In this document: one piece after another, positions 1 through 64,000 of the stretch | How positions within the stretch are numbered: position 1 is the first letter of the stretch | How the letters are laid out: each line of letters opens with the position of its first letter | NCBI GenBank assembly: GCA_016432365.1 | Contig: CP066686.1 | Coordinates: 793,501-857,500 of the forward strand | Origin: Candidatus Woesebacteria bacterium | GTDB lineage: Bacteria > Patescibacteriota > Microgenomatia > UBA8517 | DNA length: 64,000 nucleotides | Direction: 5' to 3' | Notes under the pieces: generated by a model | Seen by the model: the letters and a program-made list of their open reading frames with translations, nothing else | Databases searched by the model: none | What the model was told of the DNA's origin: nothing | Made by a program: the position numbers and the translations under genes

Positions 1-29
1 ATGAACAAATAAATGATGTCATAAACAAA

Positions 30-248
30 ATGGAGGGTACTTATTACGACTTAATGGAACCAGGTAAGCATTATCTGTCGGTAAATAGTGGTGTTGATGA
101 AGACAAAGATGCCAAATTTAACTTTTCCGGTTTTAGATATATAGGTAATTATCCATATACAACCGAACAGGATGTAAAAAATGCATTAGACGACCTTCAA
201 AGAGTACTTTTGGAACGTTTTAGAGAAAAAATAAAAAGAATCAAATAA
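30..248 (+). CDS. small hypothetical protein (72 aa)
   Basis: Complete ORF with an in-frame stop just upstream. Hydrophilic, no recognisable motif. Immediately precedes the M20 peptidase gene. Confidence 0.3.
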   Translation: MEGTYYDLMEPGKHYLSVNSGVDEDKDAKFNFSGFRYIGNYPYTTEQDVKNALDDLQRVLLERFREKIKRIK

Positions 249-249
249 T

Positions 250-1452
250 ATGTCTACTGAACGAGAACAAATTGTTGATTTAACAACAAAGTTAGTTAAA
301 ATACCATCTATTTCAATTGAACCAAAAGACGCGCCTGAAGATCGTGTCAGGAAAAGAGATGCAGCAGTCCAGGTATTAAACCTTGTATCTGAATATCTGG
401 CAAGAACCGATGGGATTACCAGCGAAACATTTGAAAACAACGGCGTTGTATCAAGACTGTGGGGAAGTAGAGAAACTTTTTTGAAACCCAAACTACTTCT
501 TTCGGGACACATCGACGTAGTCAATGCTCCCACAAATTTTTTTACTCCAAAATTAGATAAAGAAAAATTAATTGGTCGCGGTACCGGAGATATGAAGGGG
601 CATGTCGCCGCCTTAGTGATGGCATATAAAAAGTGGATTTTAGAGAATAAATCATCGAAAGGTGTTGGTTTACTTCTAACCTCGGATGAAGAGGTCGGCG
701 GATTTAATGGCGCCAGGTATGTTATAGAAAAGGGTTTACTTAGACCTGGTGTAGTTTTCATTCCAGATGGAGAATTCTCTTTTAATATCGTGGATTCTCA
801 AAAAGCACCTCATCACTTTCATGTTAAAGCAATGAGCAAAGATGGTGGTGGCCATGTTTCCAGAGCTTTCAAAATTGATAATCCTGTTAACCATATCGTA
901 AGTCTTTATCAAGAAATGAGGAAAAAATACGCACTTGCGACACCAGATAACGATTGGCAATCGACTTTTGAAATGACAGCTTTTTCAACTGGGAACGGAC
1001 AAGGTGAAAACAAATCTTCGAATTCAGCAAATCAAATAGCAGAATGGGCTGAAGCCTGGTTTGGGTGGCGTTGGCCGCTAGAAGTAAAGATTGATGGAAA
1101 ACCAGCAACATACCAAACAGGTATGGCGGACCTCAAAGATCTAGCAGAAAAATACGGCGTCGAAATATTAAAAGACGAACATGGATTTGGCGAAGGATGT
1201 TATACAGACCCAAATCTTGATTCAGTCAAACGGTGGATAAGAGTTATTGAACCAATTGTTAAACAGCCAGTAAATTTCCAACATATGCACGGAGCTACCG
1301 ATGGCAGACATTTTTACAAGTATGGGTCCGATGTTATTGTGACTTCTGGTATAACTGGAGGTGCACATTCAGATCACGAGTGGGTAGACATTGACAGCCT
1401 TGTTAAGTTATCTGAAGCAATCTATAGATATCAAAAAGAAATGACAAAGTAA
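250..1452 (+). CDS. M20-family metallopeptidase (ArgE/DapE/CPG2-like)
   Basis: Metal-binding motifs typical of M20 enzymes: LLSGHIDVV, GRGTGDMKG and SDEEVGG. Length 400 aa fits the family. Confidence 0.75.
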   Translation: MSTEREQIVDLTTKLVKIPSISIEPKDAPEDRVRKRDAAVQVLNLVSEYLARTDGITSETFENNGVVSRLWGSRETFLKPKLLLSGHIDVVNAPTNFFTPKLDKEKLIGRGTGDMKGHVAALVMAYKKWILENKSSKGVGLLLTSDEEVGGFNGARYVIEKGLLRPGVVFIPDGEFSFNIVDSQKAPHHFHVKAMSKDGGGHVSRAFKIDNPVNHIVSLYQEMRKKYALATPDNDWQSTFEMTAFSTGNGQGENKSSNSANQIAEWAEAWFGWRWPLEVKIDGKPATYQTGMADLKDLAEKYGVEILKDEHGFGEGCYTDPNLDSVKRWIRVIEPIVKQPVNFQHMHGATDGRHFYKYGSDVIVTSGITGGAHSDHEWVDIDSLVKLSEAIYRYQKEMTK

Positions 1453-1459
1453 GGTTTTC

Positions 1460-1487
1460 TTGAAAACTTGCCCCAAAGGTGTACAAT
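1460..1487 (+). promoter_or_regulatory. sigma70-like promoter (TTGAAA-16nt-TACAAT)
   Basis: TTGAAA at 1460-1465 and TACAAT at 1482-1487, about 30 nt upstream of the tyrS-like start at 1516. Confidence 0.35.
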
Positions 1488-1515
1488 GCCCATGAGTTAA
1501 AAATAATATATAGAT

Positions 1516-2781
1516 ATGAGTGAAAGATTATTAAACGAAATAAAAGAATCAGAAAAAGAAGCAGTCTCGGTAAGAGAAACTTTAACGAGATCGATTGCCG
1601 TTGATGACGAAGGGAAAAGGATGGTCATGCCAGACTCCCGTGGTTTAGAAGAGTTGATGGGCAAAAAAAGAGTTAGGCTTTATCTTGGGATTGACCCAAC
1701 AAGTCCTGAGCTTCATATAGGTCATACGGTGCCTCTAAGAAAATTAAGGCAGTTCCAGGAATTGGGTCATGAAGTAAATTTGCTTTTCGGTGGGTTTACC
1801 GCAACCATCGGAGACCCCAGCGACAGAACCGCAACCAGAATCAAGCTCACACGAGCACAAGTAGAAAGCAATATGTCCGATTATGTTGAGCAGGCCGGAA
1901 AAATACTTGATTTATCACCAACTGCAAAAAACAAAATAACATTGAGGAATAATGCCGACTGGCTATCTAAACTCACATTTGAAGACGTAACGGAGTTGGC
2001 CGCAAACTTTTCCGTACAACAAATGATGAACCGATCCACATATAAAAATAGGTACGCCACCGGAACAACAATCGGACTTCATGAATTTTTATATCCGCTC
2101 ATGCAGGGATGGGACTCGGTAGCAATGGATGTTGACTTGGAAGTAGGCGGAAAAGACCAAGTTCCAAACATGCTGGATGGAAGAACTTTGGTTAAAAATT
2201 ATAAAAATCACGAGAAGTGGGTGCTTGGAACAAGACTCATTGAGGATCCAAATGGAAAAAAGATGGGCAAAACTGAAGGGAATATTGTTAACATCCGCGA
2301 TCTCCCCGAGGTTAAATATGAAGGAATTATGACCTGGCCCGACAGCGCAATCGCAATGGGATTTGAACTCATAACATCGATCCCAATGGAACAAGTTGAA
2401 ATTGTTAAAGAGTTACTTGCCAAAGGTGAACTTGATCCAATGAAAACTAAGGAGGCGCTTGCTTTTAGGGTTGTCCAAGAACTCGATGGCATAGAAGCTG
2501 CAAAATATGCACAAGAAGAATTTAATAGAGTTAAAAGGCAGGGCCTTCTACCAAGAAGAATGCGAGAGGTTAGTGTCGCCAAAGGAACCAACCTATCGTC
2601 CATCTTGCTATCGTCCGGCCTAGTAAAAAACAAAGAAGAGGCTTTATTTAAAATTGCTCAAAAGTCTGTATTTATTGACAACATACAATTTGGAAAAGAC
2701 GTTGTTTGGCCAGCAAACGCCGAAACAATCGCAACCGGAAAGAAAACAATTAGAAATATCAGAAGAGTTGTAATTGGATGA
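1516..2781 (+). CDS. tyrS: tyrosyl-tRNA synthetase, copy 1 (canonical HIGH motif)
   Basis: Class I aaRS: DPTSPELHIGH, GGFTATIGDPSDR (TyrRS-type), KMGKT (KMSKS) and a C-terminal S4-like domain. Confidence 0.8.
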   Translation: MSERLLNEIKESEKEAVSVRETLTRSIAVDDEGKRMVMPDSRGLEELMGKKRVRLYLGIDPTSPELHIGHTVPLRKLRQFQELGHEVNLLFGGFTATIGDPSDRTATRIKLTRAQVESNMSDYVEQAGKILDLSPTAKNKITLRNNADWLSKLTFEDVTELAANFSVQQMMNRSTYKNRYATGTTIGLHEFLYPLMQGWDSVAMDVDLEVGGKDQVPNMLDGRTLVKNYKNHEKWVLGTRLIEDPNGKKMGKTEGNIVNIRDLPEVKYEGIMTWPDSAIAMGFELITSIPMEQVEIVKELLAKGELDPMKTKEALAFRVVQELDGIEAAKYAQEEFNRVKRQGLLPRRMREVSVAKGTNLSSILLSSGLVKNKEEALFKIAQKSVFIDNIQFGKDVVWPANAETIATGKKTIRNIRRVVIG

Positions 2782-3644
2782 ACTATTTGTCTCCCGAAGC
2801 AAAGTTTTCTTATACAGACTTATTCCCGCAATACATTTCATTGGAAAAGGCTCTAGGGCCTCACAACTTAAAAGCTTTTTCTTTCACTAGTGGCGAACAG
2901 TTACTGCCATTTAAAGAAATGCTAAATCCTAAGTTCCAAAAACTTTGGGCGAGCGCATTGAGTCGTTCTTCAACCGACAATCTCGTTATCGAAGATTCTT
3001 CAGAATATCCATATTTGCCTACCGATAAAGTAATAATTATTAAAAACAGTCAGGGTGAAATTCCCGTCTTTTTTTCTTACAGAGATGTCGCGACAACCGA
3101 TAGCAGGGGACTATACCTTCACATTTGCCTTGTAGACAAGAAATACCAGGGAATGGGGCTGATGAGAGCCTTAACAAAATACGTTATAGATGAAGCTCCC
3201 TCGACCTTACGGTCGGGGTATCTTCTCCCAAGCTTCGTCGGGAGCGGAATCCCTCCGAAGCGAAACTCTTCGCTTCCATCCGAGAGCTCGCGCTCGGGGT
3301 ATTTCGCGAAGGGGGATAAAACAAAACCGGGATTTATCTCTCTCATGACACAAAATGAACACATGGTCCAAACTCTAAGGCCTTTTTGTCCGCCAGGATC
3401 TCTTTACCCAATTGATGGCAAACCACCGGAGGAAATATTGGCAATTGCCAATAACTTAATACCACACGAATCCAACTTTGATAAAAACACATTTGTCTGG
3501 AAACGAGTTTATTCAAACGGGTCACCGCTTTATGGAGATCGAATGGAAAGACATTCAAATCATCCTGAAATTAGAAATTATTTTGAAAAGAATATTAATT
3601 TTCAAGATGGTGACGCAGTACTTATTGTTGGAAAGTTGAAGTAA
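2778..3644 (+). CDS. hypothetical protein, possibly GNAT-like, with a GC-rich internal segment
   Basis: YQGMGLMRAL resembles the GNAT acetyl-CoA motif Q/RxxGxG/A. A ~120-nt GC-rich stretch encodes the low-complexity peptide LRSGYLLPSFVGSGIPPKRNSSLPSESSRSGYF. Confidence 0.35.
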   Translation: MNYLSPEAKFSYTDLFPQYISLEKALGPHNLKAFSFTSGEQLLPFKEMLNPKFQKLWASALSRSSTDNLVIEDSSEYPYLPTDKVIIIKNSQGEIPVFFSYRDVATTDSRGLYLHICLVDKKYQGMGLMRALTKYVIDEAPSTLRSGYLLPSFVGSGIPPKRNSSLPSESSRSGYFAKGDKTKPGFISLMTQNEHMVQTLRPFCPPGSLYPIDGKPPEEILAIANNLIPHESNFDKNTFVWKRVYSNGSPLYGDRMERHSNHPEIRNYFEKNINFQDGDAVLIVGKLK

Positions 3645-3701
3645 AGTTTATCGCTCATTCAAATACAAAATTTAGGTCAAATATCCACTTGGAGGTGGAA
3701 C

Positions 3702-4610
3702 ATGATTATTACAAATCTATACAAAAAGTATGAGTACATCTGGCTGTCGTTGATCGTTGTACTTACCTGGGGTTTCGTCCCGCTTTTTGCCAAAGTAGGA
3801 GATCTCGCTGGAGGTCAAACCACCATGTGGGTAAATTGGTTTGGAGTTGTGGGAGTAATCGCCATAATGGCAGTAATTGGAGAACTTGGTAACATTAAAA
3901 AAGGGTTACCATATTTTACCTTTGTAAAAATAGGGTTGGTTTGGCCATTGGCCTACTCACTGGCCTACTTCAACGCAATAAAATTTGGCGGACCTTCCCT
4001 GGCAACGATCGCCAATTACACCTGGCCTGCATTTGCAATGCTTTTCTCATACTCAATGTTGAAAAGCAAAAAAACCGGTAGGGATTGGGCCGTTGTTTTA
4101 CTTGCAATTCTGGGAGTATCTATTCCAGTCTTACTTGAAGGCAACTTGAAAATATTGCTTTTACCACTGACCCTTGGGATCTTCGCGGCCATTGCCCAAG
4201 CATATTTCAACGTTCGCACAAGCTCATTCCCAAATAATTGGGCCTGGGTTCTCACGTTCGTCGTTCAACTTGTCACTGCTATCGGCGCAACAATTTATGC
4301 GATGCTTTTCGAAAGTATCACAATTCCATCCCTCACCACATTAGGGTATCTTGCATTCCTGGGGGTGGTTTCCGGCTCTGTCGGGTTCTGGGCATTTATT
4401 AAAGCCGGACAAGTCGCCCACAATCTTGGTGACAAAGAGGAAATTACATTCTACATCTTGATGTGCCTTACACCTCTTGCCCAGGTATTCGCCTTATTGA
4501 TACCCTTCTGGCATGTAGAATCTGTAAGCCCGCTGCGCTGGATTGGCGTCATGCTTGTTAGCTCGTGTTTTTTGATTTATAAAATCTTAACACGAGAAAA
4601 AAATAAATAG
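3702..4610 (+). CDS. EamA/DMT-family membrane transporter
   Basis: About 10 predicted TM helices in a two-repeat arrangement typical of drug/metabolite transporters. Confidence 0.5.
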   Translation: MIITNLYKKYEYIWLSLIVVLTWGFVPLFAKVGDLAGGQTTMWVNWFGVVGVIAIMAVIGELGNIKKGLPYFTFVKIGLVWPLAYSLAYFNAIKFGGPSLATIANYTWPAFAMLFSYSMLKSKKTGRDWAVVLLAILGVSIPVLLEGNLKILLLPLTLGIFAAIAQAYFNVRTSSFPNNWAWVLTFVVQLVTAIGATIYAMLFESITIPSLTTLGYLAFLGVVSGSVGFWAFIKAGQVAHNLGDKEEITFYILMCLTPLAQVFALLIPFWHVESVSPLRWIGVMLVSSCFLIYKILTREKNK

Positions 4611-4611
4611 G

Positions 4612-4655
4612 TCTAAGACCTCTTCTTTATCAAAAAAGGAGAGGTCTTTTTTTAT
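4612..4655 (+). terminator. rho-independent terminator
   Basis: AAGACCTCTTC...GGAGAGGTCTT stem followed by a T7 run, directly after the transporter stop. Confidence 0.6.
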
Positions 4656-4685
4656 TACGCAAATTATAGTAATATCAGCTTAGAT

Positions 4686-5840
4686 ATGAAGTTCTCAATC
4701 GATGACGTTTTAACCCGTGGAGTACAACAAGTTTTACCTGATAAAAAAGCGTTAGCGGAGCTCATGGCAAAAAGAAAAATCAAACTCTACCAAGGGTTTG
4801 ACCCGTCGGCCCCGTCACTCCATCTTGGTAATTTTGTAGGCCTGATGAAACTTAGGCAGTTCCAGAAATTGGGACATGAAGTAATTTTCTTGGTAGGGGA
4901 CTTTACCGGAATGATAGGGGACCCAACCGATAAACTTGCTACCAGAAAAAAGTTGACTCGTGAACAAGTTTTGGAAAACGCAAAAGCCTGGTATAAACAG
5001 GCGGGAAAAGTTTTAGATTTTGAAGGCAAAAATCCCGCCAAGATTCTATTTAATTCCGAATGGAGTGACAAGATTACTTTCAAAGATTTAATTGAAATTA
5101 CTTCAAATGTAACCGTTCAGCAAATGATTGAACGCGATATGTTCCAGGAAAGATTAAAAACTAACACCCCTATATATCTCCATGAATTTTTATACCCAAT
5201 AGCTCAAGGATACGATTGTGTGATGATGGACGTAGATCTGGAAATTGGCGGCAACGATCAACTTTTCAACATGATGATGGGAAGAACTCTAATGAAAGCA
5301 ATTAAAAATAAAGAAAAATATGTGCTTACGACAAAACTTTTAGTGGATAAAGAAGGTAAAAAAGTTGGCAAGACCACAGGAAATGCATTGTTTTTGGATG
5401 GCCAGCCCGAGGATTTCTATGCCGGCATTATGTCCTTTCCGGACGAGGTAATTTATTTAAGCTTTGAACTCCTTACAGAAATAGATCTTAACGGTTTGGA
5501 AGAAAAAATTAAAAAATCCCCAATGGAAGAAAAGAAGCATTTGGCCTTTGAGATCGTTAAGTTTCTTTGGGGAACAAGCGCCGCCACTTTAGCCGAGCAA
5601 AAATTTGCAAAAACTTTTCAACAAAAAGCACCTGAATTCGACAAAAGTGTTAAGGCAGGTGAAAGTCTGGCTGTTACGATAACACCCTTTACGTCACTTG
5701 CCAGCGTAAGTGATGCAAAAAGGCTTCTTAAACAAAACGCGGTAGAAGTTAACGGTCAAAAAGTAACCGTTACTTCTTACACCGTAAAGCCTGGCGATGA
5801 AATAAAAGTTGGTGCAAGAACATTTTTGAAAGCAAAATGA
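4686..5840 (+). CDS. tyrosyl-tRNA synthetase paralog, copy 2 (HLGN variant of HIGH)
   Basis: YQGFDPSAPSLHLGNFVGL, GDFTGMIGDPTDK, KVGKT and a C-terminal S4-like domain. The second His of HIGH is replaced by Asn. Confidence 0.75.
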   Translation: MKFSIDDVLTRGVQQVLPDKKALAELMAKRKIKLYQGFDPSAPSLHLGNFVGLMKLRQFQKLGHEVIFLVGDFTGMIGDPTDKLATRKKLTREQVLENAKAWYKQAGKVLDFEGKNPAKILFNSEWSDKITFKDLIEITSNVTVQQMIERDMFQERLKTNTPIYLHEFLYPIAQGYDCVMMDVDLEIGGNDQLFNMMMGRTLMKAIKNKEKYVLTTKLLVDKEGKKVGKTTGNALFLDGQPEDFYAGIMSFPDEVIYLSFELLTEIDLNGLEEKIKKSPMEEKKHLAFEIVKFLWGTSAATLAEQKFAKTFQQKAPEFDKSVKAGESLAVTITPFTSLASVSDAKRLLKQNAVEVNGQKVTVTSYTVKPGDEIKVGARTFLKAK

Positions 5841-5941
5841 TATCCAAAAAAGGTAAAAAAATATTTGTAGTTATAACAATAATCTCCTCTTTGGCCCTTC
5901 TGGCCGGAGCGATATTGCCTTATATTCTATACACAAGGTAG
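5837..5941 (+). CDS. small hydrophobic membrane peptide (34 aa)
   Basis: MISKKGKKIFVVITIISSLALLAGAILPYILYTR. Its ATG overlaps the tyrS-2 TGA stop (ATGA), consistent with translational coupling. Confidence 0.3.
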   Translation: MISKKGKKIFVVITIISSLALLAGAILPYILYTR

Positions 5942-5957
5942 TTATATAATTGGCAGT

Positions 5958-7958
5958 ATGGACTTAAATTCTCCCATTTCCGATCTCCCCAAAGTTGGGC
6001 CAATATTTGAAAAGAAATTTGAACGATTAGGGATTAATACCATCGAGAACCTCTTTTACCATGTTCCTTCGCGCTATCTGGACTATTCATTAATAACAAC
6101 TATTAACAAACTTCGAGCGGATGAAACAGTTACCATTCACGTCAAAATTGTCTCCATCACAAATATTTTTTCCAAAAGGGGAGTGCGAATGCAAATCGGG
6201 TCCGTGGAGGATGAAACGGGCAAACTAATGGTTGTTTGGTTTAACCAGCCGTTTCTTTTAAAAATGTTATACCCGGGAAGGCTTGTTTCGTTGTCCGGAA
6301 AAGTCGGATTTTTTAATAGAAAATTATGTTTGAGTTCACCCGATTACGAAATACTGGACGAGGAAGGAGACCAAACTTTCCACACAGGCCGTTTTGTACC
6401 CGTTTATCCCGAAACTTCGGGTCTTTCTTCCAAATGGCTTAGAACCAAAATCCGCGACGCATTTGCTGTAAGTGAAATCAAAGAATATTTACCAAAAGAT
6501 GTATTGACAAGGTCGGACCTTGTCAGTCTGAAGGAGGCGATACGGGAAGTTCATTTCCCTGAAAATCTGGAGGAAGCGGAGGAGGGGAGAAAAAGATTGG
6601 CTTTTAATGAAGTCTTAAATCTTCAATTAAAAAGTTTAATCAGAAAATCAAACTGGAAAGAAAATCGCGTCACCAACAAATTAAAAATTGACAGCTCGGC
6701 TATCTACAAGTTTATTGAATCCCTGCCTTTCAAATTAACCGATTCGCAATCAAAAACGATCAATGAAATCTTAAAAGATTTGGGGGGTGAAATCCCGATG
6801 AACAGACTCTTGGAAGGGGACGTGGGCAGTGGAAAAACAGTTGTAGCGGCAGTTGGCGCGTTTGCGGCTTTCCTCAACGGTTATCAAACTTTGATAATGG
6901 CACCCACTCAAATTTTGGCAACTCAGCATTACGAAACTCTCAATCGTCTTTTTTCCAAATTCAAACTTCGTCTCTCGCTTCTAACATCCAGCGTCAAACT
7001 TCACGATCTTGGACGAACAGATATCTTTGTTGGCACTCATTCATTAATTCACAGTAAAGTTGACTTTAGTAAAGTAGCCTTTGTAGTTATCGACGAACAA
7101 CATAGATTTGGCGTTGAGCAAAGAAGACACTTGGTTAAAAGAACAGGGACCCCACATGTATTAACAATGACCGCTACCCCAATTCCAAGAACTGTTGCCT
7201 TAACCACATACGGAGATCTGGATTTGTCGGTCTTGACCGAAATGCCGAAAGGCAGACAAAAAGTCACAACTTGGGTCGTGCCGGAGGAAAAAAGAGAAGG
7301 AGCATACGAGTGGATGAAGAAACAAATAGTGACCGAGAAATCGCAAATATTTATCGTTTGTCCATTAATAGAGGACTCAGAGACTGAAACAATGAAAGAT
7401 ATAAAGTCAGTCACTTCCGAATTCTTAAATCTTAAATCTGTATTCATAAATCAAAAACTCGGGCTGCTCCACGGAAGATTAAAATCAATAGAAAAAGAGA
7501 AAGTATTAAATGAATTTCGTGAGGGTAAAACAGATATTCTAGTGGCAACACCCGTGGTTGAAGTTGGGATAGATATTCCCAATGCCACCATTATGATGAT
7601 TGAAGGTGCAGAACGTTTTGGCCTTGCAGGACTTCACCAACTCAGGGGCAGGGTGGGTAGGGGCAGTAAACAGTCATATTGTCTACTATTCTCCAACTTT
7701 CACTCAGGTATGGCCTACACGCGCCTAAAAGCGATGGAAAAGAGTCATTCCGGCTTTGAGTTGGCAGAACTGGACCTTAAGCTCAGAGGCCCGGGCGAGA
7801 TCTTCGGAACAGCCCAATCAGGCTTCCCCGAGCTCAAAATTGCCTCTTGGAACAACTTTGAACTGATCAAAGCGACTAAAGAAGTTGCGGAGGATATAAT
7901 TAAAAACCCCAAAAAATACCCCTTGGTAAAAACCAAATTCGAAGCCTCAACTGTATAA
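5958..7958 (+). CDS. recG: ATP-dependent DNA helicase RecG
   Basis: N-terminal wedge/OB region, Walker A GDVGSGKT, DEQHRFGV (DExH) and helicase C motifs. Length 666 aa. Confidence 0.85.
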   Translation: MDLNSPISDLPKVGPIFEKKFERLGINTIENLFYHVPSRYLDYSLITTINKLRADETVTIHVKIVSITNIFSKRGVRMQIGSVEDETGKLMVVWFNQPFLLKMLYPGRLVSLSGKVGFFNRKLCLSSPDYEILDEEGDQTFHTGRFVPVYPETSGLSSKWLRTKIRDAFAVSEIKEYLPKDVLTRSDLVSLKEAIREVHFPENLEEAEEGRKRLAFNEVLNLQLKSLIRKSNWKENRVTNKLKIDSSAIYKFIESLPFKLTDSQSKTINEILKDLGGEIPMNRLLEGDVGSGKTVVAAVGAFAAFLNGYQTLIMAPTQILATQHYETLNRLFSKFKLRLSLLTSSVKLHDLGRTDIFVGTHSLIHSKVDFSKVAFVVIDEQHRFGVEQRRHLVKRTGTPHVLTMTATPIPRTVALTTYGDLDLSVLTEMPKGRQKVTTWVVPEEKREGAYEWMKKQIVTEKSQIFIVCPLIEDSETETMKDIKSVTSEFLNLKSVFINQKLGLLHGRLKSIEKEKVLNEFREGKTDILVATPVVEVGIDIPNATIMMIEGAERFGLAGLHQLRGRVGRGSKQSYCLLFSNFHSGMAYTRLKAMEKSHSGFELAELDLKLRGPGEIFGTAQSGFPELKIASWNNFELIKATKEVAEDIIKNPKKYPLVKTKFEASTV

Positions 7959-7983
7959 TCTCCATTTCTGGTAAAATAGCCAT

Positions 7984-8784
7984 ATGACAAAGACGTATAT
8001 CGGGCAACACTTTTTAACTAACGAGGTGATTCTTGAAAAAATCGCCGGTTTCGTGCCCAAAAATTCCACGATCTTAGAGATCGGGGCAGGGGAAGGGCAA
8101 CTAACCCGGAAACTGGCAAGGCATGCCAGTCAGATTGAGACCGTGGAAATTGACAAAGATCTTTTACCCACCCTATATTTACTTCTACGAAGTAACAAAA
8201 ACCTCAAAATTACAATCGAAAACGCTCTCACACTCGATTTCCAAAAATACCCAAATTACTGGCTGGTAGGGAACATTCCTTACCACATAACTGAGCCATT
8301 GGTAATGAAGCTTGCGGATACCAACTTCAAAAGTATTATCCTCATGGTAGGAGATTCTTTTGGTAGGGAAGCGACCGCAATTCCTGACAATATGGAAAAT
8401 TTCGGTAAATTATCCTGGATTATTTACGCATATTTTCGAGCAAAAATAGAGTTGGAAGTCGGAAAAGAAAATTTTGATCCCGTTCCCCGTACAGATTCAT
8501 CAGTTTTAGTACTTACCCCTCGAAATCCGGATGAATTCAAAGACGGTAAATTATTTTTAATGCGTTGGCTGGTTCGTAGTATAAAAGGCAACAAACTTAT
8601 CAAAAATGCACTCATGGAGGGAATTATCAGACTTAAAAAGTCTACCAAAAATCAAGCCAAGGAGATTATTTCTAACACAGAGCTTTCCCCTTTACTCCTT
8701 TCAAAACCTTTTGAACAGCTAAACAATGAAGAATATCGCAAATTGTATCAATCCCTCGACATTGTGTTAAAATTATTGAAATGA
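7984..8784 (+). CDS. rsmA: 16S rRNA (adenine1518/1519-N6)-dimethyltransferase RsmA/KsgA
   Basis: GQHFLTNEVILEKIA, the SAM motif ILEIGAGEGQLT and NIPYHIT. Confidence 0.85.
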   Translation: MTKTYIGQHFLTNEVILEKIAGFVPKNSTILEIGAGEGQLTRKLARHASQIETVEIDKDLLPTLYLLLRSNKNLKITIENALTLDFQKYPNYWLVGNIPYHITEPLVMKLADTNFKSIILMVGDSFGREATAIPDNMENFGKLSWIIYAYFRAKIELEVGKENFDPVPRTDSSVLVLTPRNPDEFKDGKLFLMRWLVRSIKGNKLIKNALMEGIIRLKKSTKNQAKEIISNTELSPLLLSKPFEQLNNEEYRKLYQSLDIVLKLLK

Positions 8785-9404
8785 AGCTATTTTTGGTAAG
8801 ACATGGCGAAACTACGGGCAATATCGGCAATCTATATCAAACCTCAAGCACACCACTTTCTACGGAAGGAGAAAACCAAGCAAAAAAAGTTGCGGACCGT
8901 TTTAAAGAGGCTAATATTGATTTAATTTACTCAAGCGCTCACATGAGGGCCGAGGAAACTTCCAAACTAATTTCCAAGGAAACCGGAGCCAAAATAGAAC
9001 TTTGGGAAAAACTGATGGAAATCAGGAGGCCTAGTGAAGTTAGGGGAAAACGTGTTGATGACCCCGATGTGGAAAAAATTATGAAAGAAGTAACCGCAAA
9101 TTTTGCCAATCGGGATTGGAAATATTCGGATGAAGAAAATTTTTTCGATCTTGAGTCCCGGGCTGTCCTGGTTCTTGACCATCTGCTTACAAAACATAGG
9201 GATCAAACTATAATTTGTGTCTCTCATGGCACTTTCATTAAATTCCTGGCCTCAAAGGCGATATTTAGAGACAAACTTACACCTGAAATCTTCGATCTTT
9301 TTAGGCATCACGTTTGGTCAGCAAATACAGGCGTCACAAAGCTCGAATATACCGAAAGATACGGCTGGCGTCTTTCCTACTGGAACGACATTACCCACAT
9401 CTGA
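8781..9404 (+). CDS. histidine phosphatase family protein (phosphoglycerate mutase-like)
   Basis: LVRHGETTGN (the RHG catalytic motif) and a C-terminal SHG. Confidence 0.7.
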   Translation: MKLFLVRHGETTGNIGNLYQTSSTPLSTEGENQAKKVADRFKEANIDLIYSSAHMRAEETSKLISKETGAKIELWEKLMEIRRPSEVRGKRVDDPDVEKIMKEVTANFANRDWKYSDEENFFDLESRAVLVLDHLLTKHRDQTIICVSHGTFIKFLASKAIFRDKLTPEIFDLFRHHVWSANTGVTKLEYTERYGWRLSYWNDITHI

Positions 9405-9451
9405 GTGACTGCCAATTGTTAATTCTTAATTATTAATTTATAATTGAGCCT

Positions 9452-9610
9452 ATGGTTCCATTACCAAAGAGAAAACATACAAGAAGTAGAACCGGAATCA
9501 GACGTGGAGGACAACCTAAAATGGTTCTTTCGAACCTAACAAAGTGCACCAGTTGTGGAAAATTGAAGGAAAATCACCGCGCATGCCCATATTGTGGCTT
9601 CTGGCGTTAA
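9452..9610 (+). CDS. rpmF: 50S ribosomal protein L32
   Basis: [52 protein letters not shown]. Below the 60-aa cutoff of the ORF track; Cys4 zinc ribbon. Confidence 0.75.
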
Positions 9611-9659
9611 TCCCTCTTGTCACTTGTCTCTTGTCGCTTGCCACTCTATACTAAATTCG

Positions 9660-10034
9660 ATGAAAACATCAACCGACCCCAGGCATATCAGAAGAAGAGA
9701 GGCCGTTAAATCTCTTTTTGCCGAAACCTTTGCCAAGCAACCGGAAAATGGCGAAATGGTAATAAAAATCCTTGGCCAAAAAGAGAAAATTGACAAATTG
9801 ATTAGCGACGCGGCCCCTCAGTGGCCAATAGACAAACTCAACAAAATTGATTTGGCAATTTTGAGGCTTGCCGTCTACGAACTTGAGAACGAGGATACAC
9901 CTCCTAAAGTTGTAATAGACGAGGCTGTGGAACTCGCCAAAGAATACGGTGCGGAATCTTCATCTTCTTTTATCAACGGAGTATTGGGTACAATATATAA
10001 AGACGAAACTGACGCAAAATCAGCAAAAGAATAA
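9660..10034 (+). CDS. nusB: transcription antitermination factor NusB
   Basis: [11 protein letters not shown]...[11 protein letters not shown]...ELAKEYG. Start taken at MKTST rather than the upstream ORF-track start. Confidence 0.8.
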
Positions 10035-10035
10035 C

Positions 10036-10278
10036 ATGGATACCGAACTAAACAACATGTCAGTAAAAATAAAAAGAGAATTGTCTGATTTTCTGGGAAT
10101 CGATATGGAAGATATTGAGCAGGAAACATCTTTAAGAGAAGACCTGCATATGGATCCCACCAGCCTTACTGATTACTTGGAAATATTATCAAAGGCCGGT
10201 TTTGACACCGATAAGGTTGATATGGCCGAGGTCGAAACATTCGAGGACCTTCTTGAGTCGTTATCTTCCCACACCTAG
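10036..10278 (+). CDS. acyl carrier protein-like
   Basis: 80 aa, acidic, ACP-like helix pattern EDLHMDPTSLTDYLEIL. Directly upstream of rnc, as acpA-rnc is in Bacillus. Confidence 0.45.
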   Translation: MDTELNNMSVKIKRELSDFLGIDMEDIEQETSLREDLHMDPTSLTDYLEILSKAGFDTDKVDMAEVETFEDLLESLSSHT

Positions 10279-10281
10279 AAT

Positions 10282-10953
10282 ATGGATAAAGGAAAATTAT
10301 TAAAAGCAAAATTCGTAAATCCCGAACTTTTTGATTCGGCTCTAACACACCGTTCTTGGGTTAATGAACACAAGGGTGTACGCACAAATAATGAAAGGTT
10401 GGAATTTTTGGGAGACGCGATTTTGGAATTTGTAGTATCTAAAAGACTTTTTACAAAGTTTCCCGACAAAGAAGAGGGATATCTCACCGCACTCCGTGCC
10501 AATATTGTTAATACCATTTCGCTTTCGGAAGTAGCAAAAAAGCTTGATTTAGGCCCTCTGATTTTTTTAAGTAAAGGTGAGGAGGATGGCGGCGGTAGGC
10601 AAAACACCTCGCTTTTGGCAGATACGGTTGAAGCAATAATCGGGTCAATTTTTATTGACCGGGGTATCGAGGCAGCAGAAAAATTTATAGAAGCAAATTT
10701 GCTTAAAGACGTAGAAGACCGTGCAAAAGAACCCCTTAAAGACAGTAAATCGTTACTTCAGGAACACGTCCAGTCGCTTGGTTTTGCCGCACCTAAATAT
10801 CAGGTAGTCGAGGAGTCAGGTCCGGATCACAATAAAAAATTTATTATTGAGGTGGTCGTAAACGGGGAATCTTGGGGCAGGGGAGAAGGGAAAAGCAAAA
10901 GTACTGCCGAACAGGATGCGGCTAGACAGGCTCTGGCAAAAAAGGTACAATAG
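10282..10953 (+). CDS. rnc: ribonuclease III
   Basis: Signature ERLEFLGDAILEFVV, a catalytic domain, and a C-terminal dsRBD ending KSKSTAEQDAARQAL. Confidence 0.85.
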   Translation: MDKGKLLKAKFVNPELFDSALTHRSWVNEHKGVRTNNERLEFLGDAILEFVVSKRLFTKFPDKEEGYLTALRANIVNTISLSEVAKKLDLGPLIFLSKGEEDGGGRQNTSLLADTVEAIIGSIFIDRGIEAAEKFIEANLLKDVEDRAKEPLKDSKSLLQEHVQSLGFAAPKYQVVEESGPDHNKKFIIEVVVNGESWGRGEGKSKSTAEQDAARQALAKKVQ

Positions 10954-10960
10954 ACCCCAT

Positions 10961-11185
10961 ATGATCGCGATTCGTCTTTCCAGATTTGGCCGAATAAAAG
11001 CACCTTTTTACAGGGTTGTGGCTGTTGATTCAAGAAAAAAGGCCACAGGAATGGTTTTGAAAGTCCTGGGAACCTGGAATCCGGCAAAAAAGGAATTTAA
11101 AATAGATAAAGATGAATTGAAAGTCTGGGTAGAAAAAGGAGCTCAAATCAGTGCTACCGTCAAGAAATTGATTAGTGCTAAATAA
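10961..11185 (+). CDS. rpsP: 30S ribosomal protein S16
   Basis: MIAIRLSRFGRIKAPFYRVVAVDSRKK. Confidence 0.85.
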   Translation: MIAIRLSRFGRIKAPFYRVVAVDSRKKATGMVLKVLGTWNPAKKEFKIDKDELKVWVEKGAQISATVKKLISAK

Positions 11186-11187
11186 AT

Positions 11188-11415
11188 ATGCGAGATTTAC
11201 TAAATTTTATACTTAAAGGAGTGCTGGGAGAAGAAAAGTTTGATGTAGAAGAAAACGAAGTTGAAGGCAGAATTGCTTACTCCGTTAAAACTGATCCTAA
11301 AAATATCGGGTTGATCATCGGCAAAGGCGGGCACATGATTAAGTCCCTTAGAAATATCCTCAAAGTCCGCGCCACACTCGAAAAGAAAGCGGTCTCATTA
11401 GATATCTCCGAGTAA
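11188..11415 (+). CDS. KH-domain RNA-binding protein (YlqC-like)
   Basis: IGKGG motif. Sits directly downstream of rpsP, as ylqC does in Firmicutes. Confidence 0.6.
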   Translation: MRDLLNFILKGVLGEEKFDVEENEVEGRIAYSVKTDPKNIGLIIGKGGHMIKSLRNILKVRATLEKKAVSLDISE

Positions 11416-11416
11416 T

Positions 11417-12094
11417 TCAGGGTGAAAACGGGTCGGTTTTACCTGCTCCGGTAGACGGGGGAACGACAACAAAAACAGGCTTTCGAAGGCTTCCCATATC
11501 CGTAATCAACTGTTTTTCAGCAGCAGACAAGTCAGCTACCTGCGTCGTAATCGACGGCAGTTTAGTGGGAAGCGGAGACCAAAAAGATTTTATAGAAATA
11601 GAAGAATCAACGACGCCGTTATTTTCGCTAATCTTTATTTTATCAACCACAATCAGCGGGGCAATATTCTGAATACCCTTAATAAACGCAAGCACACCCG
11701 TCCTCGACCCCGAAATATTAAAACTTATGTCGCTTCTGGAAAGACCGGTTTTATCAGCAACTTCGGAACCGCTTTTAACCCCTGAGATTAAAACCGAATT
11801 TTCTGAAGCCACGAGTTTAATTTGCGAAGCCACAGCCAAGGCGGGATTTGTTTGGGGGAGTGCCATAAGGGAGACATCGGCAGCGTCTCCAACAGACACC
11901 AAAACAGTTCTTAAAATATTAAATTTCTGAGTTAAAAGGACCTTATCTGCTTGCGCCTTAGTCAAGGCAGTCCTTACCTCAGATATCTTCGACAAACCAA
12001 ACTTTCCGACAACAACGATAAGAATAGAAACAGCCAGAAGAGGCAGTACCGCTACTAATATTTGTTTTGTTCCCGTAGGTATATTTTTAAACAT
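11417..12094 (-). CDS. pilO: type IV pilus assembly protein PilO-like
   Basis: Single N-terminal TM segment plus a periplasmic domain, positioned downstream of pilM and pilN. Confidence 0.45.
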   Translation of the reverse strand: MFKNIPTGTKQILVAVLPLLAVSILIVVVGKFGLSKISEVRTALTKAQADKVLLTQKFNILRTVLVSVGDAADVSLMALPQTNPALAVASQIKLVASENSVLISGVKSGSEVADKTGLSRSDISFNISGSRTGVLAFIKGIQNIAPLIVVDKIKISENNGVVDSSISIKSFWSPLPTKLPSITTQVADLSAAEKQLITDMGSLRKPVFVVVPPSTGAGKTDPFSP

Positions 12095-12096
12095 GA

Positions 12097-12624
12097 TTAC
12101 AAGATATGAAACGCAGCCAAATATCCGCTCGCCGGATTAAACCCAAAGGTGGTAAGTGTTACCGATTTAAAAACATCCGACCCTCTAAGAGTGCTCAAAA
12201 AAACACCCAGCTCGCTATTGCTTCTAAAGATTACGGTTAAATCAAGTTTTTGGGGGTCTATATCTAATTCGTTTAAACTGGAGTTTTGCCCGATGTTTGC
12301 CAAAAACGGCTCAATCTTATTTAAAATTTTATTGGAACTTGCAACTGCCTGAACAGCTTTAATTTTAGAAAGACGATCTTTAAGAAGAACTGCCTTCTGT
12401 TCGGTTTTTTCCTGCGAAACAATTTGAGATTTAAGTGCATCCACTTCCGAACTTATACCTTGAAGTTGGATAGAGCTAAAAACAAAGAAAGCAGCAAGTC
12501 CTAGCCCAAAAATTATGAATCCTGAAAGTAAAATCACGTTCAGCATTCGTACCACCTTTAGTATTTTTCCCAAAGGACCGCTAACTGTATATTCTGCAGG
12601 TAGTAAATTTAGTGTGACCGCCAT
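12097..12624 (-). CDS. pilN: type IV pilus assembly protein PilN
   Basis: N-terminal LNLLP motif, one TM segment and a coiled-coil region. Confidence 0.6.
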   Translation of the reverse strand: MAVTLNLLPAEYTVSGPLGKILKVVRMLNVILLSGFIIFGLGLAAFFVFSSIQLQGISSEVDALKSQIVSQEKTEQKAVLLKDRLSKIKAVQAVASSNKILNKIEPFLANIGQNSSLNELDIDPQKLDLTVIFRSNSELGVFLSTLRGSDVFKSVTLTTFGFNPASGYLAAFHIL

Positions 12625-12633
12625 ATTAGTTGA

Positions 12634-13647
12634 CTAACCCTCGCGCATGGCCAAGCCAACTGCCACTGAATACAAGGACGCGTAGGGGGCAAGTTTTTTT
12701 GCGGTCTCGGGATCTACCGCGGTTTTTGCAAATGGATTTCCGACCAGAACTTCCAATCCCAAAAGCGAACTTAAGGCAGTAACAATTTCCCGCATGCTGC
12801 TTGTTCCACCAGAGATAATTATTGCCTTTGGAGAATCACCCTTTTCTTCAGTTTGGTAATAATTAATAGCCTTTTTAATTTCGTCTACTACCATCCTGAG
12901 GACCGGGTCAAGCGCCCCTTTAATTTTACCTTCCAGCTCCTTCGAAGAAAGCCCATATGTCTTTTTGTATTCTTCGGCCTGCATTGGGGAAATACCAAGG
13001 CCTTGGGAAACAGCCCGAGTAAATGCTTCTCCCGCAATTGGAATCGATCTGGAAAAACTTAGAAGCCCGTTTTTGGCAATAGCGATATCTGTACTGGTTG
13101 CTCCAAAATCAACAATCAAAACAGTTTTATCTATCGGAGCAAGAGCACGGGTTAGGGCAATCAGTTCCGTTTCAACCGCCACGGGTGTAAGCCCGGCCGC
13201 CTCCACCACTTTGGTATATCTTTCAACTACAGCCCTCGGGGCGGCAACTAATAAAACCAAAACCTCGGGCGGAGTAGACTTTTCATTACGTTCAAGAATT
13301 GTGTGTTGAATAATTGCTTCGGCAATAGGAATAGGAATATATTGTTCAGATTCCCATTTAATAGCGGAGGCAATTTCGGCATCGGTCAGCATGGGAAATC
13401 TGATGGTTCTGGTAAATACTTGAGACTCGGGAATGGAGATAACCACATCCCTCGACGAAACACCGGCTTCATTGTGGAGATGTTTAACAACGGCTCCCAG
13501 GTCGGCATATTCTTTATCGTCAATCATTTTGTCCACACTGTTGCCGGAGTAACCGACAATTCCGGAAGCGGAAAGAGAAAATCCTTCTCCTTCCTTTTGA
13601 AGTTCTACGATTTTAATTGTTTTACTACCAATATCAAGTCCAGTCAT
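12634..13647 (-). CDS. pilM: type IV pilus assembly ATPase-like protein PilM (actin fold)
   Basis: MTGLDIGSKTIKIVEL and an actin/FtsA-like fold (IVDFGATSTDIAI). Confidence 0.8.
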   Translation of the reverse strand: MTGLDIGSKTIKIVELQKEGEGFSLSASGIVGYSGNSVDKMIDDKEYADLGAVVKHLHNEAGVSSRDVVISIPESQVFTRTIRFPMLTDAEIASAIKWESEQYIPIPIAEAIIQHTILERNEKSTPPEVLVLLVAAPRAVVERYTKVVEAAGLTPVAVETELIALTRALAPIDKTVLIVDFGATSTDIAIAKNGLLSFSRSIPIAGEAFTRAVSQGLGISPMQAEEYKKTYGLSSKELEGKIKGALDPVLRMVVDEIKKAINYYQTEEKGDSPKAIIISGGTSSMREIVTALSSLLGLEVLVGNPFAKTAVDPETAKKLAPYASLYSVAVGLAMREG

Positions 13648-13700
13648 TTGAGCAGTTAAACCAGTATACTAGATACCAGCTACCAGTTGCTAGATACTAA

Positions 13701-14621
13701 TTATTTTGTAATCCCTGTTGAACTATAAATTGCAAAGTCAAAAACAGATGGCGGCTCCGGCCAACCCTGAAAAACACTTAAACGCCTATTAGATTGCCCC
13801 GCAGTACCTGTTGAATCAATTTGCGATCCTTGGGAGGGGAGTACCGTGTTTCCTGCAAAATTAACATCAAAGCCGATTTTGTGTGCAACATCGGTATTGT
13901 AAAAAATCCTAAGGCGCATAAACTGTAAACCATTTTGTGTATTATAAGAACCGGCAGGTATACCTAAGGTAGATAAATCAATTTCTTTTTGAAACTCATA
14001 GGTTTCGCTTCCGATTGTACAAGTTCCGGCATCGGGAGCAGAAAAACTATTTGGCTTAGCGGGAGTGTCGGAAGAAACCCTTGTTGTATATGGATCAAAC
14101 GCGGCTCTTGCGATTTTTATCGTTGCTAAATCCCCTGGAGTTGTTTCGTAAAAAACAGACATTTCTACCGCCGGAGTTGTTGAAGCCGATGCAGACGTTC
14201 CGGGATTTCCCCAACAAACTTTTACAGTTCTACCTATAAAACAAGGGCTACCAGCACCGCAAGTTAGATCGTCATTATTTGCCGAATCGTGTGCGACAAA
14301 CCAGACGGTTGCGGAATCCCCCGAAGTTAATGTTAAGGGATAAATATAATTGTTTGCCCCCTCTGCAACACTAGTAACACTGGACGAGTAAGTGGCATTG
14401 CCAATCGATATATTTGTTCCTCCCGCTCCGATTACCAAAGCTTTTTCTATTCCCGCCTCTGCCGCAGAAAAAGCACGGATCGCCTCTTCACTTCCCGAAG
14501 AAACCGCAATCCCGGTAATACTACGGGAAAGAATAAAAAGCACCAGAGTAAGTACTACCGCAAGGAAAAGAAGTATTAATACCAGTGCCTGACCGCTTTC
14601 TCTTTTGTACTTTACTTTCAT
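13701..14621 (-). CDS. hypothetical membrane-anchored protein with a pilin-like N-terminus lacking Glu+5
   Basis: KRESGQALVLILLFLAVVLTLV followed by a Ser/Thr/Gly-rich extracellular domain. Sits immediately upstream of pilMNO. Confidence 0.35.
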   Translation of the reverse strand: MKVKYKRESGQALVLILLFLAVVLTLVLFILSRSITGIAVSSGSEEAIRAFSAAEAGIEKALVIGAGGTNISIGNATYSSSVTSVAEGANNYIYPLTLTSGDSATVWFVAHDSANNDDLTCGAGSPCFIGRTVKVCWGNPGTSASASTTPAVEMSVFYETTPGDLATIKIARAAFDPYTTRVSSDTPAKPNSFSAPDAGTCTIGSETYEFQKEIDLSTLGIPAGSYNTQNGLQFMRLRIFYNTDVAHKIGFDVNFAGNTVLPSQGSQIDSTGTAGQSNRRLSVFQGWPEPPSVFDFAIYSSTGITK

Positions 14622-14665
14622 TTAATTCAGTTTAACAGCGTTTGAATAGTAGGTCAACGAAAACA

Positions 14666-14674
14666 TGATATAAT
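14666..14674 (+). promoter_or_regulatory. extended -10 element (TGATATAAT)
   Basis: TGnTATAAT located 15 nt upstream of the 14690 ATG, in the divergent intergenic region. Confidence 0.3.
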
Positions 14675-14689
14675 TTTAACTACCTGTAT

Positions 14690-15346
14690 ATGAAGCTGTT
14701 CAAAATCATTACAATTGGGGCAATAATACTTCTAATAGCTATCTTGGCCGGGTTATCTTTTCAATATTACCGACAAATTAAGTTAGCCAATGCGCCAGTA
14801 GGAGCGCCGACCGTAATAAACCTCAAGGGAGTCATAAAGCTTGGTAAGGATACCGACCCGCCTAAATATTATTGCCCGAACGAACTGTATATTGTTGCAG
14901 GCGACAAAACTTACCAACTGCGAACCCCCGATGGTTCAACTGAGAAACCTACCGCAGCTTACGCGAAATACCGAAATTCCGAAGTAGAATTAAAGGCGTC
15001 CTTTCAAGACCTTATACCAAATTGCGATCCAACTCTGCCTGATTGCAGTTGCGACCAGTTCGTTTTGGTCGAAAGTATAAAGGAAACCAAAAAAGCTGAA
15101 GCGCCGTTTCCTACATTTTCCGGCACAATTTCCTGCCTTCCTCTAATTAGCGGCAAAGAGGTTACCCCGGATAATTGCGCTTTGGGGCTTGTTACCAATG
15201 ACGGAAAGTACTACATTCTTAAAAACGTACCCGATAGCAAAATTGTAGAAGGTGCCACCCTTACCGTTACAGGGGAGATTGACCCGGGGAAAGTCAAAAG
15301 CATTTATAAAATAGATGCAATAATTAATGTAGTAGAAATTAAATAA
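14690..15346 (+). CDS. hypothetical N-terminally anchored secreted protein
   Basis: N-terminal TM segment IITIGAIILLIAILAGL. Cys-containing beta-rich domain with no recognisable family. Confidence 0.4.
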   Translation: MKLFKIITIGAIILLIAILAGLSFQYYRQIKLANAPVGAPTVINLKGVIKLGKDTDPPKYYCPNELYIVAGDKTYQLRTPDGSTEKPTAAYAKYRNSEVELKASFQDLIPNCDPTLPDCSCDQFVLVESIKETKKAEAPFPTFSGTISCLPLISGKEVTPDNCALGLVTNDGKYYILKNVPDSKIVEGATLTVTGEIDPGKVKSIYKIDAIINVVEIK

Positions 15347-15393
15347 ACAACGCCTATGAAAAAGAATAAACCATGAATAAAATTTGTCGATTT

Positions 15394-15420
15394 AAACCCG
15401 CCACCGGCGGGTTTTTCTTT
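15394..15420 (+). terminator. rho-independent terminator
   Basis: CCCGCC-ACC-GGCGGG hairpin followed by TTTTTCTTT. Confidence 0.6.
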
Positions 15421-15434
15421 ACCCGCAGCCTGAT

Positions 15435-15463
15435 TTGACAAATTTTAAAATGAAGAGTATTAT
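15435..15463 (+). promoter_or_regulatory. sigma70-like promoter (TTGACA-17nt-TATTAT)
   Basis: TTGACA at 15435-15440 and TATTAT at 15458-15463, upstream of the 15520 gene. Confidence 0.4.
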
Positions 15464-15519
15464 AGGACAATAGAACAGCTGGATTTGACCTAGACTGTTG
15501 ACTATTTTTAACCTAAAAT

Positions 15520-17598
15520 ATGACAATAGAATCGCAAATTATGGGTAGTTCTGAGCAAAATGAAACTTATTTAGATGCGGGTGAGCCTTCGAGGAGCTTC
15601 AACGGCATGGATTGGAAATATCAGATACAGTTTGCTAAAGATCACCTAGGTTTTGAGTCTGAGAACAGCATCCGTGAGGCAGCCGATATTTCTTCAAGAA
15701 CCGTTAATGTTGCCTTCCCGTCATTCTCAGTCAGGGCCGGGATAAAAGCGATGATCCATTCCGTTCGTGAAAATACAGTTTTTTATCCGAAATTATTAGA
15801 TGAGGGTAATCACATTGGGCTAGGAGTTGCTCATGCTCACTTTGAGCTCCACCCACCTAAATCACTAACAAACAAAGAGGACCAGACGGCCTTCAAAACC
15901 CAGGCAAAAAGCACTATCACCAATCTGCTTAGGTGGCATGAATTAAAGGCTATTCAAACGGTAATGGAAAAATCCGGTCGAAATTCCATCGAAGGAATTG
16001 ATCAACAGATGTCTAAAGCAGATCTCGCCACTCTACTTGATACCAACGAGAAAGCAATTAACCAAGGGGTCCATACACTTGAATTACTGGCAAAAGGGAT
16101 AAGACCAACTCAAGTAGGAGAGTTGGATAGGGAAAGAATTGCAACAGCGCAAAAAAAGGGCAGAGAAATAAAATTTACTTTTAAGAGGGGGCTTGTAAAT
16201 ACGGTTCTAACAGCCTCTGTCGACAGCAGTGTCGAAGAAGCTGTGCAGAAAATCCGCCGTTTCAGAAGTATAAGAAGAAATGTATCTATTACTTCGGTTG
16301 GGTTGGCATTTACAATATCTTGTTGTGCTCCAACAACGTTTCCCGTTGTTTTTACCGAAACCCCGACAACTACACCTGCTACCTCGCCGACACCGGAAGC
16401 AACATCTACCCCCGAAATCCCTTTTGGATTACCCATTTCCCAGGCCGACATAAATAAGTTTTTAGACGGTAATACTGATCCAAATATCGACCCCCAAAAA
16501 ATCCAGGGGTTTGATATGGGGGCCGAAAAATTACTTTTTGGCCAAGGCAAAGACGGCCTTAATTACGGAAGAATTTTTGTTAACGGTGTATGGAAAGCTA
16601 TCTACGGAACAGTTGCTCCCGACAATTCGGTCATTTGGGCATTGCCGAAAGGTGGCGCGACCCCCGTTGCTCCCGGGACCGCAATTTCGGATTTTGATGT
16701 TGTTCTGACAATGGACTTGCGAACCGATGCCCAGGGAAACATTATTGCACAATACACCCCTCCCGAAGAATCTAAAGATCAAAACGGAGGTAAAGTTTTC
16801 AAAATATCAGTTGACAGTCCCATTGCTTCAGGGATAAAAATGGCCGCACCTATAGATTTTGAAATACAGAAAGCATTACTACCCGAAAATCTGGGGGGAG
16901 ACACCAGATATTCAGATGAAATTCAAAAACACCAATGGGAATACGGAGTTGATGAGAAAACTGGAAACAAGGTAATCAAAGTAAACTGGACGGATACCGT
17001 TGACAAAAAGGGTAAACCTAATTATGAAGTAGCCTATGAAAAAGTTGGGGATAATTGGGAAATAAGGAAATTTGTACTAAAAAGATGGGAAGTAGATATC
17101 AGCAAGATGACCTGTGTGGATATACAGGATAGAAGTAAGGCAGGTAGTTGTGTTCAGGAAACTTTAGAAAACCCAGTACTTTTTTATGTTAAATTCAAGG
17201 CCGGTGACTTGGTAATGGAACAGAGAAAAGACCCGTTTACGGGTGAAGTTTTGCCCGGATCAGTAATTTACACATATGCACATACTAGAAGGGTTCCAGG
17301 TGGACCGGAAGAGGTTGTAAAAATTGCTGTACAAATTGATATTGGTGACGGTATAGATATTTTGCATAGCCCGACCAAAACTAAGCCGGTGGTTTCAATT
17401 TTTGATGTTTCCCGTAAACTATCAAGCGACGACGCAATTACTTATATTTTCACCAAAAGTAAATATAATGAATATGACCACGACTACTATAAATGGCTGA
17501 ATGTATTAATATCTTTCCAAAAGCAACTATACGATGGTGTATTTGATCCTTCAACAATATTTTATCCAGTTGGTTTCACAATTGGACCTGTGTATTAA
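15520..17598 (+). CDS. large hypothetical protein (692 aa) with an internal Thr/Pro-rich linker
   Basis: No family recognised. The internal hydrophobic segment TISCCAPTTFPVVF is followed by the linker TPTTTPATSPTPEATSTPE. Long ORF with consistent codon usage. Confidence 0.45.
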   Translation: MTIESQIMGSSEQNETYLDAGEPSRSFNGMDWKYQIQFAKDHLGFESENSIREAADISSRTVNVAFPSFSVRAGIKAMIHSVRENTVFYPKLLDEGNHIGLGVAHAHFELHPPKSLTNKEDQTAFKTQAKSTITNLLRWHELKAIQTVMEKSGRNSIEGIDQQMSKADLATLLDTNEKAINQGVHTLELLAKGIRPTQVGELDRERIATAQKKGREIKFTFKRGLVNTVLTASVDSSVEEAVQKIRRFRSIRRNVSITSVGLAFTISCCAPTTFPVVFTETPTTTPATSPTPEATSTPEIPFGLPISQADINKFLDGNTDPNIDPQKIQGFDMGAEKLLFGQGKDGLNYGRIFVNGVWKAIYGTVAPDNSVIWALPKGGATPVAPGTAISDFDVVLTMDLRTDAQGNIIAQYTPPEESKDQNGGKVFKISVDSPIASGIKMAAPIDFEIQKALLPENLGGDTRYSDEIQKHQWEYGVDEKTGNKVIKVNWTDTVDKKGKPNYEVAYEKVGDNWEIRKFVLKRWEVDISKMTCVDIQDRSKAGSCVQETLENPVLFYVKFKAGDLVMEQRKDPFTGEVLPGSVIYTYAHTRRVPGGPEEVVKIAVQIDIGDGIDILHSPTKTKPVVSIFDVSRKLSSDDAITYIFTKSKYNEYDHDYYKWLNVLISFQKQLYDGVFDPSTIFYPVGFTIGPVY

Positions 17599-17658
17599 AT
17601 ATCTCCAATAATACTTTGTCTGTATTGAACGCAATCATTAGTTGTTGTAAAGTTAGAT

Positions 17659-19455
17659 GTGGTTAAAAAGATCTTATTTCCAATACTTCTGATACCTATC
17701 ATCGTGTATTTTTTCTTAAATAGCGCACCGCAAGTGGACGCGACCAATGGTTGCGGAGGGTCAAGTGTGTGTAACAGTACAGTAGTTCACAACAGTTATA
17801 CTTGCAGTTTATCTGGCACAACGTGCAGTAGAGTTTTTTCAGGAACCTATACTTCTGACTGTCACGTATCGGAGAATGATTGCTGGACAAATAGTGCTGA
17901 CGCCTCCTGCGCTTTAAATGGCGATGAGTGTGTGTTGTCTATTAAAAGCAGAAAATCCAGCTGTTGTGGTTCGCCGGGTGGTGGGGGGGCCGGTGGGGGA
18001 AACTGTAACGGAATCTATACCGTCGAGACCAGCTGCGTCGACCCGGACAGATGCAAGAATGAAAACGGCGGACGTTGTGATATTAATGGTAATGTGTGGT
18101 GTTCAAGAATCGTCTGTGGTGCTTGCCCCGCAACGACTCCCGTCATTGACCCAATAACAACAACAGCAACAACTGCAACAATTAGCTGGACTGCAACAGG
18201 CGGCACATCTACAAAACTTTATATCACCACCGATTCAAATGACTTTAACCATAATTGCGCCGGTACAAATTTCTGTGTTTTTAAGGGTAATGCGCCTGCT
18301 TCACCCTACACCGTAACGGGCCTAACTCCGGGGGTTAAATACTATGTAAAGGTTTTAAACAGCTATGTGCAAGGTCAACAGTCTTGTAATACAGAAGCAA
18401 CTGCCGACTTCACCACATCTTGCACGTTAATCGCTCCTCCGTCGTTGTCCATGAAAGTTGGCGACCCGTCCCAAGCATTTGTTGTAAATCTTAACCCAAA
18501 TAACACAGGTCTCACTGTCGGCTTCGTTGCAACACCTTCAGGAATCATTGATTTTTCCACGAACCAAGGAAATGCCGGCAATGGCTATCAAACAAATATT
18601 TCGGCGGTAGCAGCCGGACCAACAACAATTACTTCTTTTGTGACGAATCCGTCCTGCCAGGCACAAACGTCGGTAAACATTACAAACAATAATGCCGGGG
18701 CTTGGTGGCAAGTGAAGGATGCCGATCTTTCGGCCAATGGTGATATTAACAGTAGTGTTCCTGACGGACAGTATTTTGATCTTGATGGAAGCGGAGGCTA
18801 CCCCGGAGTTCCAACTTATTCGTCGGCCTCGAATCTGACAAACACAAACGTGTCATTGAACTCAAAATGGCTGGCTCAAAGTACTACGGTTGGCAGCAAG
18901 AATTATGACTATCAATTTTTTGCAAATCAGGTTCCTACCGATACCGTGACTACAACTATTCCCAACGGCAATGTCGACGGTAGTTTTTTTGAAAGCGGGG
19001 GAACCTTGTCTTACGGATATTATTGGTACAAATATACCGGAAGTGGGACAAATCTTTCAATTGACACGCCCGTTAATTTAACAGGTACAGATAGAAAAGT
19101 TATACTTTTGGTTGAAGGAACGGGACTTACTATAAAAGGAAACATCAATTTAACCGACGGACGGGAATTTTTTGGAGCATTCGTAAATGGGGCAATTGAC
19201 GTTGACCCACTTGTAACCTCACTCGAAGGAATTTATTTGGCAGATTCTACTTTTAGTACCGGGGCTGGTAATACAAAGCTTACAGTACGGGGTTCTGTCG
19301 CTACCTACGGAGGTACATTCCTGCAAAGAGACTTGGCAACAGGTGCAGGTAATACCGGCCCTGCTGAGTTATTTGAATACGCCCCAGACCAGATTCTTAT
19401 GTTCCCCACAAGGCTCGGCGCCAGGAAAATAAGCTGGAAAGAGATAGCTCCATAG
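17659..19455 (+). CDS. secreted Cys-rich protein with an FN3-like domain
   Basis: Signal peptide, then a ~130-aa segment with more than 20 Cys including CCGSPGGGGAGGGNC, then an FN3-like ISWTATGG...YTVTGLTPGVKYYVKV, then a beta-rich C-terminus. Confidence 0.45.
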   Translation: MVKKILFPILLIPIIVYFFLNSAPQVDATNGCGGSSVCNSTVVHNSYTCSLSGTTCSRVFSGTYTSDCHVSENDCWTNSADASCALNGDECVLSIKSRKSSCCGSPGGGGAGGGNCNGIYTVETSCVDPDRCKNENGGRCDINGNVWCSRIVCGACPATTPVIDPITTTATTATISWTATGGTSTKLYITTDSNDFNHNCAGTNFCVFKGNAPASPYTVTGLTPGVKYYVKVLNSYVQGQQSCNTEATADFTTSCTLIAPPSLSMKVGDPSQAFVVNLNPNNTGLTVGFVATPSGIIDFSTNQGNAGNGYQTNISAVAAGPTTITSFVTNPSCQAQTSVNITNNNAGAWWQVKDADLSANGDINSSVPDGQYFDLDGSGGYPGVPTYSSASNLTNTNVSLNSKWLAQSTTVGSKNYDYQFFANQVPTDTVTTTIPNGNVDGSFFESGGTLSYGYYWYKYTGSGTNLSIDTPVNLTGTDRKVILLVEGTGLTIKGNINLTDGREFFGAFVNGAIDVDPLVTSLEGIYLADSTFSTGAGNTKLTVRGSVATYGGTFLQRDLATGAGNTGPAELFEYAPDQILMFPTRLGARKISWKEIAP

Positions 19456-19492
19456 TAACATTTGACGTCAAAGCGTATAATCACTTCTTAAT

Positions 19493-21334
19493 ATGGAGAT
19501 TCTGCATAATTCTTCATCGCCTGAGTTAGTACTACCCCCCAGGTTGGAAGATTTGATTGCAAAAGAGCCACTGCTTCAAAAAGCATGGGCTGTTGCAGAA
19601 GAAAATCATGCAGGACAATTCAGAAAAGACGGAGTTACTCCTTATTTTACCCACTGCGTGGGAGTAACAAGAATAATGTATGAAGAGTGGGGAATAACTG
19701 ACCCGGAAAAACTTGCTGTAGGACTCCTTCATGACACGGTTGAGGATACCAATTTGACAATTGAAGATATCCATATCGCCTTCGGTGAAGAAGTGGCCTT
19801 TGGCGTTGAAAGTGTTACCCAATTTAGTCCGGAAAAAGAAGCAAAGCAGATTAAGACAGTGGCCGATCTTGAAAATGTCAGAAAGGTTTTTGCAAAAACT
19901 TTGGTCAAACCGATTGTGGCTATTTATAAACTCGCGGATAGGCTTTATAACATGAGAGATATGGCTACAATGCCTCAGGAAAAGCGCGTGGCAAAGGCTA
20001 TTGAAACTCTAAATGATTACGCACCGCTTGCAGAGTCACTTGGTATGTGGGTAGTAAAAAGAGAGTTGGAAAATTTATCACTTCAATTTACCGATCCAAA
20101 AAATTTTGATATTTACTCAGATTTGATGGAAAAAGATCCCCGTACAAATGAGCATTTTATTGCTTATATGACATCATTTTTAACCGAAAAGTTAACAAAC
20201 GAGGGGATTGGATGTGAAGTATCCTACCGCAAAAACAGTTTGGCAAGAATTATGGATAAGGCGAAAAATAATCTATTTAAAGATATTGACGATGTAATAA
20301 GTTTCCGTGTAATGGTTAATGCAAAAGATGAAAGAAGTGTCAGGGATGAATGCATGAAAGTGCTTGGTATTATTTGGGAAGAGTTTGGAGGCACCGAGGA
20401 TCAAAAAAGATTTGATAATTTTTATTTTGTTCCCAGAGACAATGGCTATAGCGCTTTTCAGGTAACGCTAAATCTCCCCCAAGGCGCCGTTAAAATCGCT
20501 GTGGCTTCAAAAGAGAAAGAAGATTACAACAATTGGGGCGTCTTGAGTTTACTTAAAAAAGGGGAAACCGACCTCAAAAAATATGCTTTAAAACTTGTTT
20601 TTACTCCGGCTGGCGAAGTTAAATTTTTTCCATCAGCAGCAAACGGTTACGACTTCGCTTACCATATTGACGAAAAACTTGGGGCCCAGGCAGTAGAAAT
20701 GTTAGTCAACGGCGAAAAACGCGATCTTGCAACAATAATTCCAAACGGATCTGTCGTCAAAATTCTGGGAGGCGAAGAAAGAATTGCTCCTGATGCTGAT
20801 ACTATTTACCATGTTTTACCCAAAACCAAACAAAAAATCAGTAAGCAATTTTTGGAATTGGAAATGGCCCAACAGCAAAAAAAAGGCCGTGAAATTGTCA
20901 CAAAAATAATTTCTAAAAGAGGGCTATTAAACCTATATGATGTTTTGAGATTAAAAGAATATTCGAGAAAAATTATGGATATCCTGGACCAGCTTGGAAG
21001 CAAAAGTTCTTTAGCCAGGCTGTATCAATCAATCGGTTCCGGAGTTGTCAGTGAAGAAGATTTGGTTGCCGAACTGGACAGAAACGGAATAACAAAAGAG
21101 GAAATGGGTTTTACTTCAATATTTGTTGAAGGACCTGATGGGCCGGGACGACTTAATTTCTTTACCTCCGAAGTCGAGAAACTTGGAGGAAACATCCGTA
21201 GAAACTATGGGGAAAGCGCCAACCAAATTTTTACTCAACATTTAGTTATTGAGAATTTAAATGGGGAAGCAGAGAAAAGATTGGAGGAATTGCTTAAAAA
21301 AGATCCCAGGGTGTCTAAAGTCGTTGTTGTTTAA
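19493..21334 (+). CDS. rel: bifunctional (p)ppGpp synthetase/hydrolase (RelA/SpoT family)
   Basis: HD hydrolase motifs HAGQFRKDG..PYFTHCVGV and LLHDTVEDT. Synthetase motif RDNGYSAFQVTL. C-terminal TGS/ACT-like region. Confidence 0.8.
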   Translation: MEILHNSSSPELVLPPRLEDLIAKEPLLQKAWAVAEENHAGQFRKDGVTPYFTHCVGVTRIMYEEWGITDPEKLAVGLLHDTVEDTNLTIEDIHIAFGEEVAFGVESVTQFSPEKEAKQIKTVADLENVRKVFAKTLVKPIVAIYKLADRLYNMRDMATMPQEKRVAKAIETLNDYAPLAESLGMWVVKRELENLSLQFTDPKNFDIYSDLMEKDPRTNEHFIAYMTSFLTEKLTNEGIGCEVSYRKNSLARIMDKAKNNLFKDIDDVISFRVMVNAKDERSVRDECMKVLGIIWEEFGGTEDQKRFDNFYFVPRDNGYSAFQVTLNLPQGAVKIAVASKEKEDYNNWGVLSLLKKGETDLKKYALKLVFTPAGEVKFFPSAANGYDFAYHIDEKLGAQAVEMLVNGEKRDLATIIPNGSVVKILGGEERIAPDADTIYHVLPKTKQKISKQFLELEMAQQQKKGREIVTKIISKRGLLNLYDVLRLKEYSRKIMDILDQLGSKSSLARLYQSIGSGVVSEEDLVAELDRNGITKEEMGFTSIFVEGPDGPGRLNFFTSEVEKLGGNIRRNYGESANQIFTQHLVIENLNGEAEKRLEELLKKDPRVSKVVVV

Positions 21335-21342
21335 TTTTAAAA

Positions 21343-21882
21343 CTAATAACTTCTCAATTGAATTTGTGTACTTGAAGATATGGCTGTTGTTTGAGAACCT
21401 GTTCCGGCAGCGCTTTGCATTTCAAGAAAAACACTAACCGTAGGTGGGTTGGCTGCCGTGCCCGGAGCACATGTAAAATTACATGCTGTAACAAGCACAT
21501 CATCGGGTGTTAGTCTTCCTGAGCCGGAGGCAACGTAAGGGTCTGCCCCACTCATATTTATGCACGAAAATGAGGTTGCATCTCCGTTTTGATCAGTATA
21601 ATTTAAAATATGGTTATCGGTATTGGTGGCACAGTCGGGGACTGAGTTAGCATTTCTAATCTGGCGTTCTATAATACTCATGGTATAACCTAGGTTTTCA
21701 CTAACTTTTGTCTGAGCCTCGCTTTTCTTGCTTCCCTGTAAAGACAAAATAATTGAACCTGTAACAATGAGTCCTAAAAAAGCGAACAGTGTGACAACAA
21801 TCAAGATCTCAAGAAGCGACATCCCCTCCCAATTTTTGATTTTTGATTTTTGATTTTTGACTTTCATCATCTTTGTCTCCAA
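21343..21882 (-). CDS. type IV pilin-like protein (prepilin; real start probably 21870)
   Basis: Leader MMKVKNQKSKIKNWEG, then MSLLEILIVVTLFAFLG with Glu+5. The leader is encoded by a (TTTTTGA)x4 repeat. Confidence 0.7.
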   Translation of the reverse strand: METKMMKVKNQKSKIKNWEGMSLLEILIVVTLFAFLGLIVTGSIILSLQGSKKSEAQTKVSENLGYTMSIIERQIRNANSVPDCATNTDNHILNYTDQNGDATSFSCINMSGADPYVASGSGRLTPDDVLVTACNFTCAPGTAANPPTVSVFLEMQSAAGTGSQTTAISSSTQIQLRSY

Positions 21883-22319
21883 TCCGAAAAATTAGTAGCG
21901 CTTTTAACTTCATGCTTTCCCTGCGAATCTTGCCAGTAAACAGTAACGTCCGTTTCAATTAAGGTCTTATTATTATCGGTAGTTATACTAAAGTTCAACT
22001 GTCTTTTGAATAAAGTGTCGGAAACTTCGTCCCCATCTATACAGGCCCTCTGTAGAGTCCATGATAGGTCCTTTAAACACCAGACGGGGGATTGGGCCCT
22101 AACGAGAAATCCGTCAATGTCACCATCCCTCTGACCCCTAAGCCATTCAGTTGCCTGTTGGGCATATACAGCCGCCCGACTGCTGTTTTTTGAATAGGTA
22201 GAATTTCTTACGGATCCGGCAACCAGCGAAACAATCCCGGTGATTATAAGGGCAGAGACTGCTAAAGCAACAACTATTTCGAACATCGATTGTCCCGAAT
22301 TTATTTTTTTATTTGACAT
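21867..22319 (-). CDS. type IV pilin-like protein
   Basis: MSNKKINSG followed by QSMFEIVVALAVSALIITG, with Glu+5. Confidence 0.65.
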   Translation of the reverse strand: MSNKKINSGQSMFEIVVALAVSALIITGIVSLVAGSVRNSTYSKNSSRAAVYAQQATEWLRGQRDGDIDGFLVRAQSPVWCLKDLSWTLQRACIDGDEVSDTLFKRQLNFSITTDNNKTLIETDVTVYWQDSQGKHEVKSATNFSDWRQR

Positions 22320-22320
22320 T

Positions 22321-22872
22321 TCATTTGATCTCGCCTGACGAAGTTATAGTTATTACGAATGTGTTACTTATTCCCACCTGACTTACCGTAATTGTTGACT
22401 CTGCTCCGCTTACAAGGTTGGTTCCATGTCCCAATACTTTGAACTCAATTGGGTTGGGGGCAGGTGTTGAAAGAGTCATTCCGCTAGGTAAGTCAACTGT
22501 TTTAACTACAACTGAACCACCGGTGCAGTTTGCGGCTACAGAATATTGAGATGAACTATTAACTGTAAATATATATCCACCCAGACTATTCGGCGGGTTA
22601 CATTTTGCATCCAACGGTTTTTGCCCGGACAACGCCTGCTGTTGGGCGAGTCTCAGATCCCCCTGAATTACTTTCGCAATTCCGCTGACTGCCTGGCGTC
22701 TCGAAAAATCCCTGAAGCTTGCAAACCCAAAACCAAAAAGCATTCCTATGATTGTTAAACCCACAAGAACTTCAATCAGAGTGTAGCCAGAAACTTTTGA
22801 CTTTTGCATTTTGCATTTTGACTTAAACATCAGGGATTTGTTACTTTGTAGTTGCATGTTGCTGCTCCACAA
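22321..22872 (-). CDS. type IV pilin-like protein (real start probably 22830)
   Basis: Leader MFKSKCKMQKSKVSG, then YTLIEVLVGLTIIGMLFG. Confidence 0.7.
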   Translation of the reverse strand: MWSSNMQLQSNKSLMFKSKCKMQKSKVSGYTLIEVLVGLTIIGMLFGFGFASFRDFSRRQAVSGIAKVIQGDLRLAQQQALSGQKPLDAKCNPPNSLGGYIFTVNSSSQYSVAANCTGGSVVVKTVDLPSGMTLSTPAPNPIEFKVLGHGTNLVSGAESTITVSQVGISNTFVITITSSGEIK

Positions 22873-23318
22873 GAAGTGGCCGCAACAACCCCACAGGAAG
22901 TAGTAGCTCCACCTTGTTCAAGAGCTGCACACAGTTCGTATGTAGAACCGTCTAATGAATAATACTTGTAATCACTGTTGGGAGAAGTAGGGTCAAACGG
23001 AACCTCAGAAAGATAGATGTTGGTATCTAAACAAGAGGAAGTAGAAAGTCCGTCACCTTTAAGCTGCGCTCCAAGTGTCAATGGGTACTTATTACAATCA
23101 GCCTTATATATTTCGACAGCACTTCTTATTTGTTCCAGATCGGTCTTTCTTTTTGCGTCCCTGGCCGACTGTCTGGCACCCTGAAGTCCAAAAACGGAAA
23201 GGCCGATAAGAATTCCTATTATGGAAATCGTCACCAGAAGTTCGATCAAGGTAAATCCATCAGATTCGTTGTCTTCCCTTCTTTTCGACCTTTTTTGCAC
23301 TCTCAATTCATAATTCAT
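22830..23318 (-). CDS. type IV pilin-like protein
   Basis: Leader ...RREDNESDG, then FTLIELLVTISIIGILIG. C-terminal Cys pairs. Confidence 0.7.
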   Translation of the reverse strand: MNYELRVQKRSKRREDNESDGFTLIELLVTISIIGILIGLSVFGLQGARQSARDAKRKTDLEQIRSAVEIYKADCNKYPLTLGAQLKGDGLSTSSCLDTNIYLSEVPFDPTSPNSDYKYYSLDGSTYELCAALEQGGATTSCGVVAATSCGAATCNYKVTNP

Positions 23319-23334
23319 AATTCAATATTCAATT

Positions 23335-23847
23335 TTAGAGAGGGCATACCCCTCCTACCGGCAAATTCCAACTCGCCGTATCAATTGTTCCGACTTTTCC
23401 CCCTGAACAAATAACCCAATATTTATCGGAGCTCTCCAACTTATCCCACAAAACATATTGAGTTCCCAGTGCCGTTCCGTCCGAAGCAGTTCCATCTGAT
23501 TGATATTTATAAACGAAAAGACCTGTGGTGTCATTTACGCTTGGATCGGCAGGACAACCTGTCATAGACAAATCTGTACAGAGTGTGGTAGCTGCTCCCA
23601 CTCCTGAAGCATCCGGGCGTGATGGATAAAAAGTGTTATTTTTATTAGCGTAACTTTCCAGCGAACTTTGAAATTGTTTGATGTCTGATTTTCGTTGTGT
23701 GTCCCTCGCTTGGCGCTGAGCCGTGGTAAACGAAGCCAGTGATAGGGCAGCCAAAATTCCTATTATAGAAATCACGACCAAAAGTTCGATTAGTGTGAAG
23801 CCAAAACTTTTCGCTTTTCGCTCTTCGTTTTTCGTTATTGATATCAT
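23335..23847 (-). CDS. type IV pilin-like protein
   Basis: MISITKNEERKAKSFG, then FTLIELLVVISIIGILAA. Confidence 0.7.
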   Translation of the reverse strand: MISITKNEERKAKSFGFTLIELLVVISIIGILAALSLASFTTAQRQARDTQRKSDIKQFQSSLESYANKNNTFYPSRPDASGVGAATTLCTDLSMTGCPADPSVNDTTGLFVYKYQSDGTASDGTALGTQYVLWDKLESSDKYWVICSGGKVGTIDTASWNLPVGGVCPL

Positions 23848-24287
23848 TGTTTAATTTGAAACATCCATTTTGTTGTTGGACACCAAACGTCATAGGGTGA
23901 TGCGGCGGCTGAGACACCCTGAGCATCGCTGCTGTTTTCTAAACAAGCAGAAAGTGTATAGCTATTTCCGTCGGCACCAACCTCGTATTTATATGTCTGA
24001 TCCGATAATGGATCCCCGGGAAGTTTGCTCATATATGTTACTCCCGTGTCTGTCCAGGGTAACCCCCAAAGACTGTCGAAATAGGTTCCCACAGGGTAAG
24101 AATTTTTGTCATTGTAATAAAGTCTTAAAGCCGTAGCAATATTTCTTATATCTGATTTCCGTGAGGCATCCCGCGCCCTTCCTCTGGCGGAGTTAAGATT
24201 CGCCGAGACAAGTGTCGCAAGTATACCGATAATAGAAATAACCACAAGAAGTTCAATTAAAGTAAAGCCCCGGGCAAGTTTGTACAT
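23844..24287 (-). CDS. type IV pilin-like protein
   Basis: MYKLARG, then FTLIELLVVISIIGILAT. Contains the pilin-like stretch ARGRARDASRKSDIRNIATAL. Confidence 0.7.
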   Translation of the reverse strand: MYKLARGFTLIELLVVISIIGILATLVSANLNSARGRARDASRKSDIRNIATALRLYYNDKNSYPVGTYFDSLWGLPWTDTGVTYMSKLPGDPLSDQTYKYEVGADGNSYTLSACLENSSDAQGVSAAASPYDVWCPTTKWMFQIKQ

Positions 24288-24302
24288 AATTAAGTATATA
24301 AT

Positions 24303-24830
24303 TTATTCGGACGGTTTAGTATTACTGCTGGTTATGGCAAAGTTACAATATTTAGTACTTCCTCCGCACAAATAACTGCTTGCAGGCAAAAGTAAATTCG
24401 CGTCCTGCGTATTTTCAAGGTAAGCAAAAAGTTGAAACTTTTGATTGGATGGGGGATCTACTATACGATAATAATAACTTTGATCGGATGCCGGGTCCTT
24501 GGGCAAAACTTTAAAATAAATTGTTTTTCCGTCGCTAAATTGTCCGGATCCCCAAACACACAAAGTTCCCGTCGGGCAAGCCATTATTGAACCTCCGGAA
24601 TCATCGGGATATTTGCCGTAATCAGAGTAAAAAAGCTCAAGCGCGCTTGAAATTTGTTTTAAATCGCTTTTCCTTTCGGCGTCTCTTCCTCTTATTTGAG
24701 AGCTCCTGAAAGAAACCAATGCAATACTGGCCAAAACGCCTAAAATCGAAATAACCACGAGAAGTTCGACAAGTGTAAATCCCTTTGAAAATTTCCGCGA
24801 AGTGATCATACTAAATATAATATACAGCAA
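24303..24830 (-). CDS. type IV pilin-like protein
   Basis: ...RKFSKG, then FTLVELLVVISILGVLAS. Confidence 0.7.
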   Translation of the reverse strand: MLYIIFSMITSRKFSKGFTLVELLVVISILGVLASIALVSFRSSQIRGRDAERKSDLKQISSALELFYSDYGKYPDDSGGSIMACPTGTLCVWGSGQFSDGKTIYFKVLPKDPASDQSYYYRIVDPPSNQKFQLFAYLENTQDANLLLPASSYLCGGSTKYCNFAITSSNTKPSE

Positions 24831-24832
24831 AC

Positions 24833-25423
24833 TCAGTTTGTTTTCTTAAGAAAACGTTCCTCTTGACACTGTTCCAAACTTTTATCTGTTGTACAACCAA
24901 AAAAACGGCCCATATTGCAAATGCGAGCCCCACATTTTATATTTCTGGATACTATTTTTTGATCATATTCAGGTTGTCTCGTCTCCTCGAAAGAACCAAA
25001 AACTTGGAACGTGCTTCCATCAGAAAAGTAAGTATATGTAACCCCTTTATTTAAATCAGGGTCGCTCGGCATTTTCTTTAAATAAACTTTCGAACCCCCA
25101 GGAGTTAGATCGACGAGTGAGTCTTTACCCCACTGGCAGGGGACAAGATCGACAACTAACTTCCCTGTACTGTCCATCTGAGCTACTGCTCCATCTTTTT
25201 TACATCCAAGAATCATTCCGTCCCGGGAGGGTGGAAAAATGCCAAAATCATCCCGGTAGGAAATTAATGCATCTAAAATAGCTCCCATATCGTCCCTTCT
25301 AACCTGATCTCTGGATCTTTTTATACTTGAGGCAAAATTGGGAATAGATATCGCTATCAAGATAATAAAAATAATAATTAGCGACTTTGTTTCTTCTTTA
25401 TTAAAAAATTTCATTATTTCCAA
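24833..25423 (-). CDS. degenerate pilin-like protein (no canonical G/E+5 cleavage site)
   Basis: A hydrophobic N-helix followed by SIKRSRDQVRRDDMGAILDAL parallels the RDASRKSD..AL region of neighbouring pilins, but the prepilin cleavage motif is absent. Confidence 0.4.
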   Translation of the reverse strand: MEIMKFFNKEETKSLIIIFIILIAISIPNFASSIKRSRDQVRRDDMGAILDALISYRDDFGIFPPSRDGMILGCKKDGAVAQMDSTGKLVVDLVPCQWGKDSLVDLTPGGSKVYLKKMPSDPDLNKGVTYTYFSDGSTFQVFGSFEETRQPEYDQKIVSRNIKCGARICNMGRFFGCTTDKSLEQCQEERFLKKTN

Positions 25424-26067
25424 GGAGTGCAGTCATTACCGGGCAAACCACATTGTCCATAGCAACTCGAATTTTGATAATTAGGATCACACTCCGGCCC
25501 CGGACGAGCAGGGTCCCAAAGGATTGGCACACAGGCGCTATTTTGACATCCGTAAAAAGACGACGGAACGCCGGTTCCTGTTGGTTGGGGAGTGCCACCC
25601 GGTGGCGGAGTAGTAACCCCACTGGTACCCGCCGTATTAGCCGGAGCGTTTGGAGAAGTCGCAATATAATCAAAAGCTGAATTTGGTCCTATCCAGCCGA
25701 CTGTCGCAGAATCTAAGTGATTTTCAAATTTTGCGTAAATTCTATACCAGGAAGGACAAACACTATCTTGATATTCATAATAATACGAAGCATTTGTCGA
25801 AGGATCGCAGGGAATCTTATTAAGATATGGGGTAAGTCCGGTTCCGGGATTGCAAGTAACCGTCTGGGAAAGCGGGTAACAATTGTGGTCTTTCTCATAT
25901 TCCTCAACGGCCACCTGAATTCTTTGAATATCAGCTTTTCTTCTTGCATCCTTACCTTTGAATATCTGACCGCGGAAATAAGCAAGAGCGATAATGGCCA
26001 GTATGGCAATTATGGACATAACAACAATAAGCTCAATAAGTGTAAAGCCTTTCGTATTATTTTTCAT
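25414..26067 (-). CDS. type IV pilin-like protein
   Basis: MKNNTKG, then FTLIELIVVMSIIAILAI. C-terminal Cys-rich, Pro/Gly/Thr-rich tail. Confidence 0.7.
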   Translation of the reverse strand: MKNNTKGFTLIELIVVMSIIAILAIIALAYFRGQIFKGKDARRKADIQRIQVAVEEYEKDHNCYPLSQTVTCNPGTGLTPYLNKIPCDPSTNASYYYEYQDSVCPSWYRIYAKFENHLDSATVGWIGPNSAFDYIATSPNAPANTAGTSGVTTPPPGGTPQPTGTGVPSSFYGCQNSACVPILWDPARPGPECDPNYQNSSCYGQCGLPGNDCTPWK

Positions 26068-26086
26068 TTTTATATAGTCATATTAA

Positions 26087-26114
26087 AACAAAATGTCAGT
26101 TTTGACATTTTGTT
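26087..26114 (-). promoter_or_regulatory. perfect 12-bp inverted repeat hairpin between pilD and the downstream pilin
   Basis: AACAAAATGTCA-gttt-TGACATTTTGTT. On the minus strand it is followed by TTTTAATAT. Confidence 0.4.
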
Positions 26115-26143
26115 TGGCAAGCATAGAATTCCTATATACCGAA

Positions 26144-26183
26144 CTCAAAACATAAAGTTGTAAAACCGTCATTTTGTTTTGAG
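26144..26183 (-). promoter_or_regulatory. inverted repeat (9-bp arms, 22-nt loop) just after the pilD stop
   Basis: CTCAAAACA...TGTTTTGAG. Confidence 0.3.
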
Positions 26184-26187
26184 TTTG

Positions 26188-26940
26188 CTATAAACCTAAA
26201 AATATTAATAACTCATGACCAAATAAAAGAGTAAATAAAAGTCCGATTACCAAAAACGGTCCGAATGCTATTTGATCCTTTAGTCTTGCTCGACCACCTA
26301 GAATTAGTATGATTCCGGCGATTCCTCCTGTCAAGAAAGATAAAAAAAGCCATATAAGACTCAGCTTTAGTCCGATTAGAAGTCCACCAAAAACAGCAAA
26401 TTTTACATCACCTAGGCCCATGCCACGGCCACGGGTAAAAATGTGAATTAACAACAGTAAAAACGCTGAACCGAATCCGGCAAAAATATTTGGATACAAA
26501 ATTCGGCTATCTGTTAAAAACAGAAAAAGAAAGATCAAAAGAACTCCTAAAAAAACAAAATAATCCGGAATGATTTTATGCTCAAAATCAATTATAAAAA
26601 TCAAAATCAAAATTGAAAAAACAGAAAGTGAGTAGAGAAGTAAGAAAATGTTCATATTAAAAAGGTTAAACAAACACAAAAAGCCTAGGGCAGTAAATGC
26701 TTCAATTAAAGGATATCGGAATGAAATGTGTTTCTTACAATTTCTACATTTTCCACCTAAAAATAAATAAGAAAGTAGGGGAATATTGTCGTACCAAAAA
26801 ATTTGTTTCTTACAACTGTCACAAAAGGAACGACCCTTAGCGTTGGAAATTCCACGGGGATAACGCCACGAAAATGCTGCATAGAAAGATCCAAATACTA
26901 AACCGAGTAAAATAAACAACAATTGTTGAAGCAATATCAT
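26188..26940 (-). CDS. pilD: prepilin peptidase (A24 family, PilD)
   Basis: Zinc-binding Cys pairs (CDSCKKQ, CRNCKK), a multi-TM core and the GDVKF-type Asp motif. Confidence 0.8.
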   Translation of the reverse strand: MILLQQLLFILLGLVFGSFYAAFSWRYPRGISNAKGRSFCDSCKKQIFWYDNIPLLSYLFLGGKCRNCKKHISFRYPLIEAFTALGFLCLFNLFNMNIFLLLYSLSVFSILILIFIIDFEHKIIPDYFVFLGVLLIFLFLFLTDSRILYPNIFAGFGSAFLLLLIHIFTRGRGMGLGDVKFAVFGGLLIGLKLSLIWLFLSFLTGGIAGIILILGGRARLKDQIAFGPFLVIGLLFTLLFGHELLIFLGL

Positions 26941-27608
26941 TCAGGGACACATTCGGAGCAGGCTCCAGTTGTCCAGCCCGCATCATTAACTGCGGTGCAG
27001 GCTCCGGCGGCCGGAACTCCTGAAGCTGTAAGAGCTTGGGTTGTATCAAACATCTTGTTAGTGTTTGACGCTGCGCTTGCAATCAAGACTTGTCTGTTGG
27101 AATTTGATTTTGGTGACCAACATACATAGACAGCCGCAGATGCTCCCTGGGCTTTACCTACAAATAATTTAGCCTGGGTACTGGTTGGACCAACCCAGTT
27201 TTTGTTTAAAAATGTCTTTTGCAATTCCAACGAAGCTATAAGCTCACCCGAGTTTGCCGTTGTTCTACAAGACGTCCCGTTCGCTCCACAAACTCCAACT
27301 GAGGCGTCATCTGCACTCAAAAATGGAAATGCATCGTCCGGACCCTGACCAACCCCATCTAAACACTGCGTACCACCATTTGTTGTACAAGCAGACGAAT
27401 TCCAAGGAAAAGCACTATGAGAAACATAATATCTCTGAATGGCCGAAACAATCTGACTGGCATCCGCTTTCATTCCGGCATCTGATGCCCGATTTGCTTG
27501 TTCAATGGGGTTAATAGCCGCAATAACAATTGTTGCAATAATACCAAGAAGGGCAATAACAATAAGAAGCTCAACTAATGTAAATCCTTTGGACAGATAC
27601 TTTTTCAT
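26937..27608 (-). CDS. type IV pilin-like protein (first gene of the pilin array)
   Basis: MKKYLSKG, then FTLVELLIVIALLGIIAT. C-terminal Cys residues. Confidence 0.7.
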   Translation of the reverse strand: MKKYLSKGFTLVELLIVIALLGIIATIVIAAINPIEQANRASDAGMKADASQIVSAIQRYYVSHSAFPWNSSACTTNGGTQCLDGVGQGPDDAFPFLSADDASVGVCGANGTSCRTTANSGELIASLELQKTFLNKNWVGPTSTQAKLFVGKAQGASAAVYVCWSPKSNSNRQVLIASAASNTNKMFDTTQALTASGVPAAGACTAVNDAGWTTGACSECVPE

Positions 27609-27665
27609 CTACAAACTAGTATTCAATGTTTGAATAGGCTTGTCAAGTACCATTATGTAACAATA

Positions 27666-28202
27666 TTAAAATAACTTCAATTTCAGCCCGGCCAACATAA
27701 GCGCGGCCATTGAAGGACCATTAACAATTTCTTCGTTTTCAATCATCTGCAAAACTTCCTTGAACGAAACTTTCTTCATATCGTCAATGCCTTCCTCCGC
27801 TTTTTCGTTTTCTTTTGTTAATTTAACATCCTTCGCAACAAAAACGTGCGACATCTGTCCCGTCATGCCGGCCGCGACTTCCAATTCTCCTAATTTTGAC
27901 CAGTCTTTTGACACAAGTCCTGTTTCTTCTTTGAGTTCGCGTTTGGCTGCTGAAAGTTCATCTTGATTGTCGGAAGACCCGGCAGGAATTTCCCAATTAG
28001 ATTTTTTTGTAAAGTATCTGCTCAGATGTATCAAATAAACTTCGTTATCCCGTGTTAAGGGAATTATAAATACAACCGATGGACGGTCTATGACATAAAA
28101 AACTGCATCGCGTCCGTTGGGAGTAATGACTCCATCCTCTCTGACACTAAATCTTGGGTTTTTGTGAACTACTTTTGATGACTTTGTTTTCCAATCATTC
28201 AT
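27666..28202 (-). CDS. NUDIX hydrolase
   Basis: Nudix box EIPAGSSDNQDELSAAKRELKEETGL. Confidence 0.7.
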   Translation of the reverse strand: MNDWKTKSSKVVHKNPRFSVREDGVITPNGRDAVFYVIDRPSVVFIIPLTRDNEVYLIHLSRYFTKKSNWEIPAGSSDNQDELSAAKRELKEETGLVSKDWSKLGELEVAAGMTGQMSHVFVAKDVKLTKENEKAEEGIDDMKKVSFKEVLQMIENEEIVNGPSMAALMLAGLKLKLF

Positions 28203-28542
28203 TTTTTCTGATTATCTCGTGTTTAAACCACTTTTCCTGAAACTCAATTTGTTTTTCTATTTCCTCGTCTGACAAGGAGGAACCCTGTCCAACGACAATC
28301 AACTTATCTTCATTATCGTTCGTACGGTGAATTACAGCAATGCAAATACCTTTAAATTTATCCAAGGGTTTGTCCTCACCCAGGATAAACGCATCCAACT
28401 CATCTCCGTCACCCGAAGTTGTGTTCGGAATGTATCCATAGTTAATTGGATAAATATAATTATATTCAGGGTGTCTGCTCCCGAGAGGGCGGTCAATTAC
28501 AACTTCAACTTCTTTTCCCAAAAAATCTTTTGCGTTAAACAT
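28195..28542 (-). CDS. N-terminally truncated inorganic pyrophosphatase-like protein
   Basis: DRPLGSRHPEYNYIYPINYGYIPNTTSGDGDELDAFIL matches the family-I PPase signature D-x-D-x-L-D, but the ~40 N-terminal residues of canonical PPase are missing. Start taken at MFNAKDF. Confidence 0.45.
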   Translation of the reverse strand: MFNAKDFLGKEVEVVIDRPLGSRHPEYNYIYPINYGYIPNTTSGDGDELDAFILGEDKPLDKFKGICIAVIHRTNDNEDKLIVVGQGSSLSDEEIEKQIEFQEKWFKHEIIRKNE

Positions 28543-29077
28543 TTTTATACATTTGAATGTCATCCACCATTTTTCCTTTATATAAATTGCCGCCCGGAAG
28601 CATTCCGTATTGCACAAACCCAAAACTTTTATACATGTTTTGGGCTTTTTCGTTTTCTGCAAAAACCTCAAGCGTAACAATTTTTAATTTTGAAAGTTTT
28701 TTGGCTTCGTCTAAAACCAATTTCATCAATAGTTTCCCTAGTCCCTTACCACGGTATTCTTTAGCTAGTGAAATTCCAAAAACTCCGATATGGCTTTTTA
28801 TTCTATTTTTAAGATCTATTGCAGTAACTCCTGCAATCTTACCGTCAACAAAAAGCAACAGTTGAACAGTTTCCTTTTTTCCAATTTTTTCAAGTTGCCC
28901 TTTAAGATATTTTTCTTCATCAGTAATTGTCATTTGCTCGCCTTGCATCATAATGTATGTTTTTTCTTTGGATAACGTATTTATATATTCGCACATCACC
29001 CCAGCATCCCCACTTTTGGGATATCTGACAACAATTTCTTCGCCATTTATAGTTTCATTAAATACTATATGTTCCAT
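28535..29077 (-). CDS. GNAT-family N-acetyltransferase
   Basis: Motif A HIGVFGISLAKEYRGKGLGKLLMKLVLDEAKK; C-terminal FGF/YG. Confidence 0.75.
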   Translation of the reverse strand: MEHIVFNETINGEEIVVRYPKSGDAGVMCEYINTLSKEKTYIMMQGEQMTITDEEKYLKGQLEKIGKKETVQLLLFVDGKIAGVTAIDLKNRIKSHIGVFGISLAKEYRGKGLGKLLMKLVLDEAKKLSKLKIVTLEVFAENEKAQNMYKSFGFVQYGMLPGGNLYKGKMVDDIQMYKNV

Positions 29078-29124
29078 GGAACGATTTTATCATTTATCAC
29101 ACAGATGGCCAAGCTCTGCTTATC

Positions 29125-29724
29125 ATGTCAGATGGTATAATTCTTATTATGTATACCGAATTTGAGGCGACATTTACAAACATTGATAAAGACGACACAA
29201 GAAATCGTCTTAAAAATGCGGGGGCAAAATTGATCCGTCCTGAGTTTATGCAAAAACGAGTAGTTTTTAATCTGCCAAAAGGTCACGAAATCCCAGGCGG
29301 CTGGCTTAGAGTCCGCGACGAAGGGGATAAAATCACAATGAGTTTAAAAATAGTTAACGGAGGCAAAATTGACGACCAAAAAGAAACACAATTAACGGTT
29401 AACAGTTTTGACGAAGCAGCAACAATTTTGGAAACAATAGGTTGCGACAAAAAAGCCTATCAAGAAAGTAAACGCGAACTTTGGGAGTTGGATGGGGTGG
29501 AAATTACAATTGATGAATGGCCATTTTTGGAGCCGATTGTAGAAGTTGAAGGAAAATCCGAAGAGGAAGTTAAAAATGTTTCGGAAAAGCTTAATTTTGA
29601 TTATAAAAATGCAAGGTTTTGCGCGGTGGACGTTTTATATAGTGAAAAATATGGAATAAGCCAAGATAGAATAAACAATCACACCCCCGAAATTTTATTT
29701 GACGGGGAAAACCCTTTTACTTAA
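29125..29724 (+). CDS. CYTH-domain (triphosphate tunnel metalloenzyme) protein
   Basis: N-terminal YTEFEATF (ExExK-like start), then RVRDEGDKITMSLK and a C-terminal EIE-like segment (VEITIDEW..EPIVEVEG). Confidence 0.55.
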   Translation: MSDGIILIMYTEFEATFTNIDKDDTRNRLKNAGAKLIRPEFMQKRVVFNLPKGHEIPGGWLRVRDEGDKITMSLKIVNGGKIDDQKETQLTVNSFDEAATILETIGCDKKAYQESKRELWELDGVEITIDEWPFLEPIVEVEGKSEEEVKNVSEKLNFDYKNARFCAVDVLYSEKYGISQDRINNHTPEILFDGENPFT

Positions 29725-30229
29725 AATGAACGACTTCAAAACATACACAGATTACAAGACAGTCCTTTCCGTAAACGCCTTAATTTTTTCCGAAGGCAAA
29801 ATTTTAATGCTTAAAAGAGCGGATGACAAAAAAATTGATCCCGGACTTTATTCCGGGATTGGCGGAAAAGTAGAACCTCACGAAAGTTTTTATAATGCAA
29901 TTCTTCGTGAAATCAAGGAAGAAACAGGTTTGACAGAATTTAAATCAATAAAACCTTATTCGGTTACTCAAATCCCGTACCCACCCACGGACTCTGAATG
30001 GGTAAATGTCTATTTTATTGTCCATATTACGAAACAGGTTGAATTAGAACCAACTGAGGACGGTACATTTCATTGGGTAGGCATCGAAGAAGCCTTAAAA
30101 CTACCAACACCGAACGATGTCCACGATTACCTGGAGATTCTTTCTAAAGACCCCAACGCCTTCATTTTTGGTTTTTATGACCACGACAAGGAAGGAAACC
30201 TAACAAACAAAAAAATTAAAGTTGTCTAA
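29699..30229 (+). CDS. NUDIX hydrolase
   Basis: Nudix box GIGGKVEPHESFYNAILREIKEETGL. Confidence 0.7.
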   Translation: MTGKTLLLKMNDFKTYTDYKTVLSVNALIFSEGKILMLKRADDKKIDPGLYSGIGGKVEPHESFYNAILREIKEETGLTEFKSIKPYSVTQIPYPPTDSEWVNVYFIVHITKQVELEPTEDGTFHWVGIEEALKLPTPNDVHDYLEILSKDPNAFIFGFYDHDKEGNLTNKKIKVV

Positions 30230-31431
30230 AAAGAACTTGTTAAATTGTAAATCGGAAGAATAACAGCAATAACTAAAAATCCAACCCCAAGCCCTAGCAT
30301 TATCATAACCAATGGTTCTATTGCAGCTGTCAAGCCTTTTACCTTCTCGTCGCTTTCCATTTCAAAAATGTGGCTGATTTTGGTTAAAACATCGTCCATT
30401 TTTCCCGTTTCTTCACCCACCGCAATCATCTGAGAAAGTAAAAAGGGGAAAGCCTCGGGGTGCCTTGCAAAGGAAAAGGCGATAGGGAAACCCTTCTCCA
30501 CCTGTCTGGAAACATCTTTTAATGCATCGGAGATGACACTATTTGATACAACTTCACTTGTAATGTTCAAGGCCTCAAGAATTGGAACACCGGCCCCCAC
30601 CATTAAAGACAGGGTTCTTGTAAGTTCTGTCAAAATTACTTGTTTTTGCAGGTTCCCGAAAATAGGAATTTTAAAAACCATTTCATCGACTTTTTTCTTT
30701 CCCATTGCGGTGCTCCTGTAAAGTGTAAACAAATAGTAACCAACACCTCCGATTGCTAAAATGACAAACCAGTAATTAACAAAAAAACCGGAAATTCCCA
30801 TTAAAATTCGCGTAGGTAAGGGGAGTGTGGCATTAAAATCACCATAAAGCGAAGTCAGTTTGGGAATAACAAAAATCATCATTATAAAAACAACTACAAC
30901 CATACCTACCCCGATTATCGCAGGGTAAATTAAAGCCCCTTTAACTTTACCGTTAAATTCTTGCTGCTTTTCCAGGGTATCTGCCAATCTAAGAAGCACG
31001 GCATCCATAACACCCCCGACCTCACCCGATTTAACCAAGGATAAATAAGTTCTGGTAAAAATTTTGGGGTGTTTATTCATGGCACTCGAAAGAGATTCTC
31101 CGGCTTCAACATCCGCCAAAATCTGGGCAACAACTTTTTGCATAGCCCCATTGCTTTGAGATCTAAGTATTAGAAGTGCTTCCGTGATGGGTAGCCCGGC
31201 TCCGATCATTGTTGAAAGCTGACGGGTGAAAGTTGAAATGTCCCCTGTTGTTATCCGTTCTTTGAATTTCTTTACAATCGAAAATGGTGAATCCATTTTC
31301 TCGGAAATAGAAATAACATAAAAGCCCTTGCCCCGAACCAGTTTTGCCGCATGGCTCGTGTCACTCGCCTCGACTTCTCCTGACACCAATCTTCCTTGTC
31401 TGTCTTTGGCCTTGTAATTAAATCTTTTCAT
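30226..31431 (-). CDS. pilC: type IV pilus inner-membrane platform protein PilC (GspF family)
   Basis: Duplicated GspF domains and three TM helices. Downstream of pilB and pilT. Confidence 0.8.
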   Translation of the reverse strand: MKRFNYKAKDRQGRLVSGEVEASDTSHAAKLVRGKGFYVISISEKMDSPFSIVKKFKERITTGDISTFTRQLSTMIGAGLPITEALLILRSQSNGAMQKVVAQILADVEAGESLSSAMNKHPKIFTRTYLSLVKSGEVGGVMDAVLLRLADTLEKQQEFNGKVKGALIYPAIIGVGMVVVVFIMMIFVIPKLTSLYGDFNATLPLPTRILMGISGFFVNYWFVILAIGGVGYYLFTLYRSTAMGKKKVDEMVFKIPIFGNLQKQVILTELTRTLSLMVGAGVPILEALNITSEVVSNSVISDALKDVSRQVEKGFPIAFSFARHPEAFPFLLSQMIAVGEETGKMDDVLTKISHIFEMESDEKVKGLTAAIEPLVMIMLGLGVGFLVIAVILPIYNLTSSF

Positions 31432-31443
31432 GCAGAAGTTTTT

Positions 31444-32502
31444 TTAAACACCTCGTACTAAACGCGCAAGCTCTTCGGGTCTTAACGACCAACTCTGGGC
31501 AACTTCCATAGTTACCAGACCACGTTTTACAAGATCTGCCAGGGAACGCTCAAGAGTGCTCATTCCGGCTTCCTGTGAAGTTTCCAAAATGCTTTCGATC
31601 TGGTGAGTTTTACCTTCACGGATAGAAGTTTTTATAGCTGTGGTCCCCAACATTATCTCGTAAGTAACAACCCTGCCTTTGGTTGTAGAAGGGATTAGTC
31701 TTTGGGAAAAAACCGCCTCAATTACATTTGATAGCTGAAGCTTTACCTGCCCCTGCTGTTCTTCAGGGAAAACATCGACGATTCTGTCGATTGTTTGGGC
31801 GGCACTATTTGTATGAAGAGTAGCAAAAACCAAATGGCCTGTTTCTGCAACTGTTAATGCAGCTGCAATTGTTTCGTAATCACGCATCTCTCCAACCAAA
31901 ACCACATCCGGATCTTCTCTCAGTGCGGACCTTAAAGCTATTTCCCACGAATGTGTATCTGTTTGCATCTCGCGTTGAGAAATGACCGATTTAATCGGCT
32001 TAAAAATAAACTCAATCGGGTCTTCGATGGTTACGATGTGAGATGTGCGGGTTTCGTTAATTTCATCTATCATTGCCGCAAGGGTAGTTGATTTTCCATG
32101 CCCTGTTGGCCCGGTCACAAGAACCAACCCCTGCCTTAACGTCGTAAAAGAATGAAGAATTTTAGGTAGTCCCAAAGCATCTATTTTTGGAATTGTCAAA
32201 GGAATCTGTCTAAAAGCAACTGCTGTAGTGTTTTTCTGGGTATAGGCATTGGCTCTAAACCTGGCCTTATCGGAGAATGGTAAAGAAAAATCAAGTTCCT
32301 TGTTCACGGTTAACCTTTCGATTTGTTCGCTTGTAAGAACTTGTTTAAGAAGTTCGTTGATAGAATCCGGTGTAGAAATACCGGCTCCGGGCGCACTTAA
32401 CAATTCCCCATCCACCCTTAGAGTAGGGGGGACTCCGGCAACCAAATGCAAATCACTGGCTTTCAAGTCAATTGTTTGTTGTAATAATTGTTTGATGTCC
32501 AT
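31444..32502 (-). CDS. pilT: twitching-motility retraction ATPase PilT
   Basis: Walker A GPTGHGKSTT, Asp box, and AIRNLIRE-like TSIREGKTHQI. Length 352 aa. Confidence 0.8.
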   Translation of the reverse strand: MDIKQLLQQTIDLKASDLHLVAGVPPTLRVDGELLSAPGAGISTPDSINELLKQVLTSEQIERLTVNKELDFSLPFSDKARFRANAYTQKNTTAVAFRQIPLTIPKIDALGLPKILHSFTTLRQGLVLVTGPTGHGKSTTLAAMIDEINETRTSHIVTIEDPIEFIFKPIKSVISQREMQTDTHSWEIALRSALREDPDVVLVGEMRDYETIAAALTVAETGHLVFATLHTNSAAQTIDRIVDVFPEEQQGQVKLQLSNVIEAVFSQRLIPSTTKGRVVTYEIMLGTTAIKTSIREGKTHQIESILETSQEAGMSTLERSLADLVKRGLVTMEVAQSWSLRPEELARLVRGV

Positions 32503-32513
32503 AGTTAAACAGT

Positions 32514-32600
32514 CAAAAGGTAAAAGTTAAAAGGTAAAAGTTTCAGAAATTTTTGAATTTTGATTTGTAATTTTGAATTTTGCATTTTGAATTTTGAATT
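32514..32600. repeat. tandem repeats: 2x14-nt AAAAGGTAAAAGTT, then ~7 copies of heptamer TTTGAAT
   Basis: Read directly from the pilB-pilT intergenic sequence. Confidence 0.7.
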
Positions 32601-34344
32601 ACTCTTGTGCAACTCTCAGTATCTCTTCCACTGTAGTGATTCCTTCAGCAACCTTCAAGTACCCATCCTGTTTAAGTGATACCATTCCTGCCTCTCTCGC
32701 TGCATTGTCTATATCTCCGGCCGAGGCCCGTTCCAAAATAAGTTTACCAATTTTTTCTGTTACCGTGATAGTCTCAAAAATACCCATTCTTCCCAAATAA
32801 CCCGAGTTTCCGCAATCCGGGTCCCCCTTACCTCTATAAAGTTTGACCTCTCCCTGTGGCTGCCAAAGACTACCCAATTCTTTCTTCATCTCGCTTACAA
32901 TTTTAGGGTCTGGAACATAACTTTCTTTACAATCGTCATGGATTTTTCTGACAACTCTTTGGGCAACAAGACAGGTAATAGAGGAGGCCAATAAGTACGG
33001 TTCCGCGCCCATGTCTAAAAGCCTGGGTAGTGCACCTGAAGCATCATTTGTATGAAGTGTAGAAAATACCAAATGTCCGGTTAACGAAGCCTGAATGGCA
33101 AGATCCGCAGTTTCGCTGTCGCGGATTTCTCCTACAAGAATAATGTTTGGGTCCTGTCTAAGAAATGATTTCAATCCGTCGGCAAATGTGAGCCCAACAG
33201 CAGTGTTGATTTGGACCTGATTGACGCCGGGGATTTTGTATTCGATCGGGTCTTCCAATGTAACTATGTTGACTTTTGGAGTATTTAGTCTGGATAAAAC
33301 AGAATACAAAGTGGTCGTCTTTCCGGAACCCGTTGGTCCACAAATTAAAATAATTCCATGCGGACGCAAAATTGCATCCTGAAGATCTTTAAGACTTTTA
33401 CCCCTAAGGCCCAATTCCTGAAGCGTAGGGACTCCCCCGGATTTTTTGAGTAAACGCATCACAATTTTTTCTCCCCAAGTTGTGGGCAGAGAAGAGATAC
33501 GAAGGTCTACTTCTTCCTCACTACCTTTAAAGTTGAATCTACCGTCCTGGGGAACTCTTTTTTCGTCAATTTTCATCCCTCCCAAAATTTTGATTCTGCT
33601 TATTAATGAATCGTGCAGTTCCTGCGGAATTGTGAGCTTCTCCTGTAAAATTCCGTCAATTCGATAGCGAACTCGGGTTGACTTTTCTTCGGGCTCAATG
33701 TGAACATCGCTGGCCCTTGATTTAATAGCAAAGTCGAGTATTTGGGATACAATTTCTGCTATTTTTTCTTCTCTTATAAATCCGCCTCTGGAAACTTCGG
33801 CAGCTTTAATTCCTTCTCCTTTTCCTCCGGGTGTAACTTCTTTCATTGCAGCCGTAACCTGTTTGGTTAATGAGGTTGTATAGCGGGTTTGAATAAAATC
33901 GTCCACTTTCATGGGCTCCGCCGCGTAAGTTTTTACATGGAGACCTGTTTTTTGTTCGATAAATTCTATAGCCGCAAGATCCAGAGGATCAGCCATGGCA
34001 AGGCCCAAACTTTTTTCTTTTTTATCGTAATTAACAGGGAAAACTCTAAATCTTTCTGCGACCTCCGAGGGGAGTGCTGCTAAGGCATTGGGGTCAATCG
34101 GAGCAGTGTTTAAATCAACATATGGGATGTTATAGAGTTGGGCTTTAGCTTGAACAAGTTTATCTTCAGGAACCATCGAGGCCTCTTTAATAATGTCTTC
34201 CTGTGTTTTACCGCTTTGAATTTCGGTGAACTTTACCTGTTCGGCACGCCGTGCATCGAGTGCCCCCAAAGTCACTAAAATATCAGCAAGAGTTCCGGTG
34301 GAGTTTAAACTATTAGTACCGTTTACAGGTTGAGCAGTGGGCAT
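32599..34344 (-). CDS. pilB: type IV pilus assembly ATPase PilB (GspE family)
   Basis: N1/N2 domains and Walker A GPTGSGKTTTLY. No tetracysteine motif found. Length 581 aa. Confidence 0.85.
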   Translation of the reverse strand: MPTAQPVNGTNSLNSTGTLADILVTLGALDARRAEQVKFTEIQSGKTQEDIIKEASMVPEDKLVQAKAQLYNIPYVDLNTAPIDPNALAALPSEVAERFRVFPVNYDKKEKSLGLAMADPLDLAAIEFIEQKTGLHVKTYAAEPMKVDDFIQTRYTTSLTKQVTAAMKEVTPGGKGEGIKAAEVSRGGFIREEKIAEIVSQILDFAIKSRASDVHIEPEEKSTRVRYRIDGILQEKLTIPQELHDSLISRIKILGGMKIDEKRVPQDGRFNFKGSEEEVDLRISSLPTTWGEKIVMRLLKKSGGVPTLQELGLRGKSLKDLQDAILRPHGIILICGPTGSGKTTTLYSVLSRLNTPKVNIVTLEDPIEYKIPGVNQVQINTAVGLTFADGLKSFLRQDPNIILVGEIRDSETADLAIQASLTGHLVFSTLHTNDASGALPRLLDMGAEPYLLASSITCLVAQRVVRKIHDDCKESYVPDPKIVSEMKKELGSLWQPQGEVKLYRGKGDPDCGNSGYLGRMGIFETITVTEKIGKLILERASAGDIDNAAREAGMVSLKQDGYLKVAEGITTVEEILRVAQE

Positions 34345-34463
34345 ATTTGTAACTGAAAACTTAGAGCTAAAATCTAAGAGCTCTTATACATTATTACCTA
34401 AAGCGCCATTAGTATCAAGATCCCACTTGATTAGTTACTGGTTATTCGATATTAGTTAGTAAT

Positions 34464-36999
<2,536 letters not shown>

Positions 37000-37090
37000 T
37001 CGCTAACAAAGTCCGTCAACCAATTTTGGCATGAGGCGCTAACGAATAGTTCTGAAAAGCCGAATGCGAAAATCAGACGGTCGAAGTTGG

Positions 37091-37660
37091 CTACTTTGGA
37101 TGTTTAATCTTCAACAAATATAGATTTCTTTTTTCCGTATGGTCGCGGCGAAAAGAAGATAATTTTTTATTTTCAAAAGTACAAGTTGGATCGATTGCAA
37201 TATTTTCATTTTTGACATCAAGTCTTACCAACTGTTGACGGGCAACTTCACCCAAATCCAGAAATATTTTCCTTTCTTTTTCGATAACGGCGTTATTGTA
37301 TTTTGAGAACTTTATAGAAACATCATTTTTTATTTCATAATGTTTTGCGCAAATGTGCGGCCCAATTTTTATTTTTAACTCTTCGCTTTTCACTTTTAGC
37401 TTTTCCTTCATCCCGTTAATAGTTTTTTCAATAATTCCATTTTCCAACCCTCGCCAACCTGCATGAATAAGCCCTATTCCTAGGCCTTTTTCGTCACTAA
37501 TCATAATTGGTAAACAATCGGCAACGCGAACACATAAAGTTACATCCGGGTCATTTGTTATCAATGCATCACAGTTGGGGACGGTGATTCCGATGTCCTT
37601 TTTATCAACAACTACAACATTATTTCCATGTATCTGTTGCATTAAAACTATTTTTTGCAT
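37091..37660 (-). CDS. YfiH/PgeF family (DUF152) purine nucleoside phosphorylase / laccase-like protein
   Basis: LIHAGWRG and a CxxH-like PHICAKHYE. Confidence 0.7.
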   Translation of the reverse strand: MQKIVLMQQIHGNNVVVVDKKDIGITVPNCDALITNDPDVTLCVRVADCLPIMISDEKGLGIGLIHAGWRGLENGIIEKTINGMKEKLKVKSEELKIKIGPHICAKHYEIKNDVSIKFSKYNNAVIEKERKIFLDLGEVARQQLVRLDVKNENIAIDPTCTFENKKLSSFRRDHTEKRNLYLLKIKHPK

Positions 37661-37728
37661 TTACTGATTATATCTTGTTTGTAATTTGGTTCTTGAATTT
37701 TATAATTTCGCGACTAAAATTGTGATAT

Positions 37729-38205
37729 ATGGATTTTAAAGCGTTCATCGAAATTCCACTAAACTCAAACATTAAATATGAAGTGGATGAAGAAACAGGG
37801 GAGCTTACAGTGGATCGATTTCTCCATACAGCGATGAGTTATCCTTTTAATTATGGTTATGTTAAAGAAACAAAGGGGAAAGACGGCGACCCGCTTGATG
37901 TTTGCATTTTTTCCTCTCTTCCGGTCACCCCCGGGGTGGTTATGAAATGCCATGCTATCGGCCTTTTGGAAATGGAAGATGAAGGGGGAATAGATACAAA
38001 AATCTTTGCAGTTCCGGATAAAAAAATTGATCCGATATTCGGAGTTTGGACAAGTGTCAAAGATGTCCCGGAAGTAGTTCTAGCCAGAACCAGACACTTT
38101 TTCGAACATATGAAAGAGCTGGAACCGGGGAAATGGGTAAAGACGGGCGAATTTAAAGACGCCTCGGAAGCAGAAAAAGAAATTGAGGCTTCCAAAAATA
38201 AATAG
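37729..38205 (+). CDS. ppa: inorganic pyrophosphatase (family I)
   Basis: EIPLNSNIKYEVD, YPFNYGYV and DGDPLDVCI. Confidence 0.8.
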   Translation: MDFKAFIEIPLNSNIKYEVDEETGELTVDRFLHTAMSYPFNYGYVKETKGKDGDPLDVCIFSSLPVTPGVVMKCHAIGLLEMEDEGGIDTKIFAVPDKKIDPIFGVWTSVKDVPEVVLARTRHFFEHMKELEPGKWVKTGEFKDASEAEKEIEASKNK

Positions 38206-38989
38206 CATTTCTATGCCGAAAATTTTATTGTCTTTGTCGTTGTTTGTTTTACTTCTTGTCGTTTTTTCCTCGCCCGTTTCCGCAAATCACACTTGGAATG
38301 GATATCATTGGGCCCGAACCTCAAATCCATTTGCTTTAAAACTTGGAGATAATGTTACTTCAGGTTGGGACACATATTTGGCCACAGCTTCTTCTGATTG
38401 GACCACATCCGACGTCCTCGATACAGCGATTGTTGCCGGACAAGGCGGCAGAACCTGTAAGGCAACCAACGGAAGAGTTGAGGTCTGCAACAAAAAATAT
38501 GGAAACAACGGCTGGCTGGGAATTGCCCAAATATGGATTACCGGCGGGGTACATATAACTCAAGGAGTAACTAAAATGAATGATACCTATTTCGGTAAGC
38601 CTGCGTACAACACACCAGCCTGGAAACAAATGGTGATGTGTCAGGAAGTGGGGCATACTTTGGGCCTTGATCATCAAGATGAAATTTTTGACAATGCCAA
38701 CCTTGGAACCTGTATGGATTATACGAGCGATCCAAGTACAAACCAGCATCCCAATCAGCATGACTACGATGAGCTGAATACTATATATAGTCACCTTGAC
38801 AGTTTTACTACGATTGGTCAGACGACAGGACAGGTGGCCAGACAGCTTGGGCAACTCGCAGCAAACCAAGATCTTGATAATCCAGGAGAGTGGGGCAGGT
38901 CAATACGTGACAACGGCAAGATTGCCGTATTTGAACGCAACCTTGGCTTGGGAAACAAAGTCTTCACATTTGTAATTTGGGCCAAGTGA
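38183..38989 (+). CDS. secreted metzincin-like protein with a QExxHxxGxxH variant motif
   Basis: Signal peptide. VMCQEVGHTLGLDHQDE matches the metzincin HExxHxxGxxH motif except that the first His is Gln. Confidence 0.35.
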   Translation: MRLPKINSISMPKILLSLSLFVLLLVVFSSPVSANHTWNGYHWARTSNPFALKLGDNVTSGWDTYLATASSDWTTSDVLDTAIVAGQGGRTCKATNGRVEVCNKKYGNNGWLGIAQIWITGGVHITQGVTKMNDTYFGKPAYNTPAWKQMVMCQEVGHTLGLDHQDEIFDNANLGTCMDYTSDPSTNQHPNQHDYDELNTIYSHLDSFTTIGQTTGQVARQLGQLAANQDLDNPGEWGRSIRDNGKIAVFERNLGLGNKVFTFVIWAK

Positions 38990-39008
38990 CTTCCTTAATT
39001 CTTCGTTT

Positions 39009-39659
39009 TTGCAATGGTATACTAAATTGATGCTTAAAATTGTCTCCTGGTTATTAATAATTTTAGGACTCGCCTTGCTAATTTTTATTTTTGGACCCGT
39101 TATTAAAGAGGAAATTAAATACAGCTTTGATCAGATGTCTCGTGTTAAATACGTCATAGGCACTGAACAATTGGATACTTTTGAAAAACCGCTCACTCCA
39201 CCAAACACAGATTTCTCTGTAATTATCCCCAAAATAGGTGCCGTGGCTGCAATTTCCGAAAACATAGATCCCAAAGACTCGAGTACTTACCTACCGGCTC
39301 TCAAAAACGGACTAGTACAGGCCACAGGGTCGGCCAACCCGGATAACGATGGAAATATCTACCTTTTCGCTCATTCGGCCGACACTTTTTGGCATGTTAA
39401 TACTTACAACACTAAGTTCCTTTTGATAGATAAATTAGCCCTGGATGACGAAATTGATATTTTTTACAAAGGTAGACTAATAAAATATACCGTTTTCAGC
39501 AAAAAAATCATAGAAACGCAGGCTGCAGTATTTACGGGTAGCCTTGACCCGGACTTAAACCCCTCCGGCTTTATAAAAACACTCACCATTGAGACCGGCT
39601 ACCCGGCCGGGACGACTTTCAAAAAACTCATAGTTACGGCATGGCAGGTGAATCCTTGA
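39009..39659 (+). CDS. sortase-fold homolog lacking the catalytic Cys and Arg (pseudo-sortase)
   Basis: N-terminal TM anchor. GNIYLFAHS retains the His, but TLTIETG replaces the TLxTC Cys motif. Aligns with the true sortase at 44751. Confidence 0.4.
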   Translation: MQWYTKLMLKIVSWLLIILGLALLIFIFGPVIKEEIKYSFDQMSRVKYVIGTEQLDTFEKPLTPPNTDFSVIIPKIGAVAAISENIDPKDSSTYLPALKNGLVQATGSANPDNDGNIYLFAHSADTFWHVNTYNTKFLLIDKLALDDEIDIFYKGRLIKYTVFSKKIIETQAAVFTGSLDPDLNPSGFIKTLTIETGYPAGTTFKKLIVTAWQVNP

Positions 39660-39708
39660 CATCCCAATAACTGATAGTATAATCTCAAATTGTCCAACCT
39701 AAATTCGC

Positions 39709-42700
39709 GTGAAAAACAAACTTTTTAGAAAAATAATCTCGGTATTCGCAACTTTTGCGCTTCTTTTTAATTCTGTTGCACCTTATTCGCTTGCAGTCGC
39801 GCAAGAAATAACCCCAAGCCCAACACCCGATGCAACCACTCAACCGACAGAGCAGCCAACGATTGCACCCACAGACACCGTTTCACCAACAGCCACACCA
39901 GATGCAACACCAACAGAAATAGCCAGTCCAACACCAGAGGTAACAGCAACACCTACCGATTTAGCAACACCGACACCTTCCGAAACCCCAGCCGAAACCC
40001 AAGCACCGGAAAGCAGCCCCACAGTTCAAGGACCACCCTCAGATGAAAATAAACAAATAAACGAATCTGCAAATCTACAAATTTCCACACCAACTGCAAC
40101 GCCTGTAGTGCCAGTTGAACATGGAAACATTACAACCACCACAATAGAAAATGTCGATCTTTCGGGCATAACATTACTTAACTCAAATTTAAACGGGGCA
40201 TCTGTTACAACAGATAAACCAGATTATTCACCCACAAGCATTGTTCTTATTACCGGCACGGGTTTTACAGCAGATAAAACATATACTATAGTGATATCCT
40301 CAACCGACGAGCCTCCGGTAACCCATATAGATAGTGTAACCGCCGACACCCAAGGAACTTTTAGTTACGCCTACCAGCTCGATGGCAACTACCGACCGGA
40401 TTATAAAATTGAAGTAAAGAGTGGGGAAGTGGTGGTAGCATCAACAAGTTTTACTGACAATGGGGCAAAAATTGACAAACTCTATAAAAACGCTGGTCTT
40501 TTAACCGAGGGTTATCAATTTGCTGTCAATGAAACTGTATATGCAAAAGCGACCAATTTAACCACAAGTCGTGGTTATAAATTTGAAGCAAAAAATTCTT
40601 CAGGGGTATCAATGTACCTGGGTGCATGTAAAACAGGTTCAACAACTGCTAGCGACTCTTTTACTCCTACAACCGTGTCAGGAAGTTCAAGTTGGACTTG
40701 GATTCTACATGAATGGTCGTCAAACACTTGTTCAAGCGGTCCACAAAGCGAAGATTCTGACAACACACTCGCATTCAACGTAGCACAAGCTACCGCCTAT
40801 ACAACATCGGGGTTGTCTACCACCACAACATCTTACCTAACCGGTGCAACGGCGTATGTCAAAATAAATGGTCTACATCAAAACGATAACGATTGGGATG
40901 TTACCTGGATTAAACCAGACGGTACTACTGCCTGTGCAAATACAAGTAGTGGTGATCGTCCAAACTCTTCCAGCAATGGGGTCCTCCCTGATTCGTCTCC
41001 TTCGTATTTAGAATACCAACCAAGTACAGGTAGTAATAACTGGAACGATCCAACAAAGTATGACGGTTCTTGTCCGGCTTTTACCAGTGGAAATACAGGT
41101 CTTTGGAAATTAATCGTATCCCAAGACTCAACACACACAGTTACTTTTTCCGTATTTTCTGTAGCAACACCTTTAGATACCACACCACCCAACACAACCA
41201 TTGACTCCGGACCAAGTGAAAATGTACCAAGTACCTCAGCAACATTTGCATTTAGCGCTAACGAAACATCGACTTTTGAATGTAAATTGGATGGCGCATC
41301 ATTTTCAACTTGTACATCAACAAAATCATATTCAAGTCTTTCTCAAGGGTCCCATACATTCCAAGTTAGAGCTACCGACACGGCAGGGAATGTCGACTCT
41401 ACACCTGCAAGTCAAACTTGGACAGTTGATACGGTTGCTCCAACAATTTCAGCAGCAGTAAGTGCAGGGACACTTGGTTCAAATGGTTGGTACACAAGCG
41501 ATGTTACGGTTCATTTCACCTGCGCTGATACAGGAGGGTCCGGAATTGCATCTTGTCCGACAGATCAAATTTTAAGTACAGAAGGAAGCTCTGTAAGCTC
41601 AACTGCTCAAACAGCCACAGATAATGCGGGTAACACCAGCGCATTAAGCAACGTTGTTACTGTAAAAATCGATAAAACAGGTCCTACTGCTACCCTTGTA
41701 GTTACAGCTGGGGACTTGGGCCTAAACGATTGGTACACAAGCGATGTTACGGTCGCTACAAGTTGTTTTGATGGAATTAGTGCCATTACCGCATACACAT
41801 CTGATCAATCTCAAACAACCGACACGGCAGGACAAACTTTCAACGGATGGTGTGAAAACTGGGCAGGCTTAACTACAAACGCCTCACCATTAACTATCAA
41901 ATTGGATAAAACATCCCCAACTGCAACATTCAGTTATTCAACAACATCACCTACAAACAGTGATGTTCTTGCCACCCTAGTTCCAAGTGAGACGGTCACG
42001 GTTACCAACAATGGAGGACTTTCGACATATAATTTTACATCGAACGATTCTTTTACTTTTGAATTTAGAGATGAGGCCGGTAACATCGGAACTGCAACCG
42101 CAACTGTAGACAATATAGATAAAACTGCCCCAACTGTTACATATACCGACCCAACACCGGCAAACGGAACTCTTACAAACATCAATAACCACACATTTAA
42201 AGTTTCTTTAAGTGAAGAAGTTTCCAGCTGTAAATTAATCGCCGAAAATGGAGATTTCGAAAATGGCCTAAACGGATGGACAACTGGGGGCAACACAGCC
42301 CTAACTACCAGTACTTACCACTCTTCAAACCATAGTTTACAACTCCAAACAACAAACGATAATGTGGGAGGTAGTTATAACTACGCATTTACTACAGCAA
42401 ATCTTCCTGGAAGTGGTTTGATCAATTTAAATGCATGGCTAAGCCGTTCAACCACTGACGGACCTTATTGGGATCAACAGAGAATTTATTTAACCGATCT
42501 TTCAGGAAATATGTTGGTTGATTTGTTATATGGCCTTGAAAATTCAAGTTGGACGAATGTGAATTATGATATTTCTGCATACGCCGGACAATCCGTAAGG
42601 GCCTATTTTGCAGTACACGATGACGGGGCCGGCGACCCTTCCAGAATGTTTGTTGACGACGTTTCAATTACCGGTGGTTTCCAAGGCGGTGAGCACCCAA

Positions 42701-43935
42701 TGGTTGTCGATGGATTAGAAGCTACTTTAGATTGGAACGATATGCCTGATGCAAATTACAATCATTATGTCCAATGTACAGATTTGGCAGGAAACAATGG
42801 AAATTCAGAAAATAGGACATTAACCATTGATACTCAAGCGCCAGTTCTTTCCGACAAAACAGCATTTGACGATTCCTGGTACACAAGCGACCAAACATCG
42901 AATTTTGATTATTCAGATGTAAACGGTATTGCCTCGGGCAACCCCGCCAGTTGTGTAATTTCCACAGAAGGCTCTGCTCAAACTTGTGAGGTTATTGACC
43001 CCAATGTTTGTGACAATGCCGGAAATTGTAACCACGACACGGTTACATCTAATGGCGTAAATATCGACAAATCCGGTCCAACTTTGTCAGCCGATCCGCC
43101 GGCTGGCAACTACAGCTCTACTCAATTCGTTACCTTAACCGGAAGTGATGCTGGAAGTGGAGTAAAAGACATTTATTACACAATTGACGGTTCAACACCC
43201 GATGAAACAAAAACTCTTTACACGAGCGGGTCAACAATAACAGTAGATGACGATATGACCATTAAGGCAATTGCGTATGACAATATTGGTAATGCGAGTG
43301 ACGTATTGGTAGCTACCTATGGAATGGCGCCTGTTATATCAGCTGAGGATGGTATGGGTTCGGGTCATACATCCGCGAGAATTACGTGGACAACTGATAG
43401 GCCGGCAACTTCGAGAGTTGTTTACGACACAGTAAGTCATCCAGCTCTGGATAGCGAACCCAATTACGGATACGCCTTTTCAACAGGGACTTTTGATACA
43501 GATCCAAAAGTGCTGGCTCACTCAATCTCAATTGACGGACTTTCTGCAGGGACAACTTATTACTACAGAACAATCTCAACCGGTTCGCCGGCAGCTATTG
43601 GAGCTGAACACTCACTTTCTACACTTACATACTCAGGACCACCCAGCGCAGGTGGTAACAGTGGAACAGTTCTTGGAATCTCCACAACACAAGCTGACAG
43701 TTCATGGCCCAAGCTGGCCTTTGCAGGAACAACGGATTCTAACGGTTCAACCGAGAATGTTCTTGGAACCGAAACAACAGCCGGTACACCCTCCGCCGAC
43801 TCAACCATACAGACGGAACAAGATGAAAAAGTAAACTTTATGAAGTGGATATTGAGTCACAAGAAGATTTCCCTGGGAGTTGTCCTAGTCCTAATCGCTG
43901 TTGGTTATTACATATCTAAAAGGAAAAATAAGTAA
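39709..43935 (+). CDS. giant cell-surface protein (1408 aa) with a signal peptide, Thr/Pro linker and C-terminal TM anchor
   Basis: Signal peptide, a PTPxATP-type linker (residues ~35-110), many Ser/Thr-rich beta domains with repeated DKTxPT / WYTSD units, and a C-terminal TM segment plus KRKNK. Confidence 0.55.
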   Translation: MKNKLFRKIISVFATFALLFNSVAPYSLAVAQEITPSPTPDATTQPTEQPTIAPTDTVSPTATPDATPTEIASPTPEVTATPTDLATPTPSETPAETQAPESSPTVQGPPSDENKQINESANLQISTPTATPVVPVEHGNITTTTIENVDLSGITLLNSNLNGASVTTDKPDYSPTSIVLITGTGFTADKTYTIVISSTDEPPVTHIDSVTADTQGTFSYAYQLDGNYRPDYKIEVKSGEVVVASTSFTDNGAKIDKLYKNAGLLTEGYQFAVNETVYAKATNLTTSRGYKFEAKNSSGVSMYLGACKTGSTTASDSFTPTTVSGSSSWTWILHEWSSNTCSSGPQSEDSDNTLAFNVAQATAYTTSGLSTTTTSYLTGATAYVKINGLHQNDNDWDVTWIKPDGTTACANTSSGDRPNSSSNGVLPDSSPSYLEYQPSTGSNNWNDPTKYDGSCPAFTSGNTGLWKLIVSQDSTHTVTFSVFSVATPLDTTPPNTTIDSGPSENVPSTSATFAFSANETSTFECKLDGASFSTCTSTKSYSSLSQGSHTFQVRATDTAGNVDSTPASQTWTVDTVAPTISAAVSAGTLGSNGWYTSDVTVHFTCADTGGSGIASCPTDQILSTEGSSVSSTAQTATDNAGNTSALSNVVTVKIDKTGPTATLVVTAGDLGLNDWYTSDVTVATSCFDGISAITAYTSDQSQTTDTAGQTFNGWCENWAGLTTNASPLTIKLDKTSPTATFSYSTTSPTNSDVLATLVPSETVTVTNNGGLSTYNFTSNDSFTFEFRDEAGNIGTATATVDNIDKTAPTVTYTDPTPANGTLTNINNHTFKVSLSEEVSSCKLIAENGDFENGLNGWTTGGNTALTTSTYHSSNHSLQLQTTNDNVGGSYNYAFTTANLPGSGLINLNAWLSRSTTDGPYWDQQRIYLTDLSGNMLVDLLYGLENSSWTNVNYDISAYAGQSVRAYFAVHDDGAGDPSRMFVDDVSITGGFQGGEHPMVVDGLEATLDWNDMPDANYNHYVQCTDLAGNNGNSENRTLTIDTQAPVLSDKTAFDDSWYTSDQTSNFDYSDVNGIASGNPASCVISTEGSAQTCEVIDPNVCDNAGNCNHDTVTSNGVNIDKSGPTLSADPPAGNYSSTQFVTLTGSDAGSGVKDIYYTIDGSTPDETKTLYTSGSTITVDDDMTIKAIAYDNIGNASDVLVATYGMAPVISAEDGMGSGHTSARITWTTDRPATSRVVYDTVSHPALDSEPNYGYAFSTGTFDTDPKVLAHSISIDGLSAGTTYYYRTISTGSPAAIGAEHSLSTLTYSGPPSAGGNSGTVLGISTTQADSSWPKLAFAGTTDSNGSTENVLGTETTAGTPSADSTIQTEQDEKVNFMKWILSHKKISLGVVLVLIAVGYYISKRKNK

Positions 43936-43999
43936 CCTATAACTTTGCCTCTTGACAAGCAGGGAAAGTACTGTTATTATTCCACCATAGTTATATATT

Positions 44000-44812
44000 A
44001 TGACTAAATTTAATTCAGGCAAAGCTTCGGTTTTAGCGCTTACGTCTGTTTTCGTCGTCGCGACTTTTCTCCTTGGTAAATCCCTGACTTCTGTTTTTGC
44101 CAGGGCTGGTGATGTTCCAAAAGCGTACTGCCATGCAGCTGGGCGTGAGGAAACTGATCACTTTAATTATCATTACAATCGGGCTTGGACATCTCACTTT
44201 TATAATAACGGAACACCGAAAGCAGGTCACGAAGACGATTTCTACACAGTAGTAGGGGACAGAAATTGTGACGGTCAAGCAGACTCAAGCCCTACGCCGA
44301 CACCTACACCTACGCCGACAGCAACTCCTAGAGAATGCGAAGAAGATGAGGATGAGTGCAGTACACCTACACCAGAACCGACAGCAACCCCGGAAATAAC
44401 TGACGCTTGTCCAAATATTGAAGGTATTCAAGACTCCATACCGGAAGGATATTTCCTAAACAGTGATGATAACTGTGTCGAGGGAGAAGAACCCACACCA
44501 ACTCCAGACGCTGATGTCTGTGACAACCTTGATGGTGTTCAAACGGGATTACCAGAAGGAATGCATTTTGATGCCGCAGGTGTAAATTGTGTAAATTTTG
44601 GTCAAAGTGGGCCAGCACCCAGGAACGACGAAGGAACAGGTGGGCAGGTATTGGGAGCCTCCACTGTAAGAGGCCAAGTATTGGGCGCTTCCACAATGGC
44701 AAAAACAGGTAGTTTTGAAGAAAGCCTTTATATAGCTATAATGGGTGTAGGTGCAATCATTACTACGCTCGGTGCGAAAAATCTCAAGAAAGCTTTCAAA
44801 GCGGCTAACTAA
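44000..44812 (+). CDS. surface protein with Cys-containing repeats and a C-terminal sortase-type sorting signal (MAKTG-like)
   Basis: Signal peptide, TPTPTP linkers and repeated C-x-N-x-x-G-[IV]-Q modules. C-terminus is MAKTGS + hydrophobic stretch + KNLKK. Overlaps the downstream sortase gene. Confidence 0.45.
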   Translation: MTKFNSGKASVLALTSVFVVATFLLGKSLTSVFARAGDVPKAYCHAAGREETDHFNYHYNRAWTSHFYNNGTPKAGHEDDFYTVVGDRNCDGQADSSPTPTPTPTPTATPRECEEDEDECSTPTPEPTATPEITDACPNIEGIQDSIPEGYFLNSDDNCVEGEEPTPTPDADVCDNLDGVQTGLPEGMHFDAAGVNCVNFGQSGPAPRNDEGTGGQVLGASTVRGQVLGASTMAKTGSFEESLYIAIMGVGAIITTLGAKNLKKAFKAAN

Positions 44813-45356
44813 ACTTCAAGTTAAACTTCAGAGTGGTAAAAACCCAATCATTGTCGTAACCTTCGGCATGTTTCTTATTTTTGTAGGAGCCTCCCATTAC
44901 TATCAACTGCGGATTTTATCGTTTAGGGGGCCTCTTGCCATGGCACAGAACGCACAAAGGGGCGAGTTGCCGGTTCAGATTACTATTCCCTCTATAAAAA
45001 TTGACCAGCCGATCGATGTAGGTACAATCCAAAATGGCGTTTGGCTTATCTCATATGAGCACCCGACTTTTTTAGATACTTCGGCCAGGCCGGGAACAGG
45101 CGGAAATACAGTTATTTATGGTCACAATAAAAAAGTTATTTTTGGAAACCTGCCATATGTAAGTATCGGCCAAAATGTTTTTATCAAGGTTGCGAGTGGG
45201 AAAATATATAAATATGAAATTTATCAGAAAGATTTTGTTAGTCCCGATAGAATAGATTTGGTTTCACCGGAAAATAAAGAGGACTTAACAATCTACACTT
45301 GCTGGGGCTTATTTGATTCACAACGTGCCGTTATAAAGGCAAGGCCTATGTTTTGA
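44751..45356 (+). CDS. sortase (transpeptidase)
   Basis: N-terminal TM anchor, catalytic His in VIYGHN, LTIYTC Cys motif and a downstream Arg (KARP). Confidence 0.65.
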   Translation: MQSLLRSVRKISRKLSKRLTKLQVKLQSGKNPIIVVTFGMFLIFVGASHYYQLRILSFRGPLAMAQNAQRGELPVQITIPSIKIDQPIDVGTIQNGVWLISYEHPTFLDTSARPGTGGNTVIYGHNKKVIFGNLPYVSIGQNVFIKVASGKIYKYEIYQKDFVSPDRIDLVSPENKEDLTIYTCWGLFDSQRAVIKARPMF

Positions 45357-45450
45357 CCTATTATTTCTTCACCCTTGTTCGGATGCTCCTTGTAAGTTAA
45401 AATGACACCCGAGAAGCTGGCTAGCTCATTTAACACAAGGAGAAAACCGA

Positions 45451-45942
45451 ATGAAAAAGATCGTTTTTGTCGTACTTACCGTGTTGGCTCTGGTTTTAAT
45501 GCCAACCACCTCCGCCTTCGCAAGCGGCGGATTCAATGAATTCGGCTACAACTACAACGCCCACATCTTCGTTGGCTCGGCCGATGGAGTTGATCGTGTG
45601 TTGGACGGCGCTGTTTGGGGCGACCCGACTTATGCCAACGACCATCTGGTCATGAAGTGGAACGCTGCCTGGGACGCATGCAACGATAACGGATATGATG
45701 ATCCGGCTTTCTGCGCAGGCGCCTGGACCACAAACGAATACAACGGCATGAATCCTGATGGAAGCCAAAGCAGTTGGCATTACAAGATCATCTGGGTCGG
45801 CTCGTTGGGGTCCGCGAGTCCTTACTGGCGCGACGGCGGTTATTCCGTTTGGGGAAATTACGAAGTCATTCAAGACTTCGGTTTTGACCCTACCGGCCAT
45901 TACCGCTTTGCCCTGGCCCGCCCTGCAGGCCTCGGACACTAA
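45451..45942 (+). CDS. small secreted Trp/Tyr/Gly-rich protein in a locally GC-rich gene (probable horizontal acquisition)
   Basis: Signal peptide MKKIVFVVLTVLALVLMPTTSAFA. Strong AAGGAG Shine-Dalgarno site. GC content and codon usage (GGC, GCC, CTG) differ clearly from flanking genes. Confidence 0.6.
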   Translation: MKKIVFVVLTVLALVLMPTTSAFASGGFNEFGYNYNAHIFVGSADGVDRVLDGAVWGDPTYANDHLVMKWNAAWDACNDNGYDDPAFCAGAWTTNEYNGMNPDGSQSSWHYKIIWVGSLGSASPYWRDGGYSVWGNYEVIQDFGFDPTGHYRFALARPAGLGH

Positions 45943-46133
45943 ATAACTATAAAAACAGAGATTTGACGGCCTAAAGCCATCGAATAATGCTAGCCAGCTC
46001 CTCTGTTTTTTTTGTTTTAGTATCTCCCCATTGCTTCATAAATATTGTTGAGGTAGAATCATTTAAGGCTAATTGAGCCTGTTTTTTATGTTCGTAATTA
46101 TTAATTCTTAGTTATTAATTCTTAATTTAGCTT

Positions 46134-48761
46134 ATGGATATCGGTAAAATTCAACAAACAGAGATAACCAGCGAACTTTCTAAATCATATTTGGATTATG
46201 CAATGAGCGTTATCGTCGCCCGGGCCTTGCCGGATGTACGGGACGGACTTAAGCCGGTTCACAGGAGAATTTTATATGCAATGCATTTGATGGGACTTCA
46301 TTTCGTGGGTTCTTCCACAACAAAATCCGCCAAGGTCGTTGGAGAAGTTTTAGGAAAATATCATCCACATGGAGACATGGCAGTCTACGACGCGATGGTC
46401 CGACTTGCCCAAACTTTTTCCATGCGTTATCCCTTAGTCCACGGTCAGGGAAACTTTGGATCCGTTGACGGCGATCCTCCCGCAGCCATGCGTTACACCG
46501 AGGTTAAACTCGCAAAAATAGCAGACATGATGCTTGCGGACATGGAAAAAGAAACCGTCGATTTTACGGACAACTTTGATGCAACACTTAAAGAACCTGT
46601 TTTCCTTCCCGCAGTTTTACCCAATTTGCTTCTTATGGGAAGCGAGGGAATTGCGGTGGGAATGGCTACAAAAATTCCCCCTCATAATTTAACTGAATTG
46701 GTTGATGGCATAACCGCTATGATCAAAAAAGGTAAGGTTATAACTGAGCAAAAGGCGCAGGAAGAACAAACCGATTTTGTCATCAAAAAGATTAATTTGG
46801 TAGCTTCGGGTGAGGCCAAAGCATTAACCGAAGAAGAAGTTAACCCAACAGCAGTCTCTTTTGAAAGCGAAATAGATATCGACGAACTAACCAACATTAT
46901 ACCCGGACCTGATTTCCCAACAGGCGGTGCGATTTACGATGCCAACGGACTAAAAGAACTTTACGCTACAGGGCGCGGCAAAATAGTTGTCAGGGGAATT
47001 GCAGAAATTGTAGAGGGTGCTAAAGGCAAGCAGCAAATAATAATCAGCGAGCTTCCATATCAAGTAAATAAGAGTGAACTTGTAGCCAAAATCGCCGAAC
47101 TCGTAAAAGATAAAAAGGTTGTAGGAATTGCAGATCTAAGAGATGAAAGCGACAAAGACGGTATGAGGGTAGCGATAGACCTCAAACGCGATGCAAAACC
47201 AAAATCCGTTTTGAATAATATTTTCAAACACACCAGACTTCAAAGCAGTTTCCCTGCAAATTTTGTGGCACTTGTTGACGGCACCCCCCACACATTAAAT
47301 CTCAAAACAATTCTTGTTGAATACGTTAAACACAGACAAAGAGTTGTTATAAGGCGCACTATTTTTGAATTGACCGAAGCCAAAAAACGCGCTCATATTT
47401 TGGAGGGGCTTAAAATCGCACTAGACAATTTAGATGCAGTAATCAAAACCATCAGAGAAAGTAAGACTCAGGAGGATGCCAAGAAAAACTTAATTGAAAG
47501 GTTTAAGCTGTCCGAAATCCAGGCAACTGCAATCCTTGATATGCAGCTTAGAAGGTTGGCTGCACTTGAGAGAGAAAAGATTGAAAAAGAATATGCTGAA
47601 ATCAAGAAACTGATAGATCAACTTGTTGCAATTTTGAAAGACCCCAAACAGGTTTTGAATATTATTGTTAAAGAGCTGGGAGAGCTAAAAGAAAAATACG
47701 GAGACGAAAGAAGAACCAAAATCTACAAAAACCCGCTAGGGGAAATCAGCGAAGAAGATTTAGTTGCTAAAGAGGAAACGTTAATCACCGTTACAAAAAC
47801 CGGCTATGTTAAACGGCTTTCGGCAACAAGTTACCGCGCGCAGCGTCGGGGTGGTAAGGGTGTAATCGGAATGGCAACAAAGGAGGAGGATGAAATAGAA
47901 CACATTTTATCCGCCACCACTCACGACACGATATTATTCTTTACCAACAAAGGCCGTGTTTTCGGGCTAAAAGCATGGGAAATTCCGGAAAGCAGTAGAC
48001 AGGCAAAGGGACAAGCTCTTGTCAATTTGTTGAATCTTGAACAGGGCGAAGAAATAAAATCTATTCTTCCGCTTTCTAAAGAACTCGGAATCAAAAATTT
48101 GGTAATGGCCACCAAAAACGGACTTATTAAAAAGACCGGCATTGACGAATTTGAAAACTTAAGAGCGTCCGGGCTTATTGCAATTAAACTCAGAGACAAC
48201 GACATGCTTATTTCGGTTCATCCGACAACGGGGGATGACCACATCATTCTTCTTACAAGTAATGCAAAATCAATAAGATTCCCGGAGTCAAATGCCAGAC
48301 CCATGGGCCGTGCCACAACCGGGGTAACGGGAATAAAAATGGATGCAGGAGATGAGTTGATTGGAATGGAAGTGTTCCCGACAAAAGAAAATATCCCAAC
48401 CGATAAAAGGAAAAAATTCTACCGCGACATTTTGACTATCGCCGAACACGGACTTGGGAAGCGTACCCCAATCAATCTTTTCCCTGTACAAAAAAGATCA
48501 GGTAAGGGTGTTAAGGCGGCGGTGGTTTCGGCAAAAACAGGGAATCTAAAAACTGCCGCGATGGTCACTGAAAAATTTGATCAGGTGATAATTACTTCAA
48601 AAATGGGGCAGGTGATTAAACTGCCATTGAAAAATATTCCCCAACTTGGAAGAGCTACACAAGGAGTAATACTTATGCGTTTTGCAGATAAAGCAGATTC
48701 GGTTGCGGCTGCTGCGGTTTTAGAAAAAGGAGTGGATGACGAAGAAGAAGAGGAGGGTTAA
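46134..48761 (+). CDS. gyrA: DNA gyrase subunit A
   Basis: [24 protein letters not shown], active-site Tyr region (AMRYTE), and a beta-pinwheel C-terminal domain ending in an acidic tail. Confidence 0.9.
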
Positions 48762-49012
48762 CCCTTGCCGGAACGAAAATTATTTTCCTCAACTAATCCT
48801 TTTCTGATTAGTCTCGCCAGTTCCCGTTCTTTGTAAGCAACGACTACTCTTGTTTGATTATATCTTCTGGTATTTTCTTTAAAATATTCCTGAGAAAATA
48901 AAAGTGGAACAGGAGCCAGCTTAACTTCAGGATTAACAGACTCAATTTCCCGAGCCAATTCGTCTATTTTATCGGCAAAATCTGCAAGCGACATATATAT
49001 TTTTTCCTGCAT
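48758..49012 (-). CDS. small hypothetical protein (84 aa)
   Basis: ORF in a gap free of competing genes. Basic and hydrophilic. Confidence 0.3.
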
Positions 49013-49037
49013 ATTTACTTATTACCTACAATAATTT

Positions 49038-49805
49038 ATGATCATTATATATATGAATCCCGAAAAATCAATTAACATTGCCGGTTCAGTTATCATATTT
49101 TTTATTCTTCTTTTTGTCTTTGCCAAATGGGGACCGGCAATTAACTTTTCGACAACGTCGCAATCAAAAGGTGAGCCGTTTGTTGTAAATGGAGAAGGAA
49201 AAGTTTCAGTTGTACCGGATGTAGCAAAAGTTACTTTTGGAATTCAAGAGAATGGAGGTTCACTCAAACAAGTTCAGGACAGTGTAAACACTAAATCTAA
49301 ATCCTTAACTAATGCAATCAAAAAGTTGGGTATAGCAGAAAGCGATATTAAAACCACCTCATACAATGTTTATCCTCAATACGACTATATAAACCCAGGT
49401 CAGAGAATAACCGGATACCAAGTATCTACCAACTACCAAGTTACCGTAAAAGATTTTGACAAAGTCAATGACTTGATAGTTTTGGCAACCGATGCCGGCG
49501 CCAACATTGTCGGTGGGGTTAGCTTTGAATTAAGTGATTCAACTAAAGCAGAAAAAACTAACGAGGCCCGTGTAAAAGCGGTAGCAGATGCAAAAACAAA
49601 AGCCGAAGGGCTCGCCAATGCCGCAGGGATATCTTTGGTTAAAATCATAAACGTCTCCGAAAGCCAAAATGGTATTTCTCCACGTTTTTACGCCATGCCA
49701 GCCTCAGGTGACAGCTTAGAACAAAAGTCAATCGCCCAACCCGATATTCAACCGGGTCAAACCGAAATCCAAGTAATTATCTCCCTGTCCTACGAAATTA
49801 GGTAA
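49038..49805 (+). CDS. SIMPL/DUF541-domain protein (BP26-like)
   Basis: N-terminal TM anchor. VSVVPDVAKVTFGIQ and SYNVYPQYDY are typical of SIMPL-domain proteins. Confidence 0.6.
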   Translation: MIIIYMNPEKSINIAGSVIIFFILLFVFAKWGPAINFSTTSQSKGEPFVVNGEGKVSVVPDVAKVTFGIQENGGSLKQVQDSVNTKSKSLTNAIKKLGIAESDIKTTSYNVYPQYDYINPGQRITGYQVSTNYQVTVKDFDKVNDLIVLATDAGANIVGGVSFELSDSTKAEKTNEARVKAVADAKTKAEGLANAAGISLVKIINVSESQNGISPRFYAMPASGDSLEQKSIAQPDIQPGQTEIQVIISLSYEIR

Positions 49806-49847
49806 ACCTACCCCCTAAACCGCTCTTTAAATTGAAAGGAGAGCAAA

Positions 49848-50645
49848 GTGAAAAAGCTTGTTTTTGTGCTTTTGCTGTTTTTGACAACTTGCGCACAAGT
49901 TAATACCAAAGTTGCCCCAACCGTGGCACCAACCGCAGTCGTTCTGCCTACAAAAACTCCCGTACCAACACTAAAGCCAACGTCGACCCCGACACCCGTT
50001 CCATCGCCATCACCATCACCTTCGCCAACACCTGCGGTCGTCACATACGTGGTTCAACCGGGTGACACCCTGTGGGAAATCGCAAATCGTTTTGGGATAA
50101 CCGTTGAATCGCTTGCGCTAATTAATGACATTGCCGACCCAAACTTGATATATCCGGGCCAAGTCTTGATTATAAAAGGCGATGAAGTTGGAGTAGAACC
50201 GATTGCCCCCATACCCGACATATTGAAAGGAAAGGAAATTGTCGTTGTAATTCACACTCAACGGACTTACGCCTTTGAAGATGGGGCCTTACTTAAAACG
50301 TTTATCGTTTCTACCGGAGTTGCCGCACACCCAACAAAAATCGGCAAGTTCAGAATCATGATAAAACTTGATTTTGACGACATGACGGATCGATCGACCT
50401 ACTATTTACCAAAGGTCCCGTGGGTAATGTACTTCGGCAATGATGACGTTTCCTGGCATGAAGGATATTCACTTCATGGTACTTACTGGCATCACAATTT
50501 TGGTGTACCGATGAGTCACGGATGTGTTAATTTAAGCATCCCGGACGCAGAGTGGATATATAACTGGTCTGACCCAACACCAATGGGTAGCGAAACTGTT
50601 TCAACCGAGGCAAAACCAGGAACTGTTGTTTGGATAATTCCGTAA
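49848..50645 (+). CDS. LysM-domain L,D-transpeptidase (YkuD family), probable lipoprotein
   Basis: Lipobox-like LTTC. Lys[18 protein letters not shown]. Catalytic [20 protein letters not shown]. Confidence 0.8.
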
Positions 50646-50703
50646 GAGGAACGAAAAGGGAATCTTAATGATTTAAAAAGAATCAGAAGGTTCCCTTGTT
50701 TTT

Positions 50704-51216
50704 TTAACTTTTTAAAAATTCTAAAAATTCCGAATAATAGGGATATTCGTGATCACTGCCAGATTTAACTATTAACCTAATGTCGGGGTTTATCTCTGCC
50801 AAAAATTCTTTGATTTGAGCTCCGCTTCCATGGGGGTCTTTATCATTTTGAAAACAAAGAATCTTACTTTCTGAAAGCTTCAAAAGCGCCTGCTTAATTT
50901 CTCTTTTTGCCTTATCGTTTATATCATTTAACGGGATTCCGCTAAAAATTATTTTTTGAATTTTGTCCGGAGTTTTTTGAATCAAATGTGAAGCAACCAA
51001 AGTGCCAATCGATTTGGCAACAATGTTAATCTGATTGTCACTCAATATACTTAAAATATCGTCCGCAACAACTTGCTCGTCAAATTTTGTACTCGGGTCT
51101 TTCCAGTGCTCCCAAAGCACAGGGCGCACGTCATGGTCAAGTTTAAGTTGTTTTGCGGTTTCCATTGCCCAGTCCTCATTGTGGGGAGAGTAACCGGGTA
51201 GAATCAATGTTAGCAT
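50704..51216 (-). CDS. alpha/beta-hydrolase-fold esterase (RBBP9/YdeN-like)
   Basis: Nucleophile elbow AKSIGT. Small (~170 aa) serine-hydrolase arrangement with a C-terminal DH. Confidence 0.4.
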   Translation of the reverse strand: MLTLILPGYSPHNEDWAMETAKQLKLDHDVRPVLWEHWKDPSTKFDEQVVADDILSILSDNQINIVAKSIGTLVASHLIQKTPDKIQKIIFSGIPLNDINDKAKREIKQALLKLSESKILCFQNDKDPHGSGAQIKEFLAEINPDIRLIVKSGSDHEYPYYSEFLEFLKS

Positions 51217-51244
51217 TAATTAAGTATATCAAAAAAGGTATCTC

Positions 51245-51742
51245 TTAAAAATCAAGTTTTTTAATAAAATCGACAAACACCTTGGGAGTGTCAGTTGCCA
51301 TTTTTTCTTTCCATCTGACCCCGCCCCTCATTACTTTACGAACAAACTCTTTTGTCTTTTGAGATTGATTCAAGACATTGTACATATAAACCTGTCCGAC
51401 AATATCATCCACAAACAAATCTAAATCGTTTTCGGATCCTACTTCAAATCCCATTAATGCAAAGCTAAAAATCAAAGCGAGTTTGTTTTCGTCAGGGGTG
51501 GTAGTAGAAAAAACTTTCTCCTGTTCTGCCATATACAAAAATGACCTGCAATCTTTACTTATTAACCTTTCTCCCAAAAGTTCAATCATTTCGTCCCTCT
51601 TGGATACAAAAACCTTTCCGGCCATATTTTGCCACATTTCAGGATCGGCTTTACCGTAAGGGTCGATATACGCGCGAAGAAACGGGGAGTTCTCAATAAT
51701 TAAATGTTTTCTAATATTTTTCTGATATGGGTTCTCAACCAT
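51245..51742 (-). CDS. hypothetical protein
   Basis: 165-aa ORF with no family recognised. Confidence 0.35.
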   Translation of the reverse strand: MVENPYQKNIRKHLIIENSPFLRAYIDPYGKADPEMWQNMAGKVFVSKRDEMIELLGERLISKDCRSFLYMAEQEKVFSTTTPDENKLALIFSFALMGFEVGSENDLDLFVDDIVGQVYMYNVLNQSQKTKEFVRKVMRGGVRWKEKMATDTPKVFVDFIKKLDF

Positions 51743-51905
51743 ACGATCATCTTAATACGCTATCAAAATATGTCAATTCACTATTGACTGCAAATAAAAC
51801 TTGTGTAGAATAAATAATATATCAAGAGGCGGCCAGGGACTAGCCCGATGACCCGCCAACAACCTCCTGAATTTAGTTCGGGAAAGGTGCTAAAACTAGA
51901 ACGAT

Positions 51906-52964
51906 ATGAAAAACATATTTTTAGATACTTTCAAAAACTACACTGTTGAATCCGTAACAAGCGGACACCCCGATAAAATTTGTGATCAAGTTTCCGATGC
52001 CATACTCGATGAATGCCTCCGCCAGGATCCCAAAAGTAGAGTAGCTATAGAAAGTTTTGGCGCGCACGGACTTTTTGTGATCGGTGGAGAAGTTACAACC
52101 AATGCTAAGTTTGACGCAAAAAAAATTGCGGCACGAGTTTACAAAGAAATTGGGCATTTGGATAAACTCAAATTTGTAACAAACATAATTAAGCAATCAC
52201 CCGACATTGCCATGGGGGTAGATACCGGCGGGGCAGGGGATCAGGGCATCATGTACGGCTTTGCTACCGACGAAACTCCGGAATACCTCCCCAGAGCAGT
52301 TGCTCTTGTACACAAGCTTACAAAAGGATTGGAAGAGCTTAGACGTTCCAAAAAAATCAAATGGCTTCTTCCCGACGGCAAGGCCCAAGTAACAATAGAA
52401 AACGGAAAAATCAAAACAGTTTTGGTTTCGGCCCAGCATAAGAAAGGTGTAAAACTTGAACAAGTGCGCAAGGAAATTTCCGAAAAATTAATTAAAAAAC
52501 TTGTGCCCGGTATTAAAGATGAAAATATCCTAGTTAATCCTACAGGTAAATTTGAGGTAGGAGGATTTATCGCTGACACAGGACTAACCGGCAGAAAAAT
52601 CATGGTTGACTCTTACGGAGGACTTATTCCACACGGCGGTGGAGCGTTTTCCGGAAAAGATCCTACAAAAGTAGATAGGAGCGGCGCCTACATGTGCCGA
52701 TTTGTCGCTAAAAACCTGGTTGCAAAAGGAAAGGGTAAAAGTGTTCTCGTTTCTGTTGCTTACGCTATCGGAAAGGCAGAGCCACTAATGATCGATGCTA
52801 AAAACGAAAAAGGTAAAGATCTTTCAGATTATGTTAGGAAACATTTCGACTTTAGGCCATTGGCTATCATCGAAAAACTAAAACTCAGAAACCCCATTTA
52901 TTCCCAAACCGCCGCCTATGGCCACTTCGGCAAAAAAGGTCTTCCCTGGGAAGAGATTGAATGA
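51906..52964 (+). CDS. metK: S-adenosylmethionine synthetase
   Basis: ESVTSGHPDKICDQVSDAILD and GGGAFSGKDPTKVDRSGAY. Confidence 0.85.
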   Translation: MKNIFLDTFKNYTVESVTSGHPDKICDQVSDAILDECLRQDPKSRVAIESFGAHGLFVIGGEVTTNAKFDAKKIAARVYKEIGHLDKLKFVTNIIKQSPDIAMGVDTGGAGDQGIMYGFATDETPEYLPRAVALVHKLTKGLEELRRSKKIKWLLPDGKAQVTIENGKIKTVLVSAQHKKGVKLEQVRKEISEKLIKKLVPGIKDENILVNPTGKFEVGGFIADTGLTGRKIMVDSYGGLIPHGGGAFSGKDPTKVDRSGAYMCRFVAKNLVAKGKGKSVLVSVAYAIGKAEPLMIDAKNEKGKDLSDYVRKHFDFRPLAIIEKLKLRNPIYSQTAAYGHFGKKGLPWEEIE

Positions 52965-53015
52965 CGTTTTCTTCCTGTATAACTAGTAAAGAGATATAAT
53001 TGTTGCATATATCCC

Positions 53016-54015
53016 ATGTCAGATTTTGGTAAAGATTCTCCGCATTCACAAGAAGGGTCAGAACCATCAATAAGGTTTTTGCAAATAACACATTCGGCTG
53101 AAAATGCGGTCAGGGTTTGGGAGGAAGCCAAAAAACATGATGTTGTATTACTAGAAGTTTATGACCTGTCTGATGCTCAACGTGAAGATTTGGAAAATAC
53201 CATTAATGGTATGTCCTCAATCGAAGACCCAGAGAGTAGAATGAAGACTCTTGGAAACCTCTACTCAGATTCGGGATTCGCGCAACAAATTATAAGGCAA
53301 GCGATCCTTGAAGGAAAAGAGTTTCATTTTATTGACATTTCCAGCAATCACGATGCTCATGTGTTTTATGAAAGAGCCGAAGCATATAGTAATGAAGTTT
53401 TCAAATATTTTTATGAGGGTGTATTCGATAAGTCTTTGTCAAGTCTCCGTGCGTATGTTGCCGCAAATTCCCAAGCAAACACCTCAAGAGAAAACCTGGT
53501 GTCAAGACAAGTTAAAAATTTGGTTAGTGAAAACCAAAAAAAAATGGAGGGGTAAGTCTGTATGTGTCGTCCAAGGGGAGGAACATACAAGAAGCTATCA
53601 TATTTTCAAAAAAGATAACCCCACAATACAATCGTCGCGTACATTTTTAAACGAAGGGCGATTTTCCTTCGATTTAGAATTTGAAGTTGAGAAAAGGCTA
53701 TCTGTTGGAAGTCATGAAGATCGCGAGCTGGCCCTCAAAAGGTTATTTATTACCCGTCTAGTTCTAGGCACCGTTATCAGGGGAGTCACGACAGAAACGA
53801 TAGAAAAAAAAGACAAACTCGCAAGGTCGTTGGAAAGCGATGAAGTCGATAAAATTTTTGAAAGACTTGCAGAAATACAAAAGTACGTTCACGAGGAAGA
53901 GCATGACACACCAAACCTGGTCAAAGTCTATGTATTTAAACAAGTACAAATTCTAGGTCAACAAATTATAGAAAAACATCCCCTTTTTGCCGAAAGTTCG
54001 ACACAAGTAGTATAA
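53016..54015 (+). pseudogene. hypothetical gene split by a +1 frame change at an A9 homopolymer (53536-53544)
   Basis: ORF 53016..53555 ends 8 nt after the A9 tract. The downstream frame (to 54015) has no start codon after that point, yet removing one A gives a single ~333-aa reading frame. Confidence 0.4.
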
Positions 54016-54022
54016 TATATTT

Positions 54023-55759
54023 ATGTCTGAAGAACTAGAAACTTTAGAGTCACAAGTCGAACTTGACCGCTTTGAAAAAGAATGGGGAGAGTACGGTGAT
54101 CTTCCTGAGCGTGGCGGGGGAGGAGGCAAACGCCCCAAAAACGGCCCCACCAAAAGCCAGGAGGCTTCAAATGCCGAAGAAAACGCAAGACTTGCGCGAG
54201 AAAGACAGGTATTTGCCGAAAACCAGATTTTAGAATACATCGACGAAACTTGGGATCATTTTAAAAAAGAGGATTTGCCGAATAAAGTAGCTGAATATGC
54301 TACCTGGATGGAAAAGGCCTCAAAGCAAAAAGATTTTAAAGTTGACCCAGACGACATTAGGATTAAATCAAAATTATCCGGGGGAAGCGGAGGCCAAAAT
54401 GTACAAAAAAATCAAACGGCTGTAGATATAACACATAAGCCAACCGGCCTTCGTGTGGGTTCACAAAGCGAACGTAGTCAACTTACCAACAAACAAGTTG
54501 CTCTCCAAATACTAACATTAAACATAAAATCCCAGCTAAAACTTTGGAAAGAAACATCAAAAGAATTTAGACAAAAACTAATGCACCCCAAAGAGTCTGA
54601 GAAATTTGAAACCGGTTTTGTACCACTCCCCGAAGGAGTAACAATTGATCGTCTAAGAGGGCAGGTGCCGCCCTCAGAAGAACTAACCGTTATGTTTAAT
54701 TGGGAAGGTGATTCCGATCATAAACCAAAAAGCGTCACAGTTAACGGAGAAAATTTTTATTTGTATCCCTCAGTAGAATACCGGGTAAATTTTAATTCGT
54801 CCCAAAATGGCGATGTCTATATGAATCCGGTTGACCCCAAAAGTGGCGCCCCGGAAGTTTCCGATATTCCGGCCGCTCTTGATAGGCATTTGGCATCAGT
54901 AAAGGGCAGGCAGGTATCAGGCATTAATATTTCTGCTAAAAGTTCGGATGGGGAAATATCAAAAGCCATCGACAAAGTTCAAATGGGAATTGAAAGATCG
55001 CTGGATACCGACAGACTCAGAGCTTTTGCTCAAGAATACTTCGAATCCGATCTCACCAACGATCTTAAAACCATAAAAGAGGCTTTAGACCTGGCCCCGT
55101 TCCAAGAAGGGTCTCGAGCTGATCAAATAATATACCGCCAAGCCTGGCTAATATTCGAAAGTGAGTTTTACAAAAGATTAGATGAAAATGGAAATATAGA
55201 TAACCTAAAAGAATTAATGCAGGATTCTCTCATTCAATATATGGAGCAAGTTAAAGATATTTTAGAAAACAGACCGACAGAATTAATTAACATAACCGAT
55301 GATCCAAATAGCATAGTTATACATTTTGACACTATCCCAACCGACCCGAGATACCCCAATCACGGTCTTATCATCCTAACAACATATATTCCCAACCGAG
55401 GTTGGACGATAATGGCCCCAATTGGTGATTGCCCAAATTTTGCAGCCTACATGCTCAAGGACTTTGCCACCGGCACGAACAAAGAAAACCAAGCATCAAT
55501 ATTTGCGGATTCATTTCAGACTGCGAAAGAGAGCGGAGTATTGAATATTTTAAACGACGGTAAAACATTGTTGTTTAAAAACTTATCGGACCTAAATCCC
55601 TACATGGCCGTTTTTCATAGCGACGACCACACTCTAAAAATGGCGTTAGAAACTCTAAGAGTTGCAGGGGATCCGCACATGGGCGAAAATAATTTTAAAT
55701 TTATTATTTACAAAAAGGACGAAGTCGTGCCGGAGATGACGACAATCGATTTGACATAA
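54023..55759 (+). CDS. release-factor GGQ (peptidyl-tRNA hydrolase) domain fused to a ~400-aa C-terminal domain of unknown function
   Basis: Residues ~105-165 (DPDDIRIKSKLSGGSGGQNVQKNQTAVDITHKPTGLRVGSQSERSQLTNKQVALQIL) align with the class I RF / ArfB catalytic domain. No codon-recognition domains are present. Confidence 0.6.
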   Translation: MSEELETLESQVELDRFEKEWGEYGDLPERGGGGGKRPKNGPTKSQEASNAEENARLARERQVFAENQILEYIDETWDHFKKEDLPNKVAEYATWMEKASKQKDFKVDPDDIRIKSKLSGGSGGQNVQKNQTAVDITHKPTGLRVGSQSERSQLTNKQVALQILTLNIKSQLKLWKETSKEFRQKLMHPKESEKFETGFVPLPEGVTIDRLRGQVPPSEELTVMFNWEGDSDHKPKSVTVNGENFYLYPSVEYRVNFNSSQNGDVYMNPVDPKSGAPEVSDIPAALDRHLASVKGRQVSGINISAKSSDGEISKAIDKVQMGIERSLDTDRLRAFAQEYFESDLTNDLKTIKEALDLAPFQEGSRADQIIYRQAWLIFESEFYKRLDENGNIDNLKELMQDSLIQYMEQVKDILENRPTELINITDDPNSIVIHFDTIPTDPRYPNHGLIILTTYIPNRGWTIMAPIGDCPNFAAYMLKDFATGTNKENQASIFADSFQTAKESGVLNILNDGKTLLFKNLSDLNPYMAVFHSDDHTLKMALETLRVAGDPHMGENNFKFIIYKKDEVVPEMTTIDLT

Positions 55760-55786
55760 CCATACATCTGGAGCTATATTGCATAT

Positions 55787-56188
55787 ATGGCCAAGGGATT
55801 TGTGCGAAATTTAGAAGAGTTAACGGCGCAAAATTCCAACTTCAGAAAAGTAATATATACCGCAAAACATTCCCAACTGGTATTGATGTGTCTTAAACCT
55901 TCCGAGGAAATCGGAATGGAAACTCACCCGGATAACGACCAATTTTTAAGAATCGAAAGTGGCGAAGGGAAGGCTATAATTGACGGAAATGAACAAGTTT
56001 TTTCCAGCGGATTTTGCGTAGTTGTTCCTGCCGGTTCCCGGCACAACATAATTAATACTTCAGCCAACGTCGAACTAAAACTTTACACCGTTTATTCTCC
56101 GCCTCATCACAAAGACGCTACCATCCACGAAACAAAGGAAATAGCCATGTCTTCAGAGGAGGATTTTGACGGAGTTACTTCAGAGTAG
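55787..56188 (+). CDS. cupin-domain protein
   Basis: GMETHPDNDQFLRIESGEG...VVPAGSRHNIIN two-motif cupin pattern. Confidence 0.55.
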   Translation: MAKGFVRNLEELTAQNSNFRKVIYTAKHSQLVLMCLKPSEEIGMETHPDNDQFLRIESGEGKAIIDGNEQVFSSGFCVVVPAGSRHNIINTSANVELKLYTVYSPPHHKDATIHETKEIAMSSEEDFDGVTSE

Positions 56189-56780
56189 AAGGTAAAAGTT
56201 GCCACCAATTTCGTTTAAGCTCAGCCACGCTGGAACACATATCTGTCACAATAAGTAAACGATGTTCGGGAGATTTTAGGTTTACCGATTCCAAATTAAT
56301 TCCCCTTACTTCAAATCTGTCTTCCAACTCATGACTTAAATTTTTCAAAACCACACGCAATTCCCGCTGATCAAACCGGCCGGAAATGACACTCAAGTTA
56401 TGTCCCGGAATATAAGGGCTATCTGCCTCGATATAACCACAATCAAGACACCTGTACATCCTTATAAACGGATTAAATTTTAAATCATATTGCTCGTTTG
56501 AAAATGGAAAGTTGACAACAAGAGGTTTGTCTTTAAACATTTCGTGAGCTTTGTTTGTGATTTCCCAATAAAGACTTAGGGTGCGGGCGCCAGGCGGACT
56601 AAACTCCTTTGGCCCACTGCCAACATATACCCTTTTGACCATGTCGCCATTTTTATAGACCCGAGAGTCATAACCGTCGCCTACGAAATGGTCCAAAAGA
56701 GCTCTATGGCATTCTCCGCCAACAAATTCAAATTCCTTCGACATAACCAGCAATTTTACCTCGTTTTCAATTTGTTGCAA
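56175..56780 (-). CDS. CxxCG-motif hypothetical protein, paralog A of a three-member family
   Basis: Shares VKRVYVG, NPFI..C.DCGY.EA and TDMCSSVAELK blocks with the ORFs at 57324 and 57927. Confidence 0.45.
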   Translation of the reverse strand: MQQIENEVKLLVMSKEFEFVGGECHRALLDHFVGDGYDSRVYKNGDMVKRVYVGSGPKEFSPPGARTLSLYWEITNKAHEMFKDKPLVVNFPFSNEQYDLKFNPFIRMYRCLDCGYIEADSPYIPGHNLSVISGRFDQRELRVVLKNLSHELEDRFEVRGINLESVNLKSPEHRLLIVTDMCSSVAELKRNWWQLLPSTLK

Positions 56781-56802
56781 CTTGAGTTAGAATAATCTAA
56801 TT

Positions 56803-57321
56803 ATGGAAGGGGGGATTGATCCGGAAGTTTTAGGCGAGATGATAGAAAAGTTCTACGAACCGCGCCACCACAATAAACGTCGCCCCAACGTTATCCTACC
56901 CAAAGGTAAAGGTGCAGAAATCCTCAGGCAAAACGAGACAGATAAAGCCGAACAGGCAATTCAAAAACATATATCTAAAAATTTTGATTCGATTCAGGAC
57001 CCCCAGGAAAGAAAAGAAAAAATGGGGGAATACTTGGGGTGGGTTAGGGAATCATTGGTTACAATGAGCCGACGCCCTCCTTACATTACCAAGTTCGAAG
57101 AGGAAAATCTTGAAAAAACCGAAACGGAGAACACCGTTTCCGTACTTCATATACCTTCAAAACTTTCAGTTACACACACAGGCGAAGCAGACCAGCATCA
57201 CAACGATATCGAAGCCCAGGAAGATCTCTATACTCGCTTAGAAAATCATATAAATGACTGGGGAAACAAAGTCTCCAAAAGGTTCAGGGAAAAATACGGA
57301 ATTATCGCCGATTTAAAATAA
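56803..57321 (+). CDS. hypothetical hydrophilic protein
   Basis: 172-aa charged ORF lying between paralogs A and B on the opposite strand. Confidence 0.35.
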   Translation: MEGGIDPEVLGEMIEKFYEPRHHNKRRPNVILPKGKGAEILRQNETDKAEQAIQKHISKNFDSIQDPQERKEKMGEYLGWVRESLVTMSRRPPYITKFEEENLEKTETENTVSVLHIPSKLSVTHTGEADQHHNDIEAQEDLYTRLENHINDWGNKVSKRFREKYGIIADLK

Positions 57322-57323
57322 CT

Positions 57324-57863
57324 TCAATTTTTTTTAGCCAAATCGGCAATATCAAAACACAGGTCCGTTACAGTAAAGGCCGATAAACCACTGCTTCTGA
57401 CATTTACAGGAGCTATGAAAATACCGTCAACGCCAAGCTCTTTTTCTATTTTATAATTTAAGCCGCTCAACTTATCAACTAATATATCGTGGACAGGAGT
57501 AAAAAAAACGGAATCGAGTCTTGCTCCGGTTATAAAAGGAGCCCATGCCTCAAGGTAGCCACACTTGTCACATTTACCAACCTGAAGAAAGGGGTTAATC
57601 AAAATCCTTTTATTTCCATATGGCAAGGGAAGTTTTATGGACCATTTTTCAGCCTTGGCCAAATCTGAAGCCCTGGAAGTTATGTCGTTATAAAAACGAA
57701 GTTTTTCAATATTTAAAAAGTCTATTGGGCTATTGTCTCTGTAAATTTTCAATGCATATTCGTTAACCCTAAAAACAACCGAATTAATTCCTTGGGCAAT
57801 CAATTTTTTGTTAACATCCAGACGGCAGGGCCAAACTCCCTCCGCTCCAAATTCTTTTGACAT
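57324..57863 (-). CDS. CxxCG-motif hypothetical protein, paralog B
   Basis: NPFLQVGKCDKCGYLEA, ..VTDLCFDIADLAKKN. Confidence 0.45.
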   Translation of the reverse strand: MSKEFGAEGVWPCRLDVNKKLIAQGINSVVFRVNEYALKIYRDNSPIDFLNIEKLRFYNDITSRASDLAKAEKWSIKLPLPYGNKRILINPFLQVGKCDKCGYLEAWAPFITGARLDSVFFTPVHDILVDKLSGLNYKIEKELGVDGIFIAPVNVRSSGLSAFTVTDLCFDIADLAKKN

Positions 57864-57926
57864 GCAGGCATTCTACTACAAAGGCCATCTAAACTGAAAT
57901 TAAACACCACTTTGCGCCCACCGTCT

Positions 57927-58466
57927 TCAATGAAACCTCTTTAGTCTGCCAATATCGGAGCAAATATCTGTGGCAATTAGGATGTCATGACCCCCATCTT
58001 TTACATTAATTGGATCTAACTTAACACCCTCAACATTAAGTCTTTTTTCAAGATCACGACTAAGTTGACTAAGTCCAGCCTCCATATCTGCCAAGTCGTA
58101 TTTGTAACGAAGACTTTCAAGATCGTCACCGCCTACAAACTTAGAAACAGCTTCCATAGATCCACAATCACACATGCGCGCAGTTATTATTGGATTTACT
58201 TTAAAAATAAATGATTTTTTAGAGTTTGGCAGTCTAACAAAAAGATCTTCTGTTTCAGAAACAGAATAAGCTAAATTGGTTATTTGCCAATAAAAATTAA
58301 ACTGTCTTTCCGATAATGGCGGAGGGTCTCCTCCCACACCACCCACATACACCTTTCTCACGTTTTCCCCGTCCCTAAAGACTAAAGAATCGTACCCTGT
58401 GGTTACAAGTTCCAAACCCAGCTTTTTGTGACAGATCTGTAAATTTGGTTCTGTATCTCTAAACAT
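57927..58466 (-). CDS. CxxCG-motif hypothetical protein, paralog C
   Basis: VRKVYVGGVGG, NPIITARMCDCGSMEA, ATDICSDIGRLKRFH. Confidence 0.45.
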   Translation of the reverse strand: MFRDTEPNLQICHKKLGLELVTTGYDSLVFRDGENVRKVYVGGVGGDPPPLSERQFNFYWQITNLAYSVSETEDLFVRLPNSKKSFIFKVNPIITARMCDCGSMEAVSKFVGGDDLESLRYKYDLADMEAGLSQLSRDLEKRLNVEGVKLDPINVKDGGHDILIATDICSDIGRLKRFH

Positions 58467-58486
58467 GATTTTGTGAAATTTTCGTA

Positions 58487-59443
58487 TTATTTACCACCTT
58501 GTCCGTGATATTGTTCATGTATTTCTTTTAACTGGCGGTTTGTTACATGAGTGTAGATCTGAGTTGTAGAAATGTTCTTATGCCCTAGCATCTCTTGCAC
58601 CGAACGGATATCAGCCCCGGCGTTTAGTAAATCGGTGGCGAAGGAATGGCGCATCACATGAGGTGTAACTTCCATCGGCATTTTCATTTTGTGAGAATAC
58701 TTTTTTATCATTCTCTGGACCGAGCGGGGAGTGAGTCTCATTTTTTCATCCGGCGTGGCCGGATCAGACTTCCCTTTGTGATGAATGAAAAGGGGTTTGT
58801 AGTGATCGCGCCTTTCATTTAAATATTTAATTAACCAATCAGTTGCACGACTGGAAAGAAACACTACCCTGGCCTTTCCACCTTTTCCCACAATCCCGAA
58901 TTCTTTTGTTTCGAGATTCACCTTATCACGATCAAGTTTGGTAAGTTCCGAAACACGAAGGCCTGTAGAAAACAAAACTTCCAAAATCGCTTTGTCCCGC
59001 TTGCCTTGAATCGAATCCTGAGAGGGGGCGTTTAGCATTCTGTCGACTTGCTCACCGCTTAAAAATTTTACCTGCCGTTCTTCCACTTTAGGCAAGTCAA
59101 TTTTATCGGGTGCCATAGCCTGAAAGTCATTTCTAATAAGCCATTTAAGAAAACTTCTAAGAGCTATAACATGATAACTCTGAGTGCGGCGTCCCATTAG
59201 GTGACCATTTTCTCCGGGCAGGGTTGTTAAAAAAACTCTAAAACTCCTTACAATATCCTGATTGATATCAATTATATTTTCCCGGATTCCTTGAGACTCC
59301 ATCCACAAAATAAGTCTCGATAAATAGTGTCTGTAATTCCGAAGGGTTAGGGGAGAGGCGCCACGTTCTACCTGAAGATACTCCAAAAAGTCTTCAACCT
59401 TTTTGGCTATCTCACTTTGATTGATCGGGCCAGGATCGGGCAT
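58487..59443 (-). mobile_element. tyrosine site-specific recombinase (XerC/XerD / phage integrase family)
   Basis: C-terminal catalytic region: HVMRHSFATDLLNAGADIRSVQEMLGHKNISTTQIYTHV (R..H..R..Y). N-terminal SAM-like core-binding domain. Confidence 0.75.
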
Positions 59444-59504
59444 CTATAAATGAGTTTACACTGAGCAAAGTTGAAGTGTCAATAACATTGTGCGACATCA
59501 ACAT

Positions 59505-60260
59505 TTAGGGAGAATAATAAAGTAAGTCTTCAAATACCGAGATGTTCGGAAAAAAGATGCGTCTTTCTCCCAATAATCCCTCAAAACTTTCACCTTCCGC
59601 AGGAAATCCCAAAAAACCAATATCCGGTGCTTTTTGAAGAAGAGTACGAGCAAGCCTCATTGAATCGTCCAGGTGAACCATGCCCGGGTTAAACTTAAAT
59701 AGCTCGGCGACTCTTCGGGCTTTGAATTCGTTTCCGTCCAAATTTGAATTAGGATTGATACCAATATGATCAGTAGGAATCCAGGGAAAATTATGATTTA
59801 GCCACATAAAAGTTGAGTCTGCCAAAGACGGAATCCTCGAAGTCGTAACATATTGTTTTACACCTCTTACGTTTGCCACAATTGATAAATTCCTCAATTT
59901 TTGATTTGCCTCACCTGCTAATAAAATTTTTGGGTCTGACCATACACGCCATTCATATTCCAAAGCATCCTTCTTATTCATCAGGTCATCTTCAACAAGC
60001 CAATTGGCAATGCTATTCCAACCGATGATTTTTCGGCTCGAATAATTTGTTCCAAGATCTTTGTCACAATAATCCAAAACCGGAATTTCGGTCCGCGATA
60101 AAACCTGATCAATATCCCAACTAATTACCAAATCCCGTTGATTTAAATTTACTATACCGAATAAATAAATCCGTTGTGAATAACTTAACGTGTCTAGGTA
60201 ATTCTGAACCGTCTCTTTTTGCATTTCGGTAAATATACAGCCTATTGTTATCAATATCAA
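59505..60260 (-). CDS. HAD-superfamily hydrolase-like protein (5'(3')-deoxyribonucleotidase-like)
   Basis: Motif I-like VISWDIDQVL (DxD) and a C-terminal HLDDS. Confidence 0.35.
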   Translation of the reverse strand: MILITIGCIFTEMQKETVQNYLDTLSYSQRIYLFGIVNLNQRDLVISWDIDQVLSRTEIPVLDYCDKDLGTNYSSRKIIGWNSIANWLVEDDLMNKKDALEYEWRVWSDPKILLAGEANQKLRNLSIVANVRGVKQYVTTSRIPSLADSTFMWLNHNFPWIPTDHIGINPNSNLDGNEFKARRVAELFKFNPGMVHLDDSMRLARTLLQKAPDIGFLGFPAEGESFEGLLGERRIFFPNISVFEDLLYYSP

Positions 60261-61028
60261 ATCGAGGCTAAATGTGACCTCACTAAATCGATTTTAAAGG
60301 CCCTCTAGGTCAAAAGACGACTATATGGTCGTCTTGTTAAGGTCGTATTTACGGTAAAAACAGTCAGTTAAATTATTTGAAAAACTTTTAAAAGAAAGAT
60401 AGGGAGGTGCAGTGGTAGGAGGAGTCAAACCATTCGGTCTTTATTCGGAAGAAGTATTTTAAGGAAAAATCTAAAAATAGAGTATTTATACAATATCAAA
60501 ACATAAAAGATGAAAATTAAAAGCTAAAAGTTTTTTAAAATAACGTAAGAAGTACTACACTACGTCATCAAAATTATTCTGCGTCGCAAAAGTATTATTG
60601 TGCGACCTTATATAATTTACTTCCTTCTGGAAGTTCGTCACAAATACGCCTCAGGTTCGCGGGATAGGGTTAAACACGCTTAAAATACCCAAACGTAATA
60701 GACATCTATTCCCTCATAAAGAAGTAGTCGATTTTACGTTTAACCATTTAGTTATCCACACTACGAGAGATGATGGTCAGTTAGTATAATCTCGAGCGTG
60801 ACAAGTATATCAATCTATATCACCCATTGCTGAAGACCTATTGTGTTTTCTTCGGGTTGACAAATACGTCGCATTTCGTGAAAAGATCCTATAATTTTCG
60901 TGAAAACAACCTCTGTCTGAAGTGATAATACCCTATAATTATAGGATACTTTATTCCCCTCCTCCCCTCTCTCGTTCTCTGTTCTGCCTAAAATTTTAAT
61001 TCTAATTTCTTAATTATTAATTAATTTG

Positions 61029-61799
61029 TTATCCGCCCCAGTGAGTGGCTATATACATTGCAATAAAAACTAACGTTCCTACTACAAGGTGTTCCCTAAC
61101 GATTGTGGGAAAAAGACGATCTTCAAGTTTGGCTTGACCAAGTCCTAATAGCATATAAAAACTCACTGTTAAGAACAGTGATCCTACCATCACGGTTACC
61201 GGCCAAAAATATAAAGCGCCTCCAATTTCAGCAGTAACAAGTGAGCAAATCAAAGAAAGTTTTAGCATATCTTTTGAAAATTCTTTTTCCAATACCACCG
61301 ACCAAAAACCCTGAAAGTAAAGAGGTAGTGAAATGACTAATATAAGAGGTATTAAATAATAAATTTCTGCCTTGAGAGAAAGTACGGCATCAAAGACAAA
61401 AAAGGAAGTAATTAAGGTGAGGACAAACCCCACTCCCCTTGCCGCCCGCAAAAGAGCAATTGTACGGATCGCCGCCACAGTGTAAATATTCATTGTAAGA
61501 CTTAAAACGTACATCCCGACTGCGTAAAATATTACAATAGGTATTCTTGTAAAAACGCTTGCAGGAAGTAGAAACCAAAAAATTCCAACGCCCAATGTGA
61601 AGACGGTAGGAAGAACTAAAGTGAGGAGAGTCATATCACGTCCAAGGTTTCCCCATAACGACCATCCAAAAAGGATTGTTGTAAAGATTCCTAAAACGCC
61701 GATTGCCCAAAGCCTGTTTACATCCGTTAAAAATTGAATGCCCACAAAACCAAGTGACAGAAGGAGTGAGGCGATAACAAAACGGCGGCGTTTAGACAT
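61029..61799 (-). CDS. hypothetical polytopic membrane protein
   Basis: About 7-8 predicted TM helices. No family recognised. Confidence 0.45.
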   Translation of the reverse strand: MSKRRRFVIASLLLSLGFVGIQFLTDVNRLWAIGVLGIFTTILFGWSLWGNLGRDMTLLTLVLPTVFTLGVGIFWFLLPASVFTRIPIVIFYAVGMYVLSLTMNIYTVAAIRTIALLRAARGVGFVLTLITSFFVFDAVLSLKAEIYYLIPLILVISLPLYFQGFWSVVLEKEFSKDMLKLSLICSLVTAEIGGALYFWPVTVMVGSLFLTVSFYMLLGLGQAKLEDRLFPTIVREHLVVGTLVFIAMYIATHWGG

Positions 61800-61802
61800 A
61801 TT

Positions 61803-61841
61803 CTAGTATCTAGCTACTAGTTACTAGATACTAGTAGCTAG
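61803..61841. promoter_or_regulatory. CTAG-rich quasi-palindromic motif TAGTATCTAGCTACTAGTTACTAGATACTAGTAGCTAG
   Basis: Lies between the yebC stop and the membrane-protein start. Matches the motif upstream of pilM (13663-13699) at 21 of 24 positions. Confidence 0.45.
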
Positions 61842-62570
61842 TTTATTCATTACTTCATCCGGAATTTCGACATTGGTAAAAACCTTTTGAACATCTTCAA
61901 GCTCGTCCAGTGCATCTAAAAACTTGACCACTTTTGATGCTTGATTGGGATCAGAGATTGCTTGTAAGTTCTTAGGTTTCATCTGAAGCTCAACTTGAGT
62001 GATTTCAAAACCTTTGGCCAATAGATCTTTGTGGATCTCACCAAGTTTTTCAGGGGCAGTATAAACCTCAATACCATCTTCAGTTTCATTAACATCTTCT
62101 ACCCCACCTTCAATTAAAGATAACATTTCGCCCTCCGGGTCGTCGGTTTTTTTAACAAGCATAAAACCCTTGCTCTCAAAATTAAACGAAACCGCCCCAG
62201 GCCCGGCTAGGTTTCCCCCATTTTTATCAAAAACATTTTTCATCTCTTGAGCTGTTCTATTTTTATTATCACTTGCAACATTAACCATAACAGAAATTCC
62301 TGCAGGCCCATAACCTTCGTACATAATTTCTTCCAAACTGGCGGCGTCTGTGGTAGCTTTAGCTATTGCGCGGTCGATATTTTCCCTCGGCATACTCACG
62401 GCCCTGGCTTTATCAATTTCAAATCTTAACTTGAAGTTCATGTCGGGGTCTGCTCCACCTTTGGCCGCTATCATAATTGCACGAGCCATTTTGCTAAAAA
62501 CATTTCCCTTAGCCGCATCGTTTATGGCCTTCTGTCTTTTAATGGTGGCGAAGTGACTATGACCGCTCAT
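61824..62570 (-). CDS. yebC: YebC/PmpR-family transcriptional regulator
   Basis: MSGHSHFATIKRQK...KGGADPDMNFKLR. Start trimmed to the family-typical MSGHS, whereas the ORF track extends to 62717. Confidence 0.8.
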   Translation of the reverse strand: MSGHSHFATIKRQKAINDAAKGNVFSKMARAIMIAAKGGADPDMNFKLRFEIDKARAVSMPRENIDRAIAKATTDAASLEEIMYEGYGPAGISVMVNVASDNKNRTAQEMKNVFDKNGGNLAGPGAVSFNFESKGFMLVKKTDDPEGEMLSLIEGGVEDVNETEDGIEVYTAPEKLGEIHKDLLAKGFEITQVELQMKPKNLQAISDPNQASKVVKFLDALDELEDVQKVFTNVEIPDEVMNKLATSI

Positions 62571-62610
62571 ATCAATTGGTATTATAACAGAATTTTTAAC
62601 CGCGAAGTAC

Positions 62611-63351
62611 TTGACAGAAACTTCTCTCTCTTTATACTCAATTACAACGGTGGAAAATACTCTTGCCCAGAAAGCTATAGACTTCGCATTAAGCGGAAAG
62701 TGGAACGATGCAGTCAAAGTTAATCTTCAATTACTTGAAGATAACTCCCTAGATGTGGATGCCCTAAATAGACTTGCCAGGGCTTATTCAGAACTCGGTA
62801 AACTTCGGGAAGCCAGAAGTGCTGCATTAAAAGTAATCGATATCGATCCTCTAAATCCAATCGCTCTCAAATGTTTGGAGAAATGGAAATCCATAAAAAG
62901 CCTGGAAAAAAATCATTCTCAAGTTATCAGCGTTGATTCTTTCCTTGAGGAACCGGGTAAAACAAAACTTGTCACTTTGGTGAATACGGGCGATGAAAAG
63001 ACTTTCGCAACTACCGACCCGGGTGAAGAAGTTAAGCTTTCTGCGAATGGTCACAGAGTTACAATCTTGACCCAAGAGGACAAATACTTGGGACGTCTTC
63101 CCGATGATATTTCCGCCAGACTAAAAAATCTGATTAAAAGCGGGTATAAATATCAAGTACTCATAAAGTCAATTGACCCCAGGGAAGTAACTGTGTTTAT
63201 GAGAGAAACAGAAAAAGGAAATGGAGACAATAAAATGGTTTCGTTTCCGACCGAAAAAATTGAATATGTAAGCTTTACCCCTCCCGAACTTGTCCACAAA
63301 GACGAACCGCTTGAGATAGGTGAAGATTTAGAAGAAGCGGAGGGAGCTTAA
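62611..63351 (+). CDS. hypothetical protein with an N-terminal TPR-like helical region
   Basis: LAQKAIDFALSGKWNDAVKVNLQLLEDNSLDVDALNRLARAYSELGKLREA. Acidic C-terminal tail. Confidence 0.4.
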   Translation: MTETSLSLYSITTVENTLAQKAIDFALSGKWNDAVKVNLQLLEDNSLDVDALNRLARAYSELGKLREARSAALKVIDIDPLNPIALKCLEKWKSIKSLEKNHSQVISVDSFLEEPGKTKLVTLVNTGDEKTFATTDPGEEVKLSANGHRVTILTQEDKYLGRLPDDISARLKNLIKSGYKYQVLIKSIDPREVTVFMRETEKGNGDNKMVSFPTEKIEYVSFTPPELVHKDEPLEIGEDLEEAEGA

Positions 63352-63359
63352 AATTTAAA

Positions 63360-63977
63360 TTAAAAAGTTTTAGGGAATTCCGAACCCAATTTCACTTCCA
63401 AATCGAAATCAGTTTCTTCGTTAACAGCTTTGCATCCGAGTAAGTTAATCACTTTTTTAACCAGCCCTTTATCGCGACCCGACGTCTCACAACCAAAGCC
63501 CCTCACCCCCTGGCTTTTATCAATTGAGACAACTTTACCTCCCATTACTTCAAATATCCTCCCCACTTCCTGGGAGATATCAGGCCGCCCCGTTGAGTCA
63601 ATGATATAAATTTTAATATTTTTCCCAGTTAGGGCGGGTTTAATAAAATCGTTATCGGAAAAGTAGACTGTGAGTCTCCCTGAGGTCTCTCCGGGAATTA
63701 TAAAACCGCTCTTCCCATCGGTTAAGGTCCGTTTGACAACAAATTGACTCTTGGCTAAATCTATTTCCGTTTTATCAAGATTTTTAACTTTGAGCGAATA
63801 TAAAGCGATCGACACTCTGTCTCCAAGCGATATATTCGTCATTTTCGGGAAAAATACAAATTTAAAAAGATTGGACATATTACTTTTCCCAATGCTTCGT
63901 CCCAATTCGTCTGACCAAAGAAAAACGGGAAAAGAAAAATTTTTAGCTATAGTTTTAACTAAAATCTGCCCACCCAA
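63360..63977 (-). CDS. hypothetical protein (possibly LytR_C-like)
   Basis: 205-aa ORF. Weak resemblance to the LytR C-terminal domain (IYIIDSTGRPDISQEVGRI). Confidence 0.3.
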   Translation of the reverse strand: MGGQILVKTIAKNFSFPVFLWSDELGRSIGKSNMSNLFKFVFFPKMTNISLGDRVSIALYSLKVKNLDKTEIDLAKSQFVVKRTLTDGKSGFIIPGETSGRLTVYFSDNDFIKPALTGKNIKIYIIDSTGRPDISQEVGRIFEVMGGKVVSIDKSQGVRGFGCETSGRDKGLVKKVINLLGCKAVNEETDFDLEVKLGSEFPKTF

Positions 63978-64000
63978 TTTTTCATTTAAACCAAGTTGCC

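Follow-up and report, generated by a model that had tools for sequence, protein, structure and literature searches.

The CTAG-rich 24-nt motif that lies upstream of pilM, and again at the start of a DUF5656 gene, is the core of two short tandem arrays whose unit is CTAG followed by three further nucleotides (CTAGTAN type, which reads TAACTAG in another register). Both arrays belong to a known class of bacterial heptanucleotide repeats and do not represent a pilus-specific switch. Judged from consensus matches, the heptad arrays of this genome probably act as promoter and spacer DNA near gene starts. The window, meaning the whole 64,000-nt stretch of Woesebacteria DNA considered here, was analysed together with two further segments of 5.3 kb (L140) and 5.2 kb (L281), which brings the covered portion to about 75 kb of a genome of about 1.08 Mb.

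Two heptad arrays sharing a 24-nt core

The likeness between the two sites, called A (at pilM) and B (at the DUF5656 gene) below, was borne out. On the minus strand, TAGTATCTAGCAACTGGTAGCTGG (13676-13699) and TAGTATCTAGTAACTAGTAGCTAG (61810-61833) are identical at 21 of 24 positions, and all three mismatches are transitions. A search of the window with the degenerate 24-mer, allowing up to three mismatches, recovered only A and B, and nothing in 100 dinucleotide shuffles. The scarcity of CTAG that the first-pass annotation had assumed is also real, this being the most depleted palindromic tetramer in the window with 57 occurrences, compared with 91 expected from a Markov model and 233 from base composition alone; eight of the 57 fall within A and B. 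The strict 7-nt periodicity of both sites was overlooked in that annotation. In B, CTAG begins at 61803, 61810, 61817, 61824, 61831 and 61838, and on the plus strand of A, CTAG or CCAG begins at 13669, 13676, 13683 and 13690. The five units of A and the six of B are head-to-tail 7-nt copies to which TRF assigns a period of 7. When the CTAG cores of A are restored, the two arrays agree, by hand count, at 10 of the 15 variable positions outside the cores. They resemble each other because both are CTAGTAN arrays, not because a pilus regulator is shared. The features at the two sites are as follows:

13663-13700, minus strand: site A, located by autocorrelation, with units read as TTAGTAT CTAGCAA CTGGTAG CTGGTAT CTAGTAT, then ACT
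13663-13668, minus strand: -10-like hexamer TATACT, sharing bases with the final unit of site A and lying 15 nt 5' of the pilM ATG (13647)
61803-61844, minus strand: site B, units CTAGCTA CTAGTAT CTAGTAA CTAGTAG CTAGATA CTAGAAT, followed by the DUF5656 ATG (61799)
61810-61841: perfect 12-bp inverted repeat in B, CTAGCTACTAGT / ACTAGTAGCTAG with an 8-nt loop, from RNA folding
61805-61810, minus strand: -10-like hexamer GATACT, 5 nt before the DUF5656 ATG, a putative -10 box given the genome-wide leaderless-type architecture

The 53-nt spacer that separates a PilX_N-like pilin gene (13701-14621) from pilM (12634-13647), both on the minus strand, is taken up by site A. Compared with the related genome L137, this spacer is identical at 49 of 53 positions (92%), whereas pilM itself is only 41% identical at its fourfold sites (151 sites) and 50% at third codon positions. 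Conservation peaks at about 13790-13610, with site A at its centre, and the -10-like hexamer is kept as TATACT or TATAAT in four species. The substitutions between the window and L137 within site A are located in the CTAG cores. An array that is nearly unchanged where synonymous sites are saturated points to a function at pilM, and by this comparison site A is under purifying selection and is not junk. Its unit count is steady across a deep divergence, which is unusual for a slippage-prone repeat. The conservation of site A is equally compatible with a role at the RNA level.

In the closest sequenced relative (L122-125), site A has about two units. A single clean indel of 21 nt, with the direct repeat GTATCTAG at its bounds, accounts for the difference, the spacer reading TAA-TTAGTATCTAG[CAACTRGTAGCYRGTATCTAG]TATACT in the window and L137 and TAA-AAAAGTATCTAG-TATAAT in L122-125; an indel of this kind between direct repeats is a signature of slipped-strand mispairing or of recombination between units. 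Site A is absent from the more distant L126 and L128. The comparison with related genomes that the first-pass annotation had proposed gave a divided answer, A being conserved in L137, cut or absent in L122-125, L126 and L128, and B being absent in L142 and L143. The 21-bp insert corresponds to two helical turns and would also create an inverted repeat capable of forming a hairpin. Most likely, site A would be part of the pilM promoter and of its short 5' region. A sigma-70 consensus scan placed no promoter inside A or B, its sole match, TTTATA-18-AATAAT, ending at the stop codon that immediately precedes site A.

Over B, the lag-7 autocorrelation region extends from 61798 to 61846 and TRF reports a period of 7/14. 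The array overlaps the 3' end of yebC/TACO1, covering its last five codons and the TAG stop (61826-61824). From the positions of CTAG, B contains TAG in all three frames of both strands, and a six-frame stop cassette was considered as its purpose and rejected, since this holds for B only and the two TAGs of A share one frame. On the gene strand B folds at -18.3 kcal/mol (z = -3.3), with none of 200 shuffles as stable. An intrinsic terminator was also rejected, the gene-strand hairpin being followed by AUACUAGAAUAUG with no U-tract; a scan for terminator-like structures flagged B on the plus strand only, where the tail is T-rich and antisense to the genes, and gave no match at A. No recognisable -35 matching GATACT was found before DUF5656. 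At the two orthologous yebC/DUF5656 junctions examined, in L142 and L143, B is missing. It is a species-specific array that now supplies the yebC stop, the 12-bp hairpin and the only -10-like hexamer before DUF5656.

Period-7 arrays in the window and in related genomes

Sites A and B are not isolated. Scanned with a 28-nt window and a self-match threshold of 68%, the 64,000 nt have 15 regions of lag-7 autocorrelation, compared with 0-3 at each other lag from 2 to 22 and about none in block shuffles. This amounts to about 2.3 arrays per 10 kb, with units that vary from site to site. Eight of the 15 consist largely of non-coding sequence, which makes up 5.2% of the window (P = 2.5e-7), and arrays lie directly 5' of the rpmF, nusB, pilM, pilT, gyrA and DUF5656 starts. 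The arrays accumulate in very short spacers 5' of starts and in tolerant coding ends, such as prepilin leaders and the yebC tail. Besides A and B, the window contains the following stretches:

7423-7457, plus strand: weak period-7 stretch in the recG coding sequence (frames checked by hand)
9407-9451, plus strand: AATTNTT x5, forming the promoter of rpmF (L32), with TTGTTA (9416), a 17-nt spacer, TATAAT (9439), 7 nt and the ATG (9452)
9608-9652, plus strand: CTTGTCN array between rpmF and nusB, with TTGTCT (9624), a 17-nt spacer, TATACT (9647), 7 nt and the ATG (9660)
21822-21874, minus strand: perfect (TCAAAAA)x4 in a prepilin leader peptide (MMKVKNQKSKIKNWEG|MSLLEIL)
22785-22828 and 23802-23844: similar arrays in pilin leaders
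23294-23342: array at the start of a pilin gene
32504-32607, minus strand: pilB-pilT spacer, TTCAAAA x7 immediately 3' of the pilB stop, followed by TTTTACC x4, which ends 9 nt before the pilT ATG
34400-34463, plus strand: degenerate stretch before holB, TTAGTTA CTGGTTA TTCGATA TTAGTTA GTAAT ATG, below the array threshold
34778-34823: weak period-7 stretch within the holB coding sequence (frames checked by hand)
46090-46130, plus strand: ATTCTTA/ATTATTA x5, ending 2-3 nt before the gyrA ATG (46134)
60498-60532: further array in the same 768-nt non-coding gap as the next
60989-61025, minus strand: AT-rich heptads (AAGAAAT/TAGAATT type) directly after the DUF5656 stop

The density of lag-7 arrays in related genomes ranges widely, from 7.5 per 10 kb in L139 and 2.5 in L137 to 1.4 in L122, 0.5 in L142 and none in L126 and L128. 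Some arrays are retained in place. For example, the rpmF array is kept in position in L137 as AATTGNN x5, TTGTCAC units are also present upstream of nusB in that genome, and L142 has an array of similar units at the same post-DUF5656 position. Alignment between genomes indicates that the arrays change length in steps of seven. Within one population, the assemblies of three runs (SRR12113419, SRR12113420 and SRR12113421) agree with the window at 100% identity across A, B and the TTTTACC array. The copy-number differences that would mark a hypervariable contingency locus were not seen among these assemblies. Two contigs end within the perfect arrays at 21832-21864 and 32551-32600, one at 21861 (Logan contig L121) and one at 32594, which could reflect heterogeneity or the limits of assembly.

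Promoter architecture and competing explanations

The genome is mostly of the leaderless type: in most genes a -10 box precedes the ATG by 5-8 nt, and hardly any gene has a Shine-Dalgarno sequence. A -10-like hexamer matching at least four of six positions lies 4-9 nt before the start in 28 of 65 genes, compared with a background of 13.5%, and at a match of at least five of six in 16 of 65, compared with 3%; only six of the 65 genes are SD-like. With -10 boxes this close to the ATG and Shine-Dalgarno sequences nearly absent, the short spacers would be the promoters. The arrays may constitute both promoter and spacer DNA, setting distances and supplying -35-like (TTGNNN) or -10-like (TANNNT) hexamers. 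Those of rpmF and nusB form complete promoters by consensus match (TTGNNN-17-TATAMT-7-ATG), and no suitably spaced -10-like hexamer is present in the pilT array. The shared operator or promoter element proposed in the first-pass annotation is partly right as to a promoter element, given the promoter-proximal position of the arrays and the purifying selection on A, but no operator common to pilus genes emerged.

An RNA-level element is conceivable though unlikely. Transcribed intercistronic or 5' arrays would then act as hairpins or as platforms for proteins in a 7-nt register, the hairpins at the yebC/DUF5656 junction and ahead of pilM, 3' of the pilX-like gene, serving as decay barriers, processing sites or points of partial termination. 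The target of HutP is a set of three UAG triplets with 4-nt separation, and a HutP-like protein recognizing UAG-N4-UAG-N4-UAG would be one candidate reader; B carries five or six UAG triplets at 4-nt spacing, and the corresponding TAG-N4-TAG-N4-TAG occurs in B only (61804-61825, both strands) and not in A. Other candidates would be the cold-shock or S1 OB-fold proteins, RNA-binding readers that have been proposed for TAACTGA repeats (PMC4679880). A and B each lie between co-directional genes, and B forms the perfect 12-bp hairpin described above. For A, a long imperfect hairpin is common to the window (-13.4 kcal/mol) and L137 (-11.8), with the short L122 form unfoldable (-0.2), and the two A-to-G changes of the window turn inner-stem U-A and A-U pairs into U-G and G-U wobbles. 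However, compared with shuffles this fold does not reach significance (z about -1.5), a pair is broken by one L137 change, and most other arrays of the window are unstructured (z = +1.6 for the pilB-pilT spacer). Neither a U-tract 3' of the hairpin on the gene strand nor an Rfam match lends support: at the gathering threshold, a search of the whole window returned only a SAM riboswitch (51816-51931), with no family matching A or B. No tRNA or tmRNA genes were found in the window. Moreover, the CTAGTAN trio is inverted relative to the flanking genes in five of five other genomes in which these neighbours are co-directional, but direct in the window and L137, and this inconsistent orientation argues against one strand-specific RNA function. 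Finally, a proximal promoter whose -10 box lies 5-8 nt from the ATG would leave much of each array untranscribed.

It is decidedly unlikely that the arrays are a neutral by-product, that is, slippage debris tolerated in unconstrained sequence, with the similarity of A and B a coincidence within the CTAGTAN family. Several observations fit such an origin, namely the absence of B from both orthologous junctions examined, array densities that run from 0 to 7.5 per 10 kb in related genomes, units that differ from site to site, agreement of A and B at only 10 of 15 variable positions, and the frequency in metagenomes of heterogeneous CTAGTAN arrays with many orders of N. They contrast with the 92% identity of site A set against 41% at neutral sites, with the persistence of the rpmF and post-DUF5656 arrays at the same places in other species, and with the complete and correctly spaced promoters held by the rpmF and nusB arrays. 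In B, all 24 core positions are intact and the 18 variable positions differ freely, which is not what uniform neutral decay would leave.

Promoter and spacer DNA, the preferred reading, does not extend to an operator through which one transcription factor co-regulates the pilus operons, which is very improbable. In favour of such an operator, L137 conserves A, which precedes pilMNO, B makes a good dyad, and CTAG-containing operators occur elsewhere, for example those of TrpR. No candidate for a cognate DNA-binding regulator was identified in the window. Yet B lies between yebC/TACO1 and the DUF5656 gene and adjoins no pilus gene, contrary to the description of the motif as belonging mostly to pilus operons, and the motif is missing from the major pilin promoter (27609-27665) and from the spacers of pilB/holB and pilT. 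The two words that had linked further pilus promoters to it occur at chance frequency outside A and B: TAGTATC, noted at pilB/holB, five times compared with 4.2 expected in the whole window, and TACTAGT, noted upstream of the first pilin, four times compared with 3.7. The pilB/holB site (34410-34442) has only short words and one 11-mer in common with the arrays and remains below the period-7 threshold, and at 27615 TACTAGT belongs to a canonical pilin promoter (TTGACA-17-AATACT), as its -10/discriminator. In addition, B is missing at orthologous junctions, A is shortened or absent in L122, L126 and L128, and the changes between the window and L137 hit the CTAG cores, which are the supposed recognition bases. 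CTAGTAN arrays of other phyla precede genes for DedA/VTT, metallo-beta-lactamase, zwf, pfkB, mraZ and a T9SS-tail protein, and arrays of other units precede rpmF, nusB, gyrA and pilT in the window. The short repeat family offered by the first-pass annotation as its alternative is nearer the truth, except that the repeats are tandem heptanucleotide arrays and are not dispersed. A CTAG-rich shared motif should not be taken as the signal of a pilus regulon in annotation. TrpR operators carry tandem CTAG-centred half-sites 8 bp apart, and an operator of this type was rejected, the CTAG spacing being 7 at every step and not 8.

It is scarcely credible that a REP/MITE-like element, miniature and mobile or dispersed and palindromic, spreads between phyla and has inserted at A and B alike: B is palindromic, the exact TAGTATCTAGTAACTAGTAGCTAG occurs in MAGs of Saccharibacteria, Bacteroidota, Woesebacteria and one unclassified bacterium, and near-exact copies of the 24-mer occur in two cyanobacteria, but only two copies lie in about 75 kb of the source genome, ten other genomes reveal no shared flanks, terminal repeats or target duplications, and every match continues as a heptad array amid other heptad arrays. 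The presence of the 24-mer in ten phylum-diverse MAGs, considered as a mark of a mobile element or a universal site, is explained by the large CTAGTAN family, in which a trio has only three variable positions, so that combinatorics alone should yield identical 24-mers. CTAGTAN arrays are frequent and occur across phyla, and about 20% of those with at least three units in an unbiased metagenome sample (n = 129) are heterogeneous, with many orders of N. Two viral matches to a 20-mer lie within coding sequence and were dismissed as chance, and a scan of viral contigs for four CTAG units gave only ordinary microsatellites among the matches listed.

Relation to known heptanucleotide repeats

The closest parallel is with the TAACTGA repeats of marine Beggiatoaceae, Cyanobacteria and Bacteroidetes, 7-nt units in sets of 2-6 copies (MacGregor 2015, PMC4679880). 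Those sets lie mostly a few nucleotides upstream of starts without a Shine-Dalgarno sequence, share their spacers with other heptamers, and stand before unrelated genes, some of them for ribosomal proteins; they are lacking in close relatives, have 7-nt indels, and are distributed patchily across phyla (PMC4679880). The window arrays are similar in their 7-nt unit, their position at SD-less starts before unrelated genes, their patchy occurrence and their indels in 7-nt steps, and in another register the units of A and B (TAACTAG / CAACTGG) are 1-2 nt away from TAACTGA. A cyanobacterial locus with a CTAGTAN trio also carries (TATCAGT)8, which is TAACTGA. They differ in their host, a member of the CPR/Patescibacteria (Woesebacteria) outside the lineages listed in PMC4679880, in the palindromic CTAG core, through which arrays can form hairpins, and in one array (site A) being under purifying selection. 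The evidence here also appears to favour promoter DNA of leaderless-type genes rather than ribosome-binding RNA. Nothing relevant on tandem repeats of CPR genomes came up in a literature search.

Heptamers are described as the most abundant class of long simple sequence repeats, for which polymerase slippage was proposed (Mrazek et al. 2007, as cited in PMC4679880 and PMC4692102), and heptameric STRRs are described in the cyanobacterium Calothrix PCC 7601 (as cited in PMC4692102). As far as these secondary accounts describe them, such repeats share with the window arrays a period-7 excess, an intergenic bias and a scattered phylogenetic distribution, and differ from them in that the window arrays are short (4-7 units) and mostly heterogeneous rather than long and perfect, with no population-level length variation seen in three runs. 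GGGAATC/GGGANTN arrays in Xanthomonas and GGGGA(C/T)T arrays in Nostoc have been reported by Rehm et al. (2015, PMC4692102). In the GGGANTN arrays the core, positions 1-4 and 6, is conserved and the units mostly number about four; some arrays form inverted pairs. They are intergenic and flanked by the same genes in sister species (PMC4692102). The window arrays are likewise heterogeneous, intergenic heptads with a conserved core, but they are AT-rich or CTAG-cored, so that no G4 is possible, whereas the Xanthomonas and Nostoc arrays are G-rich and form quadruplexes.

Two 7-bp promoter repeats are known to alter expression through their copy number, the TTTTGAT repeats of the Vibrio cholerae ctxAB promoter (bioRxiv 10.1101/2021.05.14.444153) and those of the Haemophilus influenzae hmw1A/hmw2A promoters (PMC8262952). 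The window arrays resemble these as 7-bp units in promoter regions of surface or virulence genes, and the TTTTGAA x7 of the pilB-pilT spacer is one base from the ctx unit. By contrast with what is seen in the window, the ctxAB and hmw repeats are perfect and strain-variable, with known binding proteins (ToxT/H-NS) or a phase-variation phenotype.

A wider reading, which is decidedly doubtful, would treat heterogeneous heptad arrays (a 4-nt core and three variable positions) as selected, cross-phylum, start-proximal control elements whose 7-nt register is read by a conserved machine. The reader would then be RNA polymerase and sigma factor on leaderless promoters, or OB-fold cold-shock and S1 proteins on RNA; arrays in CPR, Cyanobacteria, Bacteroidota and Beggiatoaceae would have arisen by horizontal spread or convergence; and such a reader would have left its mark in the pilM array, retained almost perfectly across saturated synonymous divergence, and in cores that stay intact beside freely changing spacers.

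No long simple repeats are commoner in bacteria than those of seven nucleotides, and with this locus a CPR (Woesebacteria) genome joins the lineages known to have them. Here they would be located in what are, in a mostly leaderless genome, the promoters themselves. pilM provides one clear case of a heptad array held by purifying selection while neutral sites are saturated, and the locus offers a compact, testable case for the question of whether promoter geometry is tuned by heptad arrays.

CTAG-rich sites before pilM and the DUF5656 gene

Two of the four places cited by the first-pass annotation for a CTAG-rich motif of about 24 nt, read there as a shared operator or promoter of pilus operons, hold up as related sequences, and the other two do not. 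The two sites are:

13663-13700, minus strand: site A, occupying the 53-nt gap that separates a PilX_N-like pilin gene from pilM
61803-61844, minus strand: site B, between the yebC/TACO1 gene and a DUF5656 membrane-protein gene (NCBI locus tag HYV90_04740)

On the minus strand, 13676-13699 (TAGTATCTAGCAACTGGTAGCTGG) and 61810-61833 (TAGTATCTAGTAACTAGTAGCTAG) are near-identical, and a degenerate 24-mer allowed up to three mismatches matches only these sites in the window and nothing in dinucleotide-preserving shuffles. The depletion of CTAG is also confirmed, with 57 occurrences in the window against 91 expected from a second-order model and 233 from base composition; it is the most depleted palindromic tetramer there, and eight of the 57 lie within sites A and B. 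Outside these sites, the words TAGTATC and TACTAGT recur at chance frequency. The pilB/holB region shares only short words with them, and TACTAGT before the first pilin belongs to TTGACA-17-AATACT, a promoter of canonical form that lies 9 nt 5' of the ATG. As site B is flanked by yebC/TACO1 and DUF5656, it is no pilus locus; the motif does not lie mostly at pilus operons, and a shared pilus operator is not supported.

Both sites are periodic. In site B, CTAG starts at 61803, 61810, 61817, 61824, 61831 and 61838, and the gene strand reads CTAGCTA CTAGTAT CTAGTAA CTAGTAG CTAGATA CTAGAAT, then ATG; site A reads TTAGTAT CTAGCAA CTGGTAG CTGGTAT CTAGTAT ACTGG. The motif is therefore a seven-base repeat, CTAG plus TAN (CTAGTAN), in three to four copies. 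When CTAG is restored in site A, 10 of the 15 variable positions agree with site B, which is only borderline as a sign of anything beyond family membership. Folding gives -18.3 kcal/mol (z = -3.3) for site B, where a perfect inverted repeat of 12 bp is present. The hairpin of site A is longer and imperfect, at -13.4 kcal/mol in the window and -11.8 kcal/mol in the other species with this site (L137 below), z being about -1.5. No U-tract follows on the gene strand, and the short pilM spacer of some relatives (L122 below) cannot fold. A role at the RNA level is therefore possible for sites A and B; since the other arrays are unstructured, it is not a general property of the class.

Seven-base arrays and gene starts in the window

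In a local self-match scan (28-nt scanning window, at least 68% identity, lags 2-22), lag 7 gave 15 regions, any other lag that is not a multiple of seven gave 0-3, and block shuffles gave about none. The repeated unit varies between sites, and the arrays are mostly non-coding (8 of 15, against 5.2% non-coding sequence in the window; P = 2.5e-7).

Seven-base arrays in the window, by unit and location
AATTNTT: before rpmF (L32)
ATTNTTA: before gyrA
CTTGTCN: before nusB
TTCAAAA x7 and TTTTACC x4: fill the pilB-pilT spacer
AT-rich units: after the DUF5656 gene
TCAAAAA x4 (perfect), GCAAAAK and CGAAAAR: inside three prepilin leader peptides
Two weak period-7 stretches: inside recG and holB

The arrays in prepilin leader coding sequence lie at 21832-21864, 22793-22824 and 23807-23834 (minus strand). 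In the perfect (TCAAAAA)x4 of a minor pilin leader, gain or loss of one unit would shift the frame, and one Logan contig (L121) breaks off within this array, at 21861. The TTCAAAA x7 array after pilB (32551-32600, minus strand; TTTTGAA on the plus strand) differs by a single base from TTTTGAT, the heptad in the ctxAB promoter of Vibrio cholerae.

In 28 of 65 genes (13.5% background), a -10-like hexamer that has A2 and T6 and matches at 4/6 or more ends 4-9 nt before the start, and a match of at least 5/6 to TATAAT occupies this position in 16 of 65 (3% background); only six of 65 have a Shine-Dalgarno-like sequence. From these frequencies the genome looks predominantly leaderless, so that the few dozen bases 5' of an ATG would be its promoter. 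Examples of leaderless-type starts are at 5958, 7984, 8781, 9452, 37660 and 54023. By consensus match, the rpmF and nusB arrays would contain complete, correctly spaced promoters: TTGTTA (9416) -17- TATAAT (9439) -7- ATG and TTGTCT (9624) -17- TATACT (9647) -7- ATG, respectively. The sole -10 candidate at site B, GATACT, lies 5 nt from the ATG and lacks a -35, and at pilM a putative TATACT overlaps the final unit of site A. A generic promoter scan found none within either site.

Elsewhere in the window, a SAM riboswitch (RF00162, 53.5 bits; 51816-51931, plus strand) lies directly 5' of the S-adenosylmethionine synthetase gene (51906-52964). The 638 nt at 44813-45450, ORF-free in the first greedy ORF map, are mostly overlapped by a putative 201-aa GTG ORF (44751-45356).

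Sites A and B in related genomes

Logan contigs of SRR12113419, SRR12113420 and SRR12113421 are identical to the window, whose PilM shares 92-93% identity with the protein of Microgenomates bacterium GW2011_GWC1_39_7b. A further syntenic contig (L137, CAZBTH010000019.1) belongs to a GTDB representative labelled “uncultured Gammaproteobacteria bacterium SRP062349_co2_276”; with its synteny and 90% PilM identity, this contig or bin is a mislabelled Woesebacteria/Microgenomates relative.

Spacers between the upstream TAA stop and the ATG of pilM, with PilM identity to the window
Window: TAA-TTAGTATCTAGCAACTGGTAGCTGGTATCTAGTATACTGGTTTAACTGCTCAA-ATG
L137 (90%): TAA-TTAGTATCTAGCAACTAGTAGCCAGTATCTAGTATACTGATTTAACTGCTCAA-ATG
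L122-125 (92%): TAA-AAAAGTATCTAGTATAATTATATAACTGCTCAC-ATG
L126 (80%): TAA-AGTATACTAATTTAACTGCTCAA-ATG
L128 (79%): unrelated sequence

Site A thus recurs in its long form in L137, is shorter in L122-125 and is replaced by unrelated sequence in L128. Long and short forms differ by a single 21-nt (3 x 7) indel flanked by the direct repeat GTATCTAG, the footprint of unit-to-unit mispairing. All forms keep a -10-like TATACT/TATAAT about 15 nt 5' of the ATG; in both the window and L137, the well-spaced candidate -35 of L122 (TTACAA-17-TATAAT) is displaced by two helical turns, about 21 bp.

When pilM of the window is compared with that of L137, it is near saturation, with 41% identity at fourfold-degenerate sites (151 sites) and 50% at third codon positions; the 53-nt site A spacer is identical at 49 positions, at the centre of a conservation peak of roughly 180 nt that starts in the end of the upstream gene and extends into pilM. 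The four differences in the spacer are all transitions. Three convert CTAG to CTGG or CCAG and so erode the very tetramer initially taken as the signal; the remaining one exchanges G and A in the ACTGG after the CTAG units. The core changes at 13676-13686 affect one and the same unit in different lineages. This loss fits the general depletion of CTAG, and the transitions fit a mutational or selective drive against it (observed/expected 0.63 in the window).

The site B array is absent from both orthologous yebC/DUF5656 junctions examined (DUF5656 79% identical), one being an unrelated 18-nt spacer and the other an overlap of the two genes. In the window, the final five codons and stop of yebC are array sequence; the array-encoded YebC/TACO1 tail is ..NKLATSI* (61824-61841), and orthologues finish otherwise (..SQISSE*).

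Array density among relatives is patchy, from 0 to 7.5 per 10 kb. Some positions are kept, for example before rpmF (AATTNTT x5 in the window, AATTGNN x5 in L137) and after the DUF5656 gene in another relative (L142). The 768 nt downstream of DUF5656 (60261-61028) hold two heptad arrays, contain ORFs of at most 35 aa and have no Rfam match; L140 and L142 have gaps of like length after the orthologous gene.

The source genome has at least two copies of a sequence of about 50 nt with a hairpin (TGCCAAACAAAATGTCAAAACTGACATTTT..TAATATGACTATATAA), one at 26068-26120 and one at positions 1-50 of another contig (L281). Beside the first copy, at 26163, two independent Logan contigs stop, and L281 stops within the second. 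At about 130-215 of L281, just left of the window, lies a tRNA-like sequence with, by eye, a GTA anticodon loop.

CTAGTAN arrays elsewhere and known heptad repeats

A search of 185,579 species-representative genomes with TAGTATCTAGNAACTNGTAG returned ten matches, in a Saccharibacterium, two Bacteroidota, two Cyanobacteria, a Dialister bin, two unclassified bins, another Woesebacterium and L137. All ten run on as CTAG heptads, and nine of the ten loci (2.8-8 kb fetched each) hold other period-7 arrays; L134 reached the threshold at lag 21 only. Some of the units, TTCTTAA and CTCTTGA, match those of the window. The nine matches examined lie outside called ORFs, five directly 5' of a start codon. 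Their neighbours are mutually unrelated (DedA/VTT, VanW, metallo-beta-lactamase, zwf/tal, pfkB, mraZ and a T9SS-tail protein), and the orientation of the CTAGTAN trio to the genes is inconsistent between genomes. In an unbiased metagenome sample of 129 arrays of at least three CTAGTAN units, N left free, about 80% are homogeneous; the 24 heterogeneous ones show many orders of N (AGA, GGA, GAG, TGTG and others), and some mix CTAG and CTGG units, like site A. With three free positions per trio, occasional identical 24-mers are expected across 596 Gb, and no special explanation is needed for the one shared between genomes: chance within a large CTAGTAN family suffices.

Two of the fetched loci are rich in heptads, with several units identical to those of the window: about 650 nt in a Flavobacteriaceae contig (L138, 1963-2600) are almost wholly heptad arrays (TTAATTC, ATCTTTG, CTAGTAN), and a 334-nt spacer in Saccharibacteria (L130, 7040-7341) is built likewise.

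The arrays of the window are an instance of an already described phenomenon. Heptamers are the most abundant class of long SSRs, with polymerase slippage proposed as their origin (Mrazek 2007, as related in PMC4679880 and PMC4692102), and the cyanobacterial STRR heptamers, as cited in PMC4692102, are of the same kind. TAACTGA repeats lie just 5' of start codons lacking a Shine-Dalgarno sequence in Beggiatoaceae, Cyanobacteria and Bacteroidetes, are missing from close relatives and show 7-nt indels (PMC4679880); one cyanobacterial locus with TAGTATCTAGNAACTNGTAG carries this repeat as (TATCAGT)8. The GGGANTN repeats of Xanthomonas and Nostoc have conserved core positions and about four units (PMC4692102). 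Promoter heptads have a proven effect in V. cholerae ctxAB (bioRxiv 10.1101/2021.05.14.444153) and H. influenzae hmw1A/2A (PMC8262952). The literature searched yielded no report of heptad arrays in CPR, which is absence of evidence only.

The best explanation is that sites A and B are a pair of CTAGTAN heptad arrays within a genome-wide class of promoter-proximal seven-base repeats, a class whose members change length in steps of seven. Selection retains site A, most likely as an element of the control region of pilM; the array at site B is species-specific.

Follow-up and report, generated by a model that had tools for sequence, protein, structure and literature searches.

A conserved array of ten pilin-like genes as the probable subunit operon of a single type IV pilus in Candidatus Woesebacteria

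An unbroken array of ten pilin-like genes with a prepilin peptidase gene, as found in this genome of Candidatus Woesebacteria, raises the question of whether its products form a repertoire for varying the cell surface or are the fixed parts of one machine. The initial annotation, which rightly assumed a host-attached lifestyle (the organism is of the CPR type), favored the first possibility in calling the array unusually large and suggesting that it might serve antigenic diversity. Examination of the genes themselves, of the surrounding 64-kb stretch of DNA (hereafter, the window) and of related genomes makes us strongly favor the second: it is highly likely that the array is the complete subunit operon of a single type IV pilus machine (T4aP-like, monoderm-type) of this CPR (Patescibacteria) cell.

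Results

Organization of the array and prepilin signatures

The array spans positions 21343-27608 of the minus strand and is tightly packed in the order P1, pilD, P2 to P10 (Table 1), which bears out the original description of ten pilin-like genes and pilD in one minus-strand cluster, with pilD embedded after the first pilin gene. It has four parts, namely P1, PilD, P2 to P7, and P8 to P10, and all junctions other than pilD/P2 are either overlaps or gaps of no more than 16 nt.

Table 1. Genes of the array and of the associated machine in the window.
Feature	Position	Strand	Description
pilB	32599-34344	-	T2SSE 6.7e-126 + MshEN
pilT	31444-32502	-	T2SSE 1.1e-44
pilC	30226-31431	-	T2SSF 5e-65
P1	26937-27608	-	First gene of array
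PilD	26188-26940	-	Prepilin peptidase / N-methyltransferase, 250 aa
P2	25414-26067	-	GspG-type prepilin
P3	24833-25414	-	GspG-type pilin-fold protein, 193 aa
P4	24303-24809	-	GspG-type prepilin
P5	23844-24287	-	GspG-type prepilin, smallest
P6	23335-23847	-	GspG-type prepilin
P7	22830-23318	-	GspG-type prepilin
P8	22321-22830	-	GspH/FimU-like minor pilin
P9	21867-22319	-	GspI/PilV-like minor pilin
P10	21343-21870	-	GspJ/PilW-like minor pilin
K-like candidate	13701-14621	-	PilX_N-type pilin-like gene, outside array, adjoins pilM
pilM	12634-13647	-	PilM_2 4.5e-51, TIGR01175 1e-58
pilN	12097-12624	-	PilN 1.1e-4
PilO/GspM-like gene	11417-12094	-	GspM 2.7e-4, weak

Type IV prepilins are recognized by a short basic leader with Gly (rarely Ala) at -1, a hydrophobic residue at +1, Glu at +5, and about 20 hydrophobic residues that form an N-terminal helix. 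Glu at +5 and the hydrophobic stretch occur in all ten pilin-like genes and the Gly-ended short basic leader in nine, the exception being P3; the canonical N-terminus ascribed to nine genes at first reading (G/F, Y, Q or M-x-x-x-E, the slash here and below separating positions -1 and +1) is real, although the leader lengths first given as 6 to about 20 residues become about 7 to 21 when the likely starts are used. A strict prepilin regular expression combined with a test for the hydrophobic stretch matched nine ORFs in the whole 64 kb, every one of them in the array and on the minus strand, a clustering that is far beyond chance. NCBIfam pilin or pseudopilin models matched all ten products, and the cut-offs of TIGR02532 and of Pfam N_methyl (PF07963) were passed by eight and seven of them, respectively. 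P3 failed the N-terminal methylation model, and a Pfam search returned no family for P3, P9 or P10; PF07963 is matched by 20 of 28 P9 orthologues and by 25 of 27 P10 orthologues. The pilin 'lollipop' fold, in which a long alpha-1 helix packs on a beta-sheet, was found in P3 and P10. As the initial annotation had noted, the C-terminal domains diverge strongly between paralogues (identity at most 46% within the window). Each gene encodes an even number of Cys (8, 10, 6, 4, 2, 4, 6, 2, 2 and 4 from P1 to P10), which fits disulphide pairs.

P1, PilD and the pilD-P2 spacer

P1 begins with MKKYLSKG/FTLVELL, has a mature length of 215 aa, and matches N_methyl (2.4e-7), TIGR02532 and the N-terminal part of GspG models. 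Its Gly/Ala/Ser/Thr fraction (0.42) is the highest of the ten, a promoter-like TTGACA-17-AATACT lies ahead of it (27646-27618, minus strand), and its identity from one genome to another shows no correlation with the values for the other ten genes (rho 0.25). We regard P1 as the candidate major pilin.

PilD, whose start overlaps the P1 stop by 4 nt, matches PF06750 (7.8e-29) and PF01478 (6.4e-14), and has its closest relatives in Woesebacteria/Microgenomates. Its sequence carries a CxxC...CxxC motif together with IDFEHKIIPD and GLGDVKF, which we take to be the catalytic Asp motifs. Between pilD and P2 lies a spacer of about 116-120 nt (26068-26187, minus strand) that occurs once in the window and contains two hairpins, the second a perfect 13-bp stem followed by UUUUAAUAU. 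With its inverted repeats I1 and I3, the spacer folds as RNA at -33.7 kcal/mol (z = -5.1), and may be a partial terminator or regulatory site; in the close relatives L085 and L086 it is missing, and pilD and P2 abut.

GspG-type paralogues

P2 (MKNNTKG/FTLIELI) combines a linker rich in Pro and Thr with a Cys-rich C-terminal module (10 Cys); it matches N_methyl (2.7e-9) and, across residues 6-98, TIGR01710 (7.2e-10), and its orthologue sits in the same slot of related loci. P4 (MITSRKFSKG/FTLVELL; N_methyl 6.3e-9, T2SSG 6.4e-5, TIGR01710 5.1e-15), the gene call of which is 168 aa in locus L083, and P5 (MYKLARG/FTLIELL; N_methyl 1.4e-8, T2SSG 5.4e-5, TIGR01710 9.4e-16) are followed by P6, with a 16-residue leader (...KAKSFG/FTLIELL; N_methyl 7.6e-8, TIGR01710 3.2e-11), and P7, with a 21-residue leader (...DNESDG/FTLIELL; N_methyl 3.3e-7, T2SSG 4.8e-5, TIGR01710 1.6e-12). 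The PDB matches of P5, which is 140 aa when mature, are the N-terminal helices of geopilin, Thermus PilA4, Myxococcus PilA and PulG, and P5 is an alternative candidate for the major pilin. Against P1 in that role, 215 aa is large, and P5 is both smaller and more conserved. Within the array, conservation across related genomes is highest for P4 to P7, and functional specialization among the six conserved G-type paralogues P2 to P7 would be plausible.

The non-canonical member, P3

The initial annotation had placed P3 at 24833-25423 and considered its N-terminus degenerate. The N-terminus is indeed non-canonical, but it is a conserved variant and not a product of decay, and the true start is an ATG at 25414 that overlaps the stop of P2 within the sequence TAATG. 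P3 begins with MKF/FNKEE, such that the leader is just Met-Lys-x and Gly or Ala is absent at -1. Among 31 orthologues, position -1 is always K, L or F, F+1 occurs in 27, and E+5 in all 31; P+22 and four Cys are invariant. Positions +3 and +4 are polar, and the leader is a conserved stub of two to three residues. P3 has the GspG fold; its subfamily, which shares a pilin fold, is large and conserved. P3 probably escapes cleavage by PilD.

P8 to P10 and a K-like candidate

That the array might instead be a minor-pilin set, the other reading offered at the outset, applies to P8, P9 and P10. In P8 (...KSKVSG/YTLIEVL), PF12019 (GspH) covers the H-type globular domain, residues 69-180, with E 0.0013 and a score of 19.7 bits, just under the cut-off of 21; GspH is matched by 13 of 27 P8 orthologues (best 3.1e-6), and P8 itself matches TIGR01708 (4.6e-7). 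For P9 (MSNKKINSG/QSMFEIV), neither a Pfam T2SSI match nor any match in a PDB profile search was found, and NCBIfam gave XpsI (5.5e-6) and PilV (1.4e-3). When a profile of 28 P9 orthologues was aligned by hhalign with the single sequence of E. coli GspI, the probability was 75% (E 2.5e-5; 97 columns, spanning 3-103 of 125), as compared with at most 11% for each of GspG, H, J and K. P10 (MMKVKNQKSKIKNWEG/MSLLEIL), which bears the NCBI name 'type II secretion system protein', has a GspJ-like, J-type fold. The three genes would thus correspond to GspH-, GspI- and GspJ-like core minor pilins, and are termed 'like' rather than members because the scores stay below the Pfam/NCBIfam equivalog cut-offs for GspG, H, I and J.

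An eleventh pilin-like gene may lie at 13701-14621. Its product (...ESGQALVLILLFL, G/QALVL) is without Glu5 and matches PilX_N below the cut-off (7.3e-4); no NCBIfam match to it was found. It is a candidate K-like minor pilin.

The rest of the machine

The components of a T4aP-like machine, PilB, PilT, PilC and PilM/PilN/PilO, are encoded in the window, PilO as a weak GspM-like match. The pilB/T/C block (30226-34344) lies upstream of P1 by about 2.6-3 kb, and its synteny is kept in close relatives. In keeping with a Woesebacteria source, P3 and P10 have NCBI counterparts of 100% identity among the MAG proteins of a 1,078,985-bp contig.

Conservation across genomes

All 11 genes of the array, i.e., the same ten pilin-like genes and pilD in the same order, are collinear reciprocal best hits in 21 related genomes, and at least nine of the 11 are present as reciprocal best hits in 28 genomes. 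Nor is the array unusually large by motif count, since the comparison of array size across relatives that the initial annotation had proposed gave nine motif genes here against a median of eight (range 6-11) in 25 related loci (those with full flanks and a PilD identity of at least 45%, to which the same count was applied). Mean orthologue identity is 47-60%, with 54% for PilD, and comparison with two close relatives gave 68-94% identity for P1 to P10 and 84-88% for the neighboring RelA, NUDIX and GNAT genes. By these comparisons, orthologues of the array diverge no faster than PilD or neighboring housekeeping genes, and the locus appears to be a type IV pilus subunit operon of ancient origin and fixed make-up that many related ultrasmall (CPR) bacteria share.

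Discussion

If the array is the subunit operon of one pilus, we infer the identity of the major pilin, the priming at the tip, the roles of P2 to P7 and the biological function as follows. PilD would remove the short basic leaders by cutting behind Gly-1, and would N-methylate the new N-terminus. P1 would most likely be the major filament subunit, and the six old GspG-type paralogues P2 to P7, whose heads may be specialized and in some cases Cys-rich, would probably be low-abundance or alternative filament subunits. On the PilC/PilMNO platform, assembly would be primed by P8, P9 and P10, probably with the K-like protein, and these core minor pilins would finish at the pilus tip. Extension of the filament would be driven by PilB and its retraction by PilT, and the pilus would probably serve to attach the cell to its host, to move it and to take up DNA.

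That one machine builds several filaments is an unlikely alternative, albeit one with precedents. Under such a model, the G-type paralogues would be major subunits of at least two distinct filaments, e.g., a thick pilus for motility and a thin one for adhesion or DNA uptake, much as with Thermus PilA4/PilA5 or the two pili of TM7x, or would form a heteropolymer, as in Streptococcus sanguinis. The clade-wide conservation of seven G-type genes would accord with this model, as would the presence of only one PilB/PilT/PilC/PilMNO set in the 64 kb of genome over which machines were counted, and among the structural matches are 6xxd (PilA4) and 8pfb (a heteropolymeric monoderm pilus). TM7x makes two pili, but does so with two separate machineries (PMC11623550), and the tight operon found here, with its overlapping stops and starts, suggests co-expression and not alternative programs.

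A diversity repertoire, in which differential expression or recombination of interchangeable major subunits would alter the surface of the pilus and with it antigenicity or host range, is very improbable. The strong dissimilarity of the paralogue C-terminal domains would suit it, as would the reported diversification of TM7x pilin C-terminal domains across phyla (PMC11623550) and the behavior of P1, whose divergence is decoupled from that of the array at deeper distances (47% identity to L004, where P2 to P10 are 66-87% identical, and 66-69% to L013 and L028). However, every slot has its own one-to-one collinear orthologue in 21-28 genomes, orthologue identities equal or exceed that of PilD, with P4 to P7 the most conserved, and rates in close relatives are ordinary relative to those of neighboring genes. 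Moreover, all copies are full-length, each with its own start and leader, and the sole family of DNA repeats in the array is a 56-nt N-terminal coding segment of 61-73% identity; long repeats for cassette recombination are lacking, and a search for an invertible element found none. The same features led us to reject a pilE/pilS-type cassette system, and they do not support the antigenic role proposed in the initial annotation.

A type II secretion or competence pseudopilus, in which the products of the GspG/H/I/J-like genes would build a short, periplasm-like piston to secrete protein or take up DNA, is the least credible alternative and was rejected: the top NCBIfam models are indeed GspG, GspH, XpsI, XpsH, GspJ and ComG, P10 carries its secretion label, and CPR need DNA and nucleotide uptake (PMC6744442), but every score is under the equivalog cut-offs, PilT and PilM/PilN, which T2SS and Com systems do without, are present, secretin (GspD), GspC and GspL were not found among the ORFs scanned in the window, CPR are without an outer membrane and PilQ (PMC6744442), and DNA uptake by a retractile type IV pilus fits the single-pilus reading as well. 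A Gram-positive competence pilus (ComGA-GG), marked by ComGC/GD/GE/GF equivalog scores and an operon led by comGA/comGB without PilT or PilMNO, was rejected likewise, with ComG matches of 16-28 bits against cut-offs of 49-80 and with PilT, PilM and PilN present.

The mildly novel point of the locus is the P3 subfamily with its Met-Lys-x leader. It is conceivable, though we consider it rather improbable, that P3 represents a widespread, previously undescribed pilin class, acting as an uncleaved base subunit or a length/retraction regulator of the CPR pilus. In this scenario PilD would never cleave P3, Glu5 would dock it beneath the last subunit of the growing filament, and the charged stub would keep it in the membrane; because the next subunit would find no free methylated Phe1 amine on it, P3 could serve as a chain-terminating membrane anchor, or as a regulator of length or retraction. 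Such a subunit would mirror GspK/PilX, the tip subunit that lacks Glu5.

Returning to the single-pilus reading, the locus most resembles the type IV pilus loci of other Patescibacteria/CPR, in which a monoderm-type T4aP-like machine with PilB, PilT, PilC, PilM/N/O and PilD, reported without PilQ, accompanies many pilins clustered with pilD, minor pilins similar to T2SS pseudopilins, and a large pilin-like protein that lacks a PilD signal (PMC11623550, PMC7143001, PMC6744442). Type IV pili and a pilin family are enriched and co-localized in CPR, from which PilQ is absent (PMC6744442), and Microgenomates bacterium Ch65 has major and minor pilins with PilD at its single T4P locus (PMC7143001). 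Nanosynbacter lyticus TM7x has 12 pilins in four loci with two machineries, its locus 1 being pilC1-B1-T-M1-N1-O1-pilD with five pilins (PMC11623550), whereas here ten pilin-like genes form one unbroken array with pilD second. The seven GspG-type paralogues, in an order fixed across Woesebacteria, distinguish the present locus from both TM7x and Ch65.

Like GspH-I-J-K, FimU-PilV-W-X (Pseudomonas T4aP) and ComGD-E-F-G, P8-P9-P10 would close the cluster in the canonical H-I-J order, and a Glu5-less K-like candidate is in the window; unlike in those core sets, similarity is under the family cut-offs, the K-like gene lies 7 kb off, upstream of pilM, and P10 is shorter than classical GspJ. Neisseria pilE/pilS also has several pilin-related sequences close together, but the present locus is without silent 5'-truncated cassettes or long shared DNA tracts, and every gene is a full-length conserved orthologue. 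One prepilin peptidase likewise serves many prepilin genes in Synechocystis (pilA1-pilA12), Thermus (PilA1-A5) and Clostridioides difficile (nine pilins), with functional specialization of minor pilins as is plausible here; their pilins are scattered over several operons, whereas those of Woesebacteria make up a single collinear block that is kept throughout a class-level lineage.

Results

Gene content of the pilin array

Eleven closely packed ORFs occupy positions 21343-27608 on the minus strand: ten pilin-like genes (P1-P10) with the prepilin peptidase gene pilD between P1 and P2. All adjacent genes overlap or are separated by no more than 16 nt, the sole exception being the pilD-P2 spacer. 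A strict prepilin pattern (G, then F, Y, M or Q, Glu at +5 relative to the cleavage site, and a hydrophobic stretch) is found in nine ORFs, all within the array, and in no other ORF of the 64-kb window. Seven of the ten pilin-like genes pass the Pfam N_methyl cut-off, and all ten match NCBIfam pilin or pseudopilin models. Together with the PilD domains and the even number of cysteines in the mature pilin proteins, these results confirm the initial annotation of ten pilin-like genes and a prepilin peptidase in one array.

Positions of the pilin array and of associated pilus genes in the window
Feature	Position	Strand	Description
P1	26937-27608	-	ORF
pilD	26188-26940	-	ORF; both peptidase A24 domains (7.8e-29 and 6.4e-14)
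pilD-P2 spacer	26068-26187	-	about 116-120 nt; two strong hairpins, z = -5.1
P2	25414-26067	-	ORF
P3	24833-25414	-	ORF
P4	24303-24809	-	ORF
P5	23844-24287	-	ORF
P6	23335-23847	-	ORF
P7	22830-23318	-	ORF
P8	22321-22830	-	ORF
P9	21867-22319	-	ORF
P10	21343-21870	-	ORF
pilB, pilT, pilC	30226-34344		machine genes in the same window
PilX_N-type pilin-like gene (no Glu5), then pilM, pilN and a PilO/GspM-like gene	11417-14621

Conservation across relatives

P3 and P10 match proteins of a Candidatus Woesebacteria MAG with 100% identity. Among 185,579 species genomes, the closest PilD relatives belong to Woesebacteria/Microgenomates MAGs and are at most 64% identical. When each plus-strand ORF in 80 loci around PilD homologues was compared with the eleven proteins, at least nine were reciprocal best hits in 28 loci, and in 21 loci all eleven were, in identical order. 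Two close relatives from other metagenomes (L085 and L086) share the synteny pilB-pilT-pilC ... P1-pilD-P2...P10-relA. The repertoire had been considered unusually large; a simple motif count across 25 related loci with full flanks gave a median of 8 genes (range, 6-11), against 10 here, and fewer in more distant CPR and other phyla. The pilin operon is real, well-formed and typical of its clade, in which it is conserved gene for gene.

Many MAGs titled ‘uncultured Gammaproteobacteria’ (binchicken / SRP co-assembly sets; e.g., loci L003, L010 and L014) contain a complete Woesebacteria-type pilin operon, and these titles are apparently taxonomic mislabels. An IS200/IS605-type Y1 transposase gene lies between pilC and the NUDIX/CYTH genes in both close relatives (L085, 4994-5680; L086, 4469-5161); the window has none at the matching position.

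Subunit types and the remaining machinery

By their profile matches, P1-P7 are classed as GspG-type: TIGR01710 matches reach 9.4e-16, and P4, P5 and P7 also exceed the Pfam cut-off for T2SSG. P8 is GspH-like, in that the Pfam GspH model aligns with its globular domain and matches 13 of 27 orthologues. P9 is probably GspI-like, its 28-orthologue profile matching E. coli GspI with 75% probability over 97 columns (GspG, H, J and K, ≤11%). With P10 being J-like, the array closes in the canonical H-I-J order. Against PDB sequences, profiles from the P8, P9 and P10 orthologue alignments matched only the N-terminal helices of major pilins and did not separate H, I and J; Pfam likewise detected neither T2SSI nor T2SSJ domains in the orthologues of P9 and P10. 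A role for P4 as a DNA-receptor pilin was considered, but its ComP_DUS match (E = 0.0017) falls below the cut-off.

Our best guess for the major pilin is P1, because it is the first gene, has a promoter-like site closely upstream and the highest Gly/Ala/Ser/Thr fraction of the ten (0.42), and is set apart in this strain by the structured hairpin spacer; P5 (140 aa when mature) is an alternative candidate. A K-type or tip minor pilin, absent from the main array, is probably supplied by a 306-aa protein (13701-14621) whose N-terminus (G|QALVL) resembles PilX_N and lacks Glu5; it is encoded directly upstream of pilM-pilN-pilO. Since equivalog cut-offs for T2SS and Com are not reached and PilT and PilM/N are present, the locus is classed as T4aP-like and not as a T2SS or Com system. 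The pilus machine is of the monoderm type.

Between the pilX-pilMNO block and relA, two large plus-strand ORFs (15520-19455; 692 and 598 aa) have almost no family matches; the second combines a Cys-rich N-terminal region with a single FN3 domain, and a counterpart in L086 is only 41% identical. They may encode surface or adhesin proteins. A 1408-aa ORF (39709-43935, plus strand) with CHB_HEX_C, Fn3_assoc, Big_13 and purple-acid-phosphatase-N domains probably encodes a large surface protein. A SAM riboswitch (51816-51931, plus strand; RF00162, 53.5 bits, E = 1.6e-9) spans the start of a 352-aa ORF (51906-52964).

A pilin-like subfamily without Gly-1

The start codon of P3 is the ATG at 25414, which overlaps the stop codon of P2 within TAATG. 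The N-terminus of P3, MKF|FNKEE, had been described as degenerate, but it does not reflect decay. None of the 31 positional orthologues has Gly or Ala at -1, where K, L or F stands instead; they retain E+5 (31/31), F+1 (27/31), K+3 (23/31) and S/T at +2, with P+22 and four cysteines invariant. The P3 profile matches E. coli GspG with 94.9% probability. P3 thereby falls into a large subfamily of pilin-like proteins that have the GspG fold, a Met-Lys-x leader and conserved F+1, E+5 and P+22; in a search of 1.84 billion representative proteins, the family comprised 95 clusters at E ≤ 1e-30. Among the best 150 matches, 82 have this stub leader without Gly-1, and a minority combine a longer, Gly-1-containing leader with the same polar +3/+4 residues, a combination that is probably ancestral. 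Ordinary GFTLIE pilins enter the list only from about rank 109.

Because Gly-1 is nearly obligatory for prepilin peptidases, P3, to judge from its leader, is probably not cleaved by PilD. More speculatively, it could serve as a base or terminator subunit. Our literature search on Gly-1-less pilins returned nothing specific.

Discussion

In ultrasmall CPR bacteria, type IV pili are considered the chief organ for finding hosts, holding them and feeding on them; to our knowledge, those of CPR beyond Saccharibacteria are almost undescribed. In Woesebacteria/Microgenomates, as our analysis shows, a single fixed operon of ten pilins is kept, consisting of seven G-type genes and an H-I-J trio. It offers a well-defined inventory of components for work on structure and expression.

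A possible explanation for so many pilins, proposed at the outset, is antigenic or functional diversity. Only the behavior of P1 leans this way: its identity across genomes is uncoupled from that of the other ten genes (rho = 0.25), being 47% to L004, where P2-P10 are 66-87% identical, and 66-69% to L013 and L028. Such divergence would fit an exposed major subunit, and is a soft exception. For the array as a whole, the evidence speaks against a variation system. Mean orthologue identity by slot (47-60%, P4-P7 being conserved best) is comparable to that of PilD (54%), and the pilins are 68-94% identical in close relatives, like the neighboring RelA (84%), NUDIX (88%) and GNAT (86%) proteins. 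Paralogues within the window share no more than 46% identity, implying duplications older than the clade. DNA-level repeat comparison detected no silent cassettes at the array; its sole repeat family is a 56-nt segment encoding the N-terminal helix (61-73% identity). These results argue for a conserved division of labor, and against surface variation, as the basis of pilin multiplicity in this group.

That pilD-P10 form a recombination island was suggested by the identity of PilD to close relatives (75%) vs. that of PilB (98%, as for PilT). DNA identity is 74-86% throughout, flanking proteins are 84-88% identical, and the gap reflects strong constraint on the ATPases, not mosaicism. We found no support for a phase switch or an invertible promoter within the spacer between pilD and P2. 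The idea arose from a strong promoter-like site on the plus strand (TTGACA-16-TAGAAT, 26102-26129) and from the Logan assemblies of SRR12113420 and SRR12113421, which both break within the spacer (26120-26162); those contigs are otherwise 100% identical to the window and contain no alternative junction, the hairpins are local (in one of them, a perfect 13-bp stem precedes UUUUAAUAU), and no convincing inverted repeats flank the spacer. The spacer is strain-specific, pilD and P2 abutting in L085 and L086.

Viewed as a genome-scan finding, the locus is unremarkable within its clade. Its only feature deserving a specialist's second look is the Gly-1-less P3 subfamily, which, being conserved and apparently uncleavable, is a concrete and testable oddity.

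CPR are enriched in type IV pilus genes and in a pilin family, which co-localize, and they lack PilQ (PMC6744442); in one complete Microgenomates genome, major and minor pilins share a locus with PilD (PMC7143001). TM7x encodes 12 pilins in four loci for two pili, its minor pilins being pseudopilin-like and its PilX proteins lacking PilD signals (PMC11623550). Pam pili have also recently been described in CPR (bioRxiv 10.64898/2026.03.03.709456). The present locus differs from pilE/pilS-type variation systems, and is a system of the same kind as the type IV pilus loci of CPR, Microgenomates and TM7x.

Follow-up and report, generated by a model that had tools for sequence, protein, structure and literature searches.

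The nearest mechanistic precedent that we can offer for a translated heptamer tract at the 5' end of a gene is poly-psi of neuO in E. coli K1, an AAGACTC heptanucleotide VNTR in the 5' coding region (Deszo et al. 2005, per PMC3046976). As summarized there, the repeat lies a few codons after the start, its copy number ranges from 2 to 93, and full-length product arises only when that number is a multiple of three (ON); switching is of high frequency, and isolates with OFF alleles are documented. Every three units add a hydrophilic basic heptad, RLKTQDS, to a disordered N-terminal extension, and these heptads stay on the enzyme and raise its activity. Heptanucleotide SSRs also occur at surface-protein genes of H. 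influenzae, with TGAAAGA upstream of hmw1A and hmw2A and AACAACC at a TonB-dependent receptor gene (PMC2651432). The hmw tracts stand some 100 bp upstream, have 13-38 copies and affect transcription, and the AACAACC tract, near or inside its ORF, varies from 1 to 13 units between strains (PMC2651432).

For arrays outside coding sequence, the nearest precedents would be the TAACTGA direct repeats of marine Beggiatoaceae, cyanobacteria and Bacteroidetes (MacGregor 2015, PMC4679880), in which a single conserved unit forms 2-6 tandem heptamers, mostly a few nucleotides upstream of starts and including those of ribosomal-protein genes, together with the cyanobacterial STRR and the Xanthomonas/Nostoc heptamers GGGAATC and GGGGA(T/C)T (Rehm et al. 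2015, PMC4692102, citing Mazel et al. 1990 and Mrazek et al. 2007). According to Rehm et al., the latter are a lineage-specific excess of intergenic heptameric SSRs, G-rich, non-coding, of few unit types and up to tens of copies, which vary in length and sequence among close relatives. Polymerase slippage was proposed as their origin, and also as the cause of the known over-representation of heptamer SSRs among bacteria (PMC4692102).

The tract studied here lies in a pilin gene (ORF 21343-21870) of the window, by which we mean the whole 64,000-nt stretch of DNA that was analysed, and it is a further instance of a heptanucleotide SSR in a 5' coding region, not a new mechanism. It resembles neuO, as the latter is summarized in PMC3046976, in position, in its every-third-number rule and in encoding a hydrophilic basic heptad (SKIKNQK), and differs in having 4 copies, in lacking any OFF allele among relatives and in the expected cleavage of the pilin leader peptide; the two are unrelated in sequence. 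The strain variation in H. influenzae includes frame-disrupting numbers, and none was seen in the pilin arrays here. Window arrays at rpmF, nusB, gyrA and pilT match the placement of the TAACTGA repeats, but the arrays of this lineage comprise 86 units rather than one and a large share of them lies inside pilin leader codons; compared with the STRR and Xanthomonas/Nostoc repeats they are short and AT-rich, with many unit types, and frequently lie in coding sequence, as leader peptides. We found no description in the searchable literature of heptamer arrays that build pilin leaders or crowd start codons in Patescibacteria, and the occurrence of such arrays across this CPR lineage appears to be undescribed.

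A heptamer tract in the leader of a minor pilin

The initial annotation had reported a perfect (TTTTTGA)x4 repeat inside a pilin leader, which was confirmed by direct inspection (plus-strand 21833-21860 is exactly TTTTTGA x4), by TRF (21832-21864; period 7, 4.7 copies, 96% matches) and by 100 dinucleotide-preserving shuffles, in which the expectation for the 28-mer was 0.00 even at 3 mismatches. On the coding (minus) strand the tract and its edges read G(TCAAAAA)4TTGGG, with a perfect periodic run of 29 nt, and the order is GGAGACAAAG ATG ATG AAA G, then the four TCAAAAA units, then TTGGGAGGGG ATG TCG CTT CTT GAG. The ORF and the gene before it overlap at ATGA, where the start codon of the former shares bases with the stop codon of the latter. 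The unit has no stop codon in any of its three frames and encodes a Lys-rich peptide, and as a 5' coding repeat whose unit is not divisible by three it has the form expected of a contingency locus. When we swapped tracts of 0-8 units in silico, a full-length product resulted only at n = 1, 4 and 7 (168, 175 and 182 aa) and all other unit numbers terminated after 13-29 codons, so that the further statement that gain or loss of one unit would frameshift the pilin is also correct.

That the tract arose by chance or by misassembly has a negligible probability: the shuffle expectation speaks against the former, and the same four-unit sequence in an NCBI MAG (P0001, 100% identical) and in independent Logan contigs against the latter. 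Nothing was found in favour of either, and we regard both as effectively refuted. Programmed ribosomal or transcriptional slippage on A-runs needs an X XXY YYZ pattern or an A-run of 8 or more; it was dropped because the A5 runs of the tract fit neither.

The window derives from a Candidatus Woesebacteria MAG, and the predicted product of 175 residues matches at 100% identity an NCBI protein encoded on a 1.08-Mb contig. A Pfam search with this pilin gave no match, and its NCBIfam matches (XpsH, ComGE and GspJ), all sub-threshold, begin at residues 12-16, which is the cleavage site; PF07963 is present in many of its orthologues. Among 77 homologues conservation likewise begins at the cleavage site, G/MSLLEIL, preceded by leaders of 3 to about 25 residues before the Gly that could not be aligned, and Gly-1, Leu+3 and Glu+5 are invariant or nearly so in the 74 homologues that were aligned. 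In the window protein the site falls between MMKVKNQKSKIKNWEG and MSLLEILIVVTLFAFLGLIV, Gly-1 being followed by MSLLEILIV, and the N-terminus has the makeup of a type IV pilin: a short basic leader, Gly-1, a hydrophobic residue at +1, Glu+5 and ~20 hydrophobic residues. Since both the conservation and the NCBIfam matches start at the cleavage site, the repeat is predicted, by comparison with these homologues, to encode the class III signal-peptide leader of a minor pilin, which the prepilin peptidase would be expected to cut off.

The gene is the last of nine pilin-like genes in its operon. This pilin cluster lies downstream of the prepilin peptidase gene and adjoins genes for PilB-like and PilT-like ATPases, PilC and PilM (Table 1), and the repeat-bearing gene, as a minor-pilin gene of a type IV pilus operon that also has PilB/T/C/D/M, counts as a surface gene. 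Exact-protein look-ups returned no record, and hence no alternative allele, whether the query was the 175-aa window pilin, the 150-aa protein encoded just upstream of it or a hypothetical 159-aa form without a leader. A scan of JGI metagenomes with the right flank of the array gave 0 matches, and thus the organism appears to be absent from that collection.

Table 1. Heptamer arrays of the window and the pilus features near them (array units are given on the strand listed)
Feature	Position	Strand	Context
Perfect (TCAAAAA)x4 array	21833-21860	-	Encodes leader residues KNQKSKIKN; codons 4-13 of ORF 21343-21870
Leader-coding region, MMKVKNQKSKIKNWEG, 16 residues	21823-21870	-	Last residue is Gly-1 of the predicted prepilin cleavage site
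Predicted mature minor pilin/pseudopilin, MSLLEILIV..., Glu at +5	21343-21822	-	Weak GspJ/XpsH/ComGE-like N-terminus
Imperfect array GTCAAAA/TGCAAAA, 4.6 copies, 84% matches	22793-22824	-	Leader MFKSKCKMQKSKVSG of GspH-like pilin 22321-22830
Array TGAATAT TGAATTA TGAATTA TGAATTG	23305-23331	-	Spans ATG (23318) of GspG-like pilin 22830-23318
Array CGAAAAA CGAAGAG CGAAAAG CGAAAAG (CGAAAAN x4)	23807-23834	-	Leader MISITKNEERKAKSFG of pilin 23335-23847
Prepilin peptidase (A24_N_bact + Peptidase_A24)	26188-26940	-	Enzyme expected to remove leaders
T2SSE ATPases	31444-32502 (PilT-like) and 32599-34344 (pilB)		ATPases near the pilin genes
Array AATTGTT AATTCTT AATTATT AATTTAT AATT	9414-9445	+	Ends 6 nt before ATG of rpmF (ribosomal protein L32, 9452-9610)
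Array CTCTTGT CACTTGT CTCTTGT CGCTTGC	9614-9645	+	Between rpmF stop and nusB ATG (9660)
Array TAGTATC TAGCAAC TGGTAGC TGGTATC TAGTATA	13661-13699	-	Fills spacer upstream of pilM ATG (13647)
Array ACTTTTA/CCTTTTA, 5.6 copies	32503-32542	-	Directly upstream of ATG (32502) of PilT-like ATPase gene
Array AATTCAA, 7.3 copies, longest in window	32551-32600	-	Starts at stop codon of pilB (32599-34344)
Array TATCAAA, 5 copies	34781-34814	+	Inside holB-like ORF, translated
Array TTCTTAA/TTATTAA, 5.3 copies	46091-46127	+	Ends 6 nt before gyrA ATG (46134-48761)
Array CTAGTAN, about 5.8 copies	61803-61842	-	Ends 3 nt before ATG (61799) of DUF5656 gene

Period-7 arrays in the window and across the lineage

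The tract has company in the window. Two further runs noted in the initial annotation, at pilins 22321-22830 and 22830-23318, are both real by TRF, and arrays are found in 4 of the 9 pilin genes of the operon. A fourth pilin-leader array, that of pilin 23335-23847, and about eight heptamer arrays outside the pilin genes had been overlooked. TRF returned 13 period-7 rows for the window, 7 rows of period 14 and 1 of period 21, with any other period at no more than 7 rows, and perfect runs of at least 2.4 copies numbered 6 for period 7, 2 each for periods 5 and 6 and 0 for periods 8-12. Non-coding heptamers close to starts, placed as in the TAACTGA/STRR repeats, stand before rpmF, nusB, gyrA, pilT, pilM and the DUF5656 gene; the leader array is itself translated. 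From the end of the upstream array to the ATG there are 3-19 nt at rpmF, nusB, gyrA, pilT and DUF5656, and we saw no obvious Shine-Dalgarno sequence upstream of these five array-led starts. Because rpmF, nusB and gyrA are essential in model bacteria, on/off phase variation of these three genes is implausible.

To survey the lineage we scanned species-representative genomes with a pilin-family alignment, which gave 51 loci, nearly all from Woesebacteria, Microgenomates or unclassified Patescibacteria. In an enrichment set of 0.92 Mb, consisting of these 51 loci, the window and two syntenic contigs, there were 69 non-redundant period-7 arrays versus 1.0 in shuffles, an excess of about 70-fold; period-14 arrays numbered 41 versus 7.7 in shuffles, and periods 6 and 8 contributed 3 and 4 arrays. 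No array of any kind was present at 18 of 53 related loci. The placement of the 113 arrays of period 7, 14 or 21 was strongly skewed, with 63% lying at -40 to +75 nt of a predicted start (background 17.5%) and only 27% in gene interiors (background 77%), and a prepilin cleavage motif followed within 120 nt after the array in 45 of the 113. Pilin leaders with an array had a median length of 18 aa, versus 10 aa for those without. Arrays had a median size of 4.3 units (30 nt) and a maximum of 7.3 units, with a longest perfect run of 35 nt, and they were AT-rich, the sense strand being A-rich and G/C-poor.

With the metagenome loci included, 137 period-7 arrays comprised 86 distinct canonical units. 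This is not the one or few conserved units genome-wide of the TAACTGA/STRR type, and a single repeat family or binding motif was rejected on this count, as so many different units leave no room for a single binding motif. A periodicity signal was also visible when about 1,065 starts were examined over the 45 nt that precede them, as a bump at lags 7 and 14 (0.290 and 0.287 versus about 0.275); it was stronger in the window alone (0.306), and there was no such bump in gene interiors.

Repeat number among relatives and in the source population

The flanks of the leader tract align across species. Where the window has four TCAAAAA units, L005, whose pilin is 68% identical, reads ATGAAAA TCAAAAA TTGTGAAGGAATG, and L071 reads ATGACAAAAAACAA TCAAAAA GGTATG, each with one unit; with the same flanks on both sides, the alignment points to a 1-to-4 unit expansion (+21 nt) in the window. 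A second pair of relatives, L070 and L069, whose mature coding regions are 86% identical, also differs by exactly three units, of a heptamer other than TCAAAAA: the longer form is CAAATTC AGATTCC AAATTCC AGATTCC AGATTCT GAATTCT and the shorter CAAGTTC AGATTCT GAATTCC, a step that takes the leader from MGNKKEQIQIPNSRFQILNSG to MVYKKKQVQILNSG. More generally, clusters of mature pilins of at least 90% identity include leaders that are long and array-built and others as short as MREKG, and arrays at orthologous pilin leaders have been gained, lost and replaced among close relatives. Other arrays were stable. The CGAAAAN array of pilin 23335-23847 has four units in the window and the same number in L004, the closest relative; the array upstream of pilM sits at the same place in L005 as in the window, with five units in each; an orthologous leader built from a perfect (AATTTAC)4.3 array gives an identical protein on 15 contigs; and 10 contigs of the L005 species from at least 8 samples showed no indel, in the arrays or elsewhere, over up to 20 kb. 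Y1 transposase (RAYT-like) genes are present in L004, L005 and L070.

In well-studied contingency loci a sizeable share of the alleles in sequenced genomes is out of frame. Among 301 pilin-like genes of the genome loci, 43 had an array in or beside the leader and 43/43 start in frame, and among 214 pilin-like genes of 80 metagenome loci the figure was 19/19; out-of-frame alleles thus numbered 0 of 62 array-bearing genes among 515 pilin-like genes, in consensus assemblies, which are blind to minority OFF alleles. Repeat numbers do differ between related assemblies, by three units, and the number variation expected of a contingency locus, with OFF alleles included, was not seen. Several apparent exceptions dissolved on inspection of the DNA. 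Five pilin-like ORFs of the genome loci lack an ATG, GTG or TTG start and none of them is array-bearing; four array-bearing leaders lack an ATG (L032, L083, L105 and L042), and a check of these for hidden frameshifts showed three GTGA-overlap starts and one plausible TTG start. The proteins P0002 (MLEIL...) and P0099 (MSLLEVL...) looked like leaderless OFF alleles and proved to be gene-caller artefacts with an intact in-frame leader in the DNA, and the unequal gene lengths given for L005-L014 (150 vs 134 aa and similar) reflected different callers on identical DNA.

The source population could be approached through Logan, in which runs SRR12113419, SRR12113420 and SRR12113421 hold the organism at 100% identity. 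In SRR12113421 contig L066 (window 26119-21832) ends AAAG(TCAAAAA)4T and contig L001 (21861-9493) begins G(TCAAAAA)4TT, their overlap inside the array being 30 nt, that is, k-1 for k = 31, and the break falling between the 31-mers AG(TCAAAAA)4T and G(TCAAAAA)4TT. Since the perfect run of the tract is shorter than k-1, the four-unit allele alone cannot form a loop in the graph, and a break between neighbouring 31-mers calls for another k-mer that can follow the first, G(TCAAAAA)4TC, from a tract of at least five units. Possible sources of this k-mer are a minority allele, library or sequencing stutter, or an array of the same unit elsewhere in the community; an AATCAAA x4.1 array was found in an unrelated pilin gene of L099. 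The same Logan contigs run unbroken through three imperfect pilin arrays. The break is the only positive hint of length heterogeneity that we have, an indirect one, and it fits a minor allele of at least five units.

Explanations for the arrays

We put at roughly 60% the probability that the tract is a slippage-born microsatellite tolerated in a cleaved leader, prone to frameshift and kept in frame by selection. On this reading the TCAAAAA tract would be young and would have arisen by replication slippage from one ancestral unit to the present four, in the N-terminal leader part of a minor-pilin gene that prepilin peptidase would remove. Such a leader would have to supply only a start codon, some positive charge and Gly-1, and, as it needs so little and the heptamer is stop-free in all frames, an A-rich heptamer could be tolerated there. 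The arrays of Woesebacteria and Microgenomates would similarly accumulate where constraint is weak near gene 5' ends, in intercistronic spacers, just upstream of start codons and in pilin leaders. Slips of one or two units would give null alleles of the minor pilin, possibly transient, and their removal by selection would leave only three-unit steps (21 nt, 7 aa) between relatives, as in the pairs above. We infer from this pattern that slippage generates the arrays, that leader length is near-neutral and that out-of-frame slips are mutational load, not a programmed switch. Several observations sit less well with such a neutral account. By a rough estimate, arrays per nucleotide are several times more frequent in pilin leaders than in ordinary intergenic DNA; the model does not explain why the array upstream of pilM is conserved in position and in its five units alongside a pilin H that is 68% identical, and it leaves unexplained the starts that stand right behind arrays with no visible Shine-Dalgarno sequence. 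The Logan break, too, fits length heterogeneity in the population, which would be a first step towards a switch.

The initial annotation had gone further and proposed a phase-variation switch, with a host-associated lifestyle of the organism as an assumption. In its full form this would be a true contingency locus, at which high-frequency slippage switches the minor pilin, and perhaps three neighbouring pilins, giving an episymbiotic CPR bacterium a variable pilus tip or initiation complex. The proposal is plausible in principle and part of it stood, in that a perfect, non-triplet tract does occupy the 5' coding end of a gene for a surface structure and is ON only at n = 1, 4 and 7, other pilin genes of the operon bear arrays as well, the competing k-mer G(TCAAAAA)4TC is an indirect sign of heterogeneity, and heptanucleotide precedents exist in the neuO VNTR as summarized in PMC3046976 and in the H. 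influenzae SSRs (PMC2651432). In practice it did not find support, and we consider it unlikely. None of the 62 array-bearing pilin genes is OFF, the apparent leaderless forms being gene-caller artefacts; relatives differ by three-unit steps; arrays are identical in the ten contigs of a related species, and the orthologous leader with the perfect (AATTTAC)4.3 array is one protein on all 15 contigs. The tract of 4 units is short beside the 13-38 of hmw and the up to 93 given for neuO in the same summary, the same class of array precedes essential genes, and the k-mer branch may be PCR or sequencing stutter or come from another array of the same unit, such as that in L099.

Another explanation is that the arrays act as functional 5' mRNA or DNA elements, whether A/U-rich, SD-independent landing pads for ribosomes, sites for S1/Csp-like factors, or promoter or spacer elements, in which case the leader array would merely happen to be translated and copy number would tune expression, not switch it. 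The same idea has been proposed for the TAACTGA repeats in Beggiatoaceae (PMC4679880), and it would account for the 3-4 fold enrichment of arrays around starts, their position a few nucleotides before ATGs that lack an obvious Shine-Dalgarno sequence, the lag-7/14 bump seen upstream of starts and not within genes, the A-rich and G/C-poor sense strand, and the conservation of the pilM-upstream array between species. Set against this, the 86 units rule out one sequence-specific binder, leader arrays turn over between close relatives, a third or so of related loci (18/53) do without any array, and in compact genomes start-proximal largely means non-coding. RNA folding of nine translation-initiation regions gave unremarkable z-scores (-1.0 to +1.2), that is, neither special structure nor a special lack of it, and a role for the arrays through RNA structure or its absence was rejected. 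We judge the 5'-element explanation distinctly improbable. A combined version, in which the arrays at gene 5' ends in Woesebacteria and Microgenomates would form an undescribed system under selection, their copy number setting translation or leader processing and rare one-unit slips silencing minor pilins, seems doubtful to us; if true, it would let attachment pili vary within populations of these ultra-small episymbionts.

To call phase variation thus takes more than a perfect non-triplet repeat in a pilin gene, and the comparative data here favour a microsatellite locked in frame. The broader pattern is that a CPR lineage carries a ~70-fold excess of short heptamer arrays, which are concentrated at its start codons and build the leaders, predicted to be cleaved, of about 1/8 of its pilin genes. 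This bears on how replication slippage shapes tiny genomes, on the role of the heptamer repeats upstream of start codons in other bacteria such as Beggiatoaceae and cyanobacteria, and on gene-start annotation in CPR MAGs, in which callers disagree at exactly these array sites.

Pilin leaders and start-site calls

The leader of pilin D in the closest relative of the window organism (L004) and a leader in a second relative (L061) each hold a degenerate copy of the prepilin N-terminus, and therefore carry two tandem cleavage-like motifs (see table). Identical heptamer units were also seen to reappear across pilin paralogues and across organisms (L099, L015, L061 and L141).

In five related genomes, pilin-like ORFs lacked any in-frame ATG, GTG or TTG upstream of the cleavage motif; since their open frames start INIK..., IKIK..., TKIK... 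or GIIN..., there is a hint that the non-canonical codons ATT or ATA serve as their start codons. Start-site calls conflicted between gene callers at heptamer arrays, both in the window (9594-10034) and in relatives (L005-L014). In the window, nusB was called from GTG 9594, reading through the array, rather than from ATG 9660, and in the relatives the neighbour of pilin H, the minor pilin gene whose leader holds (TCAAAAA)x4 in the window, was called as 150, 139 or 134 aa from identical DNA.

Features in the window and in related loci
Feature	Locus and positions	Strand	Remark
Degenerate N-terminus duplicate in leader	L004 7570-7650 (pilin D); L061 8499-8630		MNKLARGFTLIRTLRRKNLFTVQQG|FTLIELL
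AATCAAA x4.1 array	L099 959-1021		encodes leader MKNQKSKIKRAG
AATTTAC arrays	L015 9969-9998; L061 7546-7575; L141 1380-1409		encode KFTIYNLQFT
Pilin-like ORFs without ATG/GTG/TTG	L036 6684-6710; L037 4536-4580; L045 4549-4596; L049 4672-4716; L059 2374-2406		
Y1_Tnp gene adjoining pilus genes	L004 2003-2689; L005 597-1289; L070 4166-4846		IS200/IS605-like or RAYT-like
240-aa product	L070 1778-2500		Pfam matches to GIY-YIG endonuclease and N_methyl (pilin)
holB-like ORF	window 34464-35081	+	DNA_pol3_delta2 match, profile positions 81-159 only
Five-unit heptamer array in holB-like ORF	window 34781-34814	+	immediately behind SRC motif
Imperfect hexamer repeat (ATTTTG, ~5 copies)	window 26582-26613	-	within pilD coding sequence

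Y1_Tnp genes beside the pilus genes and a GIY-YIG/N_methyl product

The Y1_Tnp gene found next to pilus genes in relatives was missing at the equivalent window site, which is bounded by pilC (30226-31431) and the NUDIX gene. Given its joint GIY-YIG and N_methyl matches, the 240-aa product of a related locus (L070) may come from a pilin gene that has gained a domain resembling a homing endonuclease, by fusion or insertion.

A contig break and repeats within coding sequences

An intergenic segment (26119-26163) lies downstream of the prepilin peptidase gene pilD. Two Logan contigs of the window organism, from two runs (L002 and L003), share an end at 26163, another (L066) begins at 26119, and the intervening 43 nt are present on no long Logan contig, which suggests that this segment is polymorphic or otherwise graph-breaking in the population. 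Two hairpin-like inverted repeats flank the gap. The repeat within pilD itself has a frame-preserving unit length, and the holB-like ORF has a second, degenerate array (TTAGTTA CTGGTTA TTCGATA TTAGTTA) immediately 5' of its ATG.

Follow-up and report, generated by a model that had tools for sequence, protein, structure and literature searches.

Type-I inorganic pyrophosphatase (PPase) domains devoid of the β-hairpin located between core strands 1 and 2, the hairpin-less InPase domains, have been described by Iyer, Burroughs, Anand, de Souza & Aravind (J Bacteriol 2017, PMC5512222), who found relatives of these domains either encoded in the neighbourhood of NUDIX and GNAT or joined to them in one protein and proposed that they serve in the clearance of pyrophosphate (PPi) or act on a nucleotide-like substrate. 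Maf, ITPase, NUDIX and all-α NTP pyrophosphatases are, on the other side, recognized classes of house-cleaning enzymes (PMC3899018, which cites Galperin et al. 2006 for the house-cleaning NTP pyrophosphatases).

The window considered here, i.e., the whole 64-kb stretch of DNA that was analysed, belongs to a Woesebacteria (Patescibacteria) genome of ~1.08 Mb and contains five small genes coding for two NUDIX hydrolases, a GNAT N-acetyltransferase, a CYTH (triphosphate-tunnel) protein and a short PPase (sPPase). Whereas the genes of house-cleaning NTP pyrophosphatases are normally scattered in genomes, here they surround a minimal PPase of their own, in a cluster that also includes a GNAT and a CYTH gene. 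The resemblance to the house-cleaning enzymes resides in NUDIX2, which is MutT/NudI-like, and in the Maf, Ham1p_like, NTPase_I-T and MazG-like genes that replace the partners in relatives. With a probability of about 0.55, the locus represents a small and rapidly changing island whose enzymes are of the nucleotide house-cleaning type, and which is arranged in two mini-operons and built around the sPPase as a constant core.

The cluster itself is not a new system; the association of a hairpin-less PPase with NUDIX and GNAT was noted earlier (PMC5512222). The sPPase of the window shares with InPase (PF18823) a type-I PPase core of the OB fold from which the β-hairpin between strands 1 and 2 is absent, as well as the NUDIX/GNAT association, but it scores below the InPase cut-off (16.2 vs 26.8 bits), fits PF00719 better, and is encoded by a stand-alone chromosomal gene, whereas InPase occurs as a domain of polyvalent proteins of phages and conjugative elements. 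Among 99 representatives of sPPase fusion proteins, four reach E≤1e-3 against PF18823.

Gene organization and partner enzymes

The five open reading frames listed in Table 1 all match, in a Pfam profile search, the families to which the initial annotation had assigned them, and the same five genes are delineated in a public contig of identical sequence, whose genes were called independently. The island is inserted in a type IV pilus gene cluster, in which pilT and pilB (T2SSE annotations) precede pilC, and its downstream border, made of the pilin gene and pilD, is conserved in relatives. The gene sets, first described as convergent, are divergent and stand head to head on both sides of the intergenic region. 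In the first mini-operon, the genes for GNAT, sPPase and NUDIX1 follow each other in this order and are joined by 8-nt overlaps, e.g., the stop of the sPPase gene is overlapped over 8 nt by the start of NUDIX1. In the second one, NUDIX2 starts 1 nt past the stop of the CYTH gene, and its own stop overlaps that of the convergent pilC by 4 nt. Promoter-like sites recognized purely by consensus match occur in both directions, namely TTGGCC-17-TAAAAT with a TG on the minus strand and TGGTATAAT, with an extended -10, on the plus strand, a few nt 5' of the CYTH start codon. NUDIX1 and NUDIX2 are the only NUDIX genes of the 64-kb window.

Table 1. Coordinates of the island, its motifs and its surroundings in the window
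Feature	Position	Strand	Remarks
prepilin peptidase pilD	26188-26940	-	Peptidase_A24 annotation, in the identical contig and in relatives
pilin gene	26937-27608	-	downstream border of the island; N_methyl annotation, in the identical contig and in relatives
NUDIX1, 178 aa	27666-28202	-	last gene of the minus-strand mini-operon
sPPase, 115 aa	28195-28542	-	family-I inorganic pyrophosphatase fold, OB-barrel core; start at ATG 28542, replacing a 161-aa TTG ORF
DGDELD signature of the sPPase	28393-28410	-	residues 45-50
GNAT N-acetyltransferase, 180 aa	28535-29077	-	first gene of the minus-strand mini-operon
divergent intergenic region	29078-29148		promoter-like sites in both directions
promoter-like site	29112-29084	-	consensus match only
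CYTH (triphosphate-tunnel) protein, 191 aa	29149-29724	+	start probably at ATG 29149, as in NCBI protein P0271; longest ORF from 29125
NUDIX2, 167 aa	29726-30229	+	start at ATG 29726, within a longer ORF from 29699; MutT/NudI/NudG-like predicted NTP pyrophosphohydrolase
Nudix box of NUDIX2	29864-29932	+	G47-L69
pilC	30226-31431	-	upstream border of the island; T2SSF annotation
Rel/SpoT homologue	19493-21334		
canonical full-length ppa	37729-38205		PF00719, 178 bits

The Nudix box of the NUDIX hydrolases, GX5EX7REUXEEXGU, is recognizable in both proteins. NUDIX1 matches PF00293 (Pfam, E=1e-12), is labelled NDPSase_N plus NUDIX in a precomputed annotation, and finds its best solved relatives among NudF and the ADP-ribose pyrophosphatases (5c7q, E=4e-17; 1mk1, E=8e-14); it thus looks like an ADP-ribose/NDP-sugar pyrophosphatase-like NUDIX hydrolase. 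The core of its Nudix box is intact, R88-E89-x2-E92-E93-x-G95 (R88-E-L-K-E-E-T-G-L), and the first half is atypical, being one residue shorter and showing a D instead of an E. An enzyme of the ADP-ribose type releases AMP and ribose-5-phosphate, not PPi, an observation on the translationally coupled NUDIX1 that tells against PPi clearance. NUDIX2 also matches PF00293 (Pfam, E=2e-18) and possesses a perfect Nudix box (G47-KVEPH-E53-SFYNAIL-R61-E-I-K-E-E-T-G-L); its best solved relatives are the MutT-related 3grn, the CTP pyrophosphohydrolase 2rrk and NudI (6dt3), and its orthologues, of 64-79% identity, occur near the sPPase at three other loci (L085, L007, L060). The GNAT protein combines a match to PF00583 (Acetyltransf_1, E=6e-17, 62.5 bits) with the acetyl-CoA binding motif A (R/Q-x-x-G-x-G/A) in the form R-G-K-G-L-G, and no NCBIfam equivalog reaches its cut-off with this sequence; the house-cleaning reading leaves the role of the GNAT protein unexplained.

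The CYTH protein contains the general CYTH domain (PF01928, E=2e-8, 34.5 vs 23.2 bits) of the triphosphate-tunnel metalloenzymes, such as CyaB, thiamine triphosphatase and the tripolyphosphatases, and retains the two signature glutamates along with many Arg, Lys and Glu of the tunnel. It differs from these enzymes by a score under the cut-off of TIGR00318 cyaB (34.9 vs 57.95 bits) and by the signature E-F-E-A-T in place of ExExK, the Lys being replaced by Thr in 15 of 16 aligned homologues as well. Its homologues number 2801, the best 120 of these 2801 showing 66-94% identity, and a sequence search for a solved structure found none.

The initial annotation had put first a coordinated module acting on nucleoside polyphosphates or alarmone-like molecules, and had pointed to the nearby rel gene. 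Spelled out, such a module would make or degrade (p)ppGpp, Ap4A or cAMP in functional connection with rel; cyclization or triphosphate hydrolysis would fall to the CYTH protein, as a class IV cyclase or a triphosphatase, and degradation to the NUDIX enzymes. Hydrolysis of (p)ppGpp or Ap4A is known for some NUDIX enzymes, "class IV adenylate cyclase" is the label given to CYTH homologues in some sources, and rel lies 6-8 kb from the cluster, but on the other strand and past a whole minor-pilin operon, while the CYTH protein departs from CyaB in both score and signature. In addition, an Rfam scan of the cluster for a riboswitch or RNA element linking it to (p)ppGpp or PRPP detected none, Pfam brought out neither a regulator nor an effector, and the members are freely lost or swapped in relatives. 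An alarmone module is the least probable of all the readings weighed here. A loose house-cleaning island, which the initial annotation had kept as its alternative, is better supported, because nothing ties the cluster to alarmones and because the genes that replace the partners (Maf, Ham1/ITPase, NTPase_I-T, MazG-like, HAD) code for classical house-cleaning enzymes.

The short pyrophosphatase

The sPPase exceeds the gathering score of PF00719 in Pfam (E=1e-9, 38.6 bits vs 23.5) and stays far below the cut-offs of the NCBIfam "inorganic diphosphatase" equivalogs (29.9 vs 200 and 28.6 vs 246); its family is annotated everywhere as "inorganic diphosphatase". The structure model of the protein displays the OB-barrel PPase fold, in which a single helix and a last strand accompany the five strands of the barrel, and no hairpin between the strands E11-18 and E34-38. 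Compared to canonical family-I PPases (E. coli Ppa, PF00719), the protein is ~60 residues shorter. The initial annotation, in which the ~40 N-terminal residues are said to be lacking, is imprecise: the N-terminal OB-barrel strand is present, and the missing parts consist of an internal β-hairpin that comprises K29 and E31 (in the E. coli enzyme, ~residues 20-41), a segment of 8 residues carrying Y141-K142, and the C-terminal helix.

The DGDELD signature reported at the outset is present, and its residues D45, D47 and D50 correspond to the metal-binding D65, D67 and D70 of the E. coli enzyme, position 47 being a D in the window and an E in most members of the family. Further on, D76 and D79 are invariant and position 78 is always D or E; D76 and D/E78 correspond to D97 and D102, K80 to K104, and Y31 and Y35 to Y51 and Y55. 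The phosphate-binding set (K29, R43, Y141 and K142, plus E20 and E31) is incomplete. The invariant pair D17-R18 may stand for only one of E20 and R43, depending on the alignment, since MAFFT, hhalign and motif inspection disagree on whether it corresponds to E20-I21 in strand 1 or to D42-R43 at the end of the hairpin; R43 is accordingly absent or has R18 in its place. Both alignments would be accounted for by a precise excision of ~residues 20-41 that brings strand 1 directly to D42-R43. R18, R73 and H24 are new invariant residues of the sPPase family.

As judged from these residues, the sPPase keeps the half of the active site that binds the metals and activates the nucleophile, and has lost most of the cradle of the leaving-group phosphate (K29, E31, Y141, K142). 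Because three of the four canonical residues holding the leaving phosphate are absent, PPi may not be its substrate. The full-length ppa announced by the initial annotation does exist, and the presence of this canonical gene in the genome makes the sPPase an extra, specialized paralogue; located 9 kb off, ppa could clear PPi anyway.

Members of the family, 111-117 aa long and ~60% identical across Patescibacteria, gut Alphaproteobacteria and Bacillota, occur at 576 or more loci of the GTDB species representatives. Searches by sequence found no solved structure for it, and those of the literature found no biochemical data on the short family, nothing relevant on a truncated PPase in Patescibacteria or on NUDIX in CPR, and, for "InPase", Iyer et al. 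2017 alone. The interest of the sPPase extends beyond the island, as a minimal family-I fold of ~112 residues, strongly conserved across distant phyla, which lacks several residues deemed essential for the binding of PPi and which recurs in fusions with NUDIX or GNAT domains. As a true PPase, it would be the smallest functional one and informative for the catalytic mechanism; otherwise, a widespread misannotation would be corrected and a new nucleotide-processing activity would be at hand.

Island variation and genomic linkage

In a strict synteny search, 80 genome loci carrying an sPPase were queried by tblastn with the four partner proteins; orthologues of the partners turned up in a handful of Patescibacteria only, the other 70+ loci having none of the four. 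The exact five-gene set was found in the source genome (L001) alone, and subsets of it recur near the sPPase in related Patescibacteria. De novo clustering of the neighbouring ORFs brought out no single neighbour family conserved at the orthologue level. A conserved five-gene operon was rejected at this step, the same set and order being absent from the relatives among these 80 loci.

In close Woesebacteria relatives, the sPPase occupies the same slot, upstream of the pilin gene and pilD and downstream of pilC wherever pilC is present, L085 having epimerase genes upstream instead, and its partners are swapped for Maf, Ham1, HAD, other NUDIX genes or an IS200-type transposase, or reduced to CYTH alone. 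In L082, whose sPPase and PilC are 86% and 95% identical to those of the window, the island reads Y1 transposase, Maf, CYTH, GNAT, sPPase and NUDIX1, with Maf and the transposase where NUDIX2 would be; NUDIX2 is missing in L002 too. L003 (sPPase 81% identical) has kept two of the five genes, CYTH and sPPase, and shows a deletion fusion, while L084 (77%) contains two to three of the five, i.e., NUDIX, sPPase and NUDIX plus a 26-aa remnant of NUDIX2. At the other extreme, all five families are present in L085 (73%), rearranged among extra genes that bring the content to five NUDIX genes, a Ham1p_like, a CYTH-like, a HAD and a GNAT gene, and L088 (69%) has an NTPase_I-T-NUDIX fusion with five further NUDIX genes.

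Such turnover raises the question of a neutral co-location, in which the slot bordered by pilC and by the pilin gene would be a gene-flux hot spot gathering small, dispensable and functionally unrelated genes. The IS200/IS605 transposases found in this slot in L082 and L084, the deletion fusion of L003, the NUDIX2 remnant of L084 and the low GC content of the island (37.3% vs 41.1% in the rest of the window, the 2nd percentile of same-size windows) all agree with it. Flux alone, however, leaves unexplained the near-exclusive content in nucleotide hydrolases, the decay of NUDIX frequency with the distance to the sPPase in unrelated phyla, the repeated independent fusions and the 8-nt translational coupling, and a purely neutral assemblage is hardly probable.

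Around the sPPase of 84 loci, NUDIX accounts for 49 of 628 ORFs within 3 kb vs 6 of 468 beyond 5 kb (odds ratio 6.5, p=2e-7) and GNAT for 22 of 628 vs 4 of 468 (p=0.004), p-values that are optimistic because the loci are not phylogenetically independent, the ORFs being moreover called heuristically; MazG-like genes amount to 6 near vs 0 far. The NUDIX share of ORFs falls from 9.6% in the first kb and 8.9% in the second to 3.1% in the third, and amounts to 1.2-1.4% farther than 5 kb away, a decay seen only with this finer distance profile out to 10 kb, since a coarser comparison of adjacent ORFs with ORFs 4-5 genes off (12/147 vs 8/150) does not discriminate. The linkage is strong in Patescibacteria (11 of 17 loci), moderate in MAGs labelled as Alphaproteobacteria (14 of 41) and weak in Bacillota (2 of 26), this difference between groups standing as an observation against the house-cleaning reading. 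Links of NUDIX and GNAT to the sPPase extend across phyla and include gene fusion, and subsets of the five genes recur in related Patescibacteria, so that the complete lack of synteny on which the initial annotation would have fallen is not observed; from the "coordinated module" of the initial annotation, the non-accidental co-location can be retained, as NUDIX is enriched near the sPPase, and the fixed five-gene module has to be abandoned, as the partners are swapped.

Among 99 representatives of clusters of long sPPase-domain proteins, 23 also contain a NUDIX domain and ~11 a GNAT domain, in the orders NUDIX-sPP (11), sPP-NUDIX (10), sPP-GNAT (6) and GNAT-sPP (3), and these fusions are reproducible, with clusters of 225, 34 and 9 members that come from many independent contigs. 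Other fusion or neighbour partners include P-loop kinases (AAA_33, AAA_18, Zeta toxin), 2H phosphoesterases and HAD. A dedicated system, in which sPPase, NUDIX and GNAT, with or without CYTH, would sequentially process a single nucleotide-like molecule, e.g., a nucleoside or aminoglycoside-type antibiotic, a nucleotide signal of phage/host conflict, or an acetylated or ADP-ribosylated metabolite, accommodates both the fusions in either order and these additional partners; the sPPase would then cleave a phosphoanhydride within this substrate rather than free PPi, and the lost leaving-group cradle and the new invariant R18, R73 and H24 fit such a changed substrate. The possibility was raised, with a link to TmrB, by Iyer et al. 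2017 (PMC5512222), and NUDIX2 matches the PADLOC candidate PDC-S07 (E=1.5e-12), a match that may reflect generic NUDIX similarity. Against a dedicated system, the partners vary too much to make up a fixed pathway, 57 of the 84 sPPase loci are devoid of NUDIX within 3 kb, no meaningful PADLOC match was obtained for four of the five proteins of the island, and the sPPase family is essentially absent from sequenced phages; we regard it as unlikely.

A search of a phage collection for the sPPase family returned one weak match, the PHROG search none for sPPase or CYTH, and PADLOC no defined defence system, the matches being limited to that of NUDIX2 to PDC-S07 and a marginal one of GNAT, with nothing for sPPase, CYTH and NUDIX1. 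A phage or defence origin was rejected on these results.

Possible functions of the island

In the house-cleaning island, the members would most likely be independent hydrolases and transferases acting on damaged, surplus or by-product nucleotides, and neither subunits of one machine nor steps of an alarmone pathway. Gene identities, operon structure, fold, residue conservation, genomic linkage and fusions are established by the analysis, while for the sPPase we infer both a substrate and a coupling to the partners: it would hydrolyse what partner NTP pyrophosphohydrolases (NUDIX2 in the window; Maf, Ham1 and MazG-like enzymes elsewhere) release, either PPi or a nucleotide-derived product with a phosphoanhydride similar to that of pyrophosphate. 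Removal of PPi would make the partner reactions locally irreversible.

With their tiny genomes, Patescibacteria are commonly assumed to rely on scavenged nucleotides, and for this reason a dedicated, constantly reshuffled nucleotide-sanitizing island would be part of their way of coping with damaged building blocks.

Only tentatively, the sPPase can be viewed as a very widespread enzyme other than a PPase, whose retained two-metal centre would cleave a nucleotide-derived phosphoanhydride in physical association with NUDIX or GNAT partners. It would then belong to a new nucleotide-processing unit of two or three enzymes, represented in the window by its unfused, translationally coupled form.

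Gene layout of the island

The five genes of the island, called with the same lengths in the identical public contig, were initially described as two convergent sets. They are in fact divergent and face away from each other across 29078-29148. The GNAT/short PPase and short PPase/NUDIX1 junctions are 8-nt overlaps of the ATGnnnTAA/TGA type, a configuration typical of translational coupling. The GC content of the island amounts to 37.3%, versus 41.1% for the remainder of the window. An extended -10 consensus, TGGTATAAT (29131-29148), lies about 9 nt 5' of the CYTH initiation codon; owing to this short distance the CYTH-NUDIX2 transcript may be leaderless or nearly so, and the position of the element argues that the upstream start at 29125, which would give a 199-aa CYTH ORF, is unused. 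NUDIX2 and pilC are convergent, their stop codons share four nucleotides (30226-30229), and no terminator-like site occurs between them.

Positions of the island genes, their flanks and other genes of the window
Feature	Position	Strand	Remarks
pilB-pilT-pilC	34344-30226	-	One flank of the island
NUDIX2	29726-30229	+	167 aa; starts 1 nt past the CYTH stop
CYTH	ATG 29149	+	191 aa; longest ORF begins at 29125
GNAT	28535-29077	-	180 aa
Short PPase	28195-28542	-	115 aa, counted from ATG
NUDIX1	27666-28202	-	178 aa
Pilin, pilD and minor-pilin genes	27608 downwards	-	Other flank of the island
Canonical ppa	37729-38205		158 aa; 178 bits to PF00719
Rel/SpoT homologue	19493-21334		HD_4, 95 bits; RelA_SpoT, 27.6 bits (threshold 27)
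ORF, 1408 aa	39709-43935		Adjoins the sortase gene
Sortase	39009-39659		
ORF, 598 aa	17659-19455		Contains FN3
ORF, 692 aa	15520-17598		No Pfam match

The short pyrophosphatase family

The short PPase has more than 2150 homologues, the best 120 of which are mostly 111-117 aa long and share 62-87% identity. The family, universally annotated as inorganic diphosphatase, occupies at least 576 loci in species-representative genomes, and its range extends, at about 60% identity, over Patescibacteria, gut MAGs labelled as Alphaproteobacteria, Clostridia, Bacilli and Tenericutes. The DGDELD signature is present, as initially read, at residues 45-50. According to the alignments, the counterparts of Y31 and Y35 in the E. 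coli enzyme are Y51 and Y55, those of D45, D/E47 and D50 are D65, D67 and D70, those of D76 and D/E78 are D97 and D102, and that of K80 is K104. Three elements (E. coli numbering) are absent: the β-hairpin bearing K29/E31, the C-terminal helix and a stretch of eight residues that includes Y141-K142. The cradle of the leaving phosphate consists of K29, R43, Y141 and K142 in PPases, so that the metal and nucleophile half is retained and the cradle mostly lost. The invariant D17-R18 pair fits E20-I21 and D42-R43 equally well in the alignments; both fits would be accounted for if approximately residues 20-41 had been excised and strand 1 thereby linked directly to D42-R43. The N-terminal truncation reported in the initial annotation is better seen as the loss of an internal hairpin accompanied by C-terminal trimming.

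Type-I PPase ("InPase") domains with no hairpin linking core strands 1 and 2 have been described, together with related domains that adjoin or fuse with NUDIX and GNAT, and either a nucleotide-like substrate or PPi clearance was proposed for them (Iyer et al. 2017, PMC5512222). The short PPase fits this description, but it falls under the PF18823 threshold and is chromosomal instead of being part of a phage polyvalent protein. The five-gene cluster is an instance of an association already in the literature, not a discrete new system. No later characterisation, and no paper testing the function of the short PPase family, was found in the literature. This very widespread and highly conserved family, from which canonical PPi-binding residues are missing, is the part worth pursuing.

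The full-length ppa expected at 37729 was found. Its product displays, in a MAFFT alignment, H-M-K at the position of H-Y141-K142 in E. coli; judging from its sequence, the housekeeping PPase of the source genome is itself somewhat reduced.

Turnover of the slot and linkage to NUDIX and GNAT

The five-gene unit is not conserved among relatives and the partners change, but the short PPase keeps its place. In every relative compared it lies upstream of pilD and the pilin gene, and wherever pilC is present the short PPase is downstream of it. Loci L002 and L082 (short PPase 86-87%, PilC 95% identical) contain an IS200-type transposase, Maf, CYTH, GNAT, short PPase and NUDIX1, without NUDIX2. Woesebacteria GW2011_GWB1_39_10 (L003, 81%) possesses just CYTH and the short PPase, the latter (P0004, L003:10001-10411) ending in ...IRLAGLKLKLF, the final nine residues of the window's NUDIX1; the NUDIX1 gene seems to have been lost almost completely through an in-frame deletion that left its tail joined to the short PPase. 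Locus L084 (77%) comprises a transposase, a 26-aa NUDIX2 remnant, a NUDIX gene, the short PPase and NUDIX1, and L085 (73%), where epimerase genes occur upstream instead of pilC, five NUDIX genes (one a 79% NUDIX2 orthologue), Ham1p_like, a CYTH-like gene, HAD and GNAT (61%). In L088 (69%), the short PPase is flanked by an NTPase_I-T-NUDIX fusion and five further NUDIX genes. NUDIX2 orthologues also adjoin the short PPase in two more Patescibacteria (L007 and L060).

IS200/IS605-type Y1 transposases sit beside pilC, in the slot of the island, at L082:3477-4169 and L084:4674-5360, the latter adjoining the NUDIX2 remnant (around 5436), which points to a transposon-driven turnover. That the slot is a flux hot spot filled by purely neutral accumulation is nevertheless improbable, being contradicted by the short PPase fusions and by the decay of NUDIX frequency with distance across phyla. 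In a sample of 84 non-redundant loci, with ORFs called heuristically and NUDIX, GNAT, MazG and CYTH recognized by iterated profiles, NUDIX genes account for 9.6% of the ORFs within 1 kb of the short PPase, 8.9% at 1-2 kb and 1.2-1.4% beyond 5 kb. Near and far counts are 49/628 versus 6/468 for NUDIX (odds ratio 6.5, p=2e-7) and 22/628 versus 4/468 for GNAT (p=0.004), both p values being optimistic for phylogenetically non-independent loci, and 6 versus 0 for MazG-like genes. A NUDIX gene occurs at ≤3 kb in 11/17 patescibacterial, 14/41 Alphaproteobacteria-labelled and 2/26 Bacillota loci.

When 1.84 billion cluster representatives were searched with a profile, 2250 matches emerged; 23 of the 99 long ones contain NUDIX and about 11 GNAT, in either domain order, and the remainder include P-loop kinase, 2H phosphoesterase or HAD domains. 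Four fusion clusters were checked; they comprise 225, 3, 9 and 34 members, spread over many contigs. The GNAT-short PPase-NUDIX1 operon thus represents a trio that recurs, here with its members unfused, and the clustering, initially taken as more than accidental, is real and non-random, the fusions lending independent support to the association.

The ~313-aa NTPase_I-T-NUDIX fusion, one more house-cleaning fusion, recurs near a short PPase or CYTH gene in two patescibacterial loci (L088:3183-4124, L091:8491-9435). The ITP/XTP pyrophosphatase YjjX belongs to the NTPase_I-T family (PMC3899018). The L002 record (CAZBTH010000002.1, "uncultured Gammaproteobacteria"), with 87-99% protein identity to the window over the pil genes and the island, appears taxonomically mislabelled, and L010 and L072, under the same label, may be so too.

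Partner enzymes and probable function

NUDIX1, whose nearest relatives are NudF and ADP-ribose pyrophosphatases, bears the N-terminal extension of NDP-sugar hydrolases. The Nudix box of NUDIX2 is perfect, and from its nearest structures (MutT-related, CTP pyrophosphohydrolase, NudI) the protein is predicted to be of the type converting NTP to NMP plus PPi. The GNAT protein shows the acetyl-CoA motif and reaches no specific equivalog cut-off. The enzymes rotating around the short PPase are NUDIX, Maf, Ham1/ITPase, NTPase_I-T and MazG-like, all of which, in general, release PPi. These are recognised house-cleaning NTP pyrophosphatases (PMC3899018), and house-cleaning, the second choice of the initial annotation, becomes the best-supported reading: with a probability of roughly 0.55, the genes form a loose, fast-evolving house-cleaning island with the short PPase as core, functionally coupled to its NUDIX and GNAT partners. 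Most simply, it would clear the PPi that they generate. Against this reading stand the missing phosphate-binding residues of the short PPase, its direct coupling to an ADP-ribose-type NUDIX gene, the canonical ppa in the same genome and the unexplained GNAT. A dedicated pathway acting on one specific nucleotide-like molecule is rather unlikely.

Less probable still than neutral accumulation is the alarmone module initially favoured. Nothing specific speaks for it: the rel gene exists in the neighbourhood, as claimed, but is unlinked to the island, no riboswitch was found at the island, and the CYTH protein matches the Pfam domain without qualifying as a CyaB equivalog. The strong HD_4 and marginal RelA_SpoT matches suggest that the Rel/SpoT homologue may be mainly a hydrolase. 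The CYTH family of Patescibacteria (2801 matches, the best 120 at 66-94% identity) replaces ExExK by E-x-E-A-T in 15/16 aligned members (alignment A6), the lysine being kept in one, and several sources label it "class IV adenylate cyclase"; at other loci its homologues adjoin NUDIX or HIT genes. Elsewhere in the window, the ORFs of 1408, 598 and 692 aa are probably surface proteins.
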